The notes under the pieces were generated by a model. That model was not told where the DNA came from and did no database searches. It saw nothing but the letters and a program-made list of their open reading frames with translations. Below, piece after piece: positions 1 through 64,000 of a DNA stretch of 64,000 nucleotides. The DNA is from a virus. Position numbers and translations under genes: made by a program. The DNA lies in the IMG/VR virus record IMGVR_UViG_3300042908_000680, positions 1 through 64,000 of that record. One strand, given 5' to 3'. Within the stretch, counting starts at the first letter, position 1; the number at the start of each line of letters is the position of its first letter.

Positions 1-81
1 TCCCATCCAGATATTACGACAATTTCTCCAGAATGAGTATATATTGATATGCCTATATTAGAAGTAAGTCTAATCGCTTCA

Positions 82-729
82 TCAAATGTCATATAGTTTC
101 TCTTTTTCTACTATATCATAATAGTCTGGCGTGAATTCACCTTTTCTCATAGCCTCATTGTACCAAGGTGTATCCTGCTTGTCAAATAGTATATTGTGGT
201 GTACACGATTATTTAGTCTTTGTGATCCGCTTATCTCAAATTCCCAAGGGTTTTCTGATCCCCTTGTTATCAAACATGATTTAAAAAACTCTTTATTCCA
301 GATTGATGCTTGCATTGATATAGTATATAAACTGTTCTGTTGTAATCTGTATAAATTATCTATCAAATGAAATTTTTGGTATAAATTACTATCTTCATGT
401 ATTCCAAATCTATTTACCCCATTTTTTATAATGGACATATACATTTCAAATCTTGATCTTGGGATGGTTTTTCTCAAAAAATAGTCATCTTGCATCCATA
501 ATACGTAGTCTGTATCGACCATATTTAGAGCGTACTTGAGGCAATCCGAATATGGTATTTTGCCCGGTAGGATAGATTTAAAGCCATAATCGTTGAATTC
601 TAGGGTTTCAGATAGAAAATATCGTGATATATTTAGATTTTTATCCCAATATTTATCAAAAAGCCTAGCAAATTTCTTCCAAAGGAAGTTATATTTGTCA
701 CAAGTTCCGACTAATAAAGTAATGTTCAT
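82..729 (-). CDS. putative glycosyltransferase (GT-A-like)
   Basis: N-terminal hydrophobic strand (ITLLVGTCDKY) and a DYVLWMQDDYFL DxD-like motif typical of phage GT-like proteins. Confidence 0.55.
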   Translation of the reverse strand: MNITLLVGTCDKYNFLWKKFARLFDKYWDKNLNISRYFLSETLEFNDYGFKSILPGKIPYSDCLKYALNMVDTDYVLWMQDDYFLRKTIPRSRFEMYMSIIKNGVNRFGIHEDSNLYQKFHLIDNLYRLQQNSLYTISMQASIWNKEFFKSCLITRGSENPWEFEISGSQRLNNRVHHNILFDKQDTPWYNEAMRKGEFTPDYYDIVEKEKLYDI

Positions 730-786
730 GTCAATTTGCGTGTATAATTGTATTGAGTACTCAATTTTTCATAAGGAGATAACACT

Positions 787-1146
787 ATGCCTCTCACACC
801 CGTTCAATCTGGACAATTAAATCCCGGTAGTAGTACATTTTTTGGATCTTCACTTGTTGCTGCTACTGGAGTAAACATTAGCCCCATGAGTGGAATATAT
901 ATTCCATTTAGCGCTCTTGAAAGTTATAAAATAGGTACTAGTGGTGATGTTAGGGAATTATTATACTCTATAGTAGACAAAATTAATACTGGTTTAACAA
1001 CTATGGGTATAAATACTTCATCAAATAAAGTAAGTACAACAAGCAGCATCTCATTCTTAGACGCAAATTCAGTCAGAAAATCATATGCTATGAACATGGA
1101 CTTGAATGTTACCGGTATGACATATGACGTTAAGGATGAAACTTGA
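787..1146 (+). CDS. hypothetical protein, possibly virion-associated
   Basis: 119-aa ORF with AAGGAG RBS; preceded by a GTGTATAAT motif (740-748) shared with structural genes. Confidence 0.6.
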   Translation: MPLTPVQSGQLNPGSSTFFGSSLVAATGVNISPMSGIYIPFSALESYKIGTSGDVRELLYSIVDKINTGLTTMGINTSSNKVSTTSSISFLDANSVRKSYAMNMDLNVTGMTYDVKDET

Positions 1147-1193
1147 TAGATAAGAAATAAACCAAAATTGGTTATGGGGAGTGGGCCTTTGGT

Positions 1194-1958
1194 CTACTCC
1201 CTTTTCTTTTGAGTCTTTTGTCTTATCCAATCTAAAAAATTGCTGATCCTCGTATGTCCACTATCATCATTATACGTTGAGTCTGGCTTTTTGTCAAGGG
1301 TTGTGACGCAAGAATTTATACCAGCCAACTTGCCATCTATAAATAAACCTCCGCCACTATCCCCGCTACCTATTAAGAATTCAAGTTCTGTTCTATTTGA
1401 TATAGATGGACTGCAAATCAAAAGATCATTTTCTATTTTATCTATTTTGTTTGATCCACCCCTTCTCTTTTTATCTCCACCTTGTATTCCAGTTATAAAA
1501 GTGCCAGTTTTACCATAGCCAGCAATAGCACATATTTTGTCAACTTCATTTGATTCTTCGTATAGTTGTGGATAAAACTCAAGGTCTATATCTGAGGTTG
1601 TGTGGCATAGTGCTATGTCTGCAAATCCAAATTGCCTCTTTTCAAAATCTTCATGGCATATGATTTCATCTATAACTATAATCTGTTTTTTCTTTTCGTT
1701 GTGTAAAAAAGCAAATTTAGAGTCTTTTACAACATGAGCCGCCGTTAATACCCAGCGAGAATCTATAGCAACAGCAGAGGCTGAAAATAATCCCTCTTCG
1801 CTATCATAAGACCCCATTATCTCTAATACGCAATCAAACTTTTTACCGTATTCAATGTATTTTTCATCTGGAGTATTAGGATCTATTGTGCCAGCGTATA
1901 TATTAGGTATTAAACCAATAAGAAATCCAACTAGGAGGCTGTTGATAAGTTTGTTCAT
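1194..1958 (-). CDS. secreted trypsin-like serine protease (S1)
   Basis: Catalytic motifs WVLTAAH, DIAL and GDSGG; signal-peptide-like N-terminus from MNKLINSLLVG. Confidence 0.9.
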   Translation of the reverse strand: MNKLINSLLVGFLIGLIPNIYAGTIDPNTPDEKYIEYGKKFDCVLEIMGSYDSEEGLFSASAVAIDSRWVLTAAHVVKDSKFAFLHNEKKKQIIVIDEIICHEDFEKRQFGFADIALCHTTSDIDLEFYPQLYEESNEVDKICAIAGYGKTGTFITGIQGGDKKRRGGSNKIDKIENDLLICSPSISNRTELEFLIGSGDSGGGLFIDGKLAGINSCVTTLDKKPDSTYNDDSGHTRISNFLDWIRQKTQKKRE

Positions 1959-2265
1959 TGTATGGCCTATTCTTGATTTTGAGTGATATTTGTTCACAAT
2001 CAGTGACTACATTTACATTCCAGCTTTTGTAGTCCATCAAATGGCCCAATAATAGATGACAATCAGAGCATAATGTTATTAAATTATCTGGATTTAATTC
2101 ATTACTTGGATCTAAATGATATGGTATTATGTGATGGACTTGTAGATCATTTTTTCTCCAACATGCCTGACAAATCGATTGGTGTTTTAAATGTTCCTTT
2201 CTGACGCTAGACCATTTTGGCGATCTAGAATAATCAGATATTTTGTTTCTCAACCAATTAAACAT
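1903..2265 (-). CDS. HNH endonuclease
   Basis: CQAC...LQVHHIIP...NLITLCSDCHLLLGH. Confidence 0.9.
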   Translation of the reverse strand: MFNWLRNKISDYSRSPKWSSVRKEHLKHQSICQACWRKNDLQVHHIIPYHLDPSNELNPDNLITLCSDCHLLLGHLMDYKSWNVNVVTDCEQISLKIKNRPYNEQTYQQPPSWISYWFNT

Positions 2266-2311
2266 AATTTTCCCATAAGATTAAAAAAACCCTTATATAT
2301 ATACACTAAAT

Positions 2312-2340
2312 AAAAAAGGGGGTAGCTTTCGCCACCCCCT
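2312..2340 (-). terminator. Rho-independent terminator
   Basis: Minus strand AGGGGGTGGC-GAAA-GCTACCCCCT followed by a T-run, just after the 2370 stop. Confidence 0.8.
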
Positions 2341-2369
2341 AATTCATTACTATATTAGGTAACTATTGT

Positions 2370-2663
2370 TCACTCTTCACGAACAAAAGCTACGCCAAAT
2401 TCACCCGGTGCTACGGGAGGTACAGTATCAACCGCAGTAAACTCAACGGTGGCTGGCGAACTTACATTGCCAGCATCGTCAACGTCTACTAGGGTTAGAA
2501 CAACACTATCATTATCTGAGAATGATAGCTCACCAAAACTGGTGGTATTTGCTGGGAAAGGTGATGTTGAACGAACTTCACCATTAACAGCCACTGAAAG
2601 TCTACGCTCTGCAACGTCACTATCAACAACTGGGCCAGCGGTTACATTATAAACTAGTGCCAT
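2370..2663 (-). CDS. small Ig-like / beta-sandwich protein
   Basis: Start MALVYNV with AGAGGA RBS; DDAGNVS...DTVPP motif typical of bacterial Ig-like repeats. Confidence 0.55.
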   Translation of the reverse strand: MALVYNVTAGPVVDSDVAERRLSVAVNGEVRSTSPFPANTTSFGELSFSDNDSVVLTLVDVDDAGNVSSPATVEFTAVDTVPPVAPGEFGVAFVREE

Positions 2664-2790
2664 AGAAAATTCCTCTCTGTATAAAAAATCACATTTAAAT
2701 GCTATAGGATAGATACTACGCATATCCATCTTTCGCAAAACTTTTAGGTATCTATTAAATAGTCTGTCATTTAGCCATAAAAACATAAAT

Positions 2791-2961
2791 CTACTCTGCT
2801 TTGTATGTTAGCTCATCTACCTTTTCCATTATTATACTCATCTTGTGCTCATTTACACTGTGGCTCTGATTAATTTCATTAAGTATGTCAATATATAGTA
2901 AATTTACCGATAAAGATGATACTAATATTGAAAGTAATAATGCTACAAATGTATATTTCAT
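2791..2961 (-). CDS. small membrane protein
   Basis: MKYTFVALLLSILVSSL hydrophobic helix; AAGGAG RBS. Confidence 0.5.
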   Translation of the reverse strand: MKYTFVALLLSILVSSLSVNLLYIDILNEINQSHSVNEHKMSIIMEKVDELTYKAE

Positions 2962-2996
2962 GAATAAACTCCTTAAGGTGGGATATTTTAGGTAGG

Positions 2997-3200
2997 CTAC
3001 CATTTTATACACCAACCGGGGGGTTTGTCGTTGTCTAAAATGGCTTTTCTTTCTTCTCTAAGTAGGGCTATTTCTTTTCTTTGGGTTTTTACTTCCAGTT
3101 TTAATGATTCTACTGTATTTTTAAGGGATTCTATCTCCCTCAATAGTCTATTTATATAGTCATCAGTATCTACTGGGAAGTCATTTATATTAATCTTCAT
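2997..3200 (-). CDS. hypothetical coiled-coil protein
   Basis: Heptad-rich ORF, tightly packed with neighbours. Confidence 0.55.
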   Translation of the reverse strand: MKININDFPVDTDDYINRLLREIESLKNTVESLKLEVKTQRKEIALLREERKAILDNDKPPGWCIKW

Positions 3201-3747
3201 CTATTGACCCATAATGTTTTAGTGCCGCCCTAGCATTTTGCTTGTGGGTTACTCTCTCTAAATTATCAAGACTGTTATTAGACTTATCGTGATCTATGTG
3301 ATTTACAATGAATAACTCTCTTAGAAAAACTTTAATAGATTCTGGAGTATTTTTATAGTCTTCTGCGTTGATTTCTTTTGGTAGGTTTTCATCAAATGGT
3401 TTCCAGCTATCAATTACTAATTTATGAACTCGACAATTTAATGATTGTTTTTTGGATCCTTTTGAGGTATATGCATAATCAAAAGTACCACAATTAAATG
3501 TAATATCTATACCAGCATATCCTTTTTTACACATACGAGCTTTTAAAAGTTTTTTATGCGAAGAATCAAAAATAAAAAGAAAATGACCTTTTTCCCCAAT
3601 AATTTGTTTCAAATGAGAATATATATTACCACTTTTTGAAACACTATATTCTTTTATAGGAATTCCATTTAAGATTACTGTGGTTAACTCTTCTTCATCG
3701 TCTATTTGATCTTCTGAAAAATCAAACTCTAGTTGATTCATTTGCAT
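3190..3747 (-). CDS. HNH homing endonuclease (NUMOD4/HNH_3-like)
   Basis: YSVSKSGNIYS, RVHKLV and VNHIDHDKSNNSLDNLERVTHKQN motifs. Confidence 0.85.
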   Translation of the reverse strand: MQMNQLEFDFSEDQIDDEEELTTVILNGIPIKEYSVSKSGNIYSHLKQIIGEKGHFLFIFDSSHKKLLKARMCKKGYAGIDITFNCGTFDYAYTSKGSKKQSLNCRVHKLVIDSWKPFDENLPKEINAEDYKNTPESIKVFLRELFIVNHIDHDKSNNSLDNLERVTHKQNARAALKHYGSIDED

Positions 3748-4012
3748 ACAAAGCCCTCCCAAGTGCTATCCTAACACCAAGTTTCTTATCATAGTTATCT
3801 TCTGTGCTACAAATGGCAAGACCATGCAAACGTTCACCATTAGGAGAATCAATAATAACTTCAGTAGAACCGCCCTTGGTATCTGGTCCGATAATCCCAT
3901 CAGTATAACCATAGACTCTCTTGCCATTTTGCCAAGCATGATATCCATTATAAAGACGGTTGTGAAAAACCTTTACTTTGTATCCACTATCTTGTAATTG
4001 TTTAACGTTCAT
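3722..4012 (-). CDS. hypothetical phage protein
   Basis: ORF with a C-terminal AICSTEDNYDKKLGVRIALGRA motif. Confidence 0.6.
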   Translation of the reverse strand: MNVKQLQDSGYKVKVFHNRLYNGYHAWQNGKRVYGYTDGIIGPDTKGGSTEVIIDSPNGERLHGLAICSTEDNYDKKLGVRIALGRALYANESTRV

Positions 4013-4037
4013 TATTCAACCTTTCATAAAAAAATAA

Positions 4038-4124
4038 CGGAAGAAGTAGGATTCGAACCCACGGAAGTTTTTACGCTTCTTCTGATTAGTAATCAGATGC
4101 ATTAGTCCACTCTGCCATTCTTCC
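4038..4124 (-). tRNA. tRNA-Ser (anticodon ACT)
   Basis: GGAAGAA/TTCTTCC acceptor, G73, anticodon arm TCTGA-TTACTAA-TCAGA, long variable arm, GGTTCGAATCC T-arm. Confidence 0.85.
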
Positions 4125-4129
4125 TACTA

Positions 4130-4158
4130 ATTGTATCTCTATTAGTTGCTATTGTCAA
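4130..4158 (-). promoter_or_regulatory. sigma70-type promoter for tRNA-Ser
   Basis: TTGACA-17-TACAAT. Confidence 0.7.
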
Positions 4159-4159
4159 G

Positions 4160-4507
4160 TGGAGGCGGCGAGAATCGAACTCGCGTCCAGAATAATTTCA
4201 ATATAAACATCTACATCCTTAGTTAGTTGTTATCGCACAGCTAACAAAACTAACAGAATTATCTGTGTCAGATTGAATACAATCATTACCCCCATTTATG
4301 TTTGGTGAGGATACCATATCCGATTATCGGAGTCAGCATGATTGGGCAATACGGTTCATGCCACCGCACTCTTGCCTAACTAGGTCAGGCAGCGAGAGCG
4401 AAACGAGTTTCGCCAACTAACATTTTAATCGACTTTTATACTGGCCGGTCGATTAACCAGTGGATGCCATCTATATATCCGTTTACCTGTCGATACCTTT
4501 CGCCCCC
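4160..4507 (-). ncRNA. ssrA: tmRNA; tag peptide (A)GETRFALAA*
   Basis: 5' GGGGGCGAAAGGTATCGAC, 3' GAGTTCGATTCTCGCCGCCTCCA with G3:U70; internal GGC GAA ACT CGT TTC GCT CTC GCT GCC TGA. Confidence 0.92.
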
Positions 4508-4508
4508 T

Positions 4509-5198
4509 TTATATGTACCATAAATTACAATATTTGAAACGATTTATTTTATTATCTATGCCTATTAGACAATTATTATGTACTATAATTGCATCTTCTA
4601 ACGACCTTCCATCATGAAAACACATTCCATTTAAGAATTTATCTTTATCCAAATATTCATAGTAATCTTCTGGAATAATCTTATTAATTAGTAAATGATT
4701 TATGAGTTCTTGATCAGTTCCAGTGTTAGTTTTAAATTGTTCTATACTATCTATTACTATTTGTAAAAATTTATTAGAGTACTCATCATGATTAAAAACC
4801 ATAAATCCAGCACAGGCAGTCGCGTGAGGAAATTCGTTTTGTAGTAATACTTTTTTAGTATTGAATGATTTTCTCGGATCTTGTTTAAATATTACATCAC
4901 AATCTGTATAACAAATTTCACCATACTTATCATAATTTTCTTTAATTGCATTTAACTTAATCCACATTAAATCTCTAAATTTGTCTTCAATACTCTGTGA
5001 ATAATCGTAATATTCTGTTAGTTCTTGATCGATAAATAAGTAGCTATTCTTATGAAATTTAGACATATCTTCAAATGCAAATTTATCTATACACGCCACA
5101 ATAAAATCATCGTCGCTTATTCCAGAAAGTCTGGCACTTGCGATGAGATTTTTGCATATTTCTATGCATCCATTATTTGTGTATGTTAAAAATTTCAT
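4509..5198 (-). CDS. nucleotide-diphospho-sugar transferase (GT77-like)
   Basis: YTDCDVIF DxD motif, CAGFM, DQELIN, C-terminal HNNC...KINRFK..LW. Confidence 0.75.
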   Translation of the reverse strand: MKFLTYTNNGCIEICKNLIASARLSGISDDDFIVACIDKFAFEDMSKFHKNSYLFIDQELTEYYDYSQSIEDKFRDLMWIKLNAIKENYDKYGEICYTDCDVIFKQDPRKSFNTKKVLLQNEFPHATACAGFMVFNHDEYSNKFLQIVIDSIEQFKTNTGTDQELINHLLINKIIPEDYYEYLDKDKFLNGMCFHDGRSLEDAIIVHNNCLIGIDNKINRFKYCNLWYI

Positions 5199-5536
5199 TT
5201 TAAGAAGTTTATTAAACTGCTCGGCCCATTATAGCCAATTTTTCTTCCCTTCTCTTTACCATTTTCAAAAACCACAAAGGCAGGGATCGTCTTTATATTG
5301 TAGCCTTCAACGATGTCTTTGTCAACATCAAAATTTACGTCTACGATGGTATAATTTTTTACAATCTCTGATAATTGTGGGTCATTTTTCATATCATTCT
5401 TAGCTACGTGGCAATATTTACACCAATCGGCGGAAAATATGATTAGAACTTTTTCGTTTGTGTTATCAAAAGCAAAAGCAGAAGCGATAGATATTAAACA
5501 CGAAATCAAAAGAACAGATACTAGTGTATTTCTCAT
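5195..5536 (-). CDS. exported thioredoxin-like protein
   Basis: FSADWCKYC motif, cis-Pro loop (TIPAF), N-terminal signal peptide. Confidence 0.85.
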   Translation of the reverse strand: MRNTLVSVLLISCLISIASAFAFDNTNEKVLIIFSADWCKYCHVAKNDMKNDPQLSEIVKNYTIVDVNFDVDKDIVEGYNIKTIPAFVVFENGKEKGRKIGYNGPSSLINFLK

Positions 5537-6565
5537 GCTATAACCCTCCAGTTGGTAAATAATATATTCTACCTTGAATATATATACACTTTTTAATCAA
5601 TCATTATTATCAACACCACCCTCGTATGTTAACTTGGGTATTAAATCATCATTTGTTTGTTCTACCTTTTTGATAGTAATTATCAAGAATGTATCTCCAT
5701 GATGATTTCCACCATCCAGTAATTTTTTCAGAGCATTACATACCTTTTCGCATGTAAGTTCTGGATTTATTTTAAAACAAATCATCTTTTCTCAATTTGA
5801 CAGATTATTACTGTGACTATTGCACATATAATATATACTATGCCCAATATTGTCCAAGCAGTTGTTTCATTCATTTAAATTAACCTCAATCTCTGCCCCA
5901 TCAAATACCCAATGATCTATACTATCTATATAGTTGTGGGTTGGAATTGGTTCATTTACAATTTTGAATTTAACGTCAAATATACCACTAATTCCTTGAT
6001 TCTGATAAAGATACTTTATAATAGCATCCTTAACATCTTCATCGCTCATAGTTATATGAGTCTTGTTATTAATCTTCATGGTTCTCCAAAACAAATTTTT
6101 TGCTCTGCTCATTAAATAGTTTAGATATTAGATAGAATCTTTCATTTTCTAAGTATTGAATTTGTTCGTTTATGAAATCTATTCGCTTTTTAGTATCTTG
6201 TATACCTATACTGTTTTCGTACTTTTCTTTCATATACTCATTTAGTTGTTGTTCTCTTTTACTCATTGGTTATTGCCTTTAGCTTTTTTGTGATATTCTC
6301 TATAGTTTTAATAACCGGTGCTGTTAATGCATAGTCTTTCTTATATGCTTGTATAGCGTCTATAATCTTCCAAGCTTCATTTTTATTAATATCAATGTTC
6401 ATACAAATAACCTGTCCTTTAGTAATTCTGCAATAGTTTTGTTAATATTGATTCCGTTTACAACTATTTCTTTGTCAGAATCATATTCATCAATTTCCAT
6501 ATATTTCATAGCATTATTGAAACACCAAAAGATAGCAAACTTTTGTTCAGTTGTCAGATTATCCA

Positions 6566-6928
6566 TTATTTCCACTCATTCCTATAAATTCCCGGTTGTA
6601 ATCTTGGCTCATAAGGTTTAACAGTCCATCCCATCATCATCAAATCTAATTTAATTTCGTCAGTAACAACCCCCTCATTGCCAGAACAATACCAATCTAT
6701 GTATTCTCCACTATTGATTATATCAGCTACTATACCGCCAGACATTCTCCATGAGCAACTCCACTCTTTATCACCATAAAAGAATCTGTTATTACACAAA
6801 GCCCCATATAGGTCTGTGCAATAGACTTGGCTATTAACACATTTGACTACTATGCGTTCATTATTAATGAGATCATATTCTAAGTCTGGCTTATCAAAAA
6901 CTGCTTTTAGTGTATCATTTAAGTCCAT
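6566..6928 (-). CDS. hypothetical phage protein
   Basis: ORF in a packed minus-strand operon; WSCSWRMSGGIVADI...YIDWYCSG motif. Confidence 0.65.
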   Translation of the reverse strand: MDLNDTLKAVFDKPDLEYDLINNERIVVKCVNSQVYCTDLYGALCNNRFFYGDKEWSCSWRMSGGIVADIINSGEYIDWYCSGNEGVVTDEIKLDLMMMGWTVKPYEPRLQPGIYRNEWK

Positions 6929-7650
6929 AGCGAACTCCTAATCTTAATTAGTTCAATTAGTTTTTCAGTATCTTCTTCATCATACTTATGCTCCATCTCA
7001 TCAATTTTGCGATAGTAATACTTTCCGTCTTTTTCTTTAGTGAACAGATCATATGGATTCGCCCTGTAGTCTCTATCTAGCCACCAATTGTAAAGTTCCA
7101 AAATCTTTTGAGAGGCTATTGCTTGTGCTGTTGCCTCATTGTAATCTTCATCATCTGGATTAAAACCATTATCTTCATTAAGTTTAAGGTCACAGGCCCA
7201 ATTTAAATAGTCTAATCCTGCTTGTTTGCATCTTCCGTTAACAAACTTATAGTTACGCTCTGGATATGCTTTCATCAAATGAGCCTGATCACTCTCAACA
7301 AAAAGAACCAACTCATTAAAAAGACCATGAAGAATACGATAGTCAAGATCATAATACTTCCCCGGTTTTAATCCTGTTCGTAAATAATGAAGTTTGTCAA
7401 TATATCTGTTACGAACATAAACTTCTATGGTATAGTAAATATCCATAGGAAAATGCACAATATCCTGTAAAAAGTTTAGAACTTCTTCAGCAATCCAATG
7501 TCGTAAAGGGCGTTTTGTTTTAGATTCTTGTCTCCAAGTTTCCCATTCATCTAAACCTAATGCTAATGGCTTAGTGTTTCCCCTAATAAGGTCAGCGAAA
7601 TGTGAGCAACTCCAGTAATTAATTCGGGATTGTTTTATAATTTTAAACAT
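6919..7650 (-). CDS. hypothetical phage protein
   Basis: 243-aa ORF overlapping neighbours at start and stop. Confidence 0.7.
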   Translation of the reverse strand: MFKIIKQSRINYWSCSHFADLIRGNTKPLALGLDEWETWRQESKTKRPLRHWIAEEVLNFLQDIVHFPMDIYYTIEVYVRNRYIDKLHYLRTGLKPGKYYDLDYRILHGLFNELVLFVESDQAHLMKAYPERNYKFVNGRCKQAGLDYLNWACDLKLNEDNGFNPDDEDYNEATAQAIASQKILELYNWWLDRDYRANPYDLFTKEKDGKYYYRKIDEMEHKYDEEDTEKLIELIKIRSSLWT

Positions 7651-7877
7651 TATAGATCAATATTCACTTCATAATTGTTAAGTATTCTGTAAAACTCTTC
7701 TCTTATTTTGACTACAGCATCACGGGCATCTGTAAATGGATCACCATATTTTTCCCATGTGCGTAATGCTTCGCTTAAATCCCATAATACTCTTTGCATA
7801 CGAATTGCTTGATTCATTATGTCATACTGAGTCTTATCATCTGGATCGTCTAAATCAAAATTAAATGTAGCTTTCAT
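7650..7877 (-). CDS. hypothetical phage protein
   Basis: MKATFNFDL start; operon packing. Confidence 0.6.
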   Translation of the reverse strand: MKATFNFDLDDPDDKTQYDIMNQAIRMQRVLWDLSEALRTWEKYGDPFTDARDAVVKIREEFYRILNNYEVNIDL

Positions 7878-7878
7878 A

Positions 7879-8127
7879 TTATTCCTTAAATTTAACCATT
7901 AAATATGTGCCGAGAAACGCCCCAGACGCTAGTGGAATTAAGTAGTAAATGTTCTTACTATATGATACCACGCCAAACGCCAGTAGACTGTAGATTATAC
8001 TAGTCAAAACTGCTGCTGTAAAGGCCCGCTTTTTGTTAACGCTCATAATGTACCAAGCGTATAACATATCAATTGCAACATAAGTAACAAAGATTGTTAG
8101 TGCGGTTATGTAAGAAAAATCATTCAT
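7879..8127 (-). CDS. small multi-TM membrane protein
   Basis: Three hydrophobic segments. Confidence 0.65.
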   Translation of the reverse strand: MNDFSYITALTIFVTYVAIDMLYAWYIMSVNKKRAFTAAVLTSIIYSLLAFGVVSYSKNIYYLIPLASGAFLGTYLMVKFKE

Positions 8128-8405
8128 GTGAAATATCTCTTTCCATTTAAAGGATCATGATCGTATGGGTAATCAAATGGACCCAAAACTTTGCGTTTTT
8201 TGTCTTTGATAAAATGTAATACTTCAGCAAAACAATCTTCACACAAATCAATATCATACTCCATACCATCATCCTTGCAACCATAACCCCAAGTAGCACT
8301 TAGTTCAGCATATTCATGGTCTATGTCTTTGGAGCAATTTTCTCCACAACAATCGCAATAAATCTTATCAATTGCTTTTCTAATTTCTTCTTTGTATGTT
8401 TTCAT
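8124..8405 (-). CDS. Zn-finger hypothetical protein
   Basis: CDCC...DLCEDCF. Confidence 0.6.
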   Translation of the reverse strand: MKTYKEEIRKAIDKIYCDCCGENCSKDIDHEYAELSATWGYGCKDDGMEYDIDLCEDCFAEVLHFIKDKKRKVLGPFDYPYDHDPLNGKRYFT

Positions 8406-9066
8406 TTAAGCAGACTTACTGATAACATTATATTTAACGTCCTGTTGATGAATCCTTGGCTTTTTATAGCCCATAAATACTTGGCTAGTAATAACCCCCA
8501 TACCAGTTATGAGAGTTACTACTATGCCCACGATAAATATGGTAAAATTGTTCATTTGAATAAATTTCCTAAAGAAAGTATACTTGGAACCCACAATCCT
8601 ACGAATAGTGCCTGTTGCCTATTAAGGTCACTATCTCCTGCAAACCATAGTGTAACACTGAAAACAAAACTAGCAAATGCGGCAACAATAAAACAACTTC
8701 GACTACTCATAATAATTCCTCTCTTTTAAATTTGAAACCCTTTTAATATATCTAGTATTCGTCGGGCTAACGCAGCACCGCCGACAATTCTACCATCAGT
8801 ATAATCTTCGCCATATCCAGCAGAAGATTCGTGATCTTTTTGATCTTGAACTTTTTCATTACATAACTTGATAATCTCAAGTATTATGTCTTTTTGTTTC
8901 TGATTCATTTATATTAATACCTTGATGGTATCCTTCATCATATGCTGCTTTTAGCCAATCTTTTATTTGTAACCAGTTATCCACATTGTCTTTGGGGTAT
9001 TTTACAAGATCATCGTAAGCTCTTTCCATTCGCAAAGATAATCCCTCAGATTCATTAAGCCATTCA

Positions 9067-9483
9067 TTAAAAGTCATTAGAAACACCTGAGTGTATCCAC
9101 TCTCCATCTTTTATTTGATAAACAACTACTGGACCACTAGATCGTATATAATTTCTTCCACCGTCAATCATGTTGCCATTCTTGAATGACTTATAATCAT
9201 AACGGCTTCTGCTATATTCTACATCGCCCTCATCATTTTCTACAGTTCCAAATGTTAAATTCTCAACTTGATCTGCATTGCCAATGTAAGATTCATCTCC
9301 CTTAAAGAAGACTGCAAAATATCTATTGCCAAATTCTGGGTGTGGAGTAGCTCTATAAAAAATATCACAAATGTTTCCATCGCCAAAGTCTGTGGTACAA
9401 ACATGAGATACTTTTACTCCATCTTTCTCAGAATAAAGTTCTTCAACCTTTTTAGTATTTGTAATTGGGCAGTGTTTTATCAT
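9067..9483 (-). CDS. hypothetical phage protein
   Basis: PHPEFGNRYF and MIDGGRNYIR motifs. Confidence 0.65.
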   Translation of the reverse strand: MIKHCPITNTKKVEELYSEKDGVKVSHVCTTDFGDGNICDIFYRATPHPEFGNRYFAVFFKGDESYIGNADQVENLTFGTVENDEGDVEYSRSRYDYKSFKNGNMIDGGRNYIRSSGPVVVYQIKDGEWIHSGVSNDF

Positions 9484-9825
9484 AGCAGTTTTTCAAGTTT
9501 TCGTTTTAGATTGTTCATAATTTCCAGTTCGATCTTCATGCATTCGGAAAGACCTTCTGGACCACCATATATTTTATCCATACTGTCATCAATTGACTCA
9601 AGTATAACATCTATCTCAGCATCTGTCAAGACTAGGTTTTTCATAAAATTTTGTGCTGTTTCAATATTTTATATAGATCTTTAAGTTCACTACTATTTAT
9701 TCTCAGTTCGTGAGGGTCGCTGCTATTATAACTGAAAATTCTAACAAGGTAAGGTTTGTTTTTTAACTTTTTATTGTAATGAATTTCTATTAAGTCATAT
9801 TCAAGGACTATGGTGCGAAGTAGTG

Positions 9826-10200
9826 TCACGAAAGCTTGTTTTCATCTAAATCTATGTCTGAGTCTAAATCAAAAGGATCTTCTACAAATGTCATATTTTC
9901 AAATATATTGGATCTTTCAATGATTATATTGCTATTATCTTCTTCTTTTAGTTCCTGTTCCAGTTCTGGTTCCAGTTCTTCTTCTAGTTCCAGTTCTGGC
10001 TCTTCTAATACTACAACAAAGGAGTCTTGTAATTCTTCTTCAATCTCTTCTTTGGATATATCGTATGCTGGGGTCTTATACTTAAACATTTTTTGTTCTA
10101 TATCTTTACTATTAATTATCATATCTATGATTATTGATGCTGAACCAATAAACCATATTGATGCTATAGATGCTATTAATAGTATTGATATGTCATTCAT
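9826..10200 (-). CDS. membrane-anchored acidic protein
   Basis: N-terminal TM helix and EEPELELEEELE repeat. Confidence 0.6.
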   Translation of the reverse strand: MNDISILLIASIASIWFIGSASIIIDMIINSKDIEQKMFKYKTPAYDISKEEIEEELQDSFVVVLEEPELELEEELEPELEQELKEEDNSNIIIERSNIFENMTFVEDPFDLDSDIDLDENKLS

Positions 10201-10264
10201 GTTAATATCTTTAAGAATGTCTAGCCAACTACTCGATTTTCATTGGCTAGACAATCCATTAAAT

Positions 10265-10474
10265 TCAGTTACAGCAACTGCTGCCGCACTGGCGACTCTG
10301 CCTAGCCTTCTTTACAATACGAAATGGTGCTGTTAGAACACGCTTTGTTACGCTCACAACCGTTGATCCAGCCTTCCTAACTGGATTAGTCGAACATGAC
10401 CCGCTGCAACAATCTGCACTAGCAAGTGTAGCAGACCCAAGAACAATTGCAACCGCACAAATTAGATTCTTCAT
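10265..10474 (-). CDS. small secreted Cys-rich peptide
   Basis: Signal peptide ending ASA, with CCSGSC and CGSSCC; AAGGAG RBS. Confidence 0.65.
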   Translation of the reverse strand: MKNLICAVAIVLGSATLASADCCSGSCSTNPVRKAGSTVVSVTKRVLTAPFRIVKKARQSRQCGSSCCN

Positions 10475-10858
10475 AAATTCTCCTTAATTAGAAATTAAAA
10501 CAAAAGAATAGGTAAGGCGGTCCACGACCGCATCTAAAATATTATAGCCCCTAACTTTTTTCAGACACACGAAATTTTTCTACAGGTGTAGGATTATTTT
10601 CTTATTTTATAAGTTAGGAAAATAGTTCATTCTTGAGGAACAATCTTATTGTCATCAACAACACACTGTCTCAAAAGATTAACAGCAGTTTCTAATAGGG
10701 AGTTAGTTGTTTTCAAATTATCCAAAAGACTATGTTCTATTTTATTGCCATTAAGAAGTGCCAACATAAAAATTCTCTCTTCATAGTCAAGCAAGAACTC
10801 TTGAACATTTTTTCTGAGTTTGTCATTCATTAGTTATTCTCCAAATAGTTATCAATAG

Positions 10859-10930
10859 TAGCCCCAAGAGGAATCGAACCTCTAACTAGACTTTAGAAGA
10901 GTCCTGTTATCTCCATTTAACTATGGGGCC
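10859..10930 (-). tRNA. tRNA-Arg (TCT)
   Basis: Cloverleaf; anticodon loop CTTCTAA; GGTTCGATTCC. Confidence 0.9.
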
Positions 10931-10934
10931 AAAA

Positions 10935-11017
10935 TACCGCTGGCGAGACTTGAACTCGCAAGCCTAAAGGGCGTGGGATTTTAAGTCCCATGTGTATGCC
11001 AATTCCACCACAGCGGC
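10935..11017 (-). tRNA. tRNA-Leu (TAA)
   Basis: Cloverleaf with long variable arm; loop CTTAAAA. Confidence 0.9.
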
Positions 11018-11192
11018 GTTTCTATCATCATACCACTATCATCGGCACTCGTCAAGACACTTCTTTAGTTCTTCTTCATTAGATCTTAATCTTTTTAGTT
11101 CATCTTTAGCATTTAAGATGTTAAAATTAGTTATAGTCCAGTATCCTGTACTAATAGACTTCTCGCAACATTCAATCAAATAGTCTATGGGA

Positions 11193-11633
11193 TTAGAGTC
11201 CTTGTTCATTTTTACTCCTACATGAATCACAAAGGGTGCTAATCCAACCATTTTCATTTGGACTTCCTCTGTCTCCACAAACTTCACAAATCTTATAACT
11301 CATAGCCTCTGCCATAGAAACTAATCCTTCAACATAGTAATCACCGCCACTAAAATAAATTCTAAGACCGCCAAATTTTTCTTTGATTTGATCGAACTTG
11401 ACAGGAATATAATCGTTTTTGTATTCTGGTTCAGTTTTTTGTTTATATTTTGTCTGCCAAACAATATTATTTTCGTGATTCTTAATCATAAAACAAAGAG
11501 GAGAAATAATATCAAACCAACCATTTCCACATTCTATTCCCCATGCCATGCAACTATTTTTTATCCCAAGGTTTTTATTAGAAAAAAGTTCTGAATATTT
11601 TTCAAACAGTTGATTTTGTAGTTCTTGATCCAT
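11193..11633 (-). CDS. phage protein, QIKEKFGGLR family (paralog 2)
   Basis: ECGNGW...QIKEKFGGLR...CEVCG...GWISTLC; start MDQELQ with AGGAG RBS. Confidence 0.75.
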   Translation of the reverse strand: MDQELQNQLFEKYSELFSNKNLGIKNSCMAWGIECGNGWFDIISPLCFMIKNHENNIVWQTKYKQKTEPEYKNDYIPVKFDQIKEKFGGLRIYFSGGDYYVEGLVSMAEAMSYKICEVCGDRGSPNENGWISTLCDSCRSKNEQGL

Positions 11634-12045
11634 TTTTACTCCTACATGAATCACAAAGTGTACTGATCCAGCCGCCCTTATTTGGCTTTCCTTTATTACC
11701 ACAAACTTCACAAGTTTTATAACTCATCGTTTCAGCCATAGTAACCAAACCACGAATGTAATCATTTCCACCAGAATAATAAGCCCTAAGTCCTCCAAAC
11801 TTTTCTTTAATTTGATCAAATTTGAAATCAATAATTTTTTCATTGTTCCCAGCAATAAGTCTATTTCTATCTTTGATATTCTTATTGAGACTCTCTACTA
11901 TCTGGCAAATTGAATTTATAAGATCATACCATCCATTCCCGCACTCTATGCCCATACTCATACAACTTTCCATAGGACTTTTATCTTTATTGCTGAAAAA
12001 GTCTGGATATTTTTCAAATAGTTCATCTTGTAATACTTGGTCCAT
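11602..12045 (-). CDS. phage protein, QIKEKFGGLR family (paralog 1)
   Basis: Same motifs as 11193-11633. Confidence 0.75.
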   Translation of the reverse strand: MDQVLQDELFEKYPDFFSNKDKSPMESCMSMGIECGNGWYDLINSICQIVESLNKNIKDRNRLIAGNNEKIIDFKFDQIKEKFGGLRAYYSGGNDYIRGLVTMAETMSYKTCEVCGNKGKPNKGGWISTLCDSCRSKNGSRTTKSTV

Positions 12046-12163
12046 ATTTTACTCCACATCATACCATTCGGGGAAAAGATCTAAATATAGTTCGCCAAAT
12101 ATTGGACAGTCAGTGTTTATCTGCAAATCCAATATTGGCAAACTTTGTTCACAATCGTCAGAA

Positions 12164-12469
12164 TCAATCATTACCACAGCTTTTGCGACAACAACTTCGT
12201 ACACCATTAAAGTCTAGATCAACTGAAGGATTAGTATCTTCAGAATAAGCATAGAATGAATCTGAATACTGATCTAACTTAAATGTCTGAGTAAATGTAT
12301 CAAATAGTTCAGCCTGTCTCCCCTCATGCAATACTCTGATACCAAAGAGCGTGCTAGCAATATCATCACGGTCTAGATCATGTTCTAATACTAATCTTGC
12401 TAGAAGGTTTAGTTCTTCAGCAATATCATTCATAGCAGTTATCTTGTCTTCAAGCTTAAAGCGGTCCAT
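12164..12469 (-). CDS. hypothetical phage protein
   Basis: MDRFKLE start with GAGGA RBS. Confidence 0.6.
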   Translation of the reverse strand: MDRFKLEDKITAMNDIAEELNLLARLVLEHDLDRDDIASTLFGIRVLHEGRQAELFDTFTQTFKLDQYSDSFYAYSEDTNPSVDLDFNGVRSCCRKSCGND

Positions 12470-12658
12470 GTTGTCCTCTTTCTATTTCTTGTATTAAAGT
12501 TTCATAAAGTAAATCTGTCAAATCATCTTCTTTAATTAATTGTGGGTAATACATTCTAATGGTTTCAGAATAATCATTGTCATGCACATATTTAGCTGGT
12601 GGACTGTAATCAACAGTCGGTATTGTGGAACTAATGATTATTAATGAACCTAACTTGA

Positions 12659-12994
12659 TCATGTATAACGTCTAGAATATTCGCCCTGTATATCACTAAT
12701 AAATTCGGGATTATATCTAGTAGCATCTGGCCCAAGAATATATTCCTCTGGAACATGTTTGTAAACTCCCTTTTGCTTTGCTTCTTCCCAATCAAGACAA
12801 CCAAATCTGCTCCAATAAAGATACTTGAAACCCTCATAACTTTTAGTTTCCATAAGCATCTTCTCAACCAAAACGCAAAGCTTTTGCTTAGTAGATTGGG
12901 GAATTCGTGTTGAAAGCATATCATTAACTGTATTCTTGATATGTTCAAGGAATTCTACAGATACTTGCTTCCTTTTCTTTTTTGTAATCTTCAT
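12659..12994 (-). CDS. hypothetical phage protein
   Basis: GGAGG RBS; operon context. Confidence 0.6.
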   Translation of the reverse strand: MKITKKKRKQVSVEFLEHIKNTVNDMLSTRIPQSTKQKLCVLVEKMLMETKSYEGFKYLYWSRFGCLDWEEAKQKGVYKHVPEEYILGPDATRYNPEFISDIQGEYSRRYT

Positions 12995-12995
12995 A

Positions 12996-13175
12996 TTATT
13001 CCTCCAAAGCTGACGAATTAATTGTTATACTAGGAAACCATTCATTGTCATTAACCTTGAATTCATCAATGTCCGCTTGATATTCTGATCCATCAACGAA
13101 ATCATAAACATACGCAACATCGTTATGTATGTCAGGATGATTATCAATATACTCTTTTAGTTCGCCCCAAGTCAT
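12996..13175 (-). CDS. small acidic protein (MTWGEL..., paralog B; below ORF-track cutoff)
   Basis: Translated by hand, 59 aa, GAGGA RBS. Confidence 0.6.
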   Translation of the reverse strand: MTWGELKEYIDNHPDIHNDVAYVYDFVDGSEYQADIDEFKVNDNEWFPSITINSSALEE

Positions 13176-13179
13176 TGTT

Positions 13180-13353
13180 TTATTCCTCTATGTTGTTGAT
13201 TGCTAAATATGGAGTCCAACCGTCTTGCAGTAATTCCGTTATTTCTGCTTCGTGTTCTTTTCCATCTTCGTAATCATATATTTTAACTTCTTCGTCTAGT
13301 GTTTCTGTATCTTGATCTGCTATAAATTTCATCAGTTCTCGCCAAGTCATCAT
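13180..13353 (-). CDS. small acidic protein (MMTWREL..., paralog A; below ORF-track cutoff)
   Basis: Translated by hand, 57 aa, AAGGAG RBS, directly downstream of promoter 13375-13403. Confidence 0.6.
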   Translation of the reverse strand: MMTWRELMKFIADQDTETLDEEVKIYDYEDGKEHEAEITELLQDGWTPYLAINNIEE

Positions 13354-13399
13354 AACTCCTTTGCGATTGAACGTATTATACAGTATCGTCTTCCTTGTG

Positions 13400-13675
13400 T
13401 CAAGTACTTGAAGTTTCTTCTACCGGTTCTTCAAGGTCAACCCTAGATTTATAACTGCTATAACGATTAGGGTCAGCCATTCCACTGTCTATACGATTCT
13501 TCTTTGTTACATAAAATCCACGATCATCCTTGCAGACTACTTCATCTGCATTTATTGAAATAGGTTTATATTGTGATAGGTCAACGATCATAGATGAATC
13601 GCTACCATATGGTGTTTTGGTTGTTACAACTGTGCCAGACTCATGCTGGCGGGCCTTAAATAGTTTTCTTGCCAT
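13400..13675 (-). CDS. hypothetical phage protein
   Basis: Operon packing. Confidence 0.6.
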   Translation of the reverse strand: MARKLFKARQHESGTVVTTKTPYGSDSSMIVDLSQYKPISINADEVVCKDDRGFYVTKKNRIDSGMADPNRYSSYKSRVDLEEPVEETSST

Positions 13676-14003
13676 TTTTATTATCCTTTGCTGAACAAGT
13701 CATACAATTCAAATCAGTGTCCCAATAAGTGTCAATTAAATCTTTAGAAGCCATTTTAGATAAATGAACGCCCAAAACCCAATCATTTACATCAGTAAAT
13801 ATCTTTTGTAAAAGCTTAGTATTTAGTAAGTAATCTCCATCTCTCTCAATAGCGTGTTGTTTTATAATAGATACTATCTCACTTGGCTTTATAAAGCCAG
13901 TAAGTTGATCTAATGGTATTTCTCTATTTCTGGCAACATCCTTGCCAATATGCTTTGCTGTCTTTTTTAAATGTTTAATTCTAACTAGTGGGTCTTTTTC
14001 CAT
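13656..14003 (-). CDS. hypothetical phage protein
   Basis: Start overlaps the uvsE stop. Confidence 0.6.
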   Translation of the reverse strand: MEKDPLVRIKHLKKTAKHIGKDVARNREIPLDQLTGFIKPSEIVSIIKQHAIERDGDYLLNTKLLQKIFTDVNDWVLGVHLSKMASKDLIDTYWDTDLNCMTCSAKDNKNGKKTI

Positions 14004-14917
14004 TATGCACCTATCAAATTGTTAGTGTAACGAGATATTGCATTATCCTTCATCTTGAGTTCAAAGTCAAGATCAAAATCTAAGCCATAAGTATTAAAAG
14101 AATTATTTGCGTAATCCGCGTGCGCTCTTGGGTTATTACCGGGACGGCTTTCGCTGTAATGGAACAGGGGTTTATAGTCGCCCCACGTTGCATAGCAAGC
14201 GTTTATAGCCTCTTCCTCTGATAAACCGTCTGGATGGCAGGCATGGTGTAAATAGTCGAATGTGATGGGTATGTTGGTCTTAGAATGAAATATAGATGTA
14301 AGTTCATGAACACTCCAGCAATTTACTTTATCATCGTTTTCGATGACAAGCCTGCTACGGCAATTGGGATCAAGAAGATTAAAACTGTTAGTAAATCTAG
14401 ATATAATAGAGTCATAGTCGCCCGTCTTATTATGAACGTGTAAATTCATTGGTGATCGGTAGTCTGCTGGGCATCCTATTCGATCCATGAAAGATGAATA
14501 AAAATTAAGTTCTGTAATCGTTTTGTCTACTGCTTTTTGGTTCATAGAAGCAAGGACATTAAATTCACTGGGATGACATGATATACGCACCCCAGTGTTT
14601 TTAATAGTATTTTCTAGAATGTCAAAACTGTCTTGTATATCATCATGATTTGGCAGATCATCTAACTCAATGCCAGCCTCGTCATATGTGATAAGAGGAA
14701 ACAAATCACTACTAATCCTGTAACTATAATCGCATTGCCCGCAATATTCAATAATGGCATTTGTAGTCTCCATATTGTTAAGAATTCTATCTCCCAATAC
14801 GGACAATGCTTCTTCCCTAGGCAGGCTAGAGAATCTTTTAAAGGTCATAGTTTGGAACTTAACTGGAGGGTCAAGTTCCTGTAACTTTAGAGATATACAA
14901 CAAAGGCCAAATTTCAT
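14003..14917 (-). CDS. uvsE: UV-damage endonuclease
   Basis: FGLCCIS, YRISSDLFP, RISCHP, LVIENDD, TFDYLHH, HYSE, HADY and ELKMKD motifs. Confidence 0.93.
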   Translation of the reverse strand: MKFGLCCISLKLQELDPPVKFQTMTFKRFSSLPREEALSVLGDRILNNMETTNAIIEYCGQCDYSYRISSDLFPLITYDEAGIELDDLPNHDDIQDSFDILENTIKNTGVRISCHPSEFNVLASMNQKAVDKTITELNFYSSFMDRIGCPADYRSPMNLHVHNKTGDYDSIISRFTNSFNLLDPNCRSRLVIENDDKVNCWSVHELTSIFHSKTNIPITFDYLHHACHPDGLSEEEAINACYATWGDYKPLFHYSESRPGNNPRAHADYANNSFNTYGLDFDLDFELKMKDNAISRYTNNLIGA

Positions 14918-14974
14918 ATAATTTACTCGTAGGTATGTGTCCGCTATCCTATTATACTTCGTCTAGCGTACTTG

Positions 14975-15223
14975 TCAACCTTGAGTCTGATTTTTCTTCC
15001 AACTGAACAAACTGTTTAGCCAAGCTTTTCTTTTACTACAATTACACTCTTGCAAGTTAAACCATTCCTTAAATCTCTCTTCAGTAATTCCTACTGATTT
15101 TAATGCCCCTTCAACAACATCGCCCAAACCTACTACATTATTAACTACGTGGCTATTAGGACTGATACCTTGGCTCTCTAATTGTTGTATTACTTGATCC
15201 ATTTCTTGTTTGATGTCGCTCAT
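14975..15223 (-). CDS. hypothetical protein (GLGDVVE...CNC..RK..LN)
   Basis: GGAG RBS; upstream GTGTATA motif. Confidence 0.6.
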   Translation of the reverse strand: MSDIKQEMDQVIQQLESQGISPNSHVVNNVVGLGDVVEGALKSVGITEERFKEWFNLQECNCSKRKAWLNSLFSWKKNQTQG

Positions 15224-15630
15224 TTTTTTCTCCCAGTTGTGGGTTTTAATCCCTTTTAGTATTTTTTTCGATGGTTTTCTGTGGGTACTTTTCCATCATT
15301 ACATAAGTAATATACACTCAAAAAGAGACTAGTTCTGGGATGTTAGATCATATACCTACAGATACGTTTAACACCATAAAAACATATATATAATATACAT
15401 ACTACAACCCATATACATAAGAGTAATAACACACTACATATTGCTACCCATAATTTTGATTTGAACGTGGATAATTCACATAAATAATAAATTTTCATAT
15501 ATGCCTATTTTTCTAGAGTCTATGGGTACTAGGGTAAGTGTAGAAGGTATATAAAGAGTAAGACCCACAGTAACCTTTAGGGGGCTATATGGGTCTATTG
15601 GTATATATGTATATGTATATGGTATATATA

Positions 15631-15897
15631 CTACTCTATATTAGACAGAGCCAATTCTATCATACTAAGGTACTGATCTAGTTGTCTAGGGGTTAATTCC
15701 TTGCCATTAGCAGCAAGGGCATGTCTATATGCTAGCCTTTCCTTGGTCTTCATCTTGGGAAGTGGGCGTAATTCTCTTAATTTTGATTTATCAGTGCAAT
15801 TTACTATTTCTTTATAGGCTCTATAAGAGTCACTATCAGTATATGGTTCCTCATACAGTTCACTCATGTATAAGAAGAATTCTTTCTTTGTAATCAT
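15631..15897 (-). CDS. hypothetical protein
   Basis: 88-aa ORF with upstream purine-rich RBS. Confidence 0.55.
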   Translation of the reverse strand: MITKKEFFLYMSELYEEPYTDSDSYRAYKEIVNCTDKSKLRELRPLPKMKTKERLAYRHALAANGKELTPRQLDQYLSMIELALSNIE

Positions 15898-15985
15898 AGT
15901 ATTTTATCCCCTTGAAATTTGGGGCGTTTTGCCCCTTATATCTATAAATAAAGATGCTAAAACATAAATATTTGAGGAATTTGAC

Positions 15986-16423
15986 CTATTTTGCATGAAC
16001 AGGAATATTGGTCTTTACTATCTTATGTGGGCTACGATACATGTTTGGAATAGTATCAGACTTGATCTCTGGTCCCATATATATATACCCAAAGCCACCA
16101 TCATTAGCGTAAACAATCAAGCCATTAGTGTCTTTATTCTTAACAGTATATACTCCAGCATCAGTCATGTACTGCTTATCACCATTCTCACCTACATAAT
16201 AATTACCAGATCGTCCAATGACCTTAATACGATCACCAGTAGTCAAAGACTTCCAATCTTCAATTTCCTCAAACTTCTTTACCTTCTTAACCTTGGGCGG
16301 CTTCTTACTTTTAGAAGTAGCCCCAATGTTGAATTCAGTATTACAATGCTTACAGGTACGTGACCTAGCACCATTAATACCGTTACAACTCTTACATAAT
16401 TTCTGTCCACGCTTAACTTTCAT
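15986..16423 (-). CDS. Zn-ribbon protein
   Basis: CKSC...CKHC; AAGGAG RBS; promoter at 16486-16514. Confidence 0.65.
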   Translation of the reverse strand: MKVKRGQKLCKSCNGINGARSRTCKHCNTEFNIGATSKSKKPPKVKKVKKFEEIEDWKSLTTGDRIKVIGRSGNYYVGENGDKQYMTDAGVYTVKNKDTNGLIVYANDGGFGYIYMGPEIKSDTIPNMYRSPHKIVKTNIPVHAK

Positions 16424-16606
16424 TTTTGTCTCCTTCACTGACTATAGCTACCTTGGCGATCTTAAAGAATTGAGTGATACACGCCAGTATACATCGTCTG
16501 CCACGGTTTGTCAACTTTAAAAAAGTTTCTACGCATATACTATTAGTATATTTATAAGTAGAAAAGCAAATCTCACTGACTATGGCTACTCTGGCGATCT
16601 TATTAA

Positions 16607-16873
16607 TTAAGGTGATACAATAGATATTTTATTATTATCAGTATTGAACTTGACAAAATAACTATTGCTGATATACTTACCTTCAATGCCCTCAACATAA
16701 CGCTTACTATATAGATTAACGCGCCACTTATCATCAAATACATTAAAGCACTTTGAGAATATATAATCAGTGGGCTTCTCTACGTATTCAAATATAAAGT
16801 CACATGGTGTATATCCATAATTACTCTTCTTCACCGTAGTCTCTTCAACGTTTTCTTTTTTAATCTTTGCCAT
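16607..16873 (-). CDS. hypothetical phage protein
   Basis: AAGGAG RBS. Confidence 0.6.
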   Translation of the reverse strand: MAKIKKENVEETTVKKSNYGYTPCDFIFEYVEKPTDYIFSKCFNVFDDKWRVNLYSKRYVEGIEGKYISNSYFVKFNTDNNKISIVSP

Positions 16874-17040
16874 ATATTATCTCCTTGGTTAAATCTCGCT
16901 GACTGTATTGCAATATGTTGAACCGTTTATATGGGGAAGTACAGCCCCATTTGCCCAGCTTATATATTTGCCCTATCTTATCTATTCTGTGCATCTTACC
17001 AAAGACACACTACCCCATTGTACCATATCGACACACTCGA

Positions 17041-17172
17041 CACAAGTACTTGAGAACAAACGACTTACGTTGTCTTACCATTAGACTTGACGTAAGTACT
17101 TGGAAATAAAAGACTTATGAATGATCGCCCCGGCCCCGGTCGCCGCAAACCCTTATCACCAAAGGACTTACG
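17041..17172. repeat. palindrome-doublet element 1 (sites 17091-17119, 17144-17172) plus an extra site at 17041-17069
   Basis: 11-7-11 inverted repeats, 24-bp GC spacer. Confidence 0.85.
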
Positions 17173-17235
17173 ACGAATCGGGAGTTCGTGAGAGTGGGGA
17201 AGGGGGTTTCCCCCCAACCCCAACCCTCCCACTAA

Positions 17236-18432
17236 CTAAGCGGTCAGAGCGAAAACCTTTTCGTAATCCTTGTCGGTGAAAGTATCAGCACGACGCAGGA
17301 TCGTTGCCCAGCGGTCTGCATTAGTATCAAGCAGACTGCCAGCGATTTCATCGAACTTCACCCAAGTCTTATTATCAAACTTCTGTCCCGCACGGGTCAG
17401 ACCGTTGATAATACCAAAGAGATTACGCTCTCCAGATTCCATAGTAATATACTGCTCAAGAAACTCAGTTGCTTCACGCTTGCTCAGTTTGTAATCCGAC
17501 GATACCGTAGCCACAACACCCTTCACGCTAGCCTTGCCAGTTTCCAAGGCACGGGTAGCCAGAAACTGCTTGATGCCGGGAGCAAGAAGCGGAATCTGAT
17601 CTTGGATATTATGAGCGATTTCCGTTTTCAGAACAGCGAGGTCGATATTGCCACGGTGAACGCGGCGAATCTTCTCACCCTTAGTCTGACCCCAGATGCA
17701 ACCGTTCATACAGATGGCACGAAAAAGGCTAGGCGTCTGGCTAATGCGGCGAGTGCCGATTTCGCAGTTGCCCACACTAATCATTCCACCATAATCACTA
17801 TCGTCAGCACCGTAGTCCATGATAGTATCGGGGATAAGGATATTGCCATAGATAGTATCCTCATCGCCACGCCAGTGACTGAAACGACCGCCGGGAACAA
17901 ACTCCGACAGGGTTTCCAGATACCAGCGATTATCCACTGGAGCATATTGCTCAGTCACGAACGCACGGCAAGTACCATCCGTATATGTACGGAGTCGGAA
18001 CTTCTTATCGGCGTCGATTCGACGCAGAGCATTGTTGCCAACGTATGCCATCGTGTCAGCATCCGCAAGATCGAAGTTTTCGATATTACGCATCTCACGA
18101 AGGAACGAGGACGAGGTAACACCCACGCGAACGCTAAACTGTTCAATGGCGTGGTCCGTAGGGCGAAACTCTCGTCCATCGTTCAACTTCAAAAAGAATC
18201 CTTTATCATTACCAACACAGGTAATGTTCTTACGCTCAGTCAGAATATCTTCGCGGTTCTCCACAGCGACGTTGGCATCTTGCATGACCTGCTCGTAGGT
18301 CTTGGTCTTTGCCCACCAATCCTTGTGAACATGCGTACCCTTCTCAAAACCAGTGCCAGTAGCACCAGTGAGAGTACGAACAAAATCGCCTTCGCTCGGC
18401 TTGCTCTGAATCGTCAACTTATCGTAACTCAT
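17236..18432 (-). CDS. DUF932-like protein
   Basis: YAPVDN, ISVGNCEIG...FRAICMNG and NLFGIINGLT motifs. Confidence 0.7.
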   Translation of the reverse strand: MSYDKLTIQSKPSEGDFVRTLTGATGTGFEKGTHVHKDWWAKTKTYEQVMQDANVAVENREDILTERKNITCVGNDKGFFLKLNDGREFRPTDHAIEQFSVRVGVTSSSFLREMRNIENFDLADADTMAYVGNNALRRIDADKKFRLRTYTDGTCRAFVTEQYAPVDNRWYLETLSEFVPGGRFSHWRGDEDTIYGNILIPDTIMDYGADDSDYGGMISVGNCEIGTRRISQTPSLFRAICMNGCIWGQTKGEKIRRVHRGNIDLAVLKTEIAHNIQDQIPLLAPGIKQFLATRALETGKASVKGVVATVSSDYKLSKREATEFLEQYITMESGERNLFGIINGLTRAGQKFDNKTWVKFDEIAGSLLDTNADRWATILRRADTFTDKDYEKVFALTA

Positions 18433-18479
18433 TATCAATCTCCTAGTAGTGGGTTATCAACTTCTCGTATTATACAGGA

Positions 18480-18710
18480 TCACTCGTCGTTGTCAAGGTC
18501 TGGCGGAAACATTTCATCGAAACATTGTCCGCAGATTCCGCTCAACAGTAGTTCACGTTCATTCATAGAAAGATAGTGCAGGGCATCTTGAATAGCAAAT
18601 GCACCACTCAGCCAATCGTACATATCATTCTCATTGAACATCAGCACAAACTGACGCCCGCAGTTCTTGCAGAAAGCATCGCACGAAGTATCGTAAACCG
18701 CAGCAACCAT
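18480..18710 (-). CDS. small Zn-finger phage protein
   Basis: CKNC...ERELLLSGICGQCFD. Confidence 0.65.
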   Translation of the reverse strand: MVAAVYDTSCDAFCKNCGRQFVLMFNENDMYDWLSGAFAIQDALHYLSMNERELLLSGICGQCFDEMFPPDLDNDE

Positions 18711-18785
18711 AACTGTCTCCTTTTCAACCATCATACCCTATATATCGGGCATGTCAAGGGGTCAGCATTAGTTTTTTCTTTTTGA

Positions 18786-18867
18786 CGTAAGTTGTTTGGT
18801 GATAAGGACTTACGATCAGCGGGGCGGGCCGCGTTCGCCCTAAATCCTTGTGGCTAAAGGACTTAGA
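18786..18867. repeat. palindrome-doublet element 2 (spacer in inverted orientation)
   Basis: CGTAAGTTGTT-TGGTGAT-AAGGACTTACG, 24-bp spacer, CCTAAATCCTT-GTGGCTA-AAGGACTTAGA. Confidence 0.9.
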
Positions 18868-18896
18868 GCGAATCACGGTGCTAGTCTTCCCAAGCA

Positions 18897-19352
18897 TTAT
18901 CCAAACTGAGTCCATCTACGCTCAGTAATAATATCTTTATATTTCTCGCCAGCAGGACTAAGTTGTACCATACCACTTACGCAGAATATACAACCATCTT
19001 CATCTCCCGGCTCATCATATCTATCGCCTTGATCTTCATCGTAATTATCAAAGTATAAAGTCAATCCAGTTTTTTCGTTGAAAGCCTTTGTAAGATTGAT
19101 AATATGATTGTCATACACCTTAACCATTTCCTCTGCAATCTTTTCGCTATCTTCGCTTTCTGGATTATCCAAAGATTCTAAGATATTCTCTTTGAACTGA
19201 TCGGGATCGCTCCACGACATCCAACATCCAATACTATTCCAACCCACAGAATCAAAATACTTTTCCTTTTCAATAGCCGCTATTTCATCTGGACAAATCT
19301 TTTTCAGTTCATCGTATGGAATAACATAACTACTTACCGCATAACTACCCAT
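18897..19352 (-). CDS. hypothetical acidic protein
   Basis: ORF with AGGAG RBS upstream of MGMG; exact start uncertain. Confidence 0.55.
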   Translation of the reverse strand: MGSYAVSSYVIPYDELKKICPDEIAAIEKEKYFDSVGWNSIGCWMSWSDPDQFKENILESLDNPESEDSEKIAEEMVKVYDNHIINLTKAFNEKTGLTLYFDNYDEDQGDRYDEPGDEDGCIFCVSGMVQLSPAGEKYKDIITERRWTQFG

Positions 19353-19550
19353 ACCCATGATTAGCACTCCTGAGTTTCTATGTATGTTTTACCAGTAGCA
19401 GTTTCGTATACTTCAGAAATCGCCCACGATTCCATATGTACAGTATTTTCATCTGGATACTGTGGGAGTAAAATGCCACACTTTTTAATAGCATCCTCAA
19501 TAGAGTTACAGTCTCGCATAACAGCATTGATAGTAACGTAATGGTACATA

Positions 19551-19760
19551 TTAGACCTTTGAGTAGTAGTTACTGAAAATATCATCCCACGTTGGAAACT
19601 CGTAGAAAGGATCTCCCTCGTTTACACACGCTCCCGTTTTCTGGTTGTAAACGTCATAGAAAGATACATTACGAGTATCCATATCAGCCCAAGAATCATA
19701 ACACGCATAAATATCATACTGTACATCATCCATAACATAGGTGGCTACTTTCTCGTTCAT
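19551..19760 (-). CDS. hypothetical protein
   Basis: AGGAG RBS. Confidence 0.55.
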   Translation of the reverse strand: MNEKVATYVMDDVQYDIYACYDSWADMDTRNVSFYDVYNQKTGACVNEGDPFYEFPTWDDIFSNYYSKV

Positions 19761-19911
19761 AATATACTATCTCCTAAATGGTTGGGGGCGTGTTGACTTT
19801 TAGTATTCAAACAACGTCCTATTTATTCTTCTGTAAACAGCATACTCCAAACGAAAATCATAATCATTAGTTCTATCAAGGAACCTCCCTAGTGTGATGA
19901 TAACAACACAA

Positions 19912-28907: not shown

Positions 28908-28968
28908 TTGGCACGAAAATCGCGGCCCGCCCCGTTCGCCCTAAACCCTTGTCAGATATAGAGTTACG
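28908..28968. repeat. variant element 7: TTGGCACG box + GC spacer + single palindrome (28940-28968)
   Basis: Near-copy of 26566-26626. Confidence 0.8.
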
Positions 28969-29162
28969 TCAACTATTCACAATCCAAGCCGCTATACATC
29001 CGATCACGAATGAAATAGAAAGAACAATCGCATCACCTGTACGCATATTCACTTCCTTATTGGAAAAACAAGATCAGAAACAAGGTAAGAACCAACAACG
29101 CCAATAATAAATCCCACACCTATTTGTACCCAGTTAATATCGACCATCCGTGATCCCTTTCT

Positions 29163-29465
29163 TTAAGAAATAAGTACCATATTATCTTCAAACGGAGTAC
29201 CATCACGCAAAAACCATTCAAAGTTTTTCTGGTACACATTCACGGGGCTATACTGATTAATACGCTTTTTAGTAGTGCTGGTTCGATATCCACCGCTGCT
29301 CAACTTAACCAGCCCGTTAGGATAAAAAACCACCACCTTAGTACCGTGCAACTCAATCGCCACACTTCCGTCATGTTCAATATAAGCGTATGTATTATTT
29401 CCCACCTTACGTTGACCGCGATTAGTCTTGCCCAAAACCATCTTTGTTGCTTCAGCGTGATTCAT
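29163..29465 (-). CDS. conserved phage hypothetical protein
   Basis: LHGT...GGYRTSTTKKRIN...VYQKNFEWF motif. Confidence 0.7.
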   Translation of the reverse strand: MNHAEATKMVLGKTNRGQRKVGNNTYAYIEHDGSVAIELHGTKVVVFYPNGLVKLSSGGYRTSTTKKRINQYSPVNVYQKNFEWFLRDGTPFEDNMVLIS

Positions 29466-29658
29466 TTTCTTTTCCTTTGGTTACTTCTCTTATATCGACA
29501 TTCTATCGTCTAGATTTTAGTTGTCAAGCGGATTCTCGCTGACAACGCTGACTACCACATGATCCGGCCACTTTGGCCGAGACTTCCCAGTTTGCCCAAA
29601 CCGCCCAAACCCCCCATTTTGCCTAGATTACCCACCTTGCCTATCTTACCAAAACCCC

Positions 29659-29985
29659 CTATTCTTCGTGAAATGCGGAGATTTCCTGTCCTGCCACAGC
29701 GTACATCTCATACATACTACGCAAAGCCTCTACCCTCTCTTTGCTTCCCGGTTTGCCTACCTTATGCTTCATGAGGTCACTACCCCCCACAAGGCGGGGA
29801 TCGACTTTCTCTTTCTTCATCTTGCCCATATTTCGCAAAGCCGTTTTATTAAACTTGATTACCTTTTCGCTCTTGATTGGCCCATATTCGCCATCGGCTA
29901 GGCTAGGCTGATGAGGAACGGCGATTCCCAAAAAGCATGAACGAATCTGACGTTCGGCATCGCGGATAATCTTAAACTTTTTCAT
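29659..29985 (-). CDS. hypothetical protein
   Basis: AAGGA RBS; PGSKERVEALR motif. Confidence 0.55.
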   Translation of the reverse strand: MKKFKIIRDAERQIRSCFLGIAVPHQPSLADGEYGPIKSEKVIKFNKTALRNMGKMKKEKVDPRLVGGSDLMKHKVGKPGSKERVEALRSMYEMYAVAGQEISAFHEE

Positions 29986-30002
29986 TTTTTGTTTTCCTTG
30001 TT

Positions 30003-30131
30003 TCAAGAGTTCATGAACCGAATAGCATCTTGGGAAGTCTTAAAAACCCCCAACAGTTTACGCTTTCCGTTGGCTTCGGAATATACCTTATACTTGTTTC
30101 CGACTACGATCAAAACCTGAGTCATTTTCAT
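30003..30131 (-). CDS. 42-aa micro-protein (paralog of 32173-32301)
   Basis: MKMTQVLIVVGNKYKVYSEANGKRKLLGVFKTSQDAIRFMNS, translated by hand; GAGGA RBS. Confidence 0.6.
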   Translation of the reverse strand: MKMTQVLIVVGNKYKVYSEANGKRKLLGVFKTSQDAIRFMNS

Positions 30132-30357
30132 TTCCTCTTTCTTATCTATCGACATTCTAGCGTCTAATCTTGAATATGCAAGCGGAAAAACTTACGATTT
30201 TTCTTTTTCGTTTTTCGATTCTTCGAACCGCTTTTGATTTTCACGATTCTGACGATCTATCTCCAACAAACGGAGTTCAACGTCAACATATCCTTCCCGA
30301 TTGTCACGGGAATAATCATAACCATCATCGGAATATCTATAAGACTTTCTCATACTA

Positions 30358-30504
30358 TCAACCTTTCATGCTTTCAAAAAACTTACGAACCATTTCATCA
30401 TTCTTTTTCATATCCTTATTCACAATCGGCATATTGTATGCAACTTGCCTATTGTTTTCATTCTTGATTCTCTTAATCGCATTTTTCATTGTCTTATTCA
30501 TCAT
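30358..30504 (-). CDS. small basic protein
   Basis: ORF directly downstream of the sigma54-like box at 30538-30554. Confidence 0.45.
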   Translation of the reverse strand: MMNKTMKNAIKRIKNENNRQVAYNMPIVNKDMKKNDEMVRKFFESMKG

Positions 30505-30537
30505 CTTAAACTCTCTCTTTCTTATGCTATATATAAG

Positions 30538-30554
30538 AGCAACTACCGTGCCAA
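30538..30554 (-). promoter_or_regulatory. sigma54-type -24/-12 promoter
   Basis: TTGGCACGGTAGTTGCT matches YTGGCACG-N4-TTGCW. Confidence 0.6.
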
Positions 30555-30624
30555 ACATAGATTATTTTTTTTTGCGTTTCGCTCGGGAAAAACGCTATGA
30601 CATTTTTTGTGCTTAGATATTGAG

Positions 30625-30705
30625 CGTAGCATTTTGCAACACCCTGTAGCATTTTGCGTTAGTGATTTCAGCCGTGAAACTGTGGTAGTGTAGCATTTTG
30701 CAACG
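30625..30705. promoter_or_regulatory. three quasi-palindromic YGTAGCATTTTGC(AACR) boxes, enhancer/operator-like
   Basis: Copies at 30625, 30645 and 30689. Confidence 0.55.
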
Positions 30706-30755
30706 GTCTACCCATCTTAACATGCCTCTTTTTTAGGCGTGGAATTTTTTATTTT

Positions 30756-30772
30756 TTGGCACAGCCTTTGCG
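30756..30772 (+). promoter_or_regulatory. sigma54-type -24/-12 box
   Basis: TTGGCACAGCCTTTGCG. Confidence 0.55.
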
Positions 30773-30783
30773 TCGATACTCGC

Positions 30784-30865
30784 CCTAAGTCCTTATGCTA
30801 TAAGGGTTTACGTCAAATCTGGGGGGCCGGATTCGCCCTAAGTCCTTTGGTAGTAAGGGTTTAGG
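30784..30865. repeat. palindrome-doublet element 8 (spacer inverted)
   Basis: CCTAAGTCCTT-ATGCTAT-AAGGGTTTACG / 24 bp / CCTAAGTCCTT-TGGTAGT-AAGGGTTTAGG. Confidence 0.9.
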
Positions 30866-30876
30866 TCAAATCCTAG

Positions 30877-30916
30877 GGCAAACCGTGTGCCATTCGCGCT
30901 TGGCACGGGATTTGCT
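30877..30916. promoter_or_regulatory. back-to-back sigma54-type boxes (minus 30877-30893; plus 30900-30916)
   Basis: ATGGCACACGGTTTGCC (minus) and TTGGCACGGGATTTGCT (plus). Confidence 0.55.
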
Positions 30917-31100
30917 ACGCGAAATACTGCTCTCCCCAAAAGTCCTCATCATACCCCTCTTCCTCATCTTCCTCATCTTCACCGGGAACACCGTAACCTA
31001 CCAAAAATACCTCACCCTCTTCGTTTGCCATTTCTTCCCAGCCCTTGTAGATATCCTCTTCGTTGATTTCGCTCATATCGTATACAAAGTCGTTGGTCAT
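30915..31100 (-). CDS. highly acidic small protein
   Basis: EDEEDEEEGYDEDF; promoter at 31131-31159. Confidence 0.6.
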   Translation of the reverse strand: MTNDFVYDMSEINEEDIYKGWEEMANEEGEVFLVGYGVPGEDEEDEEEGYDEDFWGEQYFA

Positions 31101-31339
31101 TTTCTTTTTCCTTTTGAAGTGATGAAATGGATTCTACAGTATCTTATCGGCAGAGTCAAGAGCGATTCTTGAAATATTCTTGGATTCTTTTTTCGTCCCT
31201 ATGATTCTCAAAAACCGTCACAACCTCAACATAAAAAACATAGACCAAAGCACCGATAAAAATCATTCCGATCATTTTCTTTTCCTTTCCCTTATATCGA
31301 CATTATACAGACTTTTCTTGAATCGTCAAGAGGATATTT

Positions 31340-31531
31340 TTACGATTTTTCGATTTCGTTTTCCGAAACTAGCATCGTATCACCAGCACTATAGGCAAAC
31401 CTTGAACCCTTGAAAGATACGCTATGGTCTAGCCTCAGTTCAAAGATTCCACGATTGGTGCATTCTCTTACGATATATCCAGAAACCTTTTTGGTTTCAT
31501 ATGCTGATCGAACGTTGCAAATCACTTTCAT
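31340..31531 (-). CDS. small SH3-like hypothetical protein
   Basis: AAGGA RBS; promoter at 31559-31586. Confidence 0.55.
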   Translation of the reverse strand: MKVICNVRSAYETKKVSGYIVRECTNRGIFELRLDHSVSFKGSRFAYSAGDTMLVSENEIEKS

Positions 31532-31622
31532 TTCTCTTTCCTTTTCTCTTATATCGACATTATACCAGAAAATCTTTAGCCGTCAATACTGTACAAATGT
31601 TTTTTCAAGATATTTTTATGCT

Positions 31623-31639
31623 AGCAAATACCATGCCAA
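31623..31639 (-). promoter_or_regulatory. sigma54-type -24/-12 box
   Basis: TTGGCATGGTATTTGCT. Confidence 0.55.
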
Positions 31640-31688
31640 AGATATTTTATTCCCTTAAACACCTCATCGATACGATGTCCTCATTAGC

Positions 31689-31770
31689 CGTAAGTCTATA
31701 TACAGTAAGGGTTTACGTCAAACGCGGCCCGCCCGATTTGCCCTAAGTCCTTATAGGGTAAGGGTTTACG
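31689..31770. repeat. palindrome-doublet element 9
   Basis: Sites 31689-31717 and 31742-31770; spacer TCAAACGCGGCCCGCCCGATTTGC. Confidence 0.9.
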
Positions 31771-31895
31771 TTCAATCTTCTACAGTCATACAGATGTACA
31801 GTAGTCCAACGTACACGCATACGAATACTAGAATGGGCATTCTATTGTCTCCCTATTGTGGGGGGTGCTTACCGGTTTAGATTAGATAGTACGCT

Positions 31896-32111
31896 CTAGG
31901 CTGCGTGAATGAACACCCGTTCACTCTTGGTCTGATTCGTGATGGTTACGATCCAGTTGCGACCACTACCATCCTCACGCATGACAGCATTGATAAGGCC
32001 AGCATATACCCTACCCTTCGGGTCGATCACACTGGTATACTTACCAGCGATCATAGATGCGAAGATAGTGTTGAGGTTATTCTTACGGACAGCGTATGCA
32101 GTGCCAAACAT
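31896..32111 (-). CDS. hypothetical phage protein (REDGSG motif)
   Basis: Own promoter at 32148-32176. Confidence 0.6.
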   Translation of the reverse strand: MFGTAYAVRKNNLNTIFASMIAGKYTSVIDPKGRVYAGLINAVMREDGSGRNWIVTITNQTKSERVFIHAA

Positions 32112-32172
32112 TTTCTTTTTCTTTCTTAGGGTTGGATAACTGTGGATATTATATCTATCGTCTATCTATTTG

Positions 32173-32301
32173 TCAAGCGTTCATGAATCGTTCGGCCTCA
32201 GTCGAACTATTGAAAGAGCCTAGAAGCCTACGCTTACCATTGCCCATATCCTTGTATACCTTGTATTTCTTTCCTACTACGATCAGCACAAGCGTTGTCA
32301 T
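32173..32301 (-). CDS. 42-aa micro-protein (paralog of 30003-30131)
   Basis: MTTLVLIVVGKKYKVY...; own promoter at 32330-32358. Confidence 0.6.
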   Translation of the reverse strand: MTTLVLIVVGKKYKVYKDMGNGKRRLLGSFNSSTEAERFMNA

Positions 32302-32377
32302 TTTCTTTTCCTTCTCTTTCTTTTGCTCTATTATATACATCGGCTTTCGCCGTGTCAAGCCTATAGAAAATATTTTT

Positions 32378-32542
32378 TCAGTTATTGGAAGCGGGAAGCC
32401 TACGAACGATATAAACCCTGCAACCATCCTCACCATCCCATTTATCGAAAGCGGCAGTATTGGCCGCATCCTCACTAGTGAAAGGGCCGATGAAGTCTAG
32501 TTCACAATCCCAAGCGTCTACGATTTGAGCGAAGTATGTCAT
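32378..32542 (-). CDS. small hypothetical protein
   Basis: Own promoter at 32571-32599. Confidence 0.55.
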   Translation of the reverse strand: MTYFAQIVDAWDCELDFIGPFTSEDAANTAAFDKWDGEDGCRVYIVRRLPASNN

Positions 32543-32602
32543 TTTCTTTTCTCTTTCTTTCTTTCTCTCTATTATATCTATCGTCTTTTCCCGTGTCAAG
32601 CC

Positions 32603-32797
32603 TCAAGCAAAAAGATTTTCGGAAGTTTGAGTCATCATGTCAACGTACATGCTACGGTATCCAATACCTTCATTCCGCGAACTATCTTCAATCATGATTC
32701 GGATCATTTCACGACCCTTGACCATTTTCTTTTCTACAATGAAGCCCGTATAAGTCTTGCCATTGTAGGTTGTCTTGATTTCAGTGTTGATTGTCAT
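32603..32797 (-). CDS. small hypothetical protein
   Basis: Own promoter at 32829-32856. Confidence 0.55.
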   Translation of the reverse strand: MTINTEIKTTYNGKTYTGFIVEKKMVKGREMIRIMIEDSSRNEGIGYRSMYVDMMTQTSENLFA

Positions 32798-32915
32798 TTT
32801 TCTTTCTCTCTTTCTTTCTTATGCTCTTATTATACCATACTTATCGGCCATGTCAAGTGGCAATCTAAAATATTTTTGAATATAATCTTGTGCCAAAGCA
32901 AGAAATATTCTCTAG

Positions 32916-32932
32916 AGCAAATGCTGTGCCAA
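32916..32932 (-). promoter_or_regulatory. sigma54-type -24/-12 box
   Basis: TTGGCACAGCATTTGCT. Confidence 0.55.
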
Positions 32933-32979
32933 ATATATTATTCTCTTAAACAGAACATCGTGTCGATCATATGATTAGT

Positions 32980-33022
32980 CGTAAGTCTATATATACCAAG
33001 GGTTTACGGCGAACGCGGCCCA
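32980..33022. repeat. truncated element 10 (one palindrome 32980-33008 plus partial spacer)
   Basis: CGTAAGTCTAT-ATATACC-AAGGGTTTACG-GCGAACGCGGCCC. Confidence 0.8.
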
Positions 33023-33236
33023 CCACATACCATCATGTTAAAATAGGGGATATAGGGGGGTTTTATCTTATAAGTAGTCTAGGCAAGATACGTCGAAAAA
33101 ACCGGGGGTGGTCCATTCACAATTGGAAATATATAAACTAATGTACTACCCAATCCTCCCCCATCGCCCCTATTTGATCCATTTAATCTGTCAATTTATC
33201 GCTATGCGGTGTATAATGTTGTATAGGAGACTTTTT

Positions 33237-33407
33237 ATGAAAAAGAAACAAACAATTGAAACGCAATTGGATTGTCGCGCTACCGCTTCTTTACAGCAAC
33301 AAATAGAATCTGACTTAAATCAGACGGATAAATCACTAGCATCGTTACTCTCCAATAAGGATAAGGATACTGAAGAGGATAACGATGAAACCAAGTCAAG
33401 CGATTGA
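33237..33407 (+). CDS. small hypothetical protein, first gene of the plus-strand region
   Basis: AGGAGA RBS; GTGTATAAT at 33209. Confidence 0.55.
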   Translation: MKKKQTIETQLDCRATASLQQQIESDLNQTDKSLASLLSNKDKDTEEDNDETKSSD

Positions 33408-34164
33408 GACTGTAGTAAATCAAGACGGAACTAACGATCTTTTACTATGCGGCATTTCTAATCTATTTAAAGCTTCTTACGACTATTCAGCCGCCGTTTA
33501 TAACAAGCTTATTACTGAAGATAACTCAATATCTAATGTCGTTGGATATGGTGAAGACAATAAATTCTTCTATATTCTAGAAACATACGGCCCCAACAAT
33601 AAAGTTGTTAGATACGAGCATGGTCTTGGCTATGCTTACCAGCAAGACGATAAAGCTTATTTTAAAAGATTTCTTCAAATATATAGTGGTAGCCGAGTAG
33701 AAGAGAAATCAGTTTGTTTTAAACAGACCGACTATTTCCCCTGTGATAAAGACCTAGTAACAGTATTACGTTCAACTCTTCCCGAACATTATTTCATGTG
33801 CTTATATGAAGATAATTGTGTCTTATCTTCTACCGGCCCGTTTGTTGCTAGCTCAATCAAGATTAAAGAAAATTCTTTCTTAGCTCGCGTTAACGATAAC
33901 GATCTTTCTAGCGTATCGTTCGATAGTAAAACATTTAGCGATATTATTGCTGAAGCTTTAAATAAGTATGCTAAACAACTATTGCTTAAAACTTCAAGAC
34001 TTAGCGTTAACAAGCTATCGGTAAAGCAGTTGCAATTAGAGCCTTCTAGTGATACTAGCGTTAAAAAAGGTACTTTTATATACGACGAAACAACGGACAC
34101 CGTTAAGTTCTATAACGGTTCGAAATGGAGAACATTACTGTGGGCAGAAGACGAGTCGGAATGA
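33385..34164 (+). CDS. hypothetical protein
   Basis: 259-aa ORF; C-terminal GTFIYDETTDTVKFYNGSKW resembles fibre-protein motifs. Confidence 0.65.
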   Translation: MKPSQAIETVVNQDGTNDLLLCGISNLFKASYDYSAAVYNKLITEDNSISNVVGYGEDNKFFYILETYGPNNKVVRYEHGLGYAYQQDDKAYFKRFLQIYSGSRVEEKSVCFKQTDYFPCDKDLVTVLRSTLPEHYFMCLYEDNCVLSSTGPFVASSIKIKENSFLARVNDNDLSSVSFDSKTFSDIIAEALNKYAKQLLLKTSRLSVNKLSVKQLQLEPSSDTSVKKGTFIYDETTDTVKFYNGSKWRTLLWAEDESE

Positions 34165-34649
34165 AGATACCTAAAAATATGACAGAACAACAAGTGATAG
34201 ATCAGATTAACATTGTCGTTAATAGGATATCATCACGATATACTTTTCATGGGTATGAGGTTGAGGATATAAAACAAGAAGCTTTTATTATTTGCATGGA
34301 TGCGCTAGAACGTTATGATCCAAGTCGCCCCTTGGAGAATTTCTTATCAGTACACTTATCTAATAGGCTCAAAAACTTCGTTCGTGATAATTTCTATACT
34401 AAAGATGAAGAAGAAAAGAAGAAGATCCTAAAACCCAGCAGTTTATCTTATGAAGATTATGTTCCTCATGAAGAAAAAGTTGAGGATGACAAAATAGACG
34501 CCCAAGCCCTACAAAAGACTATTGATATGAGATTACCAGCAGAATACCGATCTGATTACCTAAAAATAATTAATGACGTTTACGTTCCAAAGAAGAGAAG
34601 AGAAGAAATCATTGCGATAATCAAGGAGTTGATTGATGAAGAAGGGTAG
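34161..34649 (+). CDS. phage RNA polymerase sigma factor (sigma70 region 2-like)
   Basis: EDIKQEAFIICMDALERYDPSRPLENFLSVHLSNRLKNFVRD. Confidence 0.75.
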   Translation: MKIPKNMTEQQVIDQINIVVNRISSRYTFHGYEVEDIKQEAFIICMDALERYDPSRPLENFLSVHLSNRLKNFVRDNFYTKDEEEKKKILKPSSLSYEDYVPHEEKVEDDKIDAQALQKTIDMRLPAEYRSDYLKIINDVYVPKKRREEIIAIIKELIDEEG

Positions 34650-35421
34650 AATTTCTAAAGACGAAGAGCGTACTATTGGTAGGCTAATTAATAGCTTAAC
34701 AGTAGAAGACATTGCCAAGCAACTCGACCGAGACGTTGAATCTGTTGACAACTTCGTTAAACGTAAGTTCAAGGTTGGATTGTCAAACGAAGAAGCCGCC
34801 GCATACTCTCTAGAAGATCGCCCCTACTGGATTGAATTAGAGAACCAGTTTACTCCTTCAGAACTAGAGCTTTTTAAGTATCACTGGTCGCGCATAATCT
34901 CACAGTTCAAGGATGATGTATTTCCAACAGAAGAACTACAGGTAGTAGATGTTATTAAGCTAGAAATACTTATGAACCGCTGCTTAAAGAGTAATAAAGA
35001 TAACCTTAACGAGATGACCACTTTAGAAAAAATGCTAGCAGATGAGCGCGCCGTCGATAAGGATCAGCGTGACCATGACTACGTTTTAAATCTAGAGCGT
35101 CAACTAGCTTCATTACGGGCTTCGCAAGAAGCCCTCAATAGGGACTATCGTGAACTCCAAAGCAAAAAAGCCAGTATGTTACGAGAGATGAAGGGAACCA
35201 GAGAGCAGAGAATCAAGCGACTTGAAGATAGTAAGCAAAGCTTTACATCTTGGGTTGCTCACCTTATGCAAGACCCAGAAACGCTAAAGCGATACGGTAT
35301 CGAAATGGAAAAGATGAGACTTGCTATGCTTAAAGAGAAAGAACGTTTAAGCCAGTTCCATCAATACGAGGACGGGCAGATTGATCAGCCCTTCTTAACG
35401 CCAGATACGGTAATAGACTAA
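34636..35421 (+). CDS. HTH plus coiled-coil protein; terminase small subunit candidate
   Basis: N-terminal TVEDIAKQLDRDVESV HTH and long coiled coil; upstream of TerL (function inferred). Confidence 0.4.
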   Translation: MKKGRISKDEERTIGRLINSLTVEDIAKQLDRDVESVDNFVKRKFKVGLSNEEAAAYSLEDRPYWIELENQFTPSELELFKYHWSRIISQFKDDVFPTEELQVVDVIKLEILMNRCLKSNKDNLNEMTTLEKMLADERAVDKDQRDHDYVLNLERQLASLRASQEALNRDYRELQSKKASMLREMKGTREQRIKRLEDSKQSFTSWVAHLMQDPETLKRYGIEMEKMRLAMLKEKERLSQFHQYEDGQIDQPFLTPDTVID

Positions 35422-35993
35422 TGAACAGACTAGATATAATCAAAATTCTTATTAAGAAATCGCAAGCTGAAAAATATCTAGAAATAGGTACAAAAGATGG
35501 CTATGTCATAAATAATATACAATGTAAATATAAAGTTGGGATTGATCCTGACCCAAACTCATCGGCTACATTTCATATAACTTCTGATGAGTTTTTTGCT
35601 TACCACAATAAAGATACATTTGATGTTATATTCATAGACGGTTTACACCATTATTATCAAGTTCTTAGAGATATAAAAAACTCACTTAAAGTATTAAATC
35701 CAAATGGATATATAATATGTCACGATATAAATCCAACTGAAGAGTACTTACAGACAGTTCCTAGGAAGCACGAATCTTGGATGGGTGACTGCTGGAAAGC
35801 GTGGGTAATAATCAGATCACAAATGCCAAATTTAACAATGAAAGTTTTAGATGTAGATTGTGGATGTGGAGTTATCAAGTTTGGATCTCAAGAACTTATA
35901 CAGTTAGATGAAGAGCTTAACTGGGACAATTTAGTTAAAAATAGAAAAACTTGGCTCAATCTCGTATCCATGGGGGAGATATACTCTTTATGA
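35421..35993 (+). CDS. class I SAM-dependent methyltransferase (Methyltransf_24-like)
   Basis: YLEIG, FDVIFIDGLH and GYIICHD motifs. Confidence 0.85.
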   Translation: MNRLDIIKILIKKSQAEKYLEIGTKDGYVINNIQCKYKVGIDPDPNSSATFHITSDEFFAYHNKDTFDVIFIDGLHHYYQVLRDIKNSLKVLNPNGYIICHDINPTEEYLQTVPRKHESWMGDCWKAWVIIRSQMPNLTMKVLDVDCGCGVIKFGSQELIQLDEELNWDNLVKNRKTWLNLVSMGEIYSL

Positions 35994-36874
35994 AGATAAT
36001 TAAAGCAACATATGGTGGGGTTGACGTATCTGAAAAATTACAAAGCTGTGTCAAAAATAATAAATTATTTGTTCGCGCAGATAATAACTTATTTGGCGAT
36101 ACAAATGCTGGTGTTCTTAAATATCTAGATGTTGAACTTGAATATAATGGCGAAATACATAAATTAAGTACAGAAGAAAATAAAATGTTGATATTTCCAA
36201 AGAATGATATAAAAAAACTTGGAATTTTTTACTCAGATAATTTTGATACAAACATAAGATCATGTATTTTAGCATCACTTCAATCTATAGAAAAAGCAGC
36301 TTTAAATAAAGCAGATATAATAACAAATATGTGGTGGCCAGAGCCAGAGAATCCATTTTTGGAAATAATATCAACATCTCAGTCTAGATCCCATTTAAAT
36401 CAAGTATTGCAGATACTACAATTATTATTTACCGCTCAAACAATTAAAAACTACGAATACGTTAGTTTCTTAGAACACGATGTTTTATATGCAGAGGGAT
36501 ATTTTGATTATAATCATTTTGATGAAGATTATATAATAAACACAAATTATATAGGTATGAGAAAAGAAGGTTTTCAGTCTGTTAGACAAAACGACAAACC
36601 AACTAGTCAGATCACAATGAAATTTGATTTTGCTTTGAATCATTTCTTGAAGATATTACCAAATGCATTAATGCGAAACGCTGGCTCCCTAGAGCCACAT
36701 TGGTCAGATAGCATAAAGTATAGTTTTAAAGTATATAAAGCACTAAATCCAAATATCCATATTAATCATGGAAGACATTTTACATCTCATTTCGATTGTT
36801 TTTATCATGACTATCAACAAAATAATGATTACTGGGGTAATATTACAAAATATAACGATTTATTTTTTAGATAG
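35990..36874 (+). CDS. putative glycosyltransferase with N-terminal lectin-like domain
   Basis: IIKATYG...FGD...G..K.L N-domain; VSFLEHDVLY motif. Confidence 0.55.
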   Translation: MKIIKATYGGVDVSEKLQSCVKNNKLFVRADNNLFGDTNAGVLKYLDVELEYNGEIHKLSTEENKMLIFPKNDIKKLGIFYSDNFDTNIRSCILASLQSIEKAALNKADIITNMWWPEPENPFLEIISTSQSRSHLNQVLQILQLLFTAQTIKNYEYVSFLEHDVLYAEGYFDYNHFDEDYIINTNYIGMRKEGFQSVRQNDKPTSQITMKFDFALNHFLKILPNALMRNAGSLEPHWSDSIKYSFKVYKALNPNIHINHGRHFTSHFDCFYHDYQQNNDYWGNITKYNDLFFR

Positions 36875-36882
36875 GAAATAGT

Positions 36883-37536
36883 ATGAAAAAATATAAATAC
36901 AATATTGATGATTATAATTTAGTTGACATCATTAGATGCGCATTTAATATAAATCAATTAGACCAAATACATTCTATTTTAGATACAGATTTGGGTATAC
37001 CGACCGATCCAAGTCAAGATCAAACTACTATTTTTCACAAAATATTTTATCAGCTATACGAACAAGAAAATTCAGAATTTCTAAAAGTATACAATGACTT
37101 TGTTGCATATTTAATCTATAAGCATTTTGAAGATAAGAATATAGTTTATCAGTCTACACCAACATTTAGAGTACAAATTCCTAACAATATAGCTGTTGCA
37201 AAGTGGCATAAAGATAAAGCTTATAACCACTCACCTAAAGAAATCAATATATATCTCCCACTAACTAAAGCATTTGACTCTAATACAGTATGGGCTGAAA
37301 GCGAAGAAGACAAGGGCGATTATTCTCCAATGAATGCTGAGGTTGGAGAGTATTATATATGGGATGGGGCGAATTTAAATCATGGCAACAAAGAAAACAA
37401 AACGGGATTTAGTCGGGTTAGCCTAGACTTTAGACTTATTGATAAAAAGGATTTCGACTATGCTGGAACCAGTGTAACAACTAAGGTTCCCATGAAACTT
37501 GGACATTACTGGAAGGAATATAAGGGAAAAGCATGA
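36883..37536 (+). CDS. 2OG-Fe(II) dioxygenase-like (StrG-like) protein
   Basis: PTFRV, WHKD (HxD), NHGN and RVSLDFR motifs. Confidence 0.7.
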   Translation: MKKYKYNIDDYNLVDIIRCAFNINQLDQIHSILDTDLGIPTDPSQDQTTIFHKIFYQLYEQENSEFLKVYNDFVAYLIYKHFEDKNIVYQSTPTFRVQIPNNIAVAKWHKDKAYNHSPKEINIYLPLTKAFDSNTVWAESEEDKGDYSPMNAEVGEYYIWDGANLNHGNKENKTGFSRVSLDFRLIDKKDFDYAGTSVTTKVPMKLGHYWKEYKGKA

Positions 37537-38621
37537 AAGCTATAATATTCGGAATAACAGGACAAGATGGTAGCCACCTAGCAGATCTACTTCTAGATAA
37601 GGGGTACGATGTAATCGGGGTTACTCGACGCTCTAGTGTAGATAATACCCAAAGAATAAAGCATATATTGAATCATTCTAGGTTCCATCTAGTCGAGGGG
37701 GACATAACCGATTCTAGTAGTGTTTTGAATATTCTTCGTAATAACGAACATGTAGATGAAGTCTACAACCTCGCCGCTCAGTCTCATGTTGGAACCTCAT
37801 TCACTCAGCCTTCCCTAACTTGGGATATAACGGGCAAAGGGTGCTTAAATATATTGCAGACTATGGTAGATTTAGAGATGTTTGGCAGTAGGTTTTATCA
37901 AGCCTCCTCCAGCGAGATGTTTGGCAGAGCTTACGATACTGACAGGTATGGTACGAAATACCAAGATGAAAATACTAGGTTTTTACCTCAATCCCCTTAC
38001 GCTGTAGCAAAGTGTGCTTCCCATTACGCTGTTGGCTTATATCGTCAGGCTTATGGGATACATGGAAGTTGCGGCATACTATTTAACCACGAAGGCCCAA
38101 GGCGTGGAGATAACTTCGTTACCAAAAAAGTAGTAAATTGGGTAGTTTCTTTCATAGATTGGATACATGACACTAATATTACCAGTACTGAATATATTCA
38201 ATCTTTAGACAATAATATTGTATATAATGATGTGACCTTTCCTAAGTTGATGTTAGGTAATTTGGACGCTTATAGAGATTGGGGATATGCTGGAGATTAC
38301 GTAGAAGCTATGTGGCTAATGTTACAGCAAGATGAACCAGATGATTACGTTATATGTACAGAAAATACCTATTCTATTCGTGACTTATTAGATGCCGCTT
38401 TTGGCTATTTTGGTATTTATGATTGGAGTAATTATGTTGGAATAGATCCTAAATTCTACAGACCGGCAGAGGTAGATTACTTAAGAGGCAGATCAACAAA
38501 GGCTAAAGCTAAACTGGGATGGACACCAAAATATGACTTGAACAGTCTTATTAAGCTTATGATAGAAGAGAAAATTAATGAAAACCTACAGAATAATGCT
38601 CGACATATCAAATGTGTTTAG
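37533..38621 (+). CDS. gmd: GDP-mannose 4,6-dehydratase
   Basis: GITGQDGS, YNLAAQSHV, FYQASSSEMFG, SPYAVAK, LFNHE and RDWG motifs. Confidence 0.96.
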   Translation: MKAIIFGITGQDGSHLADLLLDKGYDVIGVTRRSSVDNTQRIKHILNHSRFHLVEGDITDSSSVLNILRNNEHVDEVYNLAAQSHVGTSFTQPSLTWDITGKGCLNILQTMVDLEMFGSRFYQASSSEMFGRAYDTDRYGTKYQDENTRFLPQSPYAVAKCASHYAVGLYRQAYGIHGSCGILFNHEGPRRGDNFVTKKVVNWVVSFIDWIHDTNITSTEYIQSLDNNIVYNDVTFPKLMLGNLDAYRDWGYAGDYVEAMWLMLQQDEPDDYVICTENTYSIRDLLDAAFGYFGIYDWSNYVGIDPKFYRPAEVDYLRGRSTKAKAKLGWTPKYDLNSLIKLMIEEKINENLQNNARHIKCV

Positions 38622-38826
38622 CAGAATAAGACATTTATTTCTTAAATCATATAATAGCCCATTTCCTACTATATTCGTAAACGCAGATGACCCAGATGAT
38701 GCATGTTTTGTAGTGTTAAACGATCTTATTAAAATTATTATGAAGCAAAATCCATCAATAGACATGAGAATAGCCTGCATAGAAATTAGAAGAAAATCCA
38801 GAATAGATAAAATATACGAATTATGA
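38578..38826 (+). CDS. hypothetical protein
   Basis: Overlap-coupled ORF. Confidence 0.55.
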   Translation: MKTYRIMLDISNVFSRIRHLFLKSYNSPFPTIFVNADDPDDACFVVLNDLIKIIMKQNPSIDMRIACIEIRRKSRIDKIYEL

Positions 38827-39083
38827 AAAGAAATTACGATGACCCCGCATACGAGAGCTTTAGGAAAGCCGTGTTAAATCGGGACAAAAGAAAGTGTATG
38901 ATGCCGGGATGTGGGAAAAAGCTATCCTTACAAGTACACCATATTAAAAAGTGGTCTAGAGCCAGCGCATTAAGATATGACGTTTCAAATGGTATAACAT
39001 TATGTAGGAAGTGCCATGACTCAATAAAGGGTTATGAACACCAATACGAATCATTATTTAGGATTATAGTCGATGACGTATAA
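38823..39083 (+). CDS. HNH endonuclease (packaging-associated type)
   Basis: RD...C..C...LQVHHI...NGITLCRKCH. Confidence 0.88.
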   Translation: MKRNYDDPAYESFRKAVLNRDKRKCMMPGCGKKLSLQVHHIKKWSRASALRYDVSNGITLCRKCHDSIKGYEHQYESLFRIIVDDV

Positions 39084-39573
39084 AGTTGCTCCACCATTCA
39101 CTGTTATAAAAGACACCAGAGAGCAGGACGGCTATTTTTTTAGCGAGTTCAATACTTGCGCTGGAATGATAGATCAAAAGCTGGATACTGGTGATTATTC
39201 CATACTTGGAATGGAAGACAAAATATGTATAGAAAGAAAGGGTTGCGTTGAGGAACTAGCAGTTAATCTAGGACAAAAGAAACATGCATTCTTAGCTGAA
39301 GTAGAGCGAATGACACCATTCCCTCATAAATTTATTGTCTTAGAATTTTCTTTAGAAGACCTCATCAAGTTCCCTGACGAAACAAGAATACCAGTTAAGA
39401 ACAAGGGAGCTTTGAAGATTACTGGTAAATATATGTTAAAATGTTTGTTTGAATTTCAGCTATATAACAACGTTCAAATATTATTTTGTGGTAATAAATA
39501 TAATGCTTTTCTTGCAGTCAGTAGTATACTAAAAAGAGTAAATGAAATGTACACAATAGGGAGGAAGAAATGA
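39073..39573 (+). CDS. ERCC4-domain nuclease
   Basis: DTREQ, LDTGDYS and IERK motifs. Confidence 0.85.
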   Translation: MTYKVAPPFTVIKDTREQDGYFFSEFNTCAGMIDQKLDTGDYSILGMEDKICIERKGCVEELAVNLGQKKHAFLAEVERMTPFPHKFIVLEFSLEDLIKFPDETRIPVKNKGALKITGKYMLKCLFEFQLYNNVQILFCGNKYNAFLAVSSILKRVNEMYTIGRKK

Positions 39574-40211
39574 TGGAACCAGAACTATTGAAAGATTTTC
39601 ATGACTATGGAGCTAATATTGCCACAAGGGAAATATTTCTTCACAATCATTACCATTCTGAAGATAATCAAAATCCCGGCGTTGAATATAGGATGTCTAA
39701 TACCTTCATTAAGAACTTAAGGGCATTAGATATGAGAAGCAATGCAAATATAACTATTCATTGCCATAGCATTGGTGGCGAATGGGCTGATGGTATGGCG
39801 ATATATGATGCTATACAGATGTGTAGATCATATGTTACTATTATCATATATGGTCAAGCTGAATCTATGAGTAGTATTTTTATGCAAGCCGCAGATTACA
39901 GATATATGACTCCCAATTCTCATTTTATGTCTCATTATGGCTCTGTTGATATTAATACTGATTATTTAAGTGCTATAAGCGAGTCTGACTATCATAGAAC
40001 TACTGCTGATACTATGTTTAATGTATATGCTGGTAGATGCGTAGAGGGCAAATTCTTCTATGAAAAGTTTGGTAAGAAGCCAAGCGTCAAGCAGGTTCGT
40101 CAGTACTTAATAAGAAAGCTAAAGTCTGGAGATTGGTATTTAAACGCAGAACAAGCTGTTTATTATGGTTTTGCTGATTCTATATTACGGAACTGGCATT
40201 TCACAGAATGA
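39570..40211 (+). CDS. clpP: ClpP-like protease
   Basis: HSIGGE...GMAIYDAI...GQAESMSS (catalytic Ser), FMSH and DWYLNAEQAVYYGFADSI. Confidence 0.85.
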   Translation: MMEPELLKDFHDYGANIATREIFLHNHYHSEDNQNPGVEYRMSNTFIKNLRALDMRSNANITIHCHSIGGEWADGMAIYDAIQMCRSYVTIIIYGQAESMSSIFMQAADYRYMTPNSHFMSHYGSVDINTDYLSAISESDYHRTTADTMFNVYAGRCVEGKFFYEKFGKKPSVKQVRQYLIRKLKSGDWYLNAEQAVYYGFADSILRNWHFTE

Positions 40212-42196
40212 AAAAAGATAATCTTAAAACAATAGATGAGGCATGGTTAGGATTAGATGTCATAGAAGCTGACATTTTTAATCCTATGTCTATTATTAAC
40301 CCATCAGATGATGACTTTCATCTTAAGTTGTCTTGGTTAATGAGTAGACCCGAATATCTACCATTTTTATGTCATCAAGTACTTAATATACAGCTTTTAC
40401 CATCTCAGTCATTAATTATGCATGAGTTGTGGAATAGAAAGTTCCCCATGTTAATTGGTAGTCGAGGTCTTGGTAAGTCGTTCCAGTTAGCCCTTTATTC
40501 TATATTAAGAGCTATGTTAATGCCCAAACGAAAGATTGTTATTGTTGGTGCTGCATTTAGACAGTCCAAGGTTTTATTTGAATACATGGAAACTATCTGG
40601 CGTAATGCCCCAATGTTAAGAGATATGTGTGATGGCAATAGCGGCCCCACTAGAGATGTTGACAGATGTACTATGAGGATTAATGAGAGTGTTATAACCT
40701 GTTTGCCACTAGGTGACGGTCAAAAGATTAGAGGTCAACGCGCTAACGATATCGTTGCAGACGAATTTGCTTCTATTCCTAGAGATATATTCGAAAATGT
40801 AGTCGCGGGCTTTGCTGCTGTTAGTGCTGATCCTGTGCAAAATGTTAAGAGAATATCCGCAAGAAAGAAGGCGGCAGAGCTTGGAATAGAAATAGAAACT
40901 GAAGAAGAGAATACAGAGATAAAAGATAATCAAATTATTCTTTCTGGTACTGCTTATTATGATTTTAATCATTTTGCTACCTACTGGAAAAAGTGGAAAG
41001 CTATTATAAAAAGTCGTGGAAATAGAGCCAAGTTAACCGAAGTATTTAGTGGAGAACAACCCCCAGATACATTTGATTGGCGACAATATTCTATAATAAG
41101 AATACCATATGAACTATTACCAGTTGGCTTTATGGATGCTGATCAAGTGGCAAGATCAAAAGCCACAGTACATGCTGGTATTTATCAGATGGAATATGGG
41201 GCTTGTTTTACTAGGGATAGTCAGGGCTTCTTTAAAAGATCATTAATAGAGTCTTGCGTTGTTGGTAGTAATGAGAATCCCGTTATGGACTCTAAGGGCG
41301 ACATTATAAAATTTGAGGCATGTCTTATTGGTGAGACAAATAAAAGATATGTTTTTGGTGTTGACCCCGCATCTGAAGTAGATAATTTTAGTATTGTAGT
41401 CTTAGAGATTGGCGGAGATTATCGTAAGATAGTTCATTGCTGGACAACAACAAGACAAGAGCATAAAGAGAAAGTAAAGAAGGGATATGCTAAAGAATCA
41501 GATTTCTATGCATATTGTGCGAGAAAAATTAGGGACTTAATGAGACTCTTCCCATGCGTTCATATTTCTATGGATGCTCAAGGTGGTGGTGTTGCAATTA
41601 TGGAATCGTTACACGACAAAGATAAAATTAAAGATGATGAAATGCCAATTTGGCCTACTATTGATGATGATAAGCCCAAAGATACAGACGGAGAAAGAGG
41701 GTTACACATATTAGAAATGTGTCAATTTGCCAGATATGATTGGCTAGCAGAAGCTAATCACGGAATGAGAAAAGATTTTGAAGATAAAGTTTTGTTATTT
41801 CCATTTTTTGATTCTATAACACTTGGATTATCAAGCTCTGAAGATGGTTTAAAAAGCAGAATGTTTGACACTTTAGAAGAGTGCGTCATGGATATAGAAG
41901 AACTTAAGGATGAATTATCTATGATCCAGATGACCCAAACATCTAATGGTAGAGACAGATGGGACACTCCAGAGGTTATAGTTGGAACTGGTAGAAAAAG
42001 TAAAATGAGAAAAGATAGATATTCTGCACTCTTAATGGCTAATATGGCTGGCAGAATAATACACAGGACTCCAACCCCAGAAACCTATCAGTTTTATGGC
42101 GGTTTTGCTACTGGTGGTCATGTTCCAGCAAAAGAAGACGAAAAGCTATATATTGGCCCCAGTTGGTTCTCTGATAACATGAAAGATGTGTATTAA
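40208..42196 (+). CDS. terL: terminase large subunit
   Basis: Walker A GSRGLGKS, IRGQRA, Walker B IVADE, coupling motif SGT, nuclease FGVDPA and KDRYSA. Confidence 0.88.
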   Translation: MKKDNLKTIDEAWLGLDVIEADIFNPMSIINPSDDDFHLKLSWLMSRPEYLPFLCHQVLNIQLLPSQSLIMHELWNRKFPMLIGSRGLGKSFQLALYSILRAMLMPKRKIVIVGAAFRQSKVLFEYMETIWRNAPMLRDMCDGNSGPTRDVDRCTMRINESVITCLPLGDGQKIRGQRANDIVADEFASIPRDIFENVVAGFAAVSADPVQNVKRISARKKAAELGIEIETEEENTEIKDNQIILSGTAYYDFNHFATYWKKWKAIIKSRGNRAKLTEVFSGEQPPDTFDWRQYSIIRIPYELLPVGFMDADQVARSKATVHAGIYQMEYGACFTRDSQGFFKRSLIESCVVGSNENPVMDSKGDIIKFEACLIGETNKRYVFGVDPASEVDNFSIVVLEIGGDYRKIVHCWTTTRQEHKEKVKKGYAKESDFYAYCARKIRDLMRLFPCVHISMDAQGGGVAIMESLHDKDKIKDDEMPIWPTIDDDKPKDTDGERGLHILEMCQFARYDWLAEANHGMRKDFEDKVLLFPFFDSITLGLSSSEDGLKSRMFDTLEECVMDIEELKDELSMIQMTQTSNGRDRWDTPEVIVGTGRKSKMRKDRYSALLMANMAGRIIHRTPTPETYQFYGGFATGGHVPAKEDEKLYIGPSWFSDNMKDVY

Positions 42197-42235
42197 AAAG
42201 TAGCATTCCGATTACATTCCAATTAAGGAAAAATT

Positions 42236-44329
42236 ATGAGTGAAGAAGACATGATAACTTGGTCAGATGACAATTTTTCTAGCAAATCTAATGCTATGGA
42301 GAGGTTGTCCGACAATATCAACTCTTATTCTGGCTTGAATAAATCTACTGGTAGCGATGCTTATAGAACCTTTATAGACATTGAGCCAAATAGGTCAGTA
42401 AGACCCGGTTTTAATAAACTTGATTATTACGCATTTAGACAAACCGAGTCTGTACCCACGCAACAACGACGCATTATTAAGATGTGCATGGATGCTTATG
42501 ATAAAGTTGGCATTATACGAAATATTATTGACTTAATGGGCGATTTCGGAAGTCAAGGGATAAGTATTGTTCACCCCAATAAAACAGTTGAAAAATTCTA
42601 CCAACAATGGTTTAAGAGTGTAAATGGGAAAGAAAGATCAGAAAGATTCTTAAATAATCTTTACAAAACTGGCAATGTGATTATGTATCGCAGTTATGCC
42701 AATGTGACTCCAGAGCTTGAAAAGTACATGAAGTCTCTAGCAAAGGATATTAAGGTTGAAACTCCAAACATTAAGCAGAATCAGATTCCTTGGAGATATA
42801 ACTTCTTTAGTCCTCTTAGTGTAGAGTTAAAAGATGGTAAGTTAGCACTGTTCATGGGTATCTCAAATTATACCTTGAGTGCTGGAACATTCTTAGATAC
42901 TTTTCAGTCAGGCTCACTTCCCAACGATGTTCTTGATAGCTTGCCAACTGATATTAAGAAGGCATTGCTAAACAAAGAAAAAAGAATCCCACTTGATTCA
43001 GAAAGACTTTGCGTTTTTCATTATAAGAAAGATGATTGGCAGATGTGGGCAAATCCCATGATCTATGCTATCCTAGATGATATTATTATGTTAGAAAAAA
43101 TGAGATTAGCAGATATGTCCGCTTTGGATGGTGCTATATCTAATATTCGTCTATGGACACTTGGCAATCTTGAGCATAAAATTTTACCCAACAAAACAGC
43201 TATTAATAAATTACGAGATATTCTATCCAGTAATGTTGGTGGTGGCACGATGGAATTAGTTTGGGGGCCAGAACTATCCTTCAAAGAATCTAGCAGTGAA
43301 GTATACAAATTCCTTGGTTCTGAAAAATATACTTCGGTACTCAATAGTATATATGCTGGGTTGGGTGTTCCTCCAACATTAACTGGTATGGCTACTGGCG
43401 GTGGCGGCTTTACTAATAACTTCATTTCGCTCAAAACTCTAGTAGAAAGACTTCAGTATGGTAGAGATCAGTTAACTAGATTTTGGGAAAAAGAAATTGA
43501 AATGGTTAGACAGGCTATGGGTTTTAGATACAAAGCCTATATTCAGTTTGATCAAATGACTTTATCAGACGAAGCCGCAGAGAAAGCTCTTCTATTACAA
43601 CTTGTGGATAGAGATATCATCAGTCAAGAGACTGTTCTTGAAAGATTTAAGGAGATTCCTCAGATCGAAAAGATTAGACTACAAAGAGAATTTGACGAGA
43701 GGCAGGGCGAAGATACTCCAGATAAAGCTGGACCATTCCATAATGCTAATCATAAAATGGATCTTGAAAAGATTGCTTTACAAGGAGGAAAAGTTAATCC
43801 ACAGGATGTTGGTTTAAAGACCAGTGTTCCAAAAGATATCTTGATGCCAAAACCAGTAGCACCCGGTGGAGGTCTTCCTAATGCGCCTAAACCTAGCAAT
43901 CCAAACGGCAGACCACAATTTAAAAAAGATAATGGACCAAGAAAGCAAAGAGTAGCAACGCCAAAAAAGAAACCGGGAGTAGCTGAATTTGTATATTGGG
44001 CAGAAGAAAGTTGGAAAGAAATCTCAGACGTTCTTACTGACGCATATCTAAATTCTAAATCTAAAAAGAACTTAAGGCAGCTAACAAAGTCAGAAGTAAA
44101 AGAGCTTGAAAAATTAAAAGTAGATGTTCTAACTAATGTAGATATAATGTCTGAAGTAAATGCTACTTCAATAAGAGATATACTTAGTGAGAATAGAAAA
44201 ACCCCTATGGTATTTGCTAGCGTTCTACAAGAAGAAAGTATTAATCCAGAGTTCATGAATATTGACAAGTATAGAATGCGTGTCATAAGTTTATATATCC
44301 AATCACAATTAGCAGAAATGGAAGAATAA
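42236..44329 (+). CDS. portal protein
   Basis: Follows TerL; size, helical core and IYAGLGVP motif consistent with a portal. Confidence 0.7.
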   Translation: MSEEDMITWSDDNFSSKSNAMERLSDNINSYSGLNKSTGSDAYRTFIDIEPNRSVRPGFNKLDYYAFRQTESVPTQQRRIIKMCMDAYDKVGIIRNIIDLMGDFGSQGISIVHPNKTVEKFYQQWFKSVNGKERSERFLNNLYKTGNVIMYRSYANVTPELEKYMKSLAKDIKVETPNIKQNQIPWRYNFFSPLSVELKDGKLALFMGISNYTLSAGTFLDTFQSGSLPNDVLDSLPTDIKKALLNKEKRIPLDSERLCVFHYKKDDWQMWANPMIYAILDDIIMLEKMRLADMSALDGAISNIRLWTLGNLEHKILPNKTAINKLRDILSSNVGGGTMELVWGPELSFKESSSEVYKFLGSEKYTSVLNSIYAGLGVPPTLTGMATGGGGFTNNFISLKTLVERLQYGRDQLTRFWEKEIEMVRQAMGFRYKAYIQFDQMTLSDEAAEKALLLQLVDRDIISQETVLERFKEIPQIEKIRLQREFDERQGEDTPDKAGPFHNANHKMDLEKIALQGGKVNPQDVGLKTSVPKDILMPKPVAPGGGLPNAPKPSNPNGRPQFKKDNGPRKQRVATPKKKPGVAEFVYWAEESWKEISDVLTDAYLNSKSKKNLRQLTKSEVKELEKLKVDVLTNVDIMSEVNATSIRDILSENRKTPMVFASVLQEESINPEFMNIDKYRMRVISLYIQSQLAEMEE

Positions 44330-44330
44330 G

Positions 44331-44726
44331 ATGGCAGCTGCAAAATATGATTTTGATGTTGAACAGGGTTCTTCTTACAACCTAACATTCATTTATAAAA
44401 ATAATGCAGGCACACCAATTGATATTACTAACTGGTGCGCCAGAATGCTAATTACGACCAGCGATAATCAAACAATAACTTATACCTCTGGAAACTCTAA
44501 TTCAGACTATAAAATGTCTATAGATGGAGTCAATGGTAAGATCACTCTTATGTTACCAGCTTCTACCACCAATAATTTTACATTCAAAACAGCAAAATAT
44601 GATTTTGAGTTAGAATCAAATGATATCTTCTATACTAACGGCGGTCAGTATACTACCAGAGTTTTATTTGGTCTTATAACAATTATCAAAAGAAATAGCA
44701 AAAATTCTACCCAAATGGAGTGCTAA
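44331..44726 (+). CDS. virion structural protein (beta-sandwich)
   Basis: YDFDVEQGS...PIDIT...YDFEL motif common in phage structural genes. Confidence 0.55.
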   Translation: MAAAKYDFDVEQGSSYNLTFIYKNNAGTPIDITNWCARMLITTSDNQTITYTSGNSNSDYKMSIDGVNGKITLMLPASTTNNFTFKTAKYDFELESNDIFYTNGGQYTTRVLFGLITIIKRNSKNSTQMEC

Positions 44727-47700
44727 ATGAGCAACTACACTATAGAAGTCACTGAAAATGTAGTTAATCTTGATGTTCTCAAAGATCATGATGTTATTAT
44801 AGAGATAAAATCCTCTGATAACTTTATTACATTTGATACCCCCAGCGGCTATCCTATATTATTTACTAGCGGAACTCTTCCCGTTAGTAGAGTTGGTAGT
44901 GGATACTTAATTGAAAATTTAACTAGCGGTAATACTATAGTTAGAACATTTGGTGATCAAGTAGTAAGTGGCTCTAAAATATTCAATGGAGATATTATAT
45001 CTTCTGGAAATTCATCTTTCAAATTTCAGCCAACTTCACTAGCTCCATCTTATTTTCCAGTACTAATATCTGACCCATCGACTTTTTCTCGTCAAGTCTA
45101 CACAAGAACTTCTTCTCAAGTTAAGTCTGATTTTGGACTTAACAATGTACAAAATATTGCGTTATCTGGCTTAAATTTTTCTGCTGGTAGCGGCTTAGTT
45201 GGTGGTGGTGATTTATCGGCTAGCAGAAGTTTTGATATTGGTGCTGGCGACGGCATTTCTGTTGGTGCTGATAGTATTTCGGTTGATTCTACCGTTGTCA
45301 GAGCTAATAACATAGATCAAAGTATTAGTGGAATAAAAAGTTTTATTAATACCTCTGGCACAAGATTTACTACTGGTGGATCATCAAGTAAAGATATTAT
45401 ACTTAGACCAGTTAGCGGTGTAACATCTAACAATTCTATTACTATTTCTCCGCACACTAATATAGTTTCTAATAGAACTTACCATCTTCCAGAAGCCGGT
45501 GCTGATGCGGACTTCGTTATGACCGCTGGTAGTCAAATTATTACCGGATCAAAAGCTTTTACTAGCTCCATAATATTTAACAGCGGCACATTTAATTCTC
45601 TTAGAGTTGGAGCTACACCCGTTGCACTTAGCGGACACACTCATACTAGTTTTGCATATCTTAATATAGGATCTCCTAATATAACCAATTATTTAACCAT
45701 ACAAGTTCCCGGCGGTTATGCTGCTGGCGTTTATCAAGATAATGCATTTTTTCAAATAATTAATAATGATTCTGGAGATACTGTTTTTGGTGTTGATGGA
45801 TATGGCAGAATAATTTTTGGCACAATTGACGCTTATAATGTCAATGGTTTAAATGATGCTATATCTTTACAAATCCCAACAAGCATAGTTTATACTTCTG
45901 GCAATCAAAGTATTAGTGGCGTAAAAACTTTTACCAATAATATAAACGTTAGCGGATTAATAACAGCTAATAGTGGAAACTTTACAAATAGTCTCAACGT
46001 TAATGGCACTAGTGTCAGTATTAGTGGCCATACCCACACCTCCTCAAACATAACAGATTTCAATAGTAGTGTTAGCGGATTATTACCAATAACATTATTA
46101 ACCGCTGGTAGTGGTATTGGTATATCTGGCGTTGGTTCTAATTATACAATATCTACTACTGGAACATTTGGTTTAACTCAAACTCAAGTAGATTCTAGAG
46201 TAAATACTTTAACTAGTGGAATTTATGCTCCTCTCACTGGAGCTGTTTTTACTGGTATCATTAGTGGACCAAGTGGTAGTTTTACATCTTTAAAAGTATC
46301 TAATGTCGATGTTTCTGTTAGTGGACATACTCACAATATATCTGATATTACATCGCTACAAACAACTCTTGACAACAAACAGCCATCTGGAAATTATGCC
46401 CTTAGCTCTCATAATCATATATCCAGCAATATAACAGATTTTAATACTAGTGTAAGTGGATTAGTGAATGGTATATATGCCCCATTAAGTAGTCCATCAC
46501 TTACAGGAACTCCATTAACTCCAACAGCAAATGCTGGAACTAATAATACTCAAATTGCTAGTACAGCATTTGTTCGCACAGAAATAAGTAATTTAGTGGC
46601 TTCTGCTCCAACTGCACTAGATACTCTCAACGAATTAGCAACTGCTTTAGGTAATGATGCTAATTTCTCTACCACCGTCACAAATAATCTTGCTGGAAAA
46701 GCTAATCTAAGTGGTGCAACATTTACTGGAAGTATTAGTGGCCCCAGCGGAAACTTTACTTCACTAAAAGTTAACAATGTTGATGTTAGTGCTAATGGTC
46801 ATACTCACACATCTTCTGACATTACTAATTTTAACTCAGCCGTCAGCGGTTTGCTTCCAACTATAGCCAATAGTGGTGACAATAGATTACTAACCAGCAC
46901 CGGATCAACTGTTGGGATTAATGCTGAAAGTAATTTAACATTTAATGGGTCTTTGTTAGCAGTTAGTGGTAATCTGGTCGCTAATACTGGTACTATTAAT
47001 AGTTTAAACTTTAATAATATTGGAGATCCCGACCTTTCAATAAGACAATTAGCTTGGAATAATAGCGAGGGAAGTTTGGCTGTAGGCTTAAGTGATACTT
47101 ATGAAATGTTTCTTGGTGGAGAATTACATTACAGAGTAAGAAACAATACTGGTTCCTCAATATTAGCCGGTACAGCAGTTTACGCAACAGGATTAACTCC
47201 GGGAGGAAATAATAGAATAGAAATTGCTCCCAAAGCTGCTGACGGATCAATAAGAGAAGTTCGATTTATGGGTCTGGTCACAGAAAATATTGATAACGGA
47301 GTTAATGGATTTACAACTCACTTTGGATATATCAGAAATATTGACACTAGGGGTGATTATGCTGCTAACGGAGCAACTAATAAAGTATGGGCCTCTGGTG
47401 AGCCTGTCTGGGCAGAAGGAGATATTCTTTATATTCATCCCACGGCAGAAGGTAAATTAACTAAAATAGAGCCAAAGCATAGTATTAGTGTTGCTATAAT
47501 TCTTAATCGTCATCAAAATCAAGGCAAGCTTTTTGTTAGACCAACTAGTTATGGTCATTTGGGTGATAATCACGATGTTGACGTAAGCGGAGCAACAAAC
47601 GGTCAGTTTCTACAATACAACTCTACTACAGATTATTGGGTTCCTAGTAGTAGCGGAAACTTTACTTCTTTAAGTGTAAATAGCACCGGGGTAAGCATTA

Positions 47701-48935
47701 GTGGCCATACTCACTCATCATCAAATATTACCGATTTCAATAGTAGCGTAAGTGGACTACTACCAGTAGGAACTGCTAATTATTTAAGCAAGTTTGGAAC
47801 TGGTGGTAGTGGACTAAGTAATAGTTTAATTTATGATAATGGAACTAATGTTGGCATAGGAACAACATCGCCGTCTTATCAATTAGATGTTACTGGATCT
47901 GGAAGATTCCTTTCTGGATCAAACTCAATAATAATAGATCCATCCGGTAGGAGCATTAATGCATCTACCACTGATATATTCTTAAAAGCAAATAACAAAA
48001 CTATATTCAGAGGCTTAGATGCTAACGCTTGGAGCGACAATGTAAATACTACATATTTTCAAGTTGGAACATTTAATGCCAATTGCGCTTTTGCTTCCCA
48101 GAGTGCTAATCCATTCACAAGATTAGGATTTTCTGCTAGTAATTTTCATTTTACTCCTAATTATATTAATACTGTAGCTGCCCCAACGGCTATGTTCCAA
48201 ATTGATGGAGCATCTACAACGGGAAATTTGGTTGTCACTTCTGCCGGTAGCGTTGGCGTGGGAACAACAACTCCGTCTAAAAAACTAGATGTCATTGGAG
48301 ATGCTAGAGTTAGCGGAGTACTAAATCTAGTCAATGCATCAGATTCAACGGATAGATCAATAGCTGTTACTTCTAATAATATGACATTCGCTGGGGTTCA
48401 TGGTATATTCGAATATAGCGTTGGTCTTAGAGGTAGTAGAGGTTCGGCCTGTGGTCTAGAAAGCAATGCTACAAATGGATATCTAGCATTAGCGGCTGGT
48501 GGTTCAGAAAAAGTACGTATTGCTACTGATGGAAAAGTAGGAATTGGAACCACTACTCCAAGTGGACAATTACACGTTGTTGGAACTGGTTTATTTACTA
48601 ATATTGACATCAACGGATCAGTACTTGTTGGGTCTGCATCATTAACAGTAAATGGTGGGATTTTGACTCAAGGAGCATTTGTACGAACATCTATATTTAG
48701 TCTTTATGGTGACAACAATACAAAAATATATAAGCCAGATGGTTCTACTTTGGGCTATAGTGTGAGTAGTTCTAGCTATAAACATTCTTTTGGATATGAT
48801 CTTACTGGAAATCATAATTCATGGGCTACTATTAGCTCTAGCGGCTTGACTATTGGGAGTAGTACACTGTCAAGCTCCAATCTACCTAGTATAATAAATA
48901 ACACAAATCTATATTTATGGTCAAATTTTAACTAA
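44727..48935 (+). CDS. long fibre protein
   Basis: Repeats of SGHTHxSSNITDFNSSVSGLLP, GTPLTPT...TQIASTAFV, DTLNELATALGND and GNVGIGTTSP. Confidence 0.8.
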   Translation: MSNYTIEVTENVVNLDVLKDHDVIIEIKSSDNFITFDTPSGYPILFTSGTLPVSRVGSGYLIENLTSGNTIVRTFGDQVVSGSKIFNGDIISSGNSSFKFQPTSLAPSYFPVLISDPSTFSRQVYTRTSSQVKSDFGLNNVQNIALSGLNFSAGSGLVGGGDLSASRSFDIGAGDGISVGADSISVDSTVVRANNIDQSISGIKSFINTSGTRFTTGGSSSKDIILRPVSGVTSNNSITISPHTNIVSNRTYHLPEAGADADFVMTAGSQIITGSKAFTSSIIFNSGTFNSLRVGATPVALSGHTHTSFAYLNIGSPNITNYLTIQVPGGYAAGVYQDNAFFQIINNDSGDTVFGVDGYGRIIFGTIDAYNVNGLNDAISLQIPTSIVYTSGNQSISGVKTFTNNINVSGLITANSGNFTNSLNVNGTSVSISGHTHTSSNITDFNSSVSGLLPITLLTAGSGIGISGVGSNYTISTTGTFGLTQTQVDSRVNTLTSGIYAPLTGAVFTGIISGPSGSFTSLKVSNVDVSVSGHTHNISDITSLQTTLDNKQPSGNYALSSHNHISSNITDFNTSVSGLVNGIYAPLSSPSLTGTPLTPTANAGTNNTQIASTAFVRTEISNLVASAPTALDTLNELATALGNDANFSTTVTNNLAGKANLSGATFTGSISGPSGNFTSLKVNNVDVSANGHTHTSSDITNFNSAVSGLLPTIANSGDNRLLTSTGSTVGINAESNLTFNGSLLAVSGNLVANTGTINSLNFNNIGDPDLSIRQLAWNNSEGSLAVGLSDTYEMFLGGELHYRVRNNTGSSILAGTAVYATGLTPGGNNRIEIAPKAADGSIREVRFMGLVTENIDNGVNGFTTHFGYIRNIDTRGDYAANGATNKVWASGEPVWAEGDILYIHPTAEGKLTKIEPKHSISVAIILNRHQNQGKLFVRPTSYGHLGDNHDVDVSGATNGQFLQYNSTTDYWVPSSSGNFTSLSVNSTGVSISGHTHSSSNITDFNSSVSGLLPVGTANYLSKFGTGGSGLSNSLIYDNGTNVGIGTTSPSYQLDVTGSGRFLSGSNSIIIDPSGRSINASTTDIFLKANNKTIFRGLDANAWSDNVNTTYFQVGTFNANCAFASQSANPFTRLGFSASNFHFTPNYINTVAAPTAMFQIDGASTTGNLVVTSAGSVGVGTTTPSKKLDVIGDARVSGVLNLVNASDSTDRSIAVTSNNMTFAGVHGIFEYSVGLRGSRGSACGLESNATNGYLALAAGGSEKVRIATDGKVGIGTTTPSGQLHVVGTGLFTNIDINGSVLVGSASLTVNGGILTQGAFVRTSIFSLYGDNNTKIYKPDGSTLGYSVSSSSYKHSFGYDLTGNHNSWATISSSGLTIGSSTLSSSNLPSIINNTNLYLWSNFN

Positions 48936-48945
48936 GAGGTGAAAT

Positions 48946-49326
48946 ATGGCAGTGTCCCCACAATTCGCAGTAATTCCAAGATTATCAATAGTTCAAGCCT
49001 CTGGTGCTAATACCGCCACTGACGGCACAGGAACTTTAGCAACATTGATAACAGCCGGTTTTAGTGGAACAAAAATATATGAAGTTGTAGTAGATGCAGC
49101 ATCAACAACAACCGCCGGAATGGTCAGATTGTTCGTTAATGATGGTACTAATAATAGACTATTTGATGAGTTTAACGTTTCTGCAACAACAGCATCTTCA
49201 ACAGTGCCAACATTCAGAACATCTAAGAGTTATTCTAATTTAGTACTACCAAGCGGCTATGGATTAAGAGCATCAACACACAATGCTGAAACATTTAACG
49301 TATATGCATTTGGAGCAGACTTATGA
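48946..49326 (+). CDS. virion-associated hypothetical protein
   Basis: GAGGTG RBS; fibre island context. Confidence 0.55.
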   Translation: MAVSPQFAVIPRLSIVQASGANTATDGTGTLATLITAGFSGTKIYEVVVDAASTTTAGMVRLFVNDGTNNRLFDEFNVSATTASSTVPTFRTSKSYSNLVLPSGYGLRASTHNAETFNVYAFGADL

Positions 49327-50564
49327 ATGATGGTATCCTAGGACAGAAGAAACAAAACCTTTTTAGCTTTAGTAGTTACCCAACTCTTACTAAAGATGAA
49401 AATAACTTTTCATTATCTAATGATGCTAATGTTATACGCTTGAGTTCAGATGCTACAAGAAGCATAACGGGCTTTGGTGCTTTACAAAGTTCGTCAGTTA
49501 CTATTTATAATGTTGGCTCTTATGATATTAGAATAGTTCATCAGTCTGCAAATAGCTTTGAGACAAATAGAGTTATTAGTGCTACCGGAAGTGATCTTGT
49601 TATCGGGCCTAATGATAGTCTAACGTTAGTATATGATAACGTGTCGTTAAGATGGAGAAGTGGTGGTGCTGTAAAGGTAGACTCTATATCTGGTCAGGCT
49701 GGTGTTTATAGTTTTTACAGAAATTCTGGTCCTAGTGATGCTACTTTTGTTAGTGCCGGAAGCTGGACTTGGAATATTCCTTCTGGCGCAAAATTGATTA
49801 CTATTGACGCTATTGGTGCTGGTCAAGGTGGAGGTAGTGGTAGAAGAGGTGCTGCTGGAACTGCTAGAGGTGGTGGCGGTGGTGGTGCTGGTGGTGGTCG
49901 AAGTATGTTTACTATTCCAGTTGTTGAACTTGGTGGAAATACTAATCTAACTATCGTAGTAGCTGCTGGTGGTGCTGGTGCTGCTGCCGTTGCTGTTAAT
50001 GATACTAATGGTAATACTCCTGCTGCTACTTTTGCTACTGTTGTTAGAATCACAGCAACATCCAAAGTTTTAATTTATATCTGGAGAACTAACGGTGCTG
50101 GTGGTGGAACAACCACTGGTGGAGCGGCTGGCTATTCAGATTGGACTAATATGTGGATCGGTAGTCAGGGCGGTGCTGGAAGTAATAGTTCTACTGCTGC
50201 TGGAGGTTCTTTTTCAATTGCTGCGGCGTGTGGTGGTGGTGGTGGTGGTGGTATTGGAGCAGATAATGTTGCTGGTGCTGGAGGCGGAACAGTAAGCGAA
50301 GAAATTGCTAGAGGAGCCGCAGCTGTAGCTTTCGGAACTGCTGGCGGCGGTGCTGGTGTTTCTGCCCCAACATATATTCCCGGCGGTGCTGGAGGTGGAG
50401 GTTCTGGTGGTGGTGGTAATGCTAGCGGTGTTGGTGGAAATGGTGGTAATGGGGCTTTTCCCGGCGGTGGTGGTGGCGGTGGTGGTGCTAGCTTAAACGG
50501 TTTTGCTAGCGGTGCTGGAGGCAATGGTGCTGACGGCTTTGTTAAAATCTACGTGTGGTACTAA
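49323..50564 (+). CDS. glycine-rich fibre/spike protein
   Basis: GAGQGGGSG...GGGGGG glycine-rich domain ending GADGFVKI. Confidence 0.75.
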   Translation: MNDGILGQKKQNLFSFSSYPTLTKDENNFSLSNDANVIRLSSDATRSITGFGALQSSSVTIYNVGSYDIRIVHQSANSFETNRVISATGSDLVIGPNDSLTLVYDNVSLRWRSGGAVKVDSISGQAGVYSFYRNSGPSDATFVSAGSWTWNIPSGAKLITIDAIGAGQGGGSGRRGAAGTARGGGGGGAGGGRSMFTIPVVELGGNTNLTIVVAAGGAGAAAVAVNDTNGNTPAATFATVVRITATSKVLIYIWRTNGAGGGTTTGGAAGYSDWTNMWIGSQGGAGSNSSTAAGGSFSIAAACGGGGGGGIGADNVAGAGGGTVSEEIARGAAAVAFGTAGGGAGVSAPTYIPGGAGGGGSGGGGNASGVGGNGGNGAFPGGGGGGGGASLNGFASGAGGNGADGFVKIYVWY

Positions 50565-50566
50565 TT

Positions 50567-50992
50567 ATGATACAAACAACAGAAAATACAACATCGATTG
50601 CTATTGTTAGACAAGAAGACAATAAAGTGCTAACCTTTATAAGAATGGACTATCCAGAAGGGTGGGAACCAGAAGAAGGTTATTATGCTATTGGAGATGA
50701 TCTACTTCCAGAAGGTTGGGAGCGTATTCCTCCAGAGCCAGAAAAAGTTCCAGATAGTGTAACCGCTACACAAATAAGATTGTGGTTAGTAACTCACGGA
50801 ATTAGTTTACAAGCTATTGACTTGACAATAGATAGTATAGAAGATACTCAAACTAGAGATATTGTTAGAGTTCAGTGGGAATATGCTCCATATGTTGAAA
50901 GAAAACACTTTATGATTAATACATTAGGTGCTGCTCTTGGATTTTCATCAGAACAAATAGATAATGCATTCATAGAAGCTAGTAAATTATAG
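50567..50992 (+). CDS. fibre-associated protein / chaperone
   Basis: VTATQIRLWL...WEYA...R...LGFSSEQIDNAFIEA motif, usually found next to fibre genes. Confidence 0.55.
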   Translation: MIQTTENTTSIAIVRQEDNKVLTFIRMDYPEGWEPEEGYYAIGDDLLPEGWERIPPEPEKVPDSVTATQIRLWLVTHGISLQAIDLTIDSIEDTQTRDIVRVQWEYAPYVERKHFMINTLGAALGFSSEQIDNAFIEASKL

Positions 50993-50999
50993 AGGACTT

Positions 51000-53900
51000 A
51001 TGGCCGGAATAATAACTTCATCGTCGGTTGGATTTAATCCTTTAACAGCTTTTACAACTAATTGCTCATTTTGGTTAGACGCTGATGATCTAACCACAAT
51101 GACGCTTAGTGGATCTAGTGTTACTGAATGGAGAGATAAGGCTAGAAATCTAAGCTTTACTATTGGAACTGGCTCTAATGATGGCAATCGTTCTCCTCCT
51201 ATTTTAAGTAGTAGAAATGGAAGGGGTGCTGTTCAGTTTAATGGTACTAATACTATTTTACGAAATGCGACCGGTGATCTTACCCCTTTGAATAGGACAA
51301 TATTTGTTGTCATTGAAAAGGGGAGCGGATCTGATACTAACGGAGAAGCCGCAATATCTTTATGCCAAAAAGACTCTACTTTATATGGATATTTCACAAC
51401 ATTTGGCTTTGTTACTGGATATCCTTATAATAGTAAAAGAGTAGATTTGGCCGGTGCTACTGCTAGATGGTATGAATATACCTTTAATACTGGCGATTTA
51501 GTTTTAATGAGAAGTCAAAATAGAGATGATACTTATTTAAGTGGAACGTTTGTTGATTCTCAATTATATGTTAATAAGACTATAGTTACTAGAACCACCA
51601 ATATAATAGGTGGTTTTATGACATCATTCACTAGGGGTATAATTCTTGGTGGAACCGATGGTAGATTAGCAAGTGGTTTTTATGGAAATTACTTTTCTGG
51701 AAAAATTTGTGAAGTAATATGTTTTGATAATATTCTTTCATCACAAGAATCTGAGATTGTAGAAAATTACTTGAGTAGAAAGTGGGGGTTGGGATTGTCT
51801 GGTAGCGATGATCCAGCACAAGATATAGCCTCTATTTCTATTCCACAATACTCTATTGATACTTATCCAGTAAATATTGATCAATTTATTCAAGATATAG
51901 CGTCACCGAATAATATTTCTGGTTGTCAACTATGGTTAGACGGAAGTGATCTCTCTAGCATTTCTTTATCTGGTGTTTATGCAACTCAATGGAATGATAA
52001 GAGCGGATATAATAGACATATGGTTGAACAATCTACTAGTGCGCCCACATTGCAAGCTAGTGGCCTCAGTAATAAAAATGTTATTAATTTTTCTGCTACA
52101 GCTAAAATGTCTATTCCAAATAGTAGTGGATCATTTAACTTTCTACACAATACAACTGGTGGCACAATTATATATGTGGTAAAGCCATTTGCTATTGATA
52201 ACAATGCACAGTATGGCAGGTTTTTGCATAATGATGATAATGCAAGTAATAATATTGGTTTTAATATCTTTTTTGATGATAGACCGGCTACTTTAGGTGC
52301 TAGCAATAGTTTAAGATGTGGTATAACTAGAGGAGTTGGTGGTACTAGTACGGCAGACTATTTGGTAAATAATGTAATACCAGAAATGAATAAATTTGTT
52401 TTACAGTCTGTCATGTTTAATAGCAATGAAGCAGTTGCTAGAAATCGAATAAAGACATTTACTAATAGCAAACAAAATGCTGGTTCAAATTCATCTACCA
52501 ACGCTCCATCGTCTTCCCTAACCTCAACTATTAACCTTACTTTAGGATCGGCAAATTCTGATAGTTTTACAGGACAACTTGCAGAGTTAATAATATATTC
52601 TGGTTCTTTATCTTCTTATGACTTGTTAAGAGTAGAAAGATATTTAGCAAAAAAGTGGGCAACTCAAACAAACTCTTCTTGTAAGTTGTGGGCTGATTGT
52701 AGTGATCTATCTACTTTAAAACAAAATAGTGATGGCACAGGAGCAGTAATATCATCTGGAGATCCGGTTGGTTATATTTTAGACAAGAGTGGTAATGGAA
52801 ATCATCTTATTCAGCCAACAGCTTCCTCAAAACCATTTCTTGATACTACTACATTTAATGGCTTACCTTCTGCTAATTTTGAAGCCCCTCAATTTATGTA
52901 TAGTGACTCACTGACTATTTTAAATGGCAGCGATAAGCCCGCTACTGTTATCATGGTTTGCAAGCCCAAACGATTTGTTGTGAATGGGAGTATATTTGCT
53001 TTTACTAGATATGATAGTAATATTCCTTATTTTACCCTTTGGGGGCAAGTGGGTGGCGGTAGGGGAGAAACTGGATACGTGGACATAAGAACAAGAGCAG
53101 ATGATTTAACTAATAAATCAGCAGTCTCAGCTTATACTTCTCAGCTTACTACAGAGCCAGTTATCTTTACAATTAAAATCGATGGATTAAAAGTTCATGC
53201 CAGACAAAATGGTTTAATTGTTCTCAATAATTCTGACATAGATGTTAATAGTAAAACTCAAAATAGATTTAGTATTAATGTTAATGCTAACTCTGCGATA
53301 GGTTTTCATCAAAATATTACTCTTGGAGAAGTATTAGTATTTGACAGCGCACTAACAGATACTCAAATTTCTTCGTTAGAAAAATATCTTAGTAAAAAAT
53401 GGGGCATTGGAATAGAAAGGCCAACATCAAGTCATAAAGAAGTAAAAAACTATATTAATAGAGTATATGCTAACGGCGGATTGATTAGTCAAGAAACTAT
53501 AAATAAGGTAACTGATTTTTGTTACGATATAGATAATGCTGGATTGCGAAACAAAATGTGGAGAACAAACTTATTTTGTGGAAACAATCTTAATGCCGCA
53601 CTTGTTCCACTATACAGAGGTCCAACTCCTGTTGATCAATTCTATGGTAATCCCGTTGATGTTAATTCTGGACCATTTACTGGACCAGACTATAACGAAA
53701 GGGGCCAGCAAGGCGGATTAAGAAGTGACAGACGAAGTAAATATTTAAATACCGGATTTAGATGTGATACTATTCCATATACTGATACCCACTTGTCATT
53801 TCATGCTAGACCGCCAAATACCACAGCGATGATAGCTTCTCCAACTGGTATTACTGGATGCTCATTATGGTTAGATGCTAGTGACGCAACATCAGTTTTA

Positions 53901-55436
53901 CTTAATGGTAGTGCAGTTTCTGGATGGAATGATAAAAGCGGTAACTCCAGACACTTCATTCAAAATTCTGGAGTTTGCCAACCCACTTATGTTACATCTA
54001 GTATTAACTCTAAAAATATAATTAGATTTGATGGTACTAATGATTTTATGATTGGTAGTTCTGGCTGTAATAGTTTGCTACAAAATTTAGGAAACTATAC
54101 TATATTAACAGTATATAAACCAACTAATTTGACTAGTCAGAATCGCACAATAATAGCGGACACATATGGACTAGGCAGTGAACTATGGAGTGTTGTAACC
54201 CCCACCATACAAAATACTGCGGGTTCTAATGGCGTTTGGAATAGTGGCACTTTGACAATGAGCAATACTGCTATTGGGACAAATGCTGGATATCCAAGAT
54301 TTGACTTTGGTTTTCCAAGTATGGTTGCTGGAAGAATCTATACAGTGTCTGGCACATTAACTGGTGATATTACTGGATTACAAGCCGGATCACCAATTAG
54401 ATTATCAACAGCTGGGAATAATAACTATATAACATATGAACCATCTACTGGAAAGTTTTTTGGTACAGTAGCAGCAGCAGCAACCGTTGGCATAGAAATT
54501 ATATTGGATGGTACAAAATTATCCAGTGTTAGTATATCTGGAATCTCTATCAAAGAAACATCATTACGAAACAGATTATATACTAATATTAATAGCTCTT
54601 TTTCACAGGGCGTTAAGCGTACCACATCAGATGTACTTGGTGTTCTTTCTACTAACAATACTATGGTCGTTGGCACTACTTACTTATTTAGTTCTTGGTT
54701 TTCTCCAAATAGCCAAAAATCATCTATTTATTTTGCTGGCGAGTTAGATAATATTGGTACAGGATATCACGGTCTTGGAAATACTGATAACACAGCTTCT
54801 TATGAAGTTGTTATAGGATCTATAGGTTCACTATATAATAGCCCCGGTTGTGAAATGCTTCAAGGCGATCTTGCAGAATTAGTGATATATAATAAAAAAC
54901 TTAGTGATGATGAAATGACTAGCCTTACCAAATATTTTGCTAATAAGTGGGGGCTTACTGGTATGGGAGTTATGTGTGGACCAACTATGGGAAGTTTTAT
55001 GGGTGGTACTCCAGACGCTTCAGTATGGTATGCTAACCAATATAGGCTTAGTTTAGATTATAATAGTGTAACAACTAATACTTTAGTCGGGGGAATTTTA
55101 GCTGGTAATTCTCAAGCTTCTCAATCTTCACGATCAGTAAATAATGGTGGACACTTTGTTGTTAGTAGAAGTGGCAATTCAGATATTAGATCGTATGACG
55201 ATGGTACTCAAATAGGATTTAGCTCCACCGTTCCAACTTCTGGATTTTTTCAAACCAGCGTTCCCATCTTCGTATTTGCAGTTTCTAATTTTGCATCAAC
55301 ACTACAGAGTGGTCCACCAAACACATTCATTGGATATGGTGGAGGATATAGTATAGGAAATTATTTATCACCAACAGAAGTTAGTACATTTAGTAGAATT
55401 ATGAATAAATTTCAAGCTTCACTAGGGAGAATATGA
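51000..55436 (+). CDS. large LamG/concanavalin-like repeat virion protein
   Basis: Four repeats of (L/F)W(L/A)DxxD...DK...G.(I/L).E.I.....YLxxKW. Confidence 0.75.
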   Translation: MAGIITSSSVGFNPLTAFTTNCSFWLDADDLTTMTLSGSSVTEWRDKARNLSFTIGTGSNDGNRSPPILSSRNGRGAVQFNGTNTILRNATGDLTPLNRTIFVVIEKGSGSDTNGEAAISLCQKDSTLYGYFTTFGFVTGYPYNSKRVDLAGATARWYEYTFNTGDLVLMRSQNRDDTYLSGTFVDSQLYVNKTIVTRTTNIIGGFMTSFTRGIILGGTDGRLASGFYGNYFSGKICEVICFDNILSSQESEIVENYLSRKWGLGLSGSDDPAQDIASISIPQYSIDTYPVNIDQFIQDIASPNNISGCQLWLDGSDLSSISLSGVYATQWNDKSGYNRHMVEQSTSAPTLQASGLSNKNVINFSATAKMSIPNSSGSFNFLHNTTGGTIIYVVKPFAIDNNAQYGRFLHNDDNASNNIGFNIFFDDRPATLGASNSLRCGITRGVGGTSTADYLVNNVIPEMNKFVLQSVMFNSNEAVARNRIKTFTNSKQNAGSNSSTNAPSSSLTSTINLTLGSANSDSFTGQLAELIIYSGSLSSYDLLRVERYLAKKWATQTNSSCKLWADCSDLSTLKQNSDGTGAVISSGDPVGYILDKSGNGNHLIQPTASSKPFLDTTTFNGLPSANFEAPQFMYSDSLTILNGSDKPATVIMVCKPKRFVVNGSIFAFTRYDSNIPYFTLWGQVGGGRGETGYVDIRTRADDLTNKSAVSAYTSQLTTEPVIFTIKIDGLKVHARQNGLIVLNNSDIDVNSKTQNRFSINVNANSAIGFHQNITLGEVLVFDSALTDTQISSLEKYLSKKWGIGIERPTSSHKEVKNYINRVYANGGLISQETINKVTDFCYDIDNAGLRNKMWRTNLFCGNNLNAALVPLYRGPTPVDQFYGNPVDVNSGPFTGPDYNERGQQGGLRSDRRSKYLNTGFRCDTIPYTDTHLSFHARPPNTTAMIASPTGITGCSLWLDASDATSVLLNGSAVSGWNDKSGNSRHFIQNSGVCQPTYVTSSINSKNIIRFDGTNDFMIGSSGCNSLLQNLGNYTILTVYKPTNLTSQNRTIIADTYGLGSELWSVVTPTIQNTAGSNGVWNSGTLTMSNTAIGTNAGYPRFDFGFPSMVAGRIYTVSGTLTGDITGLQAGSPIRLSTAGNNNYITYEPSTGKFFGTVAAAATVGIEIILDGTKLSSVSISGISIKETSLRNRLYTNINSSFSQGVKRTTSDVLGVLSTNNTMVVGTTYLFSSWFSPNSQKSSIYFAGELDNIGTGYHGLGNTDNTASYEVVIGSIGSLYNSPGCEMLQGDLAELVIYNKKLSDDEMTSLTKYFANKWGLTGMGVMCGPTMGSFMGGTPDASVWYANQYRLSLDYNSVTTNTLVGGILAGNSQASQSSRSVNNGGHFVVSRSGNSDIRSYDDGTQIGFSSTVPTSGFFQTSVPIFVFAVSNFASTLQSGPPNTFIGYGGGYSIGNYLSPTEVSTFSRIMNKFQASLGRI

Positions 55437-55437
55437 T

Positions 55438-55818
55438 ATGAGTATTTTAGATGGTAATGTTCAACCAAACTTAGCAGAACAATCTGCCAAGCAAATAATC
55501 AATCAAGCTCGTCAGACATTTCATCAAATAACTGACTCTTTTAATGATGGTACGGTCTTATTTTGGAGCAATCCTTATGGATTAAAACCATCAGAAATTG
55601 CTGAAGCCCTTGGACCAAACGCGGTGGAAGTATTTAAATTACACTATGCTTTAGGCCAATTTATTGCTAGTATAAAGCCCGAAGCAATATATAATTCATT
55701 ATCTTTAGTTGGTCAATTTACTATGAATGAAGATGGAACTGTAACAGTTATCGATAATGATAACCTCCCGCCGGTTACTCCTCAAGATTTTAATGCCTCA
55801 CTAACTGGTGATCGTTAA
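55438..55818 (+). CDS. hypothetical protein
   Basis: ORF immediately after the lectin gene. Confidence 0.6.
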   Translation: MSILDGNVQPNLAEQSAKQIINQARQTFHQITDSFNDGTVLFWSNPYGLKPSEIAEALGPNAVEVFKLHYALGQFIASIKPEAIYNSLSLVGQFTMNEDGTVTVIDNDNLPPVTPQDFNASLTGDR

Positions 55819-55884
55819 GTAATCAATTTAATATGTTTATACGATTTTTGTGTATATTATCTTGAGAGACACCAAGGAAAAAAT

Positions 55885-57294
55885 ATGAAGATATATGCAC
55901 AAGAAATAGCTGACGGAGTATCAGAACGTATCAAAAGTGATACGACTGTAGCTTATTGTTCGCAAGCTGTGTTAACAACCGAAACAAATTCAATTAAGAG
56001 ATTGATTGATAAAGTAAAGGCTTCTAGCAATCCTAATCAAATTGATCTTTACTATATCAAATCAATTCTTGTTTCTACTGGGTGGAATAAAAACGACGAT
56101 GTTTTCGATCCGCAGCAAACTTGGGCGGCTCGTAGTACCCCAGAAGATAAACAATTCAACTTAATGCATAATGAAAATGACATCATAGGACATATCACTG
56201 GAAGTTATGTTGTTGATCAAGATGGCAATAAAATCGGCGCAACTGAAAATGATGACGCCCCATCTCAGTTCGATATCGTAACCGAAGCTGTAATTTATAA
56301 CAGCTGGACTAATCCAGAGAACAGAGAGAGGATGAGTAAGATTATATCAGAGATAGAGCAAGGCAAGTGGTTCGTTTCGATGGAATGTTTATTCGCCGGT
56401 TTTGATTACTCCGTTAAAGACACCTCTGGTCAAACCAAGGTTATAGCACGAAGTGAAGACTCGGCATTTTTAACAAAACATCTTAGAGCATACGGTGGAA
56501 CCGGAGAATACGAAGGCTATCAAATTGGTAGATTATTGAGAGATATTTCTTTTTCTGGTAAGGGTTTAGTATCCAGACCAGCAAATCCTAGAAGTATAAT
56601 TCTTGATTCTAGCAAGGCTTTCTCTGTTAATGAAGAACAAACTATTTCCAATGTTTCAGAAGGAGAAGTTAATATGTCAGAAAACATCGAAGAGAAGCAG
56701 CTAGATACTGCCCCAGTGGTAGAAGAAGCTGTACAAGTTGTAGCCGAAGAAGTCAAGGTTGAAAATAATACTTCAGAATTAGAGGCCGCTTTAGCTGCTA
56801 AAGATACTGAAATTCAAGCTTATGCTTCAAAGGTAACAACATTAGAAGAGACTATTGCTAACTTACAAAAAGATTTAGCAGCAGTGAACAAGGATATGGA
56901 AGAAATGAAGAAAAAGGAAAAAGATCGTAGCCGTAAAGAAAAATTAGTTATGGCCGGTTTTGAAGATGCAGAAGCCGACGAATCGCTCTCGCTATATGAC
57001 GCATTAAGTGACGAAGCTTTTGAAGCTGTTGTTGCTGCAATGAAGAAGAAGTGGGGAGCAATGAAGGACAAGATGATGAAAGAAGATAAAGAAGAAAAGA
57101 AGGAAATGGCTTCAGAAGTCGCTGCTACAGAAGAAAAGACTGAAGTAGCAGAAGAGTCAACTGCTCAACTTTTTGAAGAAGTTAAATCAACAGAAGCCAC
57201 TCTCGTAGATGCTTCTGATGAAGGTGAAGAAATAGAGGCCACAAGAGCTAGTGTGGCAGAGTGGCTAACAAACAACGTTTTACGTAATAAGTGA
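55885..57294 (+). CDS. prohead protease with C-terminal scaffold region
   Basis: NKNDDVF, H...IIGHI, VSMEC and GLVSRPAN motifs followed by an acidic coiled coil; upstream of the capsid genes. Confidence 0.7.
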   Translation: MKIYAQEIADGVSERIKSDTTVAYCSQAVLTTETNSIKRLIDKVKASSNPNQIDLYYIKSILVSTGWNKNDDVFDPQQTWAARSTPEDKQFNLMHNENDIIGHITGSYVVDQDGNKIGATENDDAPSQFDIVTEAVIYNSWTNPENRERMSKIISEIEQGKWFVSMECLFAGFDYSVKDTSGQTKVIARSEDSAFLTKHLRAYGGTGEYEGYQIGRLLRDISFSGKGLVSRPANPRSIILDSSKAFSVNEEQTISNVSEGEVNMSENIEEKQLDTAPVVEEAVQVVAEEVKVENNTSELEAALAAKDTEIQAYASKVTTLEETIANLQKDLAAVNKDMEEMKKKEKDRSRKEKLVMAGFEDAEADESLSLYDALSDEAFEAVVAAMKKKWGAMKDKMMKEDKEEKKEMASEVAATEEKTEVAEESTAQLFEEVKSTEATLVDASDEGEEIEATRASVAEWLTNNVLRNK

Positions 57295-57310
57295 TAAAAG
57301 GAGAAAAACT

Positions 57311-57757
57311 ATGGCCCTAAAAGCAGATAGATATGAGCTTCAAACTGATATCAGTTTCTTCTACAATGCCGGGACAGCAAATCGCGGCGGTGTAGTATGT
57401 CATGATACAGCTGGTTCGGGTGCAGCTATGGATCAAGGTGTTAACCTTGTTAAGTATGCTACATCAGGCGTTCCAGTTGGCGTTTTATTAAATGATGTAG
57501 TAAATAAGGATCTAACCCGTACTCATCTTAATCAGTATAAGGATGAAGTTCAGAAGGGTGGTAAGGTTACAGTACTCCGCAAGGGTTATGTTGTAACTAA
57601 CAGCGTCACTGGAACACCTAGTGCCGGTGCAACAGCTTATCGCTGCACAGTAACTGCTGGAAATTTCAGCACAGTTGCTAGCGGCAATGCTGTTGGTGGA
57701 TTCATGACCAGCAAAGATGCTGACGGTTATGCCAAAGTCGAAGTAAACCTTCCCTGA
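57311..57757 (+). CDS. capsid decoration/cement protein
   Basis: Position between scaffold and MCP; beta-tulip-like pattern (PVGVLL...VTVLRKG...VG.F). Confidence 0.6.
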   Translation: MALKADRYELQTDISFFYNAGTANRGGVVCHDTAGSGAAMDQGVNLVKYATSGVPVGVLLNDVVNKDLTRTHLNQYKDEVQKGGKVTVLRKGYVVTNSVTGTPSAGATAYRCTVTAGNFSTVASGNAVGGFMTSKDADGYAKVEVNLP

Positions 57758-57782
57758 CTAATATAAACAAGGAGAATTAAAC

Positions 57783-64000: not shown

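Follow-up and report, generated by a model that had tools for sequence, protein, structure and literature searches.

What is the role of the 29-bp palindromes, each built of two 11-bp arms around a 7-bp core, that punctuate the early region of an uncultured phage with a genome of about 149.5 kb (149,498 bp, 94% complete)? The window, a stretch of 64,000 nucleotides that opens this genome, had been described in an earlier note as carrying 19 such copies, all in one region. A scan of the whole 149,498-bp genome with a weight matrix trained on 483 family members bears this out and recovers the same 19 starts, exclusively between 17,041 and 32,980: 18 sites score at least 14 bits and are complemented by the copy at 24774 with 12.4 bits; in shuffled genomes the matrix yields 0.27 matches at the 14-bit and 0.93 at the 10-bit threshold. 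A marginal match at 1292 (10.5 bits) is at chance level. The core TAA-N4-WT-N7-AA-N4-TTA is found 27 times, both strands counted, compared to 2.15 expected and a maximum of 9 in 100 shuffles, and all plus-strand matches of the genome lie within 17,093–32,982. The arrangement described for the copies likewise holds throughout. There are seven doublets (17091, 18786, 21258, 24721, 27838, 30784 and 31689) with an exact 53-bp period and a GC-rich 24-bp spacer, giving a rigid element of 82 bp, three half elements with a left-hand (26598 and 28940) or right-hand (32980) spacer, and two lone sites (17041 and 27762). As had also been noted for most of them, the elements follow stop codons or tRNA-Asp and precede minus-strand sigma70 promoters; the distance to the preceding stop or tRNA is 0–63 bp.

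At the left end of the region, a lone degenerate palindrome (17041–17069, 19.2 bits) overlaps the −35 area of a minus-strand extended −10 promoter, and doublet 1 (17091–17172), with palindromes at 17091–17119 and 17144–17172 (26.3 and 26.0 bits) and its GC spacer at 17120–17143, sits 63 bp past the stop of a 400-aa gene (17236–18438). In doublet 2 (18786–18867; 33.3 and 32.6 bits) the spacer motif has the reverse orientation to that in the other doublets, and the minus-strand promoter 18757–18730 follows after 28 bp. Doublet 3 (21258–21339; 32.2 and 33.3 bits) is preceded at 7 bp by the stop at 21347 and followed after 29 bp by a perfect promoter (21228–21201). The stop at 24803 adjoins doublet 4 (24721–24802; 29.2 and 12.4 bits), which is followed after 18 bp by promoter 24702–24675; its upstream palindrome at 24774 is degenerate and its promoter-proximal palindrome itself reads TTGACG-N17-TAGACT on the minus strand. 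Located 8 bp past the 3′ end of tRNA-Asp, a half element (26567–26626) consists of the GC spacer and one palindrome (26598–26626, 32.1 bits), the second palindrome being replaced by a sigma54-like box TGGCACG-N4-ACGC (26567–26581, plus strand). The lone palindrome at 27762–27790 (28.0 bits) begins 1 bp past the −10 hexamer of promoter 27819–27792 and therefore covers the predicted start site; the same promoter follows doublet 5 (27838–27919; 16.5 and 32.4 bits) after 18 bp. Another half element (28909–28968) combines a sigma54-like box (28909–28923, plus strand, 9/10), the GC spacer and a palindrome (28940–28968, 24.8 bits). Doublet 6 (30784–30865; 35.2 and 33.3 bits) is flanked, each time 12 bp from the palindrome edge, by perfect sigma54-type boxes (10/10) that point inward (30757–30771, plus strand; 30892–30878, minus strand), so that the composite spans 30757–30892. 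Doublet 7 (31689–31770; 28.6 and 34.6 bits), whose promoter-proximal palindrome again reads TTGACG-N17-TAGACT, is followed by a sigma54-like box (31638–31624, minus strand) and the sigma70 promoter 31586–31559, with a gap to the −35 hexamer of 102 bp, i.e. 18 + 8 × 10.5. The half element at 32980–33032 (palindrome plus GC spacer, 28.4 bits) sits where leftward early genes and rightward genes diverge, and a sigma54 box (32931–32917) and promoter 32856–32829 follow, the latter at a gap of 123 bp, i.e. 18 + 10 × 10.5. Five of these promoters, given from −35 start to −10 end (those at 18757, 21228, 24702, 27819 and 32856), and two further element-associated ones (26511–26484 and 28863–28836) have the spacer motif TTGACA-N2-3-CCGATA in common, which is missing from promoter 31586–31559 after doublet 7. 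The pattern TTGAC-N3-5-CGATA occurs eight times in the genome, always on the minus strand and at 18.7–32.9 kb; six occurrences belong to the seven promoters, the remaining two lie at 22791 and 31159, and the promoter at 27819 carries CCGATA one base outside the searched pattern.

The same element is present in more than 100 IMG/VR contigs, and the proteins that these contigs share have diverged to about 32% identity. Between phages at this distance only the palindrome arms and the spacer composition are constant, flanks and loops drift, and the consensus is unchanged in contigs with a sigma factor and an HTH protein that share just 24–37% identity with their counterparts in the phage. Across this family the doublets are strongly associated with sigma70 promoters: for 70 of 108 doublets a strong promoter of this host type (at least 10/12) lies within 150 bp beyond one specific end and points away, compared to 2, 8 and 4 doublets for the other three configurations of end and direction. 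The gaps between doublet and −35 peak at about 18, 28–29, 39, 50–51 and 59–60 bp. A Rayleigh test on 50 doublet–promoter pairs, non-redundant by flank similarity, gives p = 5.5e-6 at 10.5 bp and p = 9e-7 at 11 bp, with the qualification that copies within a genome are related by duplication, so that some clustering of distances may be inherited rather than selected, an effect which the clustering by flanks is meant to reduce. Neighbouring palindromes are separated family-wide by 53 bp (154 cases), 52 bp (29), 41–42 bp (11) or 62–64 bp (5). Helical register is thus apparent at two levels, within the doublet and towards the promoter. Moreover, sequence preference differs between the four half-sites of a doublet (CGTAAACCCTT and AAGGACTTAGG in the upstream, CGTAAGTCCTT and AAcgACTTACG in the promoter-proximal palindrome), and the doublet therefore has a fixed polarity, its two orientations being separated by a median of 19 bits upon EM orientation.

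Palindromes at operon ends might act at the RNA level, as hairpins in early or antisense transcripts that terminate, process or stabilise RNA in the manner of the PeSL stem-loop. The position of the elements directly past stop codons or a tRNA agrees with such a role, as do the absence of detected classical terminators from these operon ends, the G.U wobbles with which the upstream palindrome pairs on the antisense strand, and the sigma54-type boxes of 24 of the 108 doublets, which would yield a 5′-terminal hairpin. However, no compensatory change between the arms is found across 483–492 unique copies, the stems being conserved in sequence and the loops variable. Among the variable arm pairs of the 492 unique copies, Watson-Crick combinations are either depleted relative to shuffles (z = −5.8 and −5.9) or not enriched (z = 0.8 and −1.6), C.C and G.G mismatches are common, and G.G mismatches are the majority state at some pairs; the promoter-proximal palindrome carries G.G at pair 9/21 in 50 of 108 oriented doublets. 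The half-site types occur together as A-A (169 cases), B-A (123), A-B (112) and B-B (12). Folding energy does not differ between the strands (p = 0.12), the spacer shows no excess of structure over shuffles (z = 0.11), a U tract is absent, with a T run past the hairpin in only 11 of 108 doublets, a terminator scan finds no terminator-like sites at the elements, and no Rfam family matches the element. The helical phasing of palindrome pairs and promoter, too, has no RNA explanation. What is conserved in the arms is sequence, not structure, and we regard a hairpin function of the phage doublets as unlikely. Single palindromes related to the element, from MAGs of Treponema, Planctomycetota and Bacteroidetes, are closer to this picture: they are mostly perfect, sit immediately past a tRNA 3′ end at 10 of 22 loci and show compensatory changes between copies (e.g. 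GTAATTCC...GGAATTAC). Since the bacterial copies behave like hairpins, the ancestral element may have had an RNA or single-strand role.

The 11-7-11 geometry matches that of tyrosine-recombinase core sites such as dif, loxP and att cores, and the earlier note had suggested, as one of two possibilities, a cassette-shuffling system with a recombinase borrowed from the host or a distal part of the phage. Such a tyrosine recombinase would cut out, insert or invert units of promoter plus gene at these sites. The elements do delimit gene units, and some differences from relatives begin at a doublet edge, e.g. in L018, which lacks 18866–19423, and in L043, which carries 284 extra bp at 17186–17190. 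Yet this proposal is not supported. Neither a tyrosine (PF00589) nor a serine recombinase (PF00239) is found in the 94%-complete genome, which extends to all of it what had been observed for the window. The 7-bp cores differ in 170 of the 171 palindrome pairs of the window; the one pair with a common core (17144 and 18786), a point in favour of recombination, is inverted. Within loci of the family 97.7% of core pairs differ, and the 2.3% that share a core are mostly recent tandem duplicates. Homology between relatives spans the whole palindrome and breaks outside the cores, at the outer edge of the doublet or inside promoter copies, never resolvably in the core itself. The closest relatives differ from the window by an indel between two promoter copies (18465–18722), through which L104 has lost one promoter-plus-gene unit, or away from any element (L033, 23204–23392). 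Nor would recombination sites be expected to keep a helical register with promoters, and we consider this explanation highly improbable.

The unit missing from L104 would also be in line with a selfish or neutral repeat, similar to REP/BIME elements, MITEs or the homology patches of PeSL, that is kept alike by duplication and gene conversion and has homologous cassette exchange as its main consequence. Indeed, the whole module is repeated, down to the A/T tract and the CCGATA motif in the promoter spacer, tandem duplicates occur in L038, L094 and L124, and a Phycisphaerae MAG harbors 17 palindrome copies, with about 10 of 15 aligned copies sharing a conserved flank of about 125 bp, often at contig ends. 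Nevertheless, the half-site preferences and the helical register are hard to account for without selection, only arms and spacer composition are constant across the diverged phages, and no Y1 transposase (RAYT type) is found in the genome. Propagation as a repeat is hence a rather unlikely explanation.

Sigma54-type boxes represent a new observation. They abut the palindromes at a fixed 7–13 bp in 24 of 108 doublets, which puts the predicted start at the first palindrome bases. Perfect boxes (TGGCAC-N5-TTGC) cluster at 26.5–33 kb, and on the promoter side of 36 of 108 doublets a box lies no more than 80 bp away, 12 of these being same-sense at +20 to +67 with palindrome centres at about −60 to −130. 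In-phase palindrome pairs are the usual layout of enhancers, e.g. of NtrC at glnAp2, and the doublets could accordingly be paired sites through which an enhancer-binding protein of the host activates the scattered sigma54-type promoters of the region. However, about two thirds of the doublets, including five of the seven in the window, lack such a box, in the commonest layout (24 cases) the doublet occupies +1 to +82, past the predicted start, and neither an AAA+ activator (PF00158) nor sigma54 is found in the phage genome, which makes an enhancer function quite improbable.

Altogether, the sites look like protein docking sites, not RNA hairpins or recombinase sites. Judged by conservation and spacing, the 82-bp doublet is on balance probably, though by no means certainly, a site in double-stranded DNA at which a sequence-specific protein complex docks, within a composite early-promoter module. 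The complex would most likely comprise two dimers or two oriented units on the same helix face across the stiff GC-rich spacer. In the direction of early transcription, the proposed module would run from the end of the previous gene or tRNA through the upstream palindrome, the GC spacer, the promoter-proximal palindrome and an A/T tract or sigma54-type box, with a length of an integral number of helical turns, to a sigma70 promoter of the type TTGACA-nnGCCGATAA-TAKAAT. The bound protein may bend or wrap the upstream DNA and thereby set the activity of the adjacent early promoter, by stimulation or timed shut-off; since near-consensus promoters with A/T tracts should be strong unaided, the direction of this effect, activation or repression, is a guess. 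It might also occlude the sigma54-type start sites abutting the palindromes, and the repeated modules could as a side effect provide homology patches for cassette gain and loss. The in-phase array of DNA-binding or bending sites suggested as a second possibility in the earlier note agrees with the lack of arm covariation and the two-level register, but would organise individual early promoters, not the early DNA as a whole.

The putative binder is somewhat more likely a host than a phage factor, since conservation of the site far exceeds that of any nearby phage protein. The best-conserved neighbouring early protein (29662–29985) has no recognisable DNA-binding fold, its model being of low confidence, and no HU/IHF homologue is found in the phage. 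The half-sites had been likened to the IHF consensus WATCAANNNNTTR. The exact match at 27852–27864 in doublet 5 is real, but it is the sole one among the 19 copies of the window, and the full consensus occurs in 31 of 483 family copies (6%), so that the resemblance is only partial. The outer half of each palindrome reads CAA-N4-TTA, pointing outward, in 66% of copies; the N4 left free by IHF is conserved as GGAC in the element, as is the terminal CG, neither of which IHF requires. Like IHF-assisted phage early promoters, such as lambda pL with its tandem IHF sites and Mu Pe, the module places architectural sites upstream of early promoters.

When compared to further systems, the p4 protein of phi29 bends DNA and both represses and activates, its sites 1–4 lying between promoters A2c, A2b and A3. 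These sites and the doublets are both paired inverted repeats upstream of or overlapping promoters, with contacted outer parts about two turns apart. However, p4 is phage-encoded and serves one control region, whereas here a genome carries 7–17 modules, and neither a p4-like protein nor another binder was detected. The stoperators of Cluster A mycobacteriophages and the KorB operators of RK2 are single short sites whose binder is encoded by the element itself; there, as presumably for the phage element, a single regulator recognises many operator copies distributed over a group of transcription units, but fixed doublet geometry and promoter phasing are absent. The BIMEs or REP doublets of enterobacteria and REPINs (PMC3733652) share with the element paired extragenic palindromes with short linkers at operon ends, and some BIMEs bind IHF or gyrase. 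REPs, in contrast, are marked by a GTAG or CGTC head, are species-specific, retain the pairing of their arms and are accompanied by RAYT transposases; the element shows none of these traits. The PeSL (promoter-early stem-loop) cassettes of T4-like phages (PMC2839356, PMC4122927) are, like the element with its promoter, composite modules that recur between the genes of a hyperplastic early region. They combine a conserved element with an A/T-rich tract and a strong sigma70 promoter, and show cassette gain and loss between copies by homologous exchange, as seen here for L104. The phage itself is not T4-like, its large terminase being only 24–28% identical to that of any isolate. Moreover, PeSL is one G/C-run stem-loop with demonstrated transcription termination, whereas the element described here, without pairing covariation or a U tract, consists of two 29-bp palindromes that are conserved in sequence, keep a constant 53-bp period and stand in helical register with their promoter.

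The earlier note had described 19 copies of a 29-bp inverted repeat with 11-bp arms around a 7-bp centre, and this observation is confirmed as a whole. A weight matrix returned identical start positions for all 19 palindromes, with less than one match in shuffled genomes. The sequence likewise bears out their arrangement into seven doublets, each of two palindromes and a 24-bp GC-rich spacer (82 bp, 53-bp period; starting at 17091, 18786, 21258, 24721, 27838, 30784 and 31689), three half elements of one palindrome plus spacer (26598, 28940 and 32980) and two lone sites (17041 and 27762). The pattern of the best-conserved positions matches 27 times on both strands against 2.15 expected, and all of its matches in the 149,498-bp IMG/VR virus record, which is 94% complete by CheckV and of which the window forms the first 64 kb, are confined to 17.09–32.98 kb. 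The genes at 16–33 kb lie on the minus strand, with a G+C content of 0.40–0.46 vs 0.32–0.36 in the flanks, and include seven tRNA genes. A simple scan of the same interval found 25 minus-strand promoters scoring at least 10 of 12, six of which are perfect TTGACA-N16/17-TATAAT promoters, and no classical terminators. The early block as a whole (window 16000–33000) has a G+C content 7–10 percentage points above that of the remainder of the genome. The phage also encodes a tmRNA (tag peptide GETRFALAA) and ten tRNAs (window 4159–4507 and 4038–27298); the tag resembles the G-initial tags of the Bacteroidota and Deinococcota types and is a possible clue to the host. Further along, the plus strand at 38823–39573 encodes an HNH endonuclease and a nuclease with an ERCC4 domain, immediately 5′ of the large terminase gene (40208–42196).

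A pattern scan of IMG/VR revealed that at least 119 contigs carry the element, many of them with 3–19 copies in about 10 kb that are mostly paired at a 53-bp distance, and with an extended consensus of tTGaCGTAAGTCCTT-R-N5-Y-AAGGACTTACGtCaA. Among the contigs listed, identity to the phage sigma factor and to its 262-aa helix-turn-helix/coiled-coil protein ranges from 93% down to 24–37%. The large terminase reaches at best 24–28% identity to isolated phages (tblastn), and 8-kb pieces gave no megablast match to isolated phages. Full-text literature searches for the arm sequences retrieved only unrelated primers and turned up no publication on a motif of this kind in Planctomycetes. One 11.9-kb phage-like contig binned with an Enterobacterales MAG (L124) carries near-perfect palindromes with a TTGACTATCAA centre and a 13-bp GC spacer, arranged as pairs and one triplet with a 42-bp period. 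More than 100 uncultured large phages, whose proteins have diverged to about 32% identity, retain one rigid 82-bp element before their early promoters, which implies a conserved, still unnamed protein–DNA interaction at the very start of infection. For this phage group without a cultured member, the element is a ready sequence marker of the early regions. Identification of its binder would offer a handle on early gene control and, if the binder is a host factor, also a clue to the host.

Pairing was compared with sequence conservation in 492 unique copies. At the variable arm pairs, Watson–Crick pairing is rarer than in shuffles (z = −5.8 and −5.9) or not commoner (z = 0.8 and −1.6), C.C and G.G are frequent, and pairing modestly exceeds shuffles at the two terminal arm pairs (z = 2.9 and 5.2). 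Half-sites are of the types TAAGTCC and TAAACCC, and both halves read TAAACCC in only 12 of the 492 palindromes. Since the genes are small, orientation of the doublets by open reading frames failed for 66 of 111 and was replaced by an intrinsic orientation from the doublet sequence, by which 108 doublets were oriented with a median margin of 19 bits. Each of the four half-sites then displays a preference of its own, reading CGTAAACCCTT / AAGGACTTAGG / spacer / CGTAAGTCCTT / AAcgACTTACG along early transcription. Their inner end is C (CAA...) in the two outer halves and T (TAA...) in the two inner halves, and in the promoter-proximal palindrome G.G predominates at one pair. When the two strands of the 108 doublets were folded as RNA, neither a strand preference nor a common structure emerged, and the spacer (73% G+C) forms no hairpin and is no more structured than shuffles (z = 0.11). 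Hence, the conserved feature is the DNA sequence rather than pairing. A structured RNA element is not supported, as the most variable arm pairs are not paired beyond shuffles and an Rfam search of 16–34 kb (E ≤ 1) returned tRNAs alone, with no match at the elements. An intrinsic terminator, which combines a G+C-rich stem with a U tract, is not supported either: no element gave a terminator-like match, and T runs are rare, with TTTT within 10 nt after the hairpin in only 11 of 108 doublets.

The oriented doublets are tied to early promoters. In 70 of 108, a strong sigma70 promoter lies within 150 bp past one specific doublet end and points away from it, while the other three configurations occur 2, 8 and 4 times. 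The gaps between doublet and −35 hexamer cluster at 18, 28–29, 39, 50–51 and 59–60 bp, a periodicity supported by the Rayleigh test (p = 5.5e-6 for a 10.5-bp period, 9e-7 for 11 bp) on a set of 50 pairs from which redundancy in the flanks had been removed. The window itself has gaps of 28, 29, 18 and 18 bp, and two distal promoters at 102 and 123 bp also fit 18 + n × 10.5. Distances between palindromes across the family are 53 bp (154 cases), 52 bp (29), 41–42 bp (11) and 62–64 bp (5). Together with the clustered gaps, these distances place both palindromes and the promoter on the same side of the helix. Element-following promoters (window 18730–32856, minus strand) form a subclass with CCGATA 2–3 bp after the −35 hexamer and often an A5-T6-CAAG tract upstream; other early promoters of the region have no CCGATA at that position. 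CCGATA is found in the spacer of 44 of the 70 element-following promoters of the family. TTGAC-N3-5-CGATA matches the genome eight times, always at minus-strand early-region promoters, six directly after an element and two (22791 and 31159) elsewhere. At 31100–32860 on the minus strand, seven mini-cassettes stand in tandem; each couples a perfect promoter, nearly identical between the units, through a purine-rich leader (AAGAAAGAGAAAAGAAA) to a single gene of 60–100 codons, and four of them (32856–31896) have no intervening palindrome element. The palindrome itself was rejected as a sigma70 promoter, which fits only few copies (TTGACG-N17-TAGACT at 24721 and 31689, TTGATG-N17-TAGACT at 27838). 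An ECF-type promoter and BirA, HAIR or CIRCE operators, which the palindrome resembles, were set aside as well because their spacing does not fit. The doublet is best read as a putative double operator within an early-promoter module, which on balance probably binds a protein.

As to the protein that would occupy such an operator, the earlier note had pointed to a resemblance of the half-site to the IHF consensus. The outer halves indeed read CAA-N4-TTA, and the bare CAA-N4-TTR core occurs in 320 of 483 family copies, but the full consensus WATCAANNNNTTR is matched by only 31 of these 483 and by one of the 19 copies in the window. With full matches this rare, the element does not fit a canonical IHF binding site. 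Moreover, N4 is GGAC in 70–77% of copies, where IHF leaves it free. The phage genome contains neither an HU/IHF gene nor a resolvase. PHROGs and Pfam searches with 30 neighbouring proteins detected a sigma70_r2 protein (34125–34649) and a weak winged-helix match in the 262-aa coiled-coil protein (34633–35421), and gave no match for the conserved early proteins. The former is an ECF-like sigma factor of 174 aa and the latter combines an N-terminal helix-turn-helix with a long coiled coil; this plus-strand pair (34125–35421) lies next to the early region of some 20 related contigs. The best-conserved gene beside the elements (29662–29985, minus strand) encodes a small basic early protein with the motifs FLGIAIP, SEKVLKFNR and VGKPGSxER, whose identity is 43–75% in contigs with a sigma-factor identity of just 24–44%. 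It has no family match and no usable match in the protein atlas, and its AlphaFold model (alignment A1; pLDDT 62, pTM 0.28) is of low confidence.

Palindromes of this type also occur on bacterial chromosomes, which favours a host-encoded reader. With each species represented by a single genome, a scan for the perfect 10-7-10 palindrome yielded 22 loci, seven in Planctomycetota, seven in termite-gut Treponema MAGs and the remainder in others. All are single sites in which the R...Y ends of the centre are preserved. At 10 of the 22, a tRNA or tmRNA-like 3′ end precedes the site by 1–31 bp, in one case by 190 bp; in high-GC MAGs the gene context, upstream or downstream of genes, is ambiguous. Whole-genome searches found 1–17 copies per bacterial genome and essentially none with the reversed control. 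A Phycisphaerae MAG has 17 copies, and about 10 of 15 aligned copies share a conserved flank of about 125 bp including a GC block beside the palindrome. In this MAG, JTS-RE133, the dispersed repeat of about 125 bp (L153, L155, L157–L162 and L166) has the palindrome at its centre, the GC block on one side and GGGTTCGTT motifs on both, and is frequently found at the ends of contigs; in a second subfamily (L163–L165 and L167), CAGACCCAGTTACA repeats replace GGGTTCGTT. The Treponema and Bacteroidetes copies show compensatory changes, unlike the phage copies. Since the bacterial copies thus behave like hairpins or a REP-type repeat, they keep alive the rival explanations that the element works at the RNA level or is a selfish repeat. 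For the phage copies, REP/REPIN elements, which have a GTAG or CGTC head, kept pairing and a RAYT transposase, do not fit: these copies bear a CGTAAG head and show no covariation, and the genome gave no match to a Y1 transposase (RAYT, PF01797).

A further feature near the putative operators is a set of sigma54-type boxes. Perfect TGGCAC-N5-TTGC boxes are found at 30757 and 30901 (plus strand) and at 32931, 30892 and 30553 (minus strand), and boxes matching at 9 of 10 positions at 31638 and 28909. In 24 of 108 doublets, a box antisense to the early genes has its −12 end 7–13 bp from the promoter-proximal palindrome, and the predicted start therefore falls on the palindrome's first bases; 12 further doublets have a same-sense box 20–67 bp downstream. 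Doublet 30784 is flanked by inward-pointing boxes 12 bp from each edge, and a sigma54-like box stands where the second palindrome would be expected in the half elements 26598 and 28940. The boxes are positioned by the doublets, and since most doublets have no box, the doublet is independent of them. A sigma54 enhancer (UAS), in which paired palindromes lie 80–150 bp upstream of a −24/−12 promoter and an activator is present, fits the position of 12 of 108 doublets; in 24 of 108 the predicted start precedes the doublet, and no box accompanies the remainder. The phage has no gene for sigma54 or for an AAA+ activator (PF00158). On the minus strand at 30500–30710, the perfect sigma54-type promoter 30553–30539 lies directly before a small gene starting at about 30506, with three copies of GCAAAATGCTAC 70–160 bp upstream, and this stretch of about 200 bp keeps 71–87% identity in six contigs that have diverged elsewhere (L048, L052, L054, L077, L079 and L099).

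We consider it possible, although rather unlikely, that a conserved architectural factor of the host docks at the doublets and that the phage clade built a two-way switch around them. In this joint and equally doubtful scheme, the bound factor would support the sigma70 early promoter that lies downstream by one to six helical turns. It would also cover the palindrome-abutting sigma54-type starts, which are aimed across the doublet at the early operon before it. Release or titration of the factor might then permit sigma54 transcription, activator-independent or host-activated, antisense to the early genes and thereby help to shut them off. If true, temporal control in a phage would be exerted by sigma54 and a host nucleoid-type factor, for which we found no published precedent. 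The fixed juxtaposition of doublet and box connects two observations hitherto regarded as unrelated, and makes it testable whether phages exploit sigma54.

The earlier note had also considered the palindromes as recombination sites. Tyrosine-recombinase core sites such as dif, loxP and att have inverted arms of 11–13 bp around a 6–8-bp crossover region; all 19 copies fit this geometry, but the phage genome offers no recombinase, centres are almost never shared, and breakpoints do not fall within them. As noted for the window, no recombinase gene is present, and no tyrosine or serine recombinase (PF00589, PF00239) was detected in the entire 94%-complete genome either. Only one of 171 window pairs has an identical 7-bp centre (17144 and 18786, inverted), and in the family 2.3% of within-locus pairs vs 0.44% between loci do so, mostly in tandemly duplicated cassettes. 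An integron attC site was rejected, as the two 7-bp centres are not complementary to each other in any of the seven window doublets and there is no integrase. Comparison with relatives contradicts the proposal that synteny breaks fall in the 7-bp centres: homology ends at 18865, 17179/17186 and 21337, at the outer edges of doublets. Two relatives part from the window immediately beyond a doublet, L018 at 18865 and L043 at 17179–17190. One of the closest relatives (L104) is without 18465–18722, which comprises a promoter and a gene and whose ends lie 5 and 7 bp from two copies of the promoter. These breaks are as predicted by homologous exchange between repeated modules, not by core-specific strand exchange. 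Another close relative (L033) is without a gene (23204–23392) far from any element. With regard to PeSL-like exchange between copies, one indel clearly lies between two promoter copies, two breaks lie at doublet edges and one indel is unrelated to any element. Cassette turnover by homologous exchange is probably a by-product of the module, and the repeated modules would help to explain the shuffling of small early genes. Such exchange between repeated modules has been shown for the promoter-early stem-loop (PeSL) cassettes of T4-like phages (PMC2839356, PMC4122927). A PeSL is a single, transcription-terminating stem-loop, whereas the element described here is, as judged from sequence alone, a double palindrome without terminator features. 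Both systems nevertheless join a strong sigma70 early promoter and an A/T tract to an upstream conserved element, and repeat this unit throughout a plastic region.
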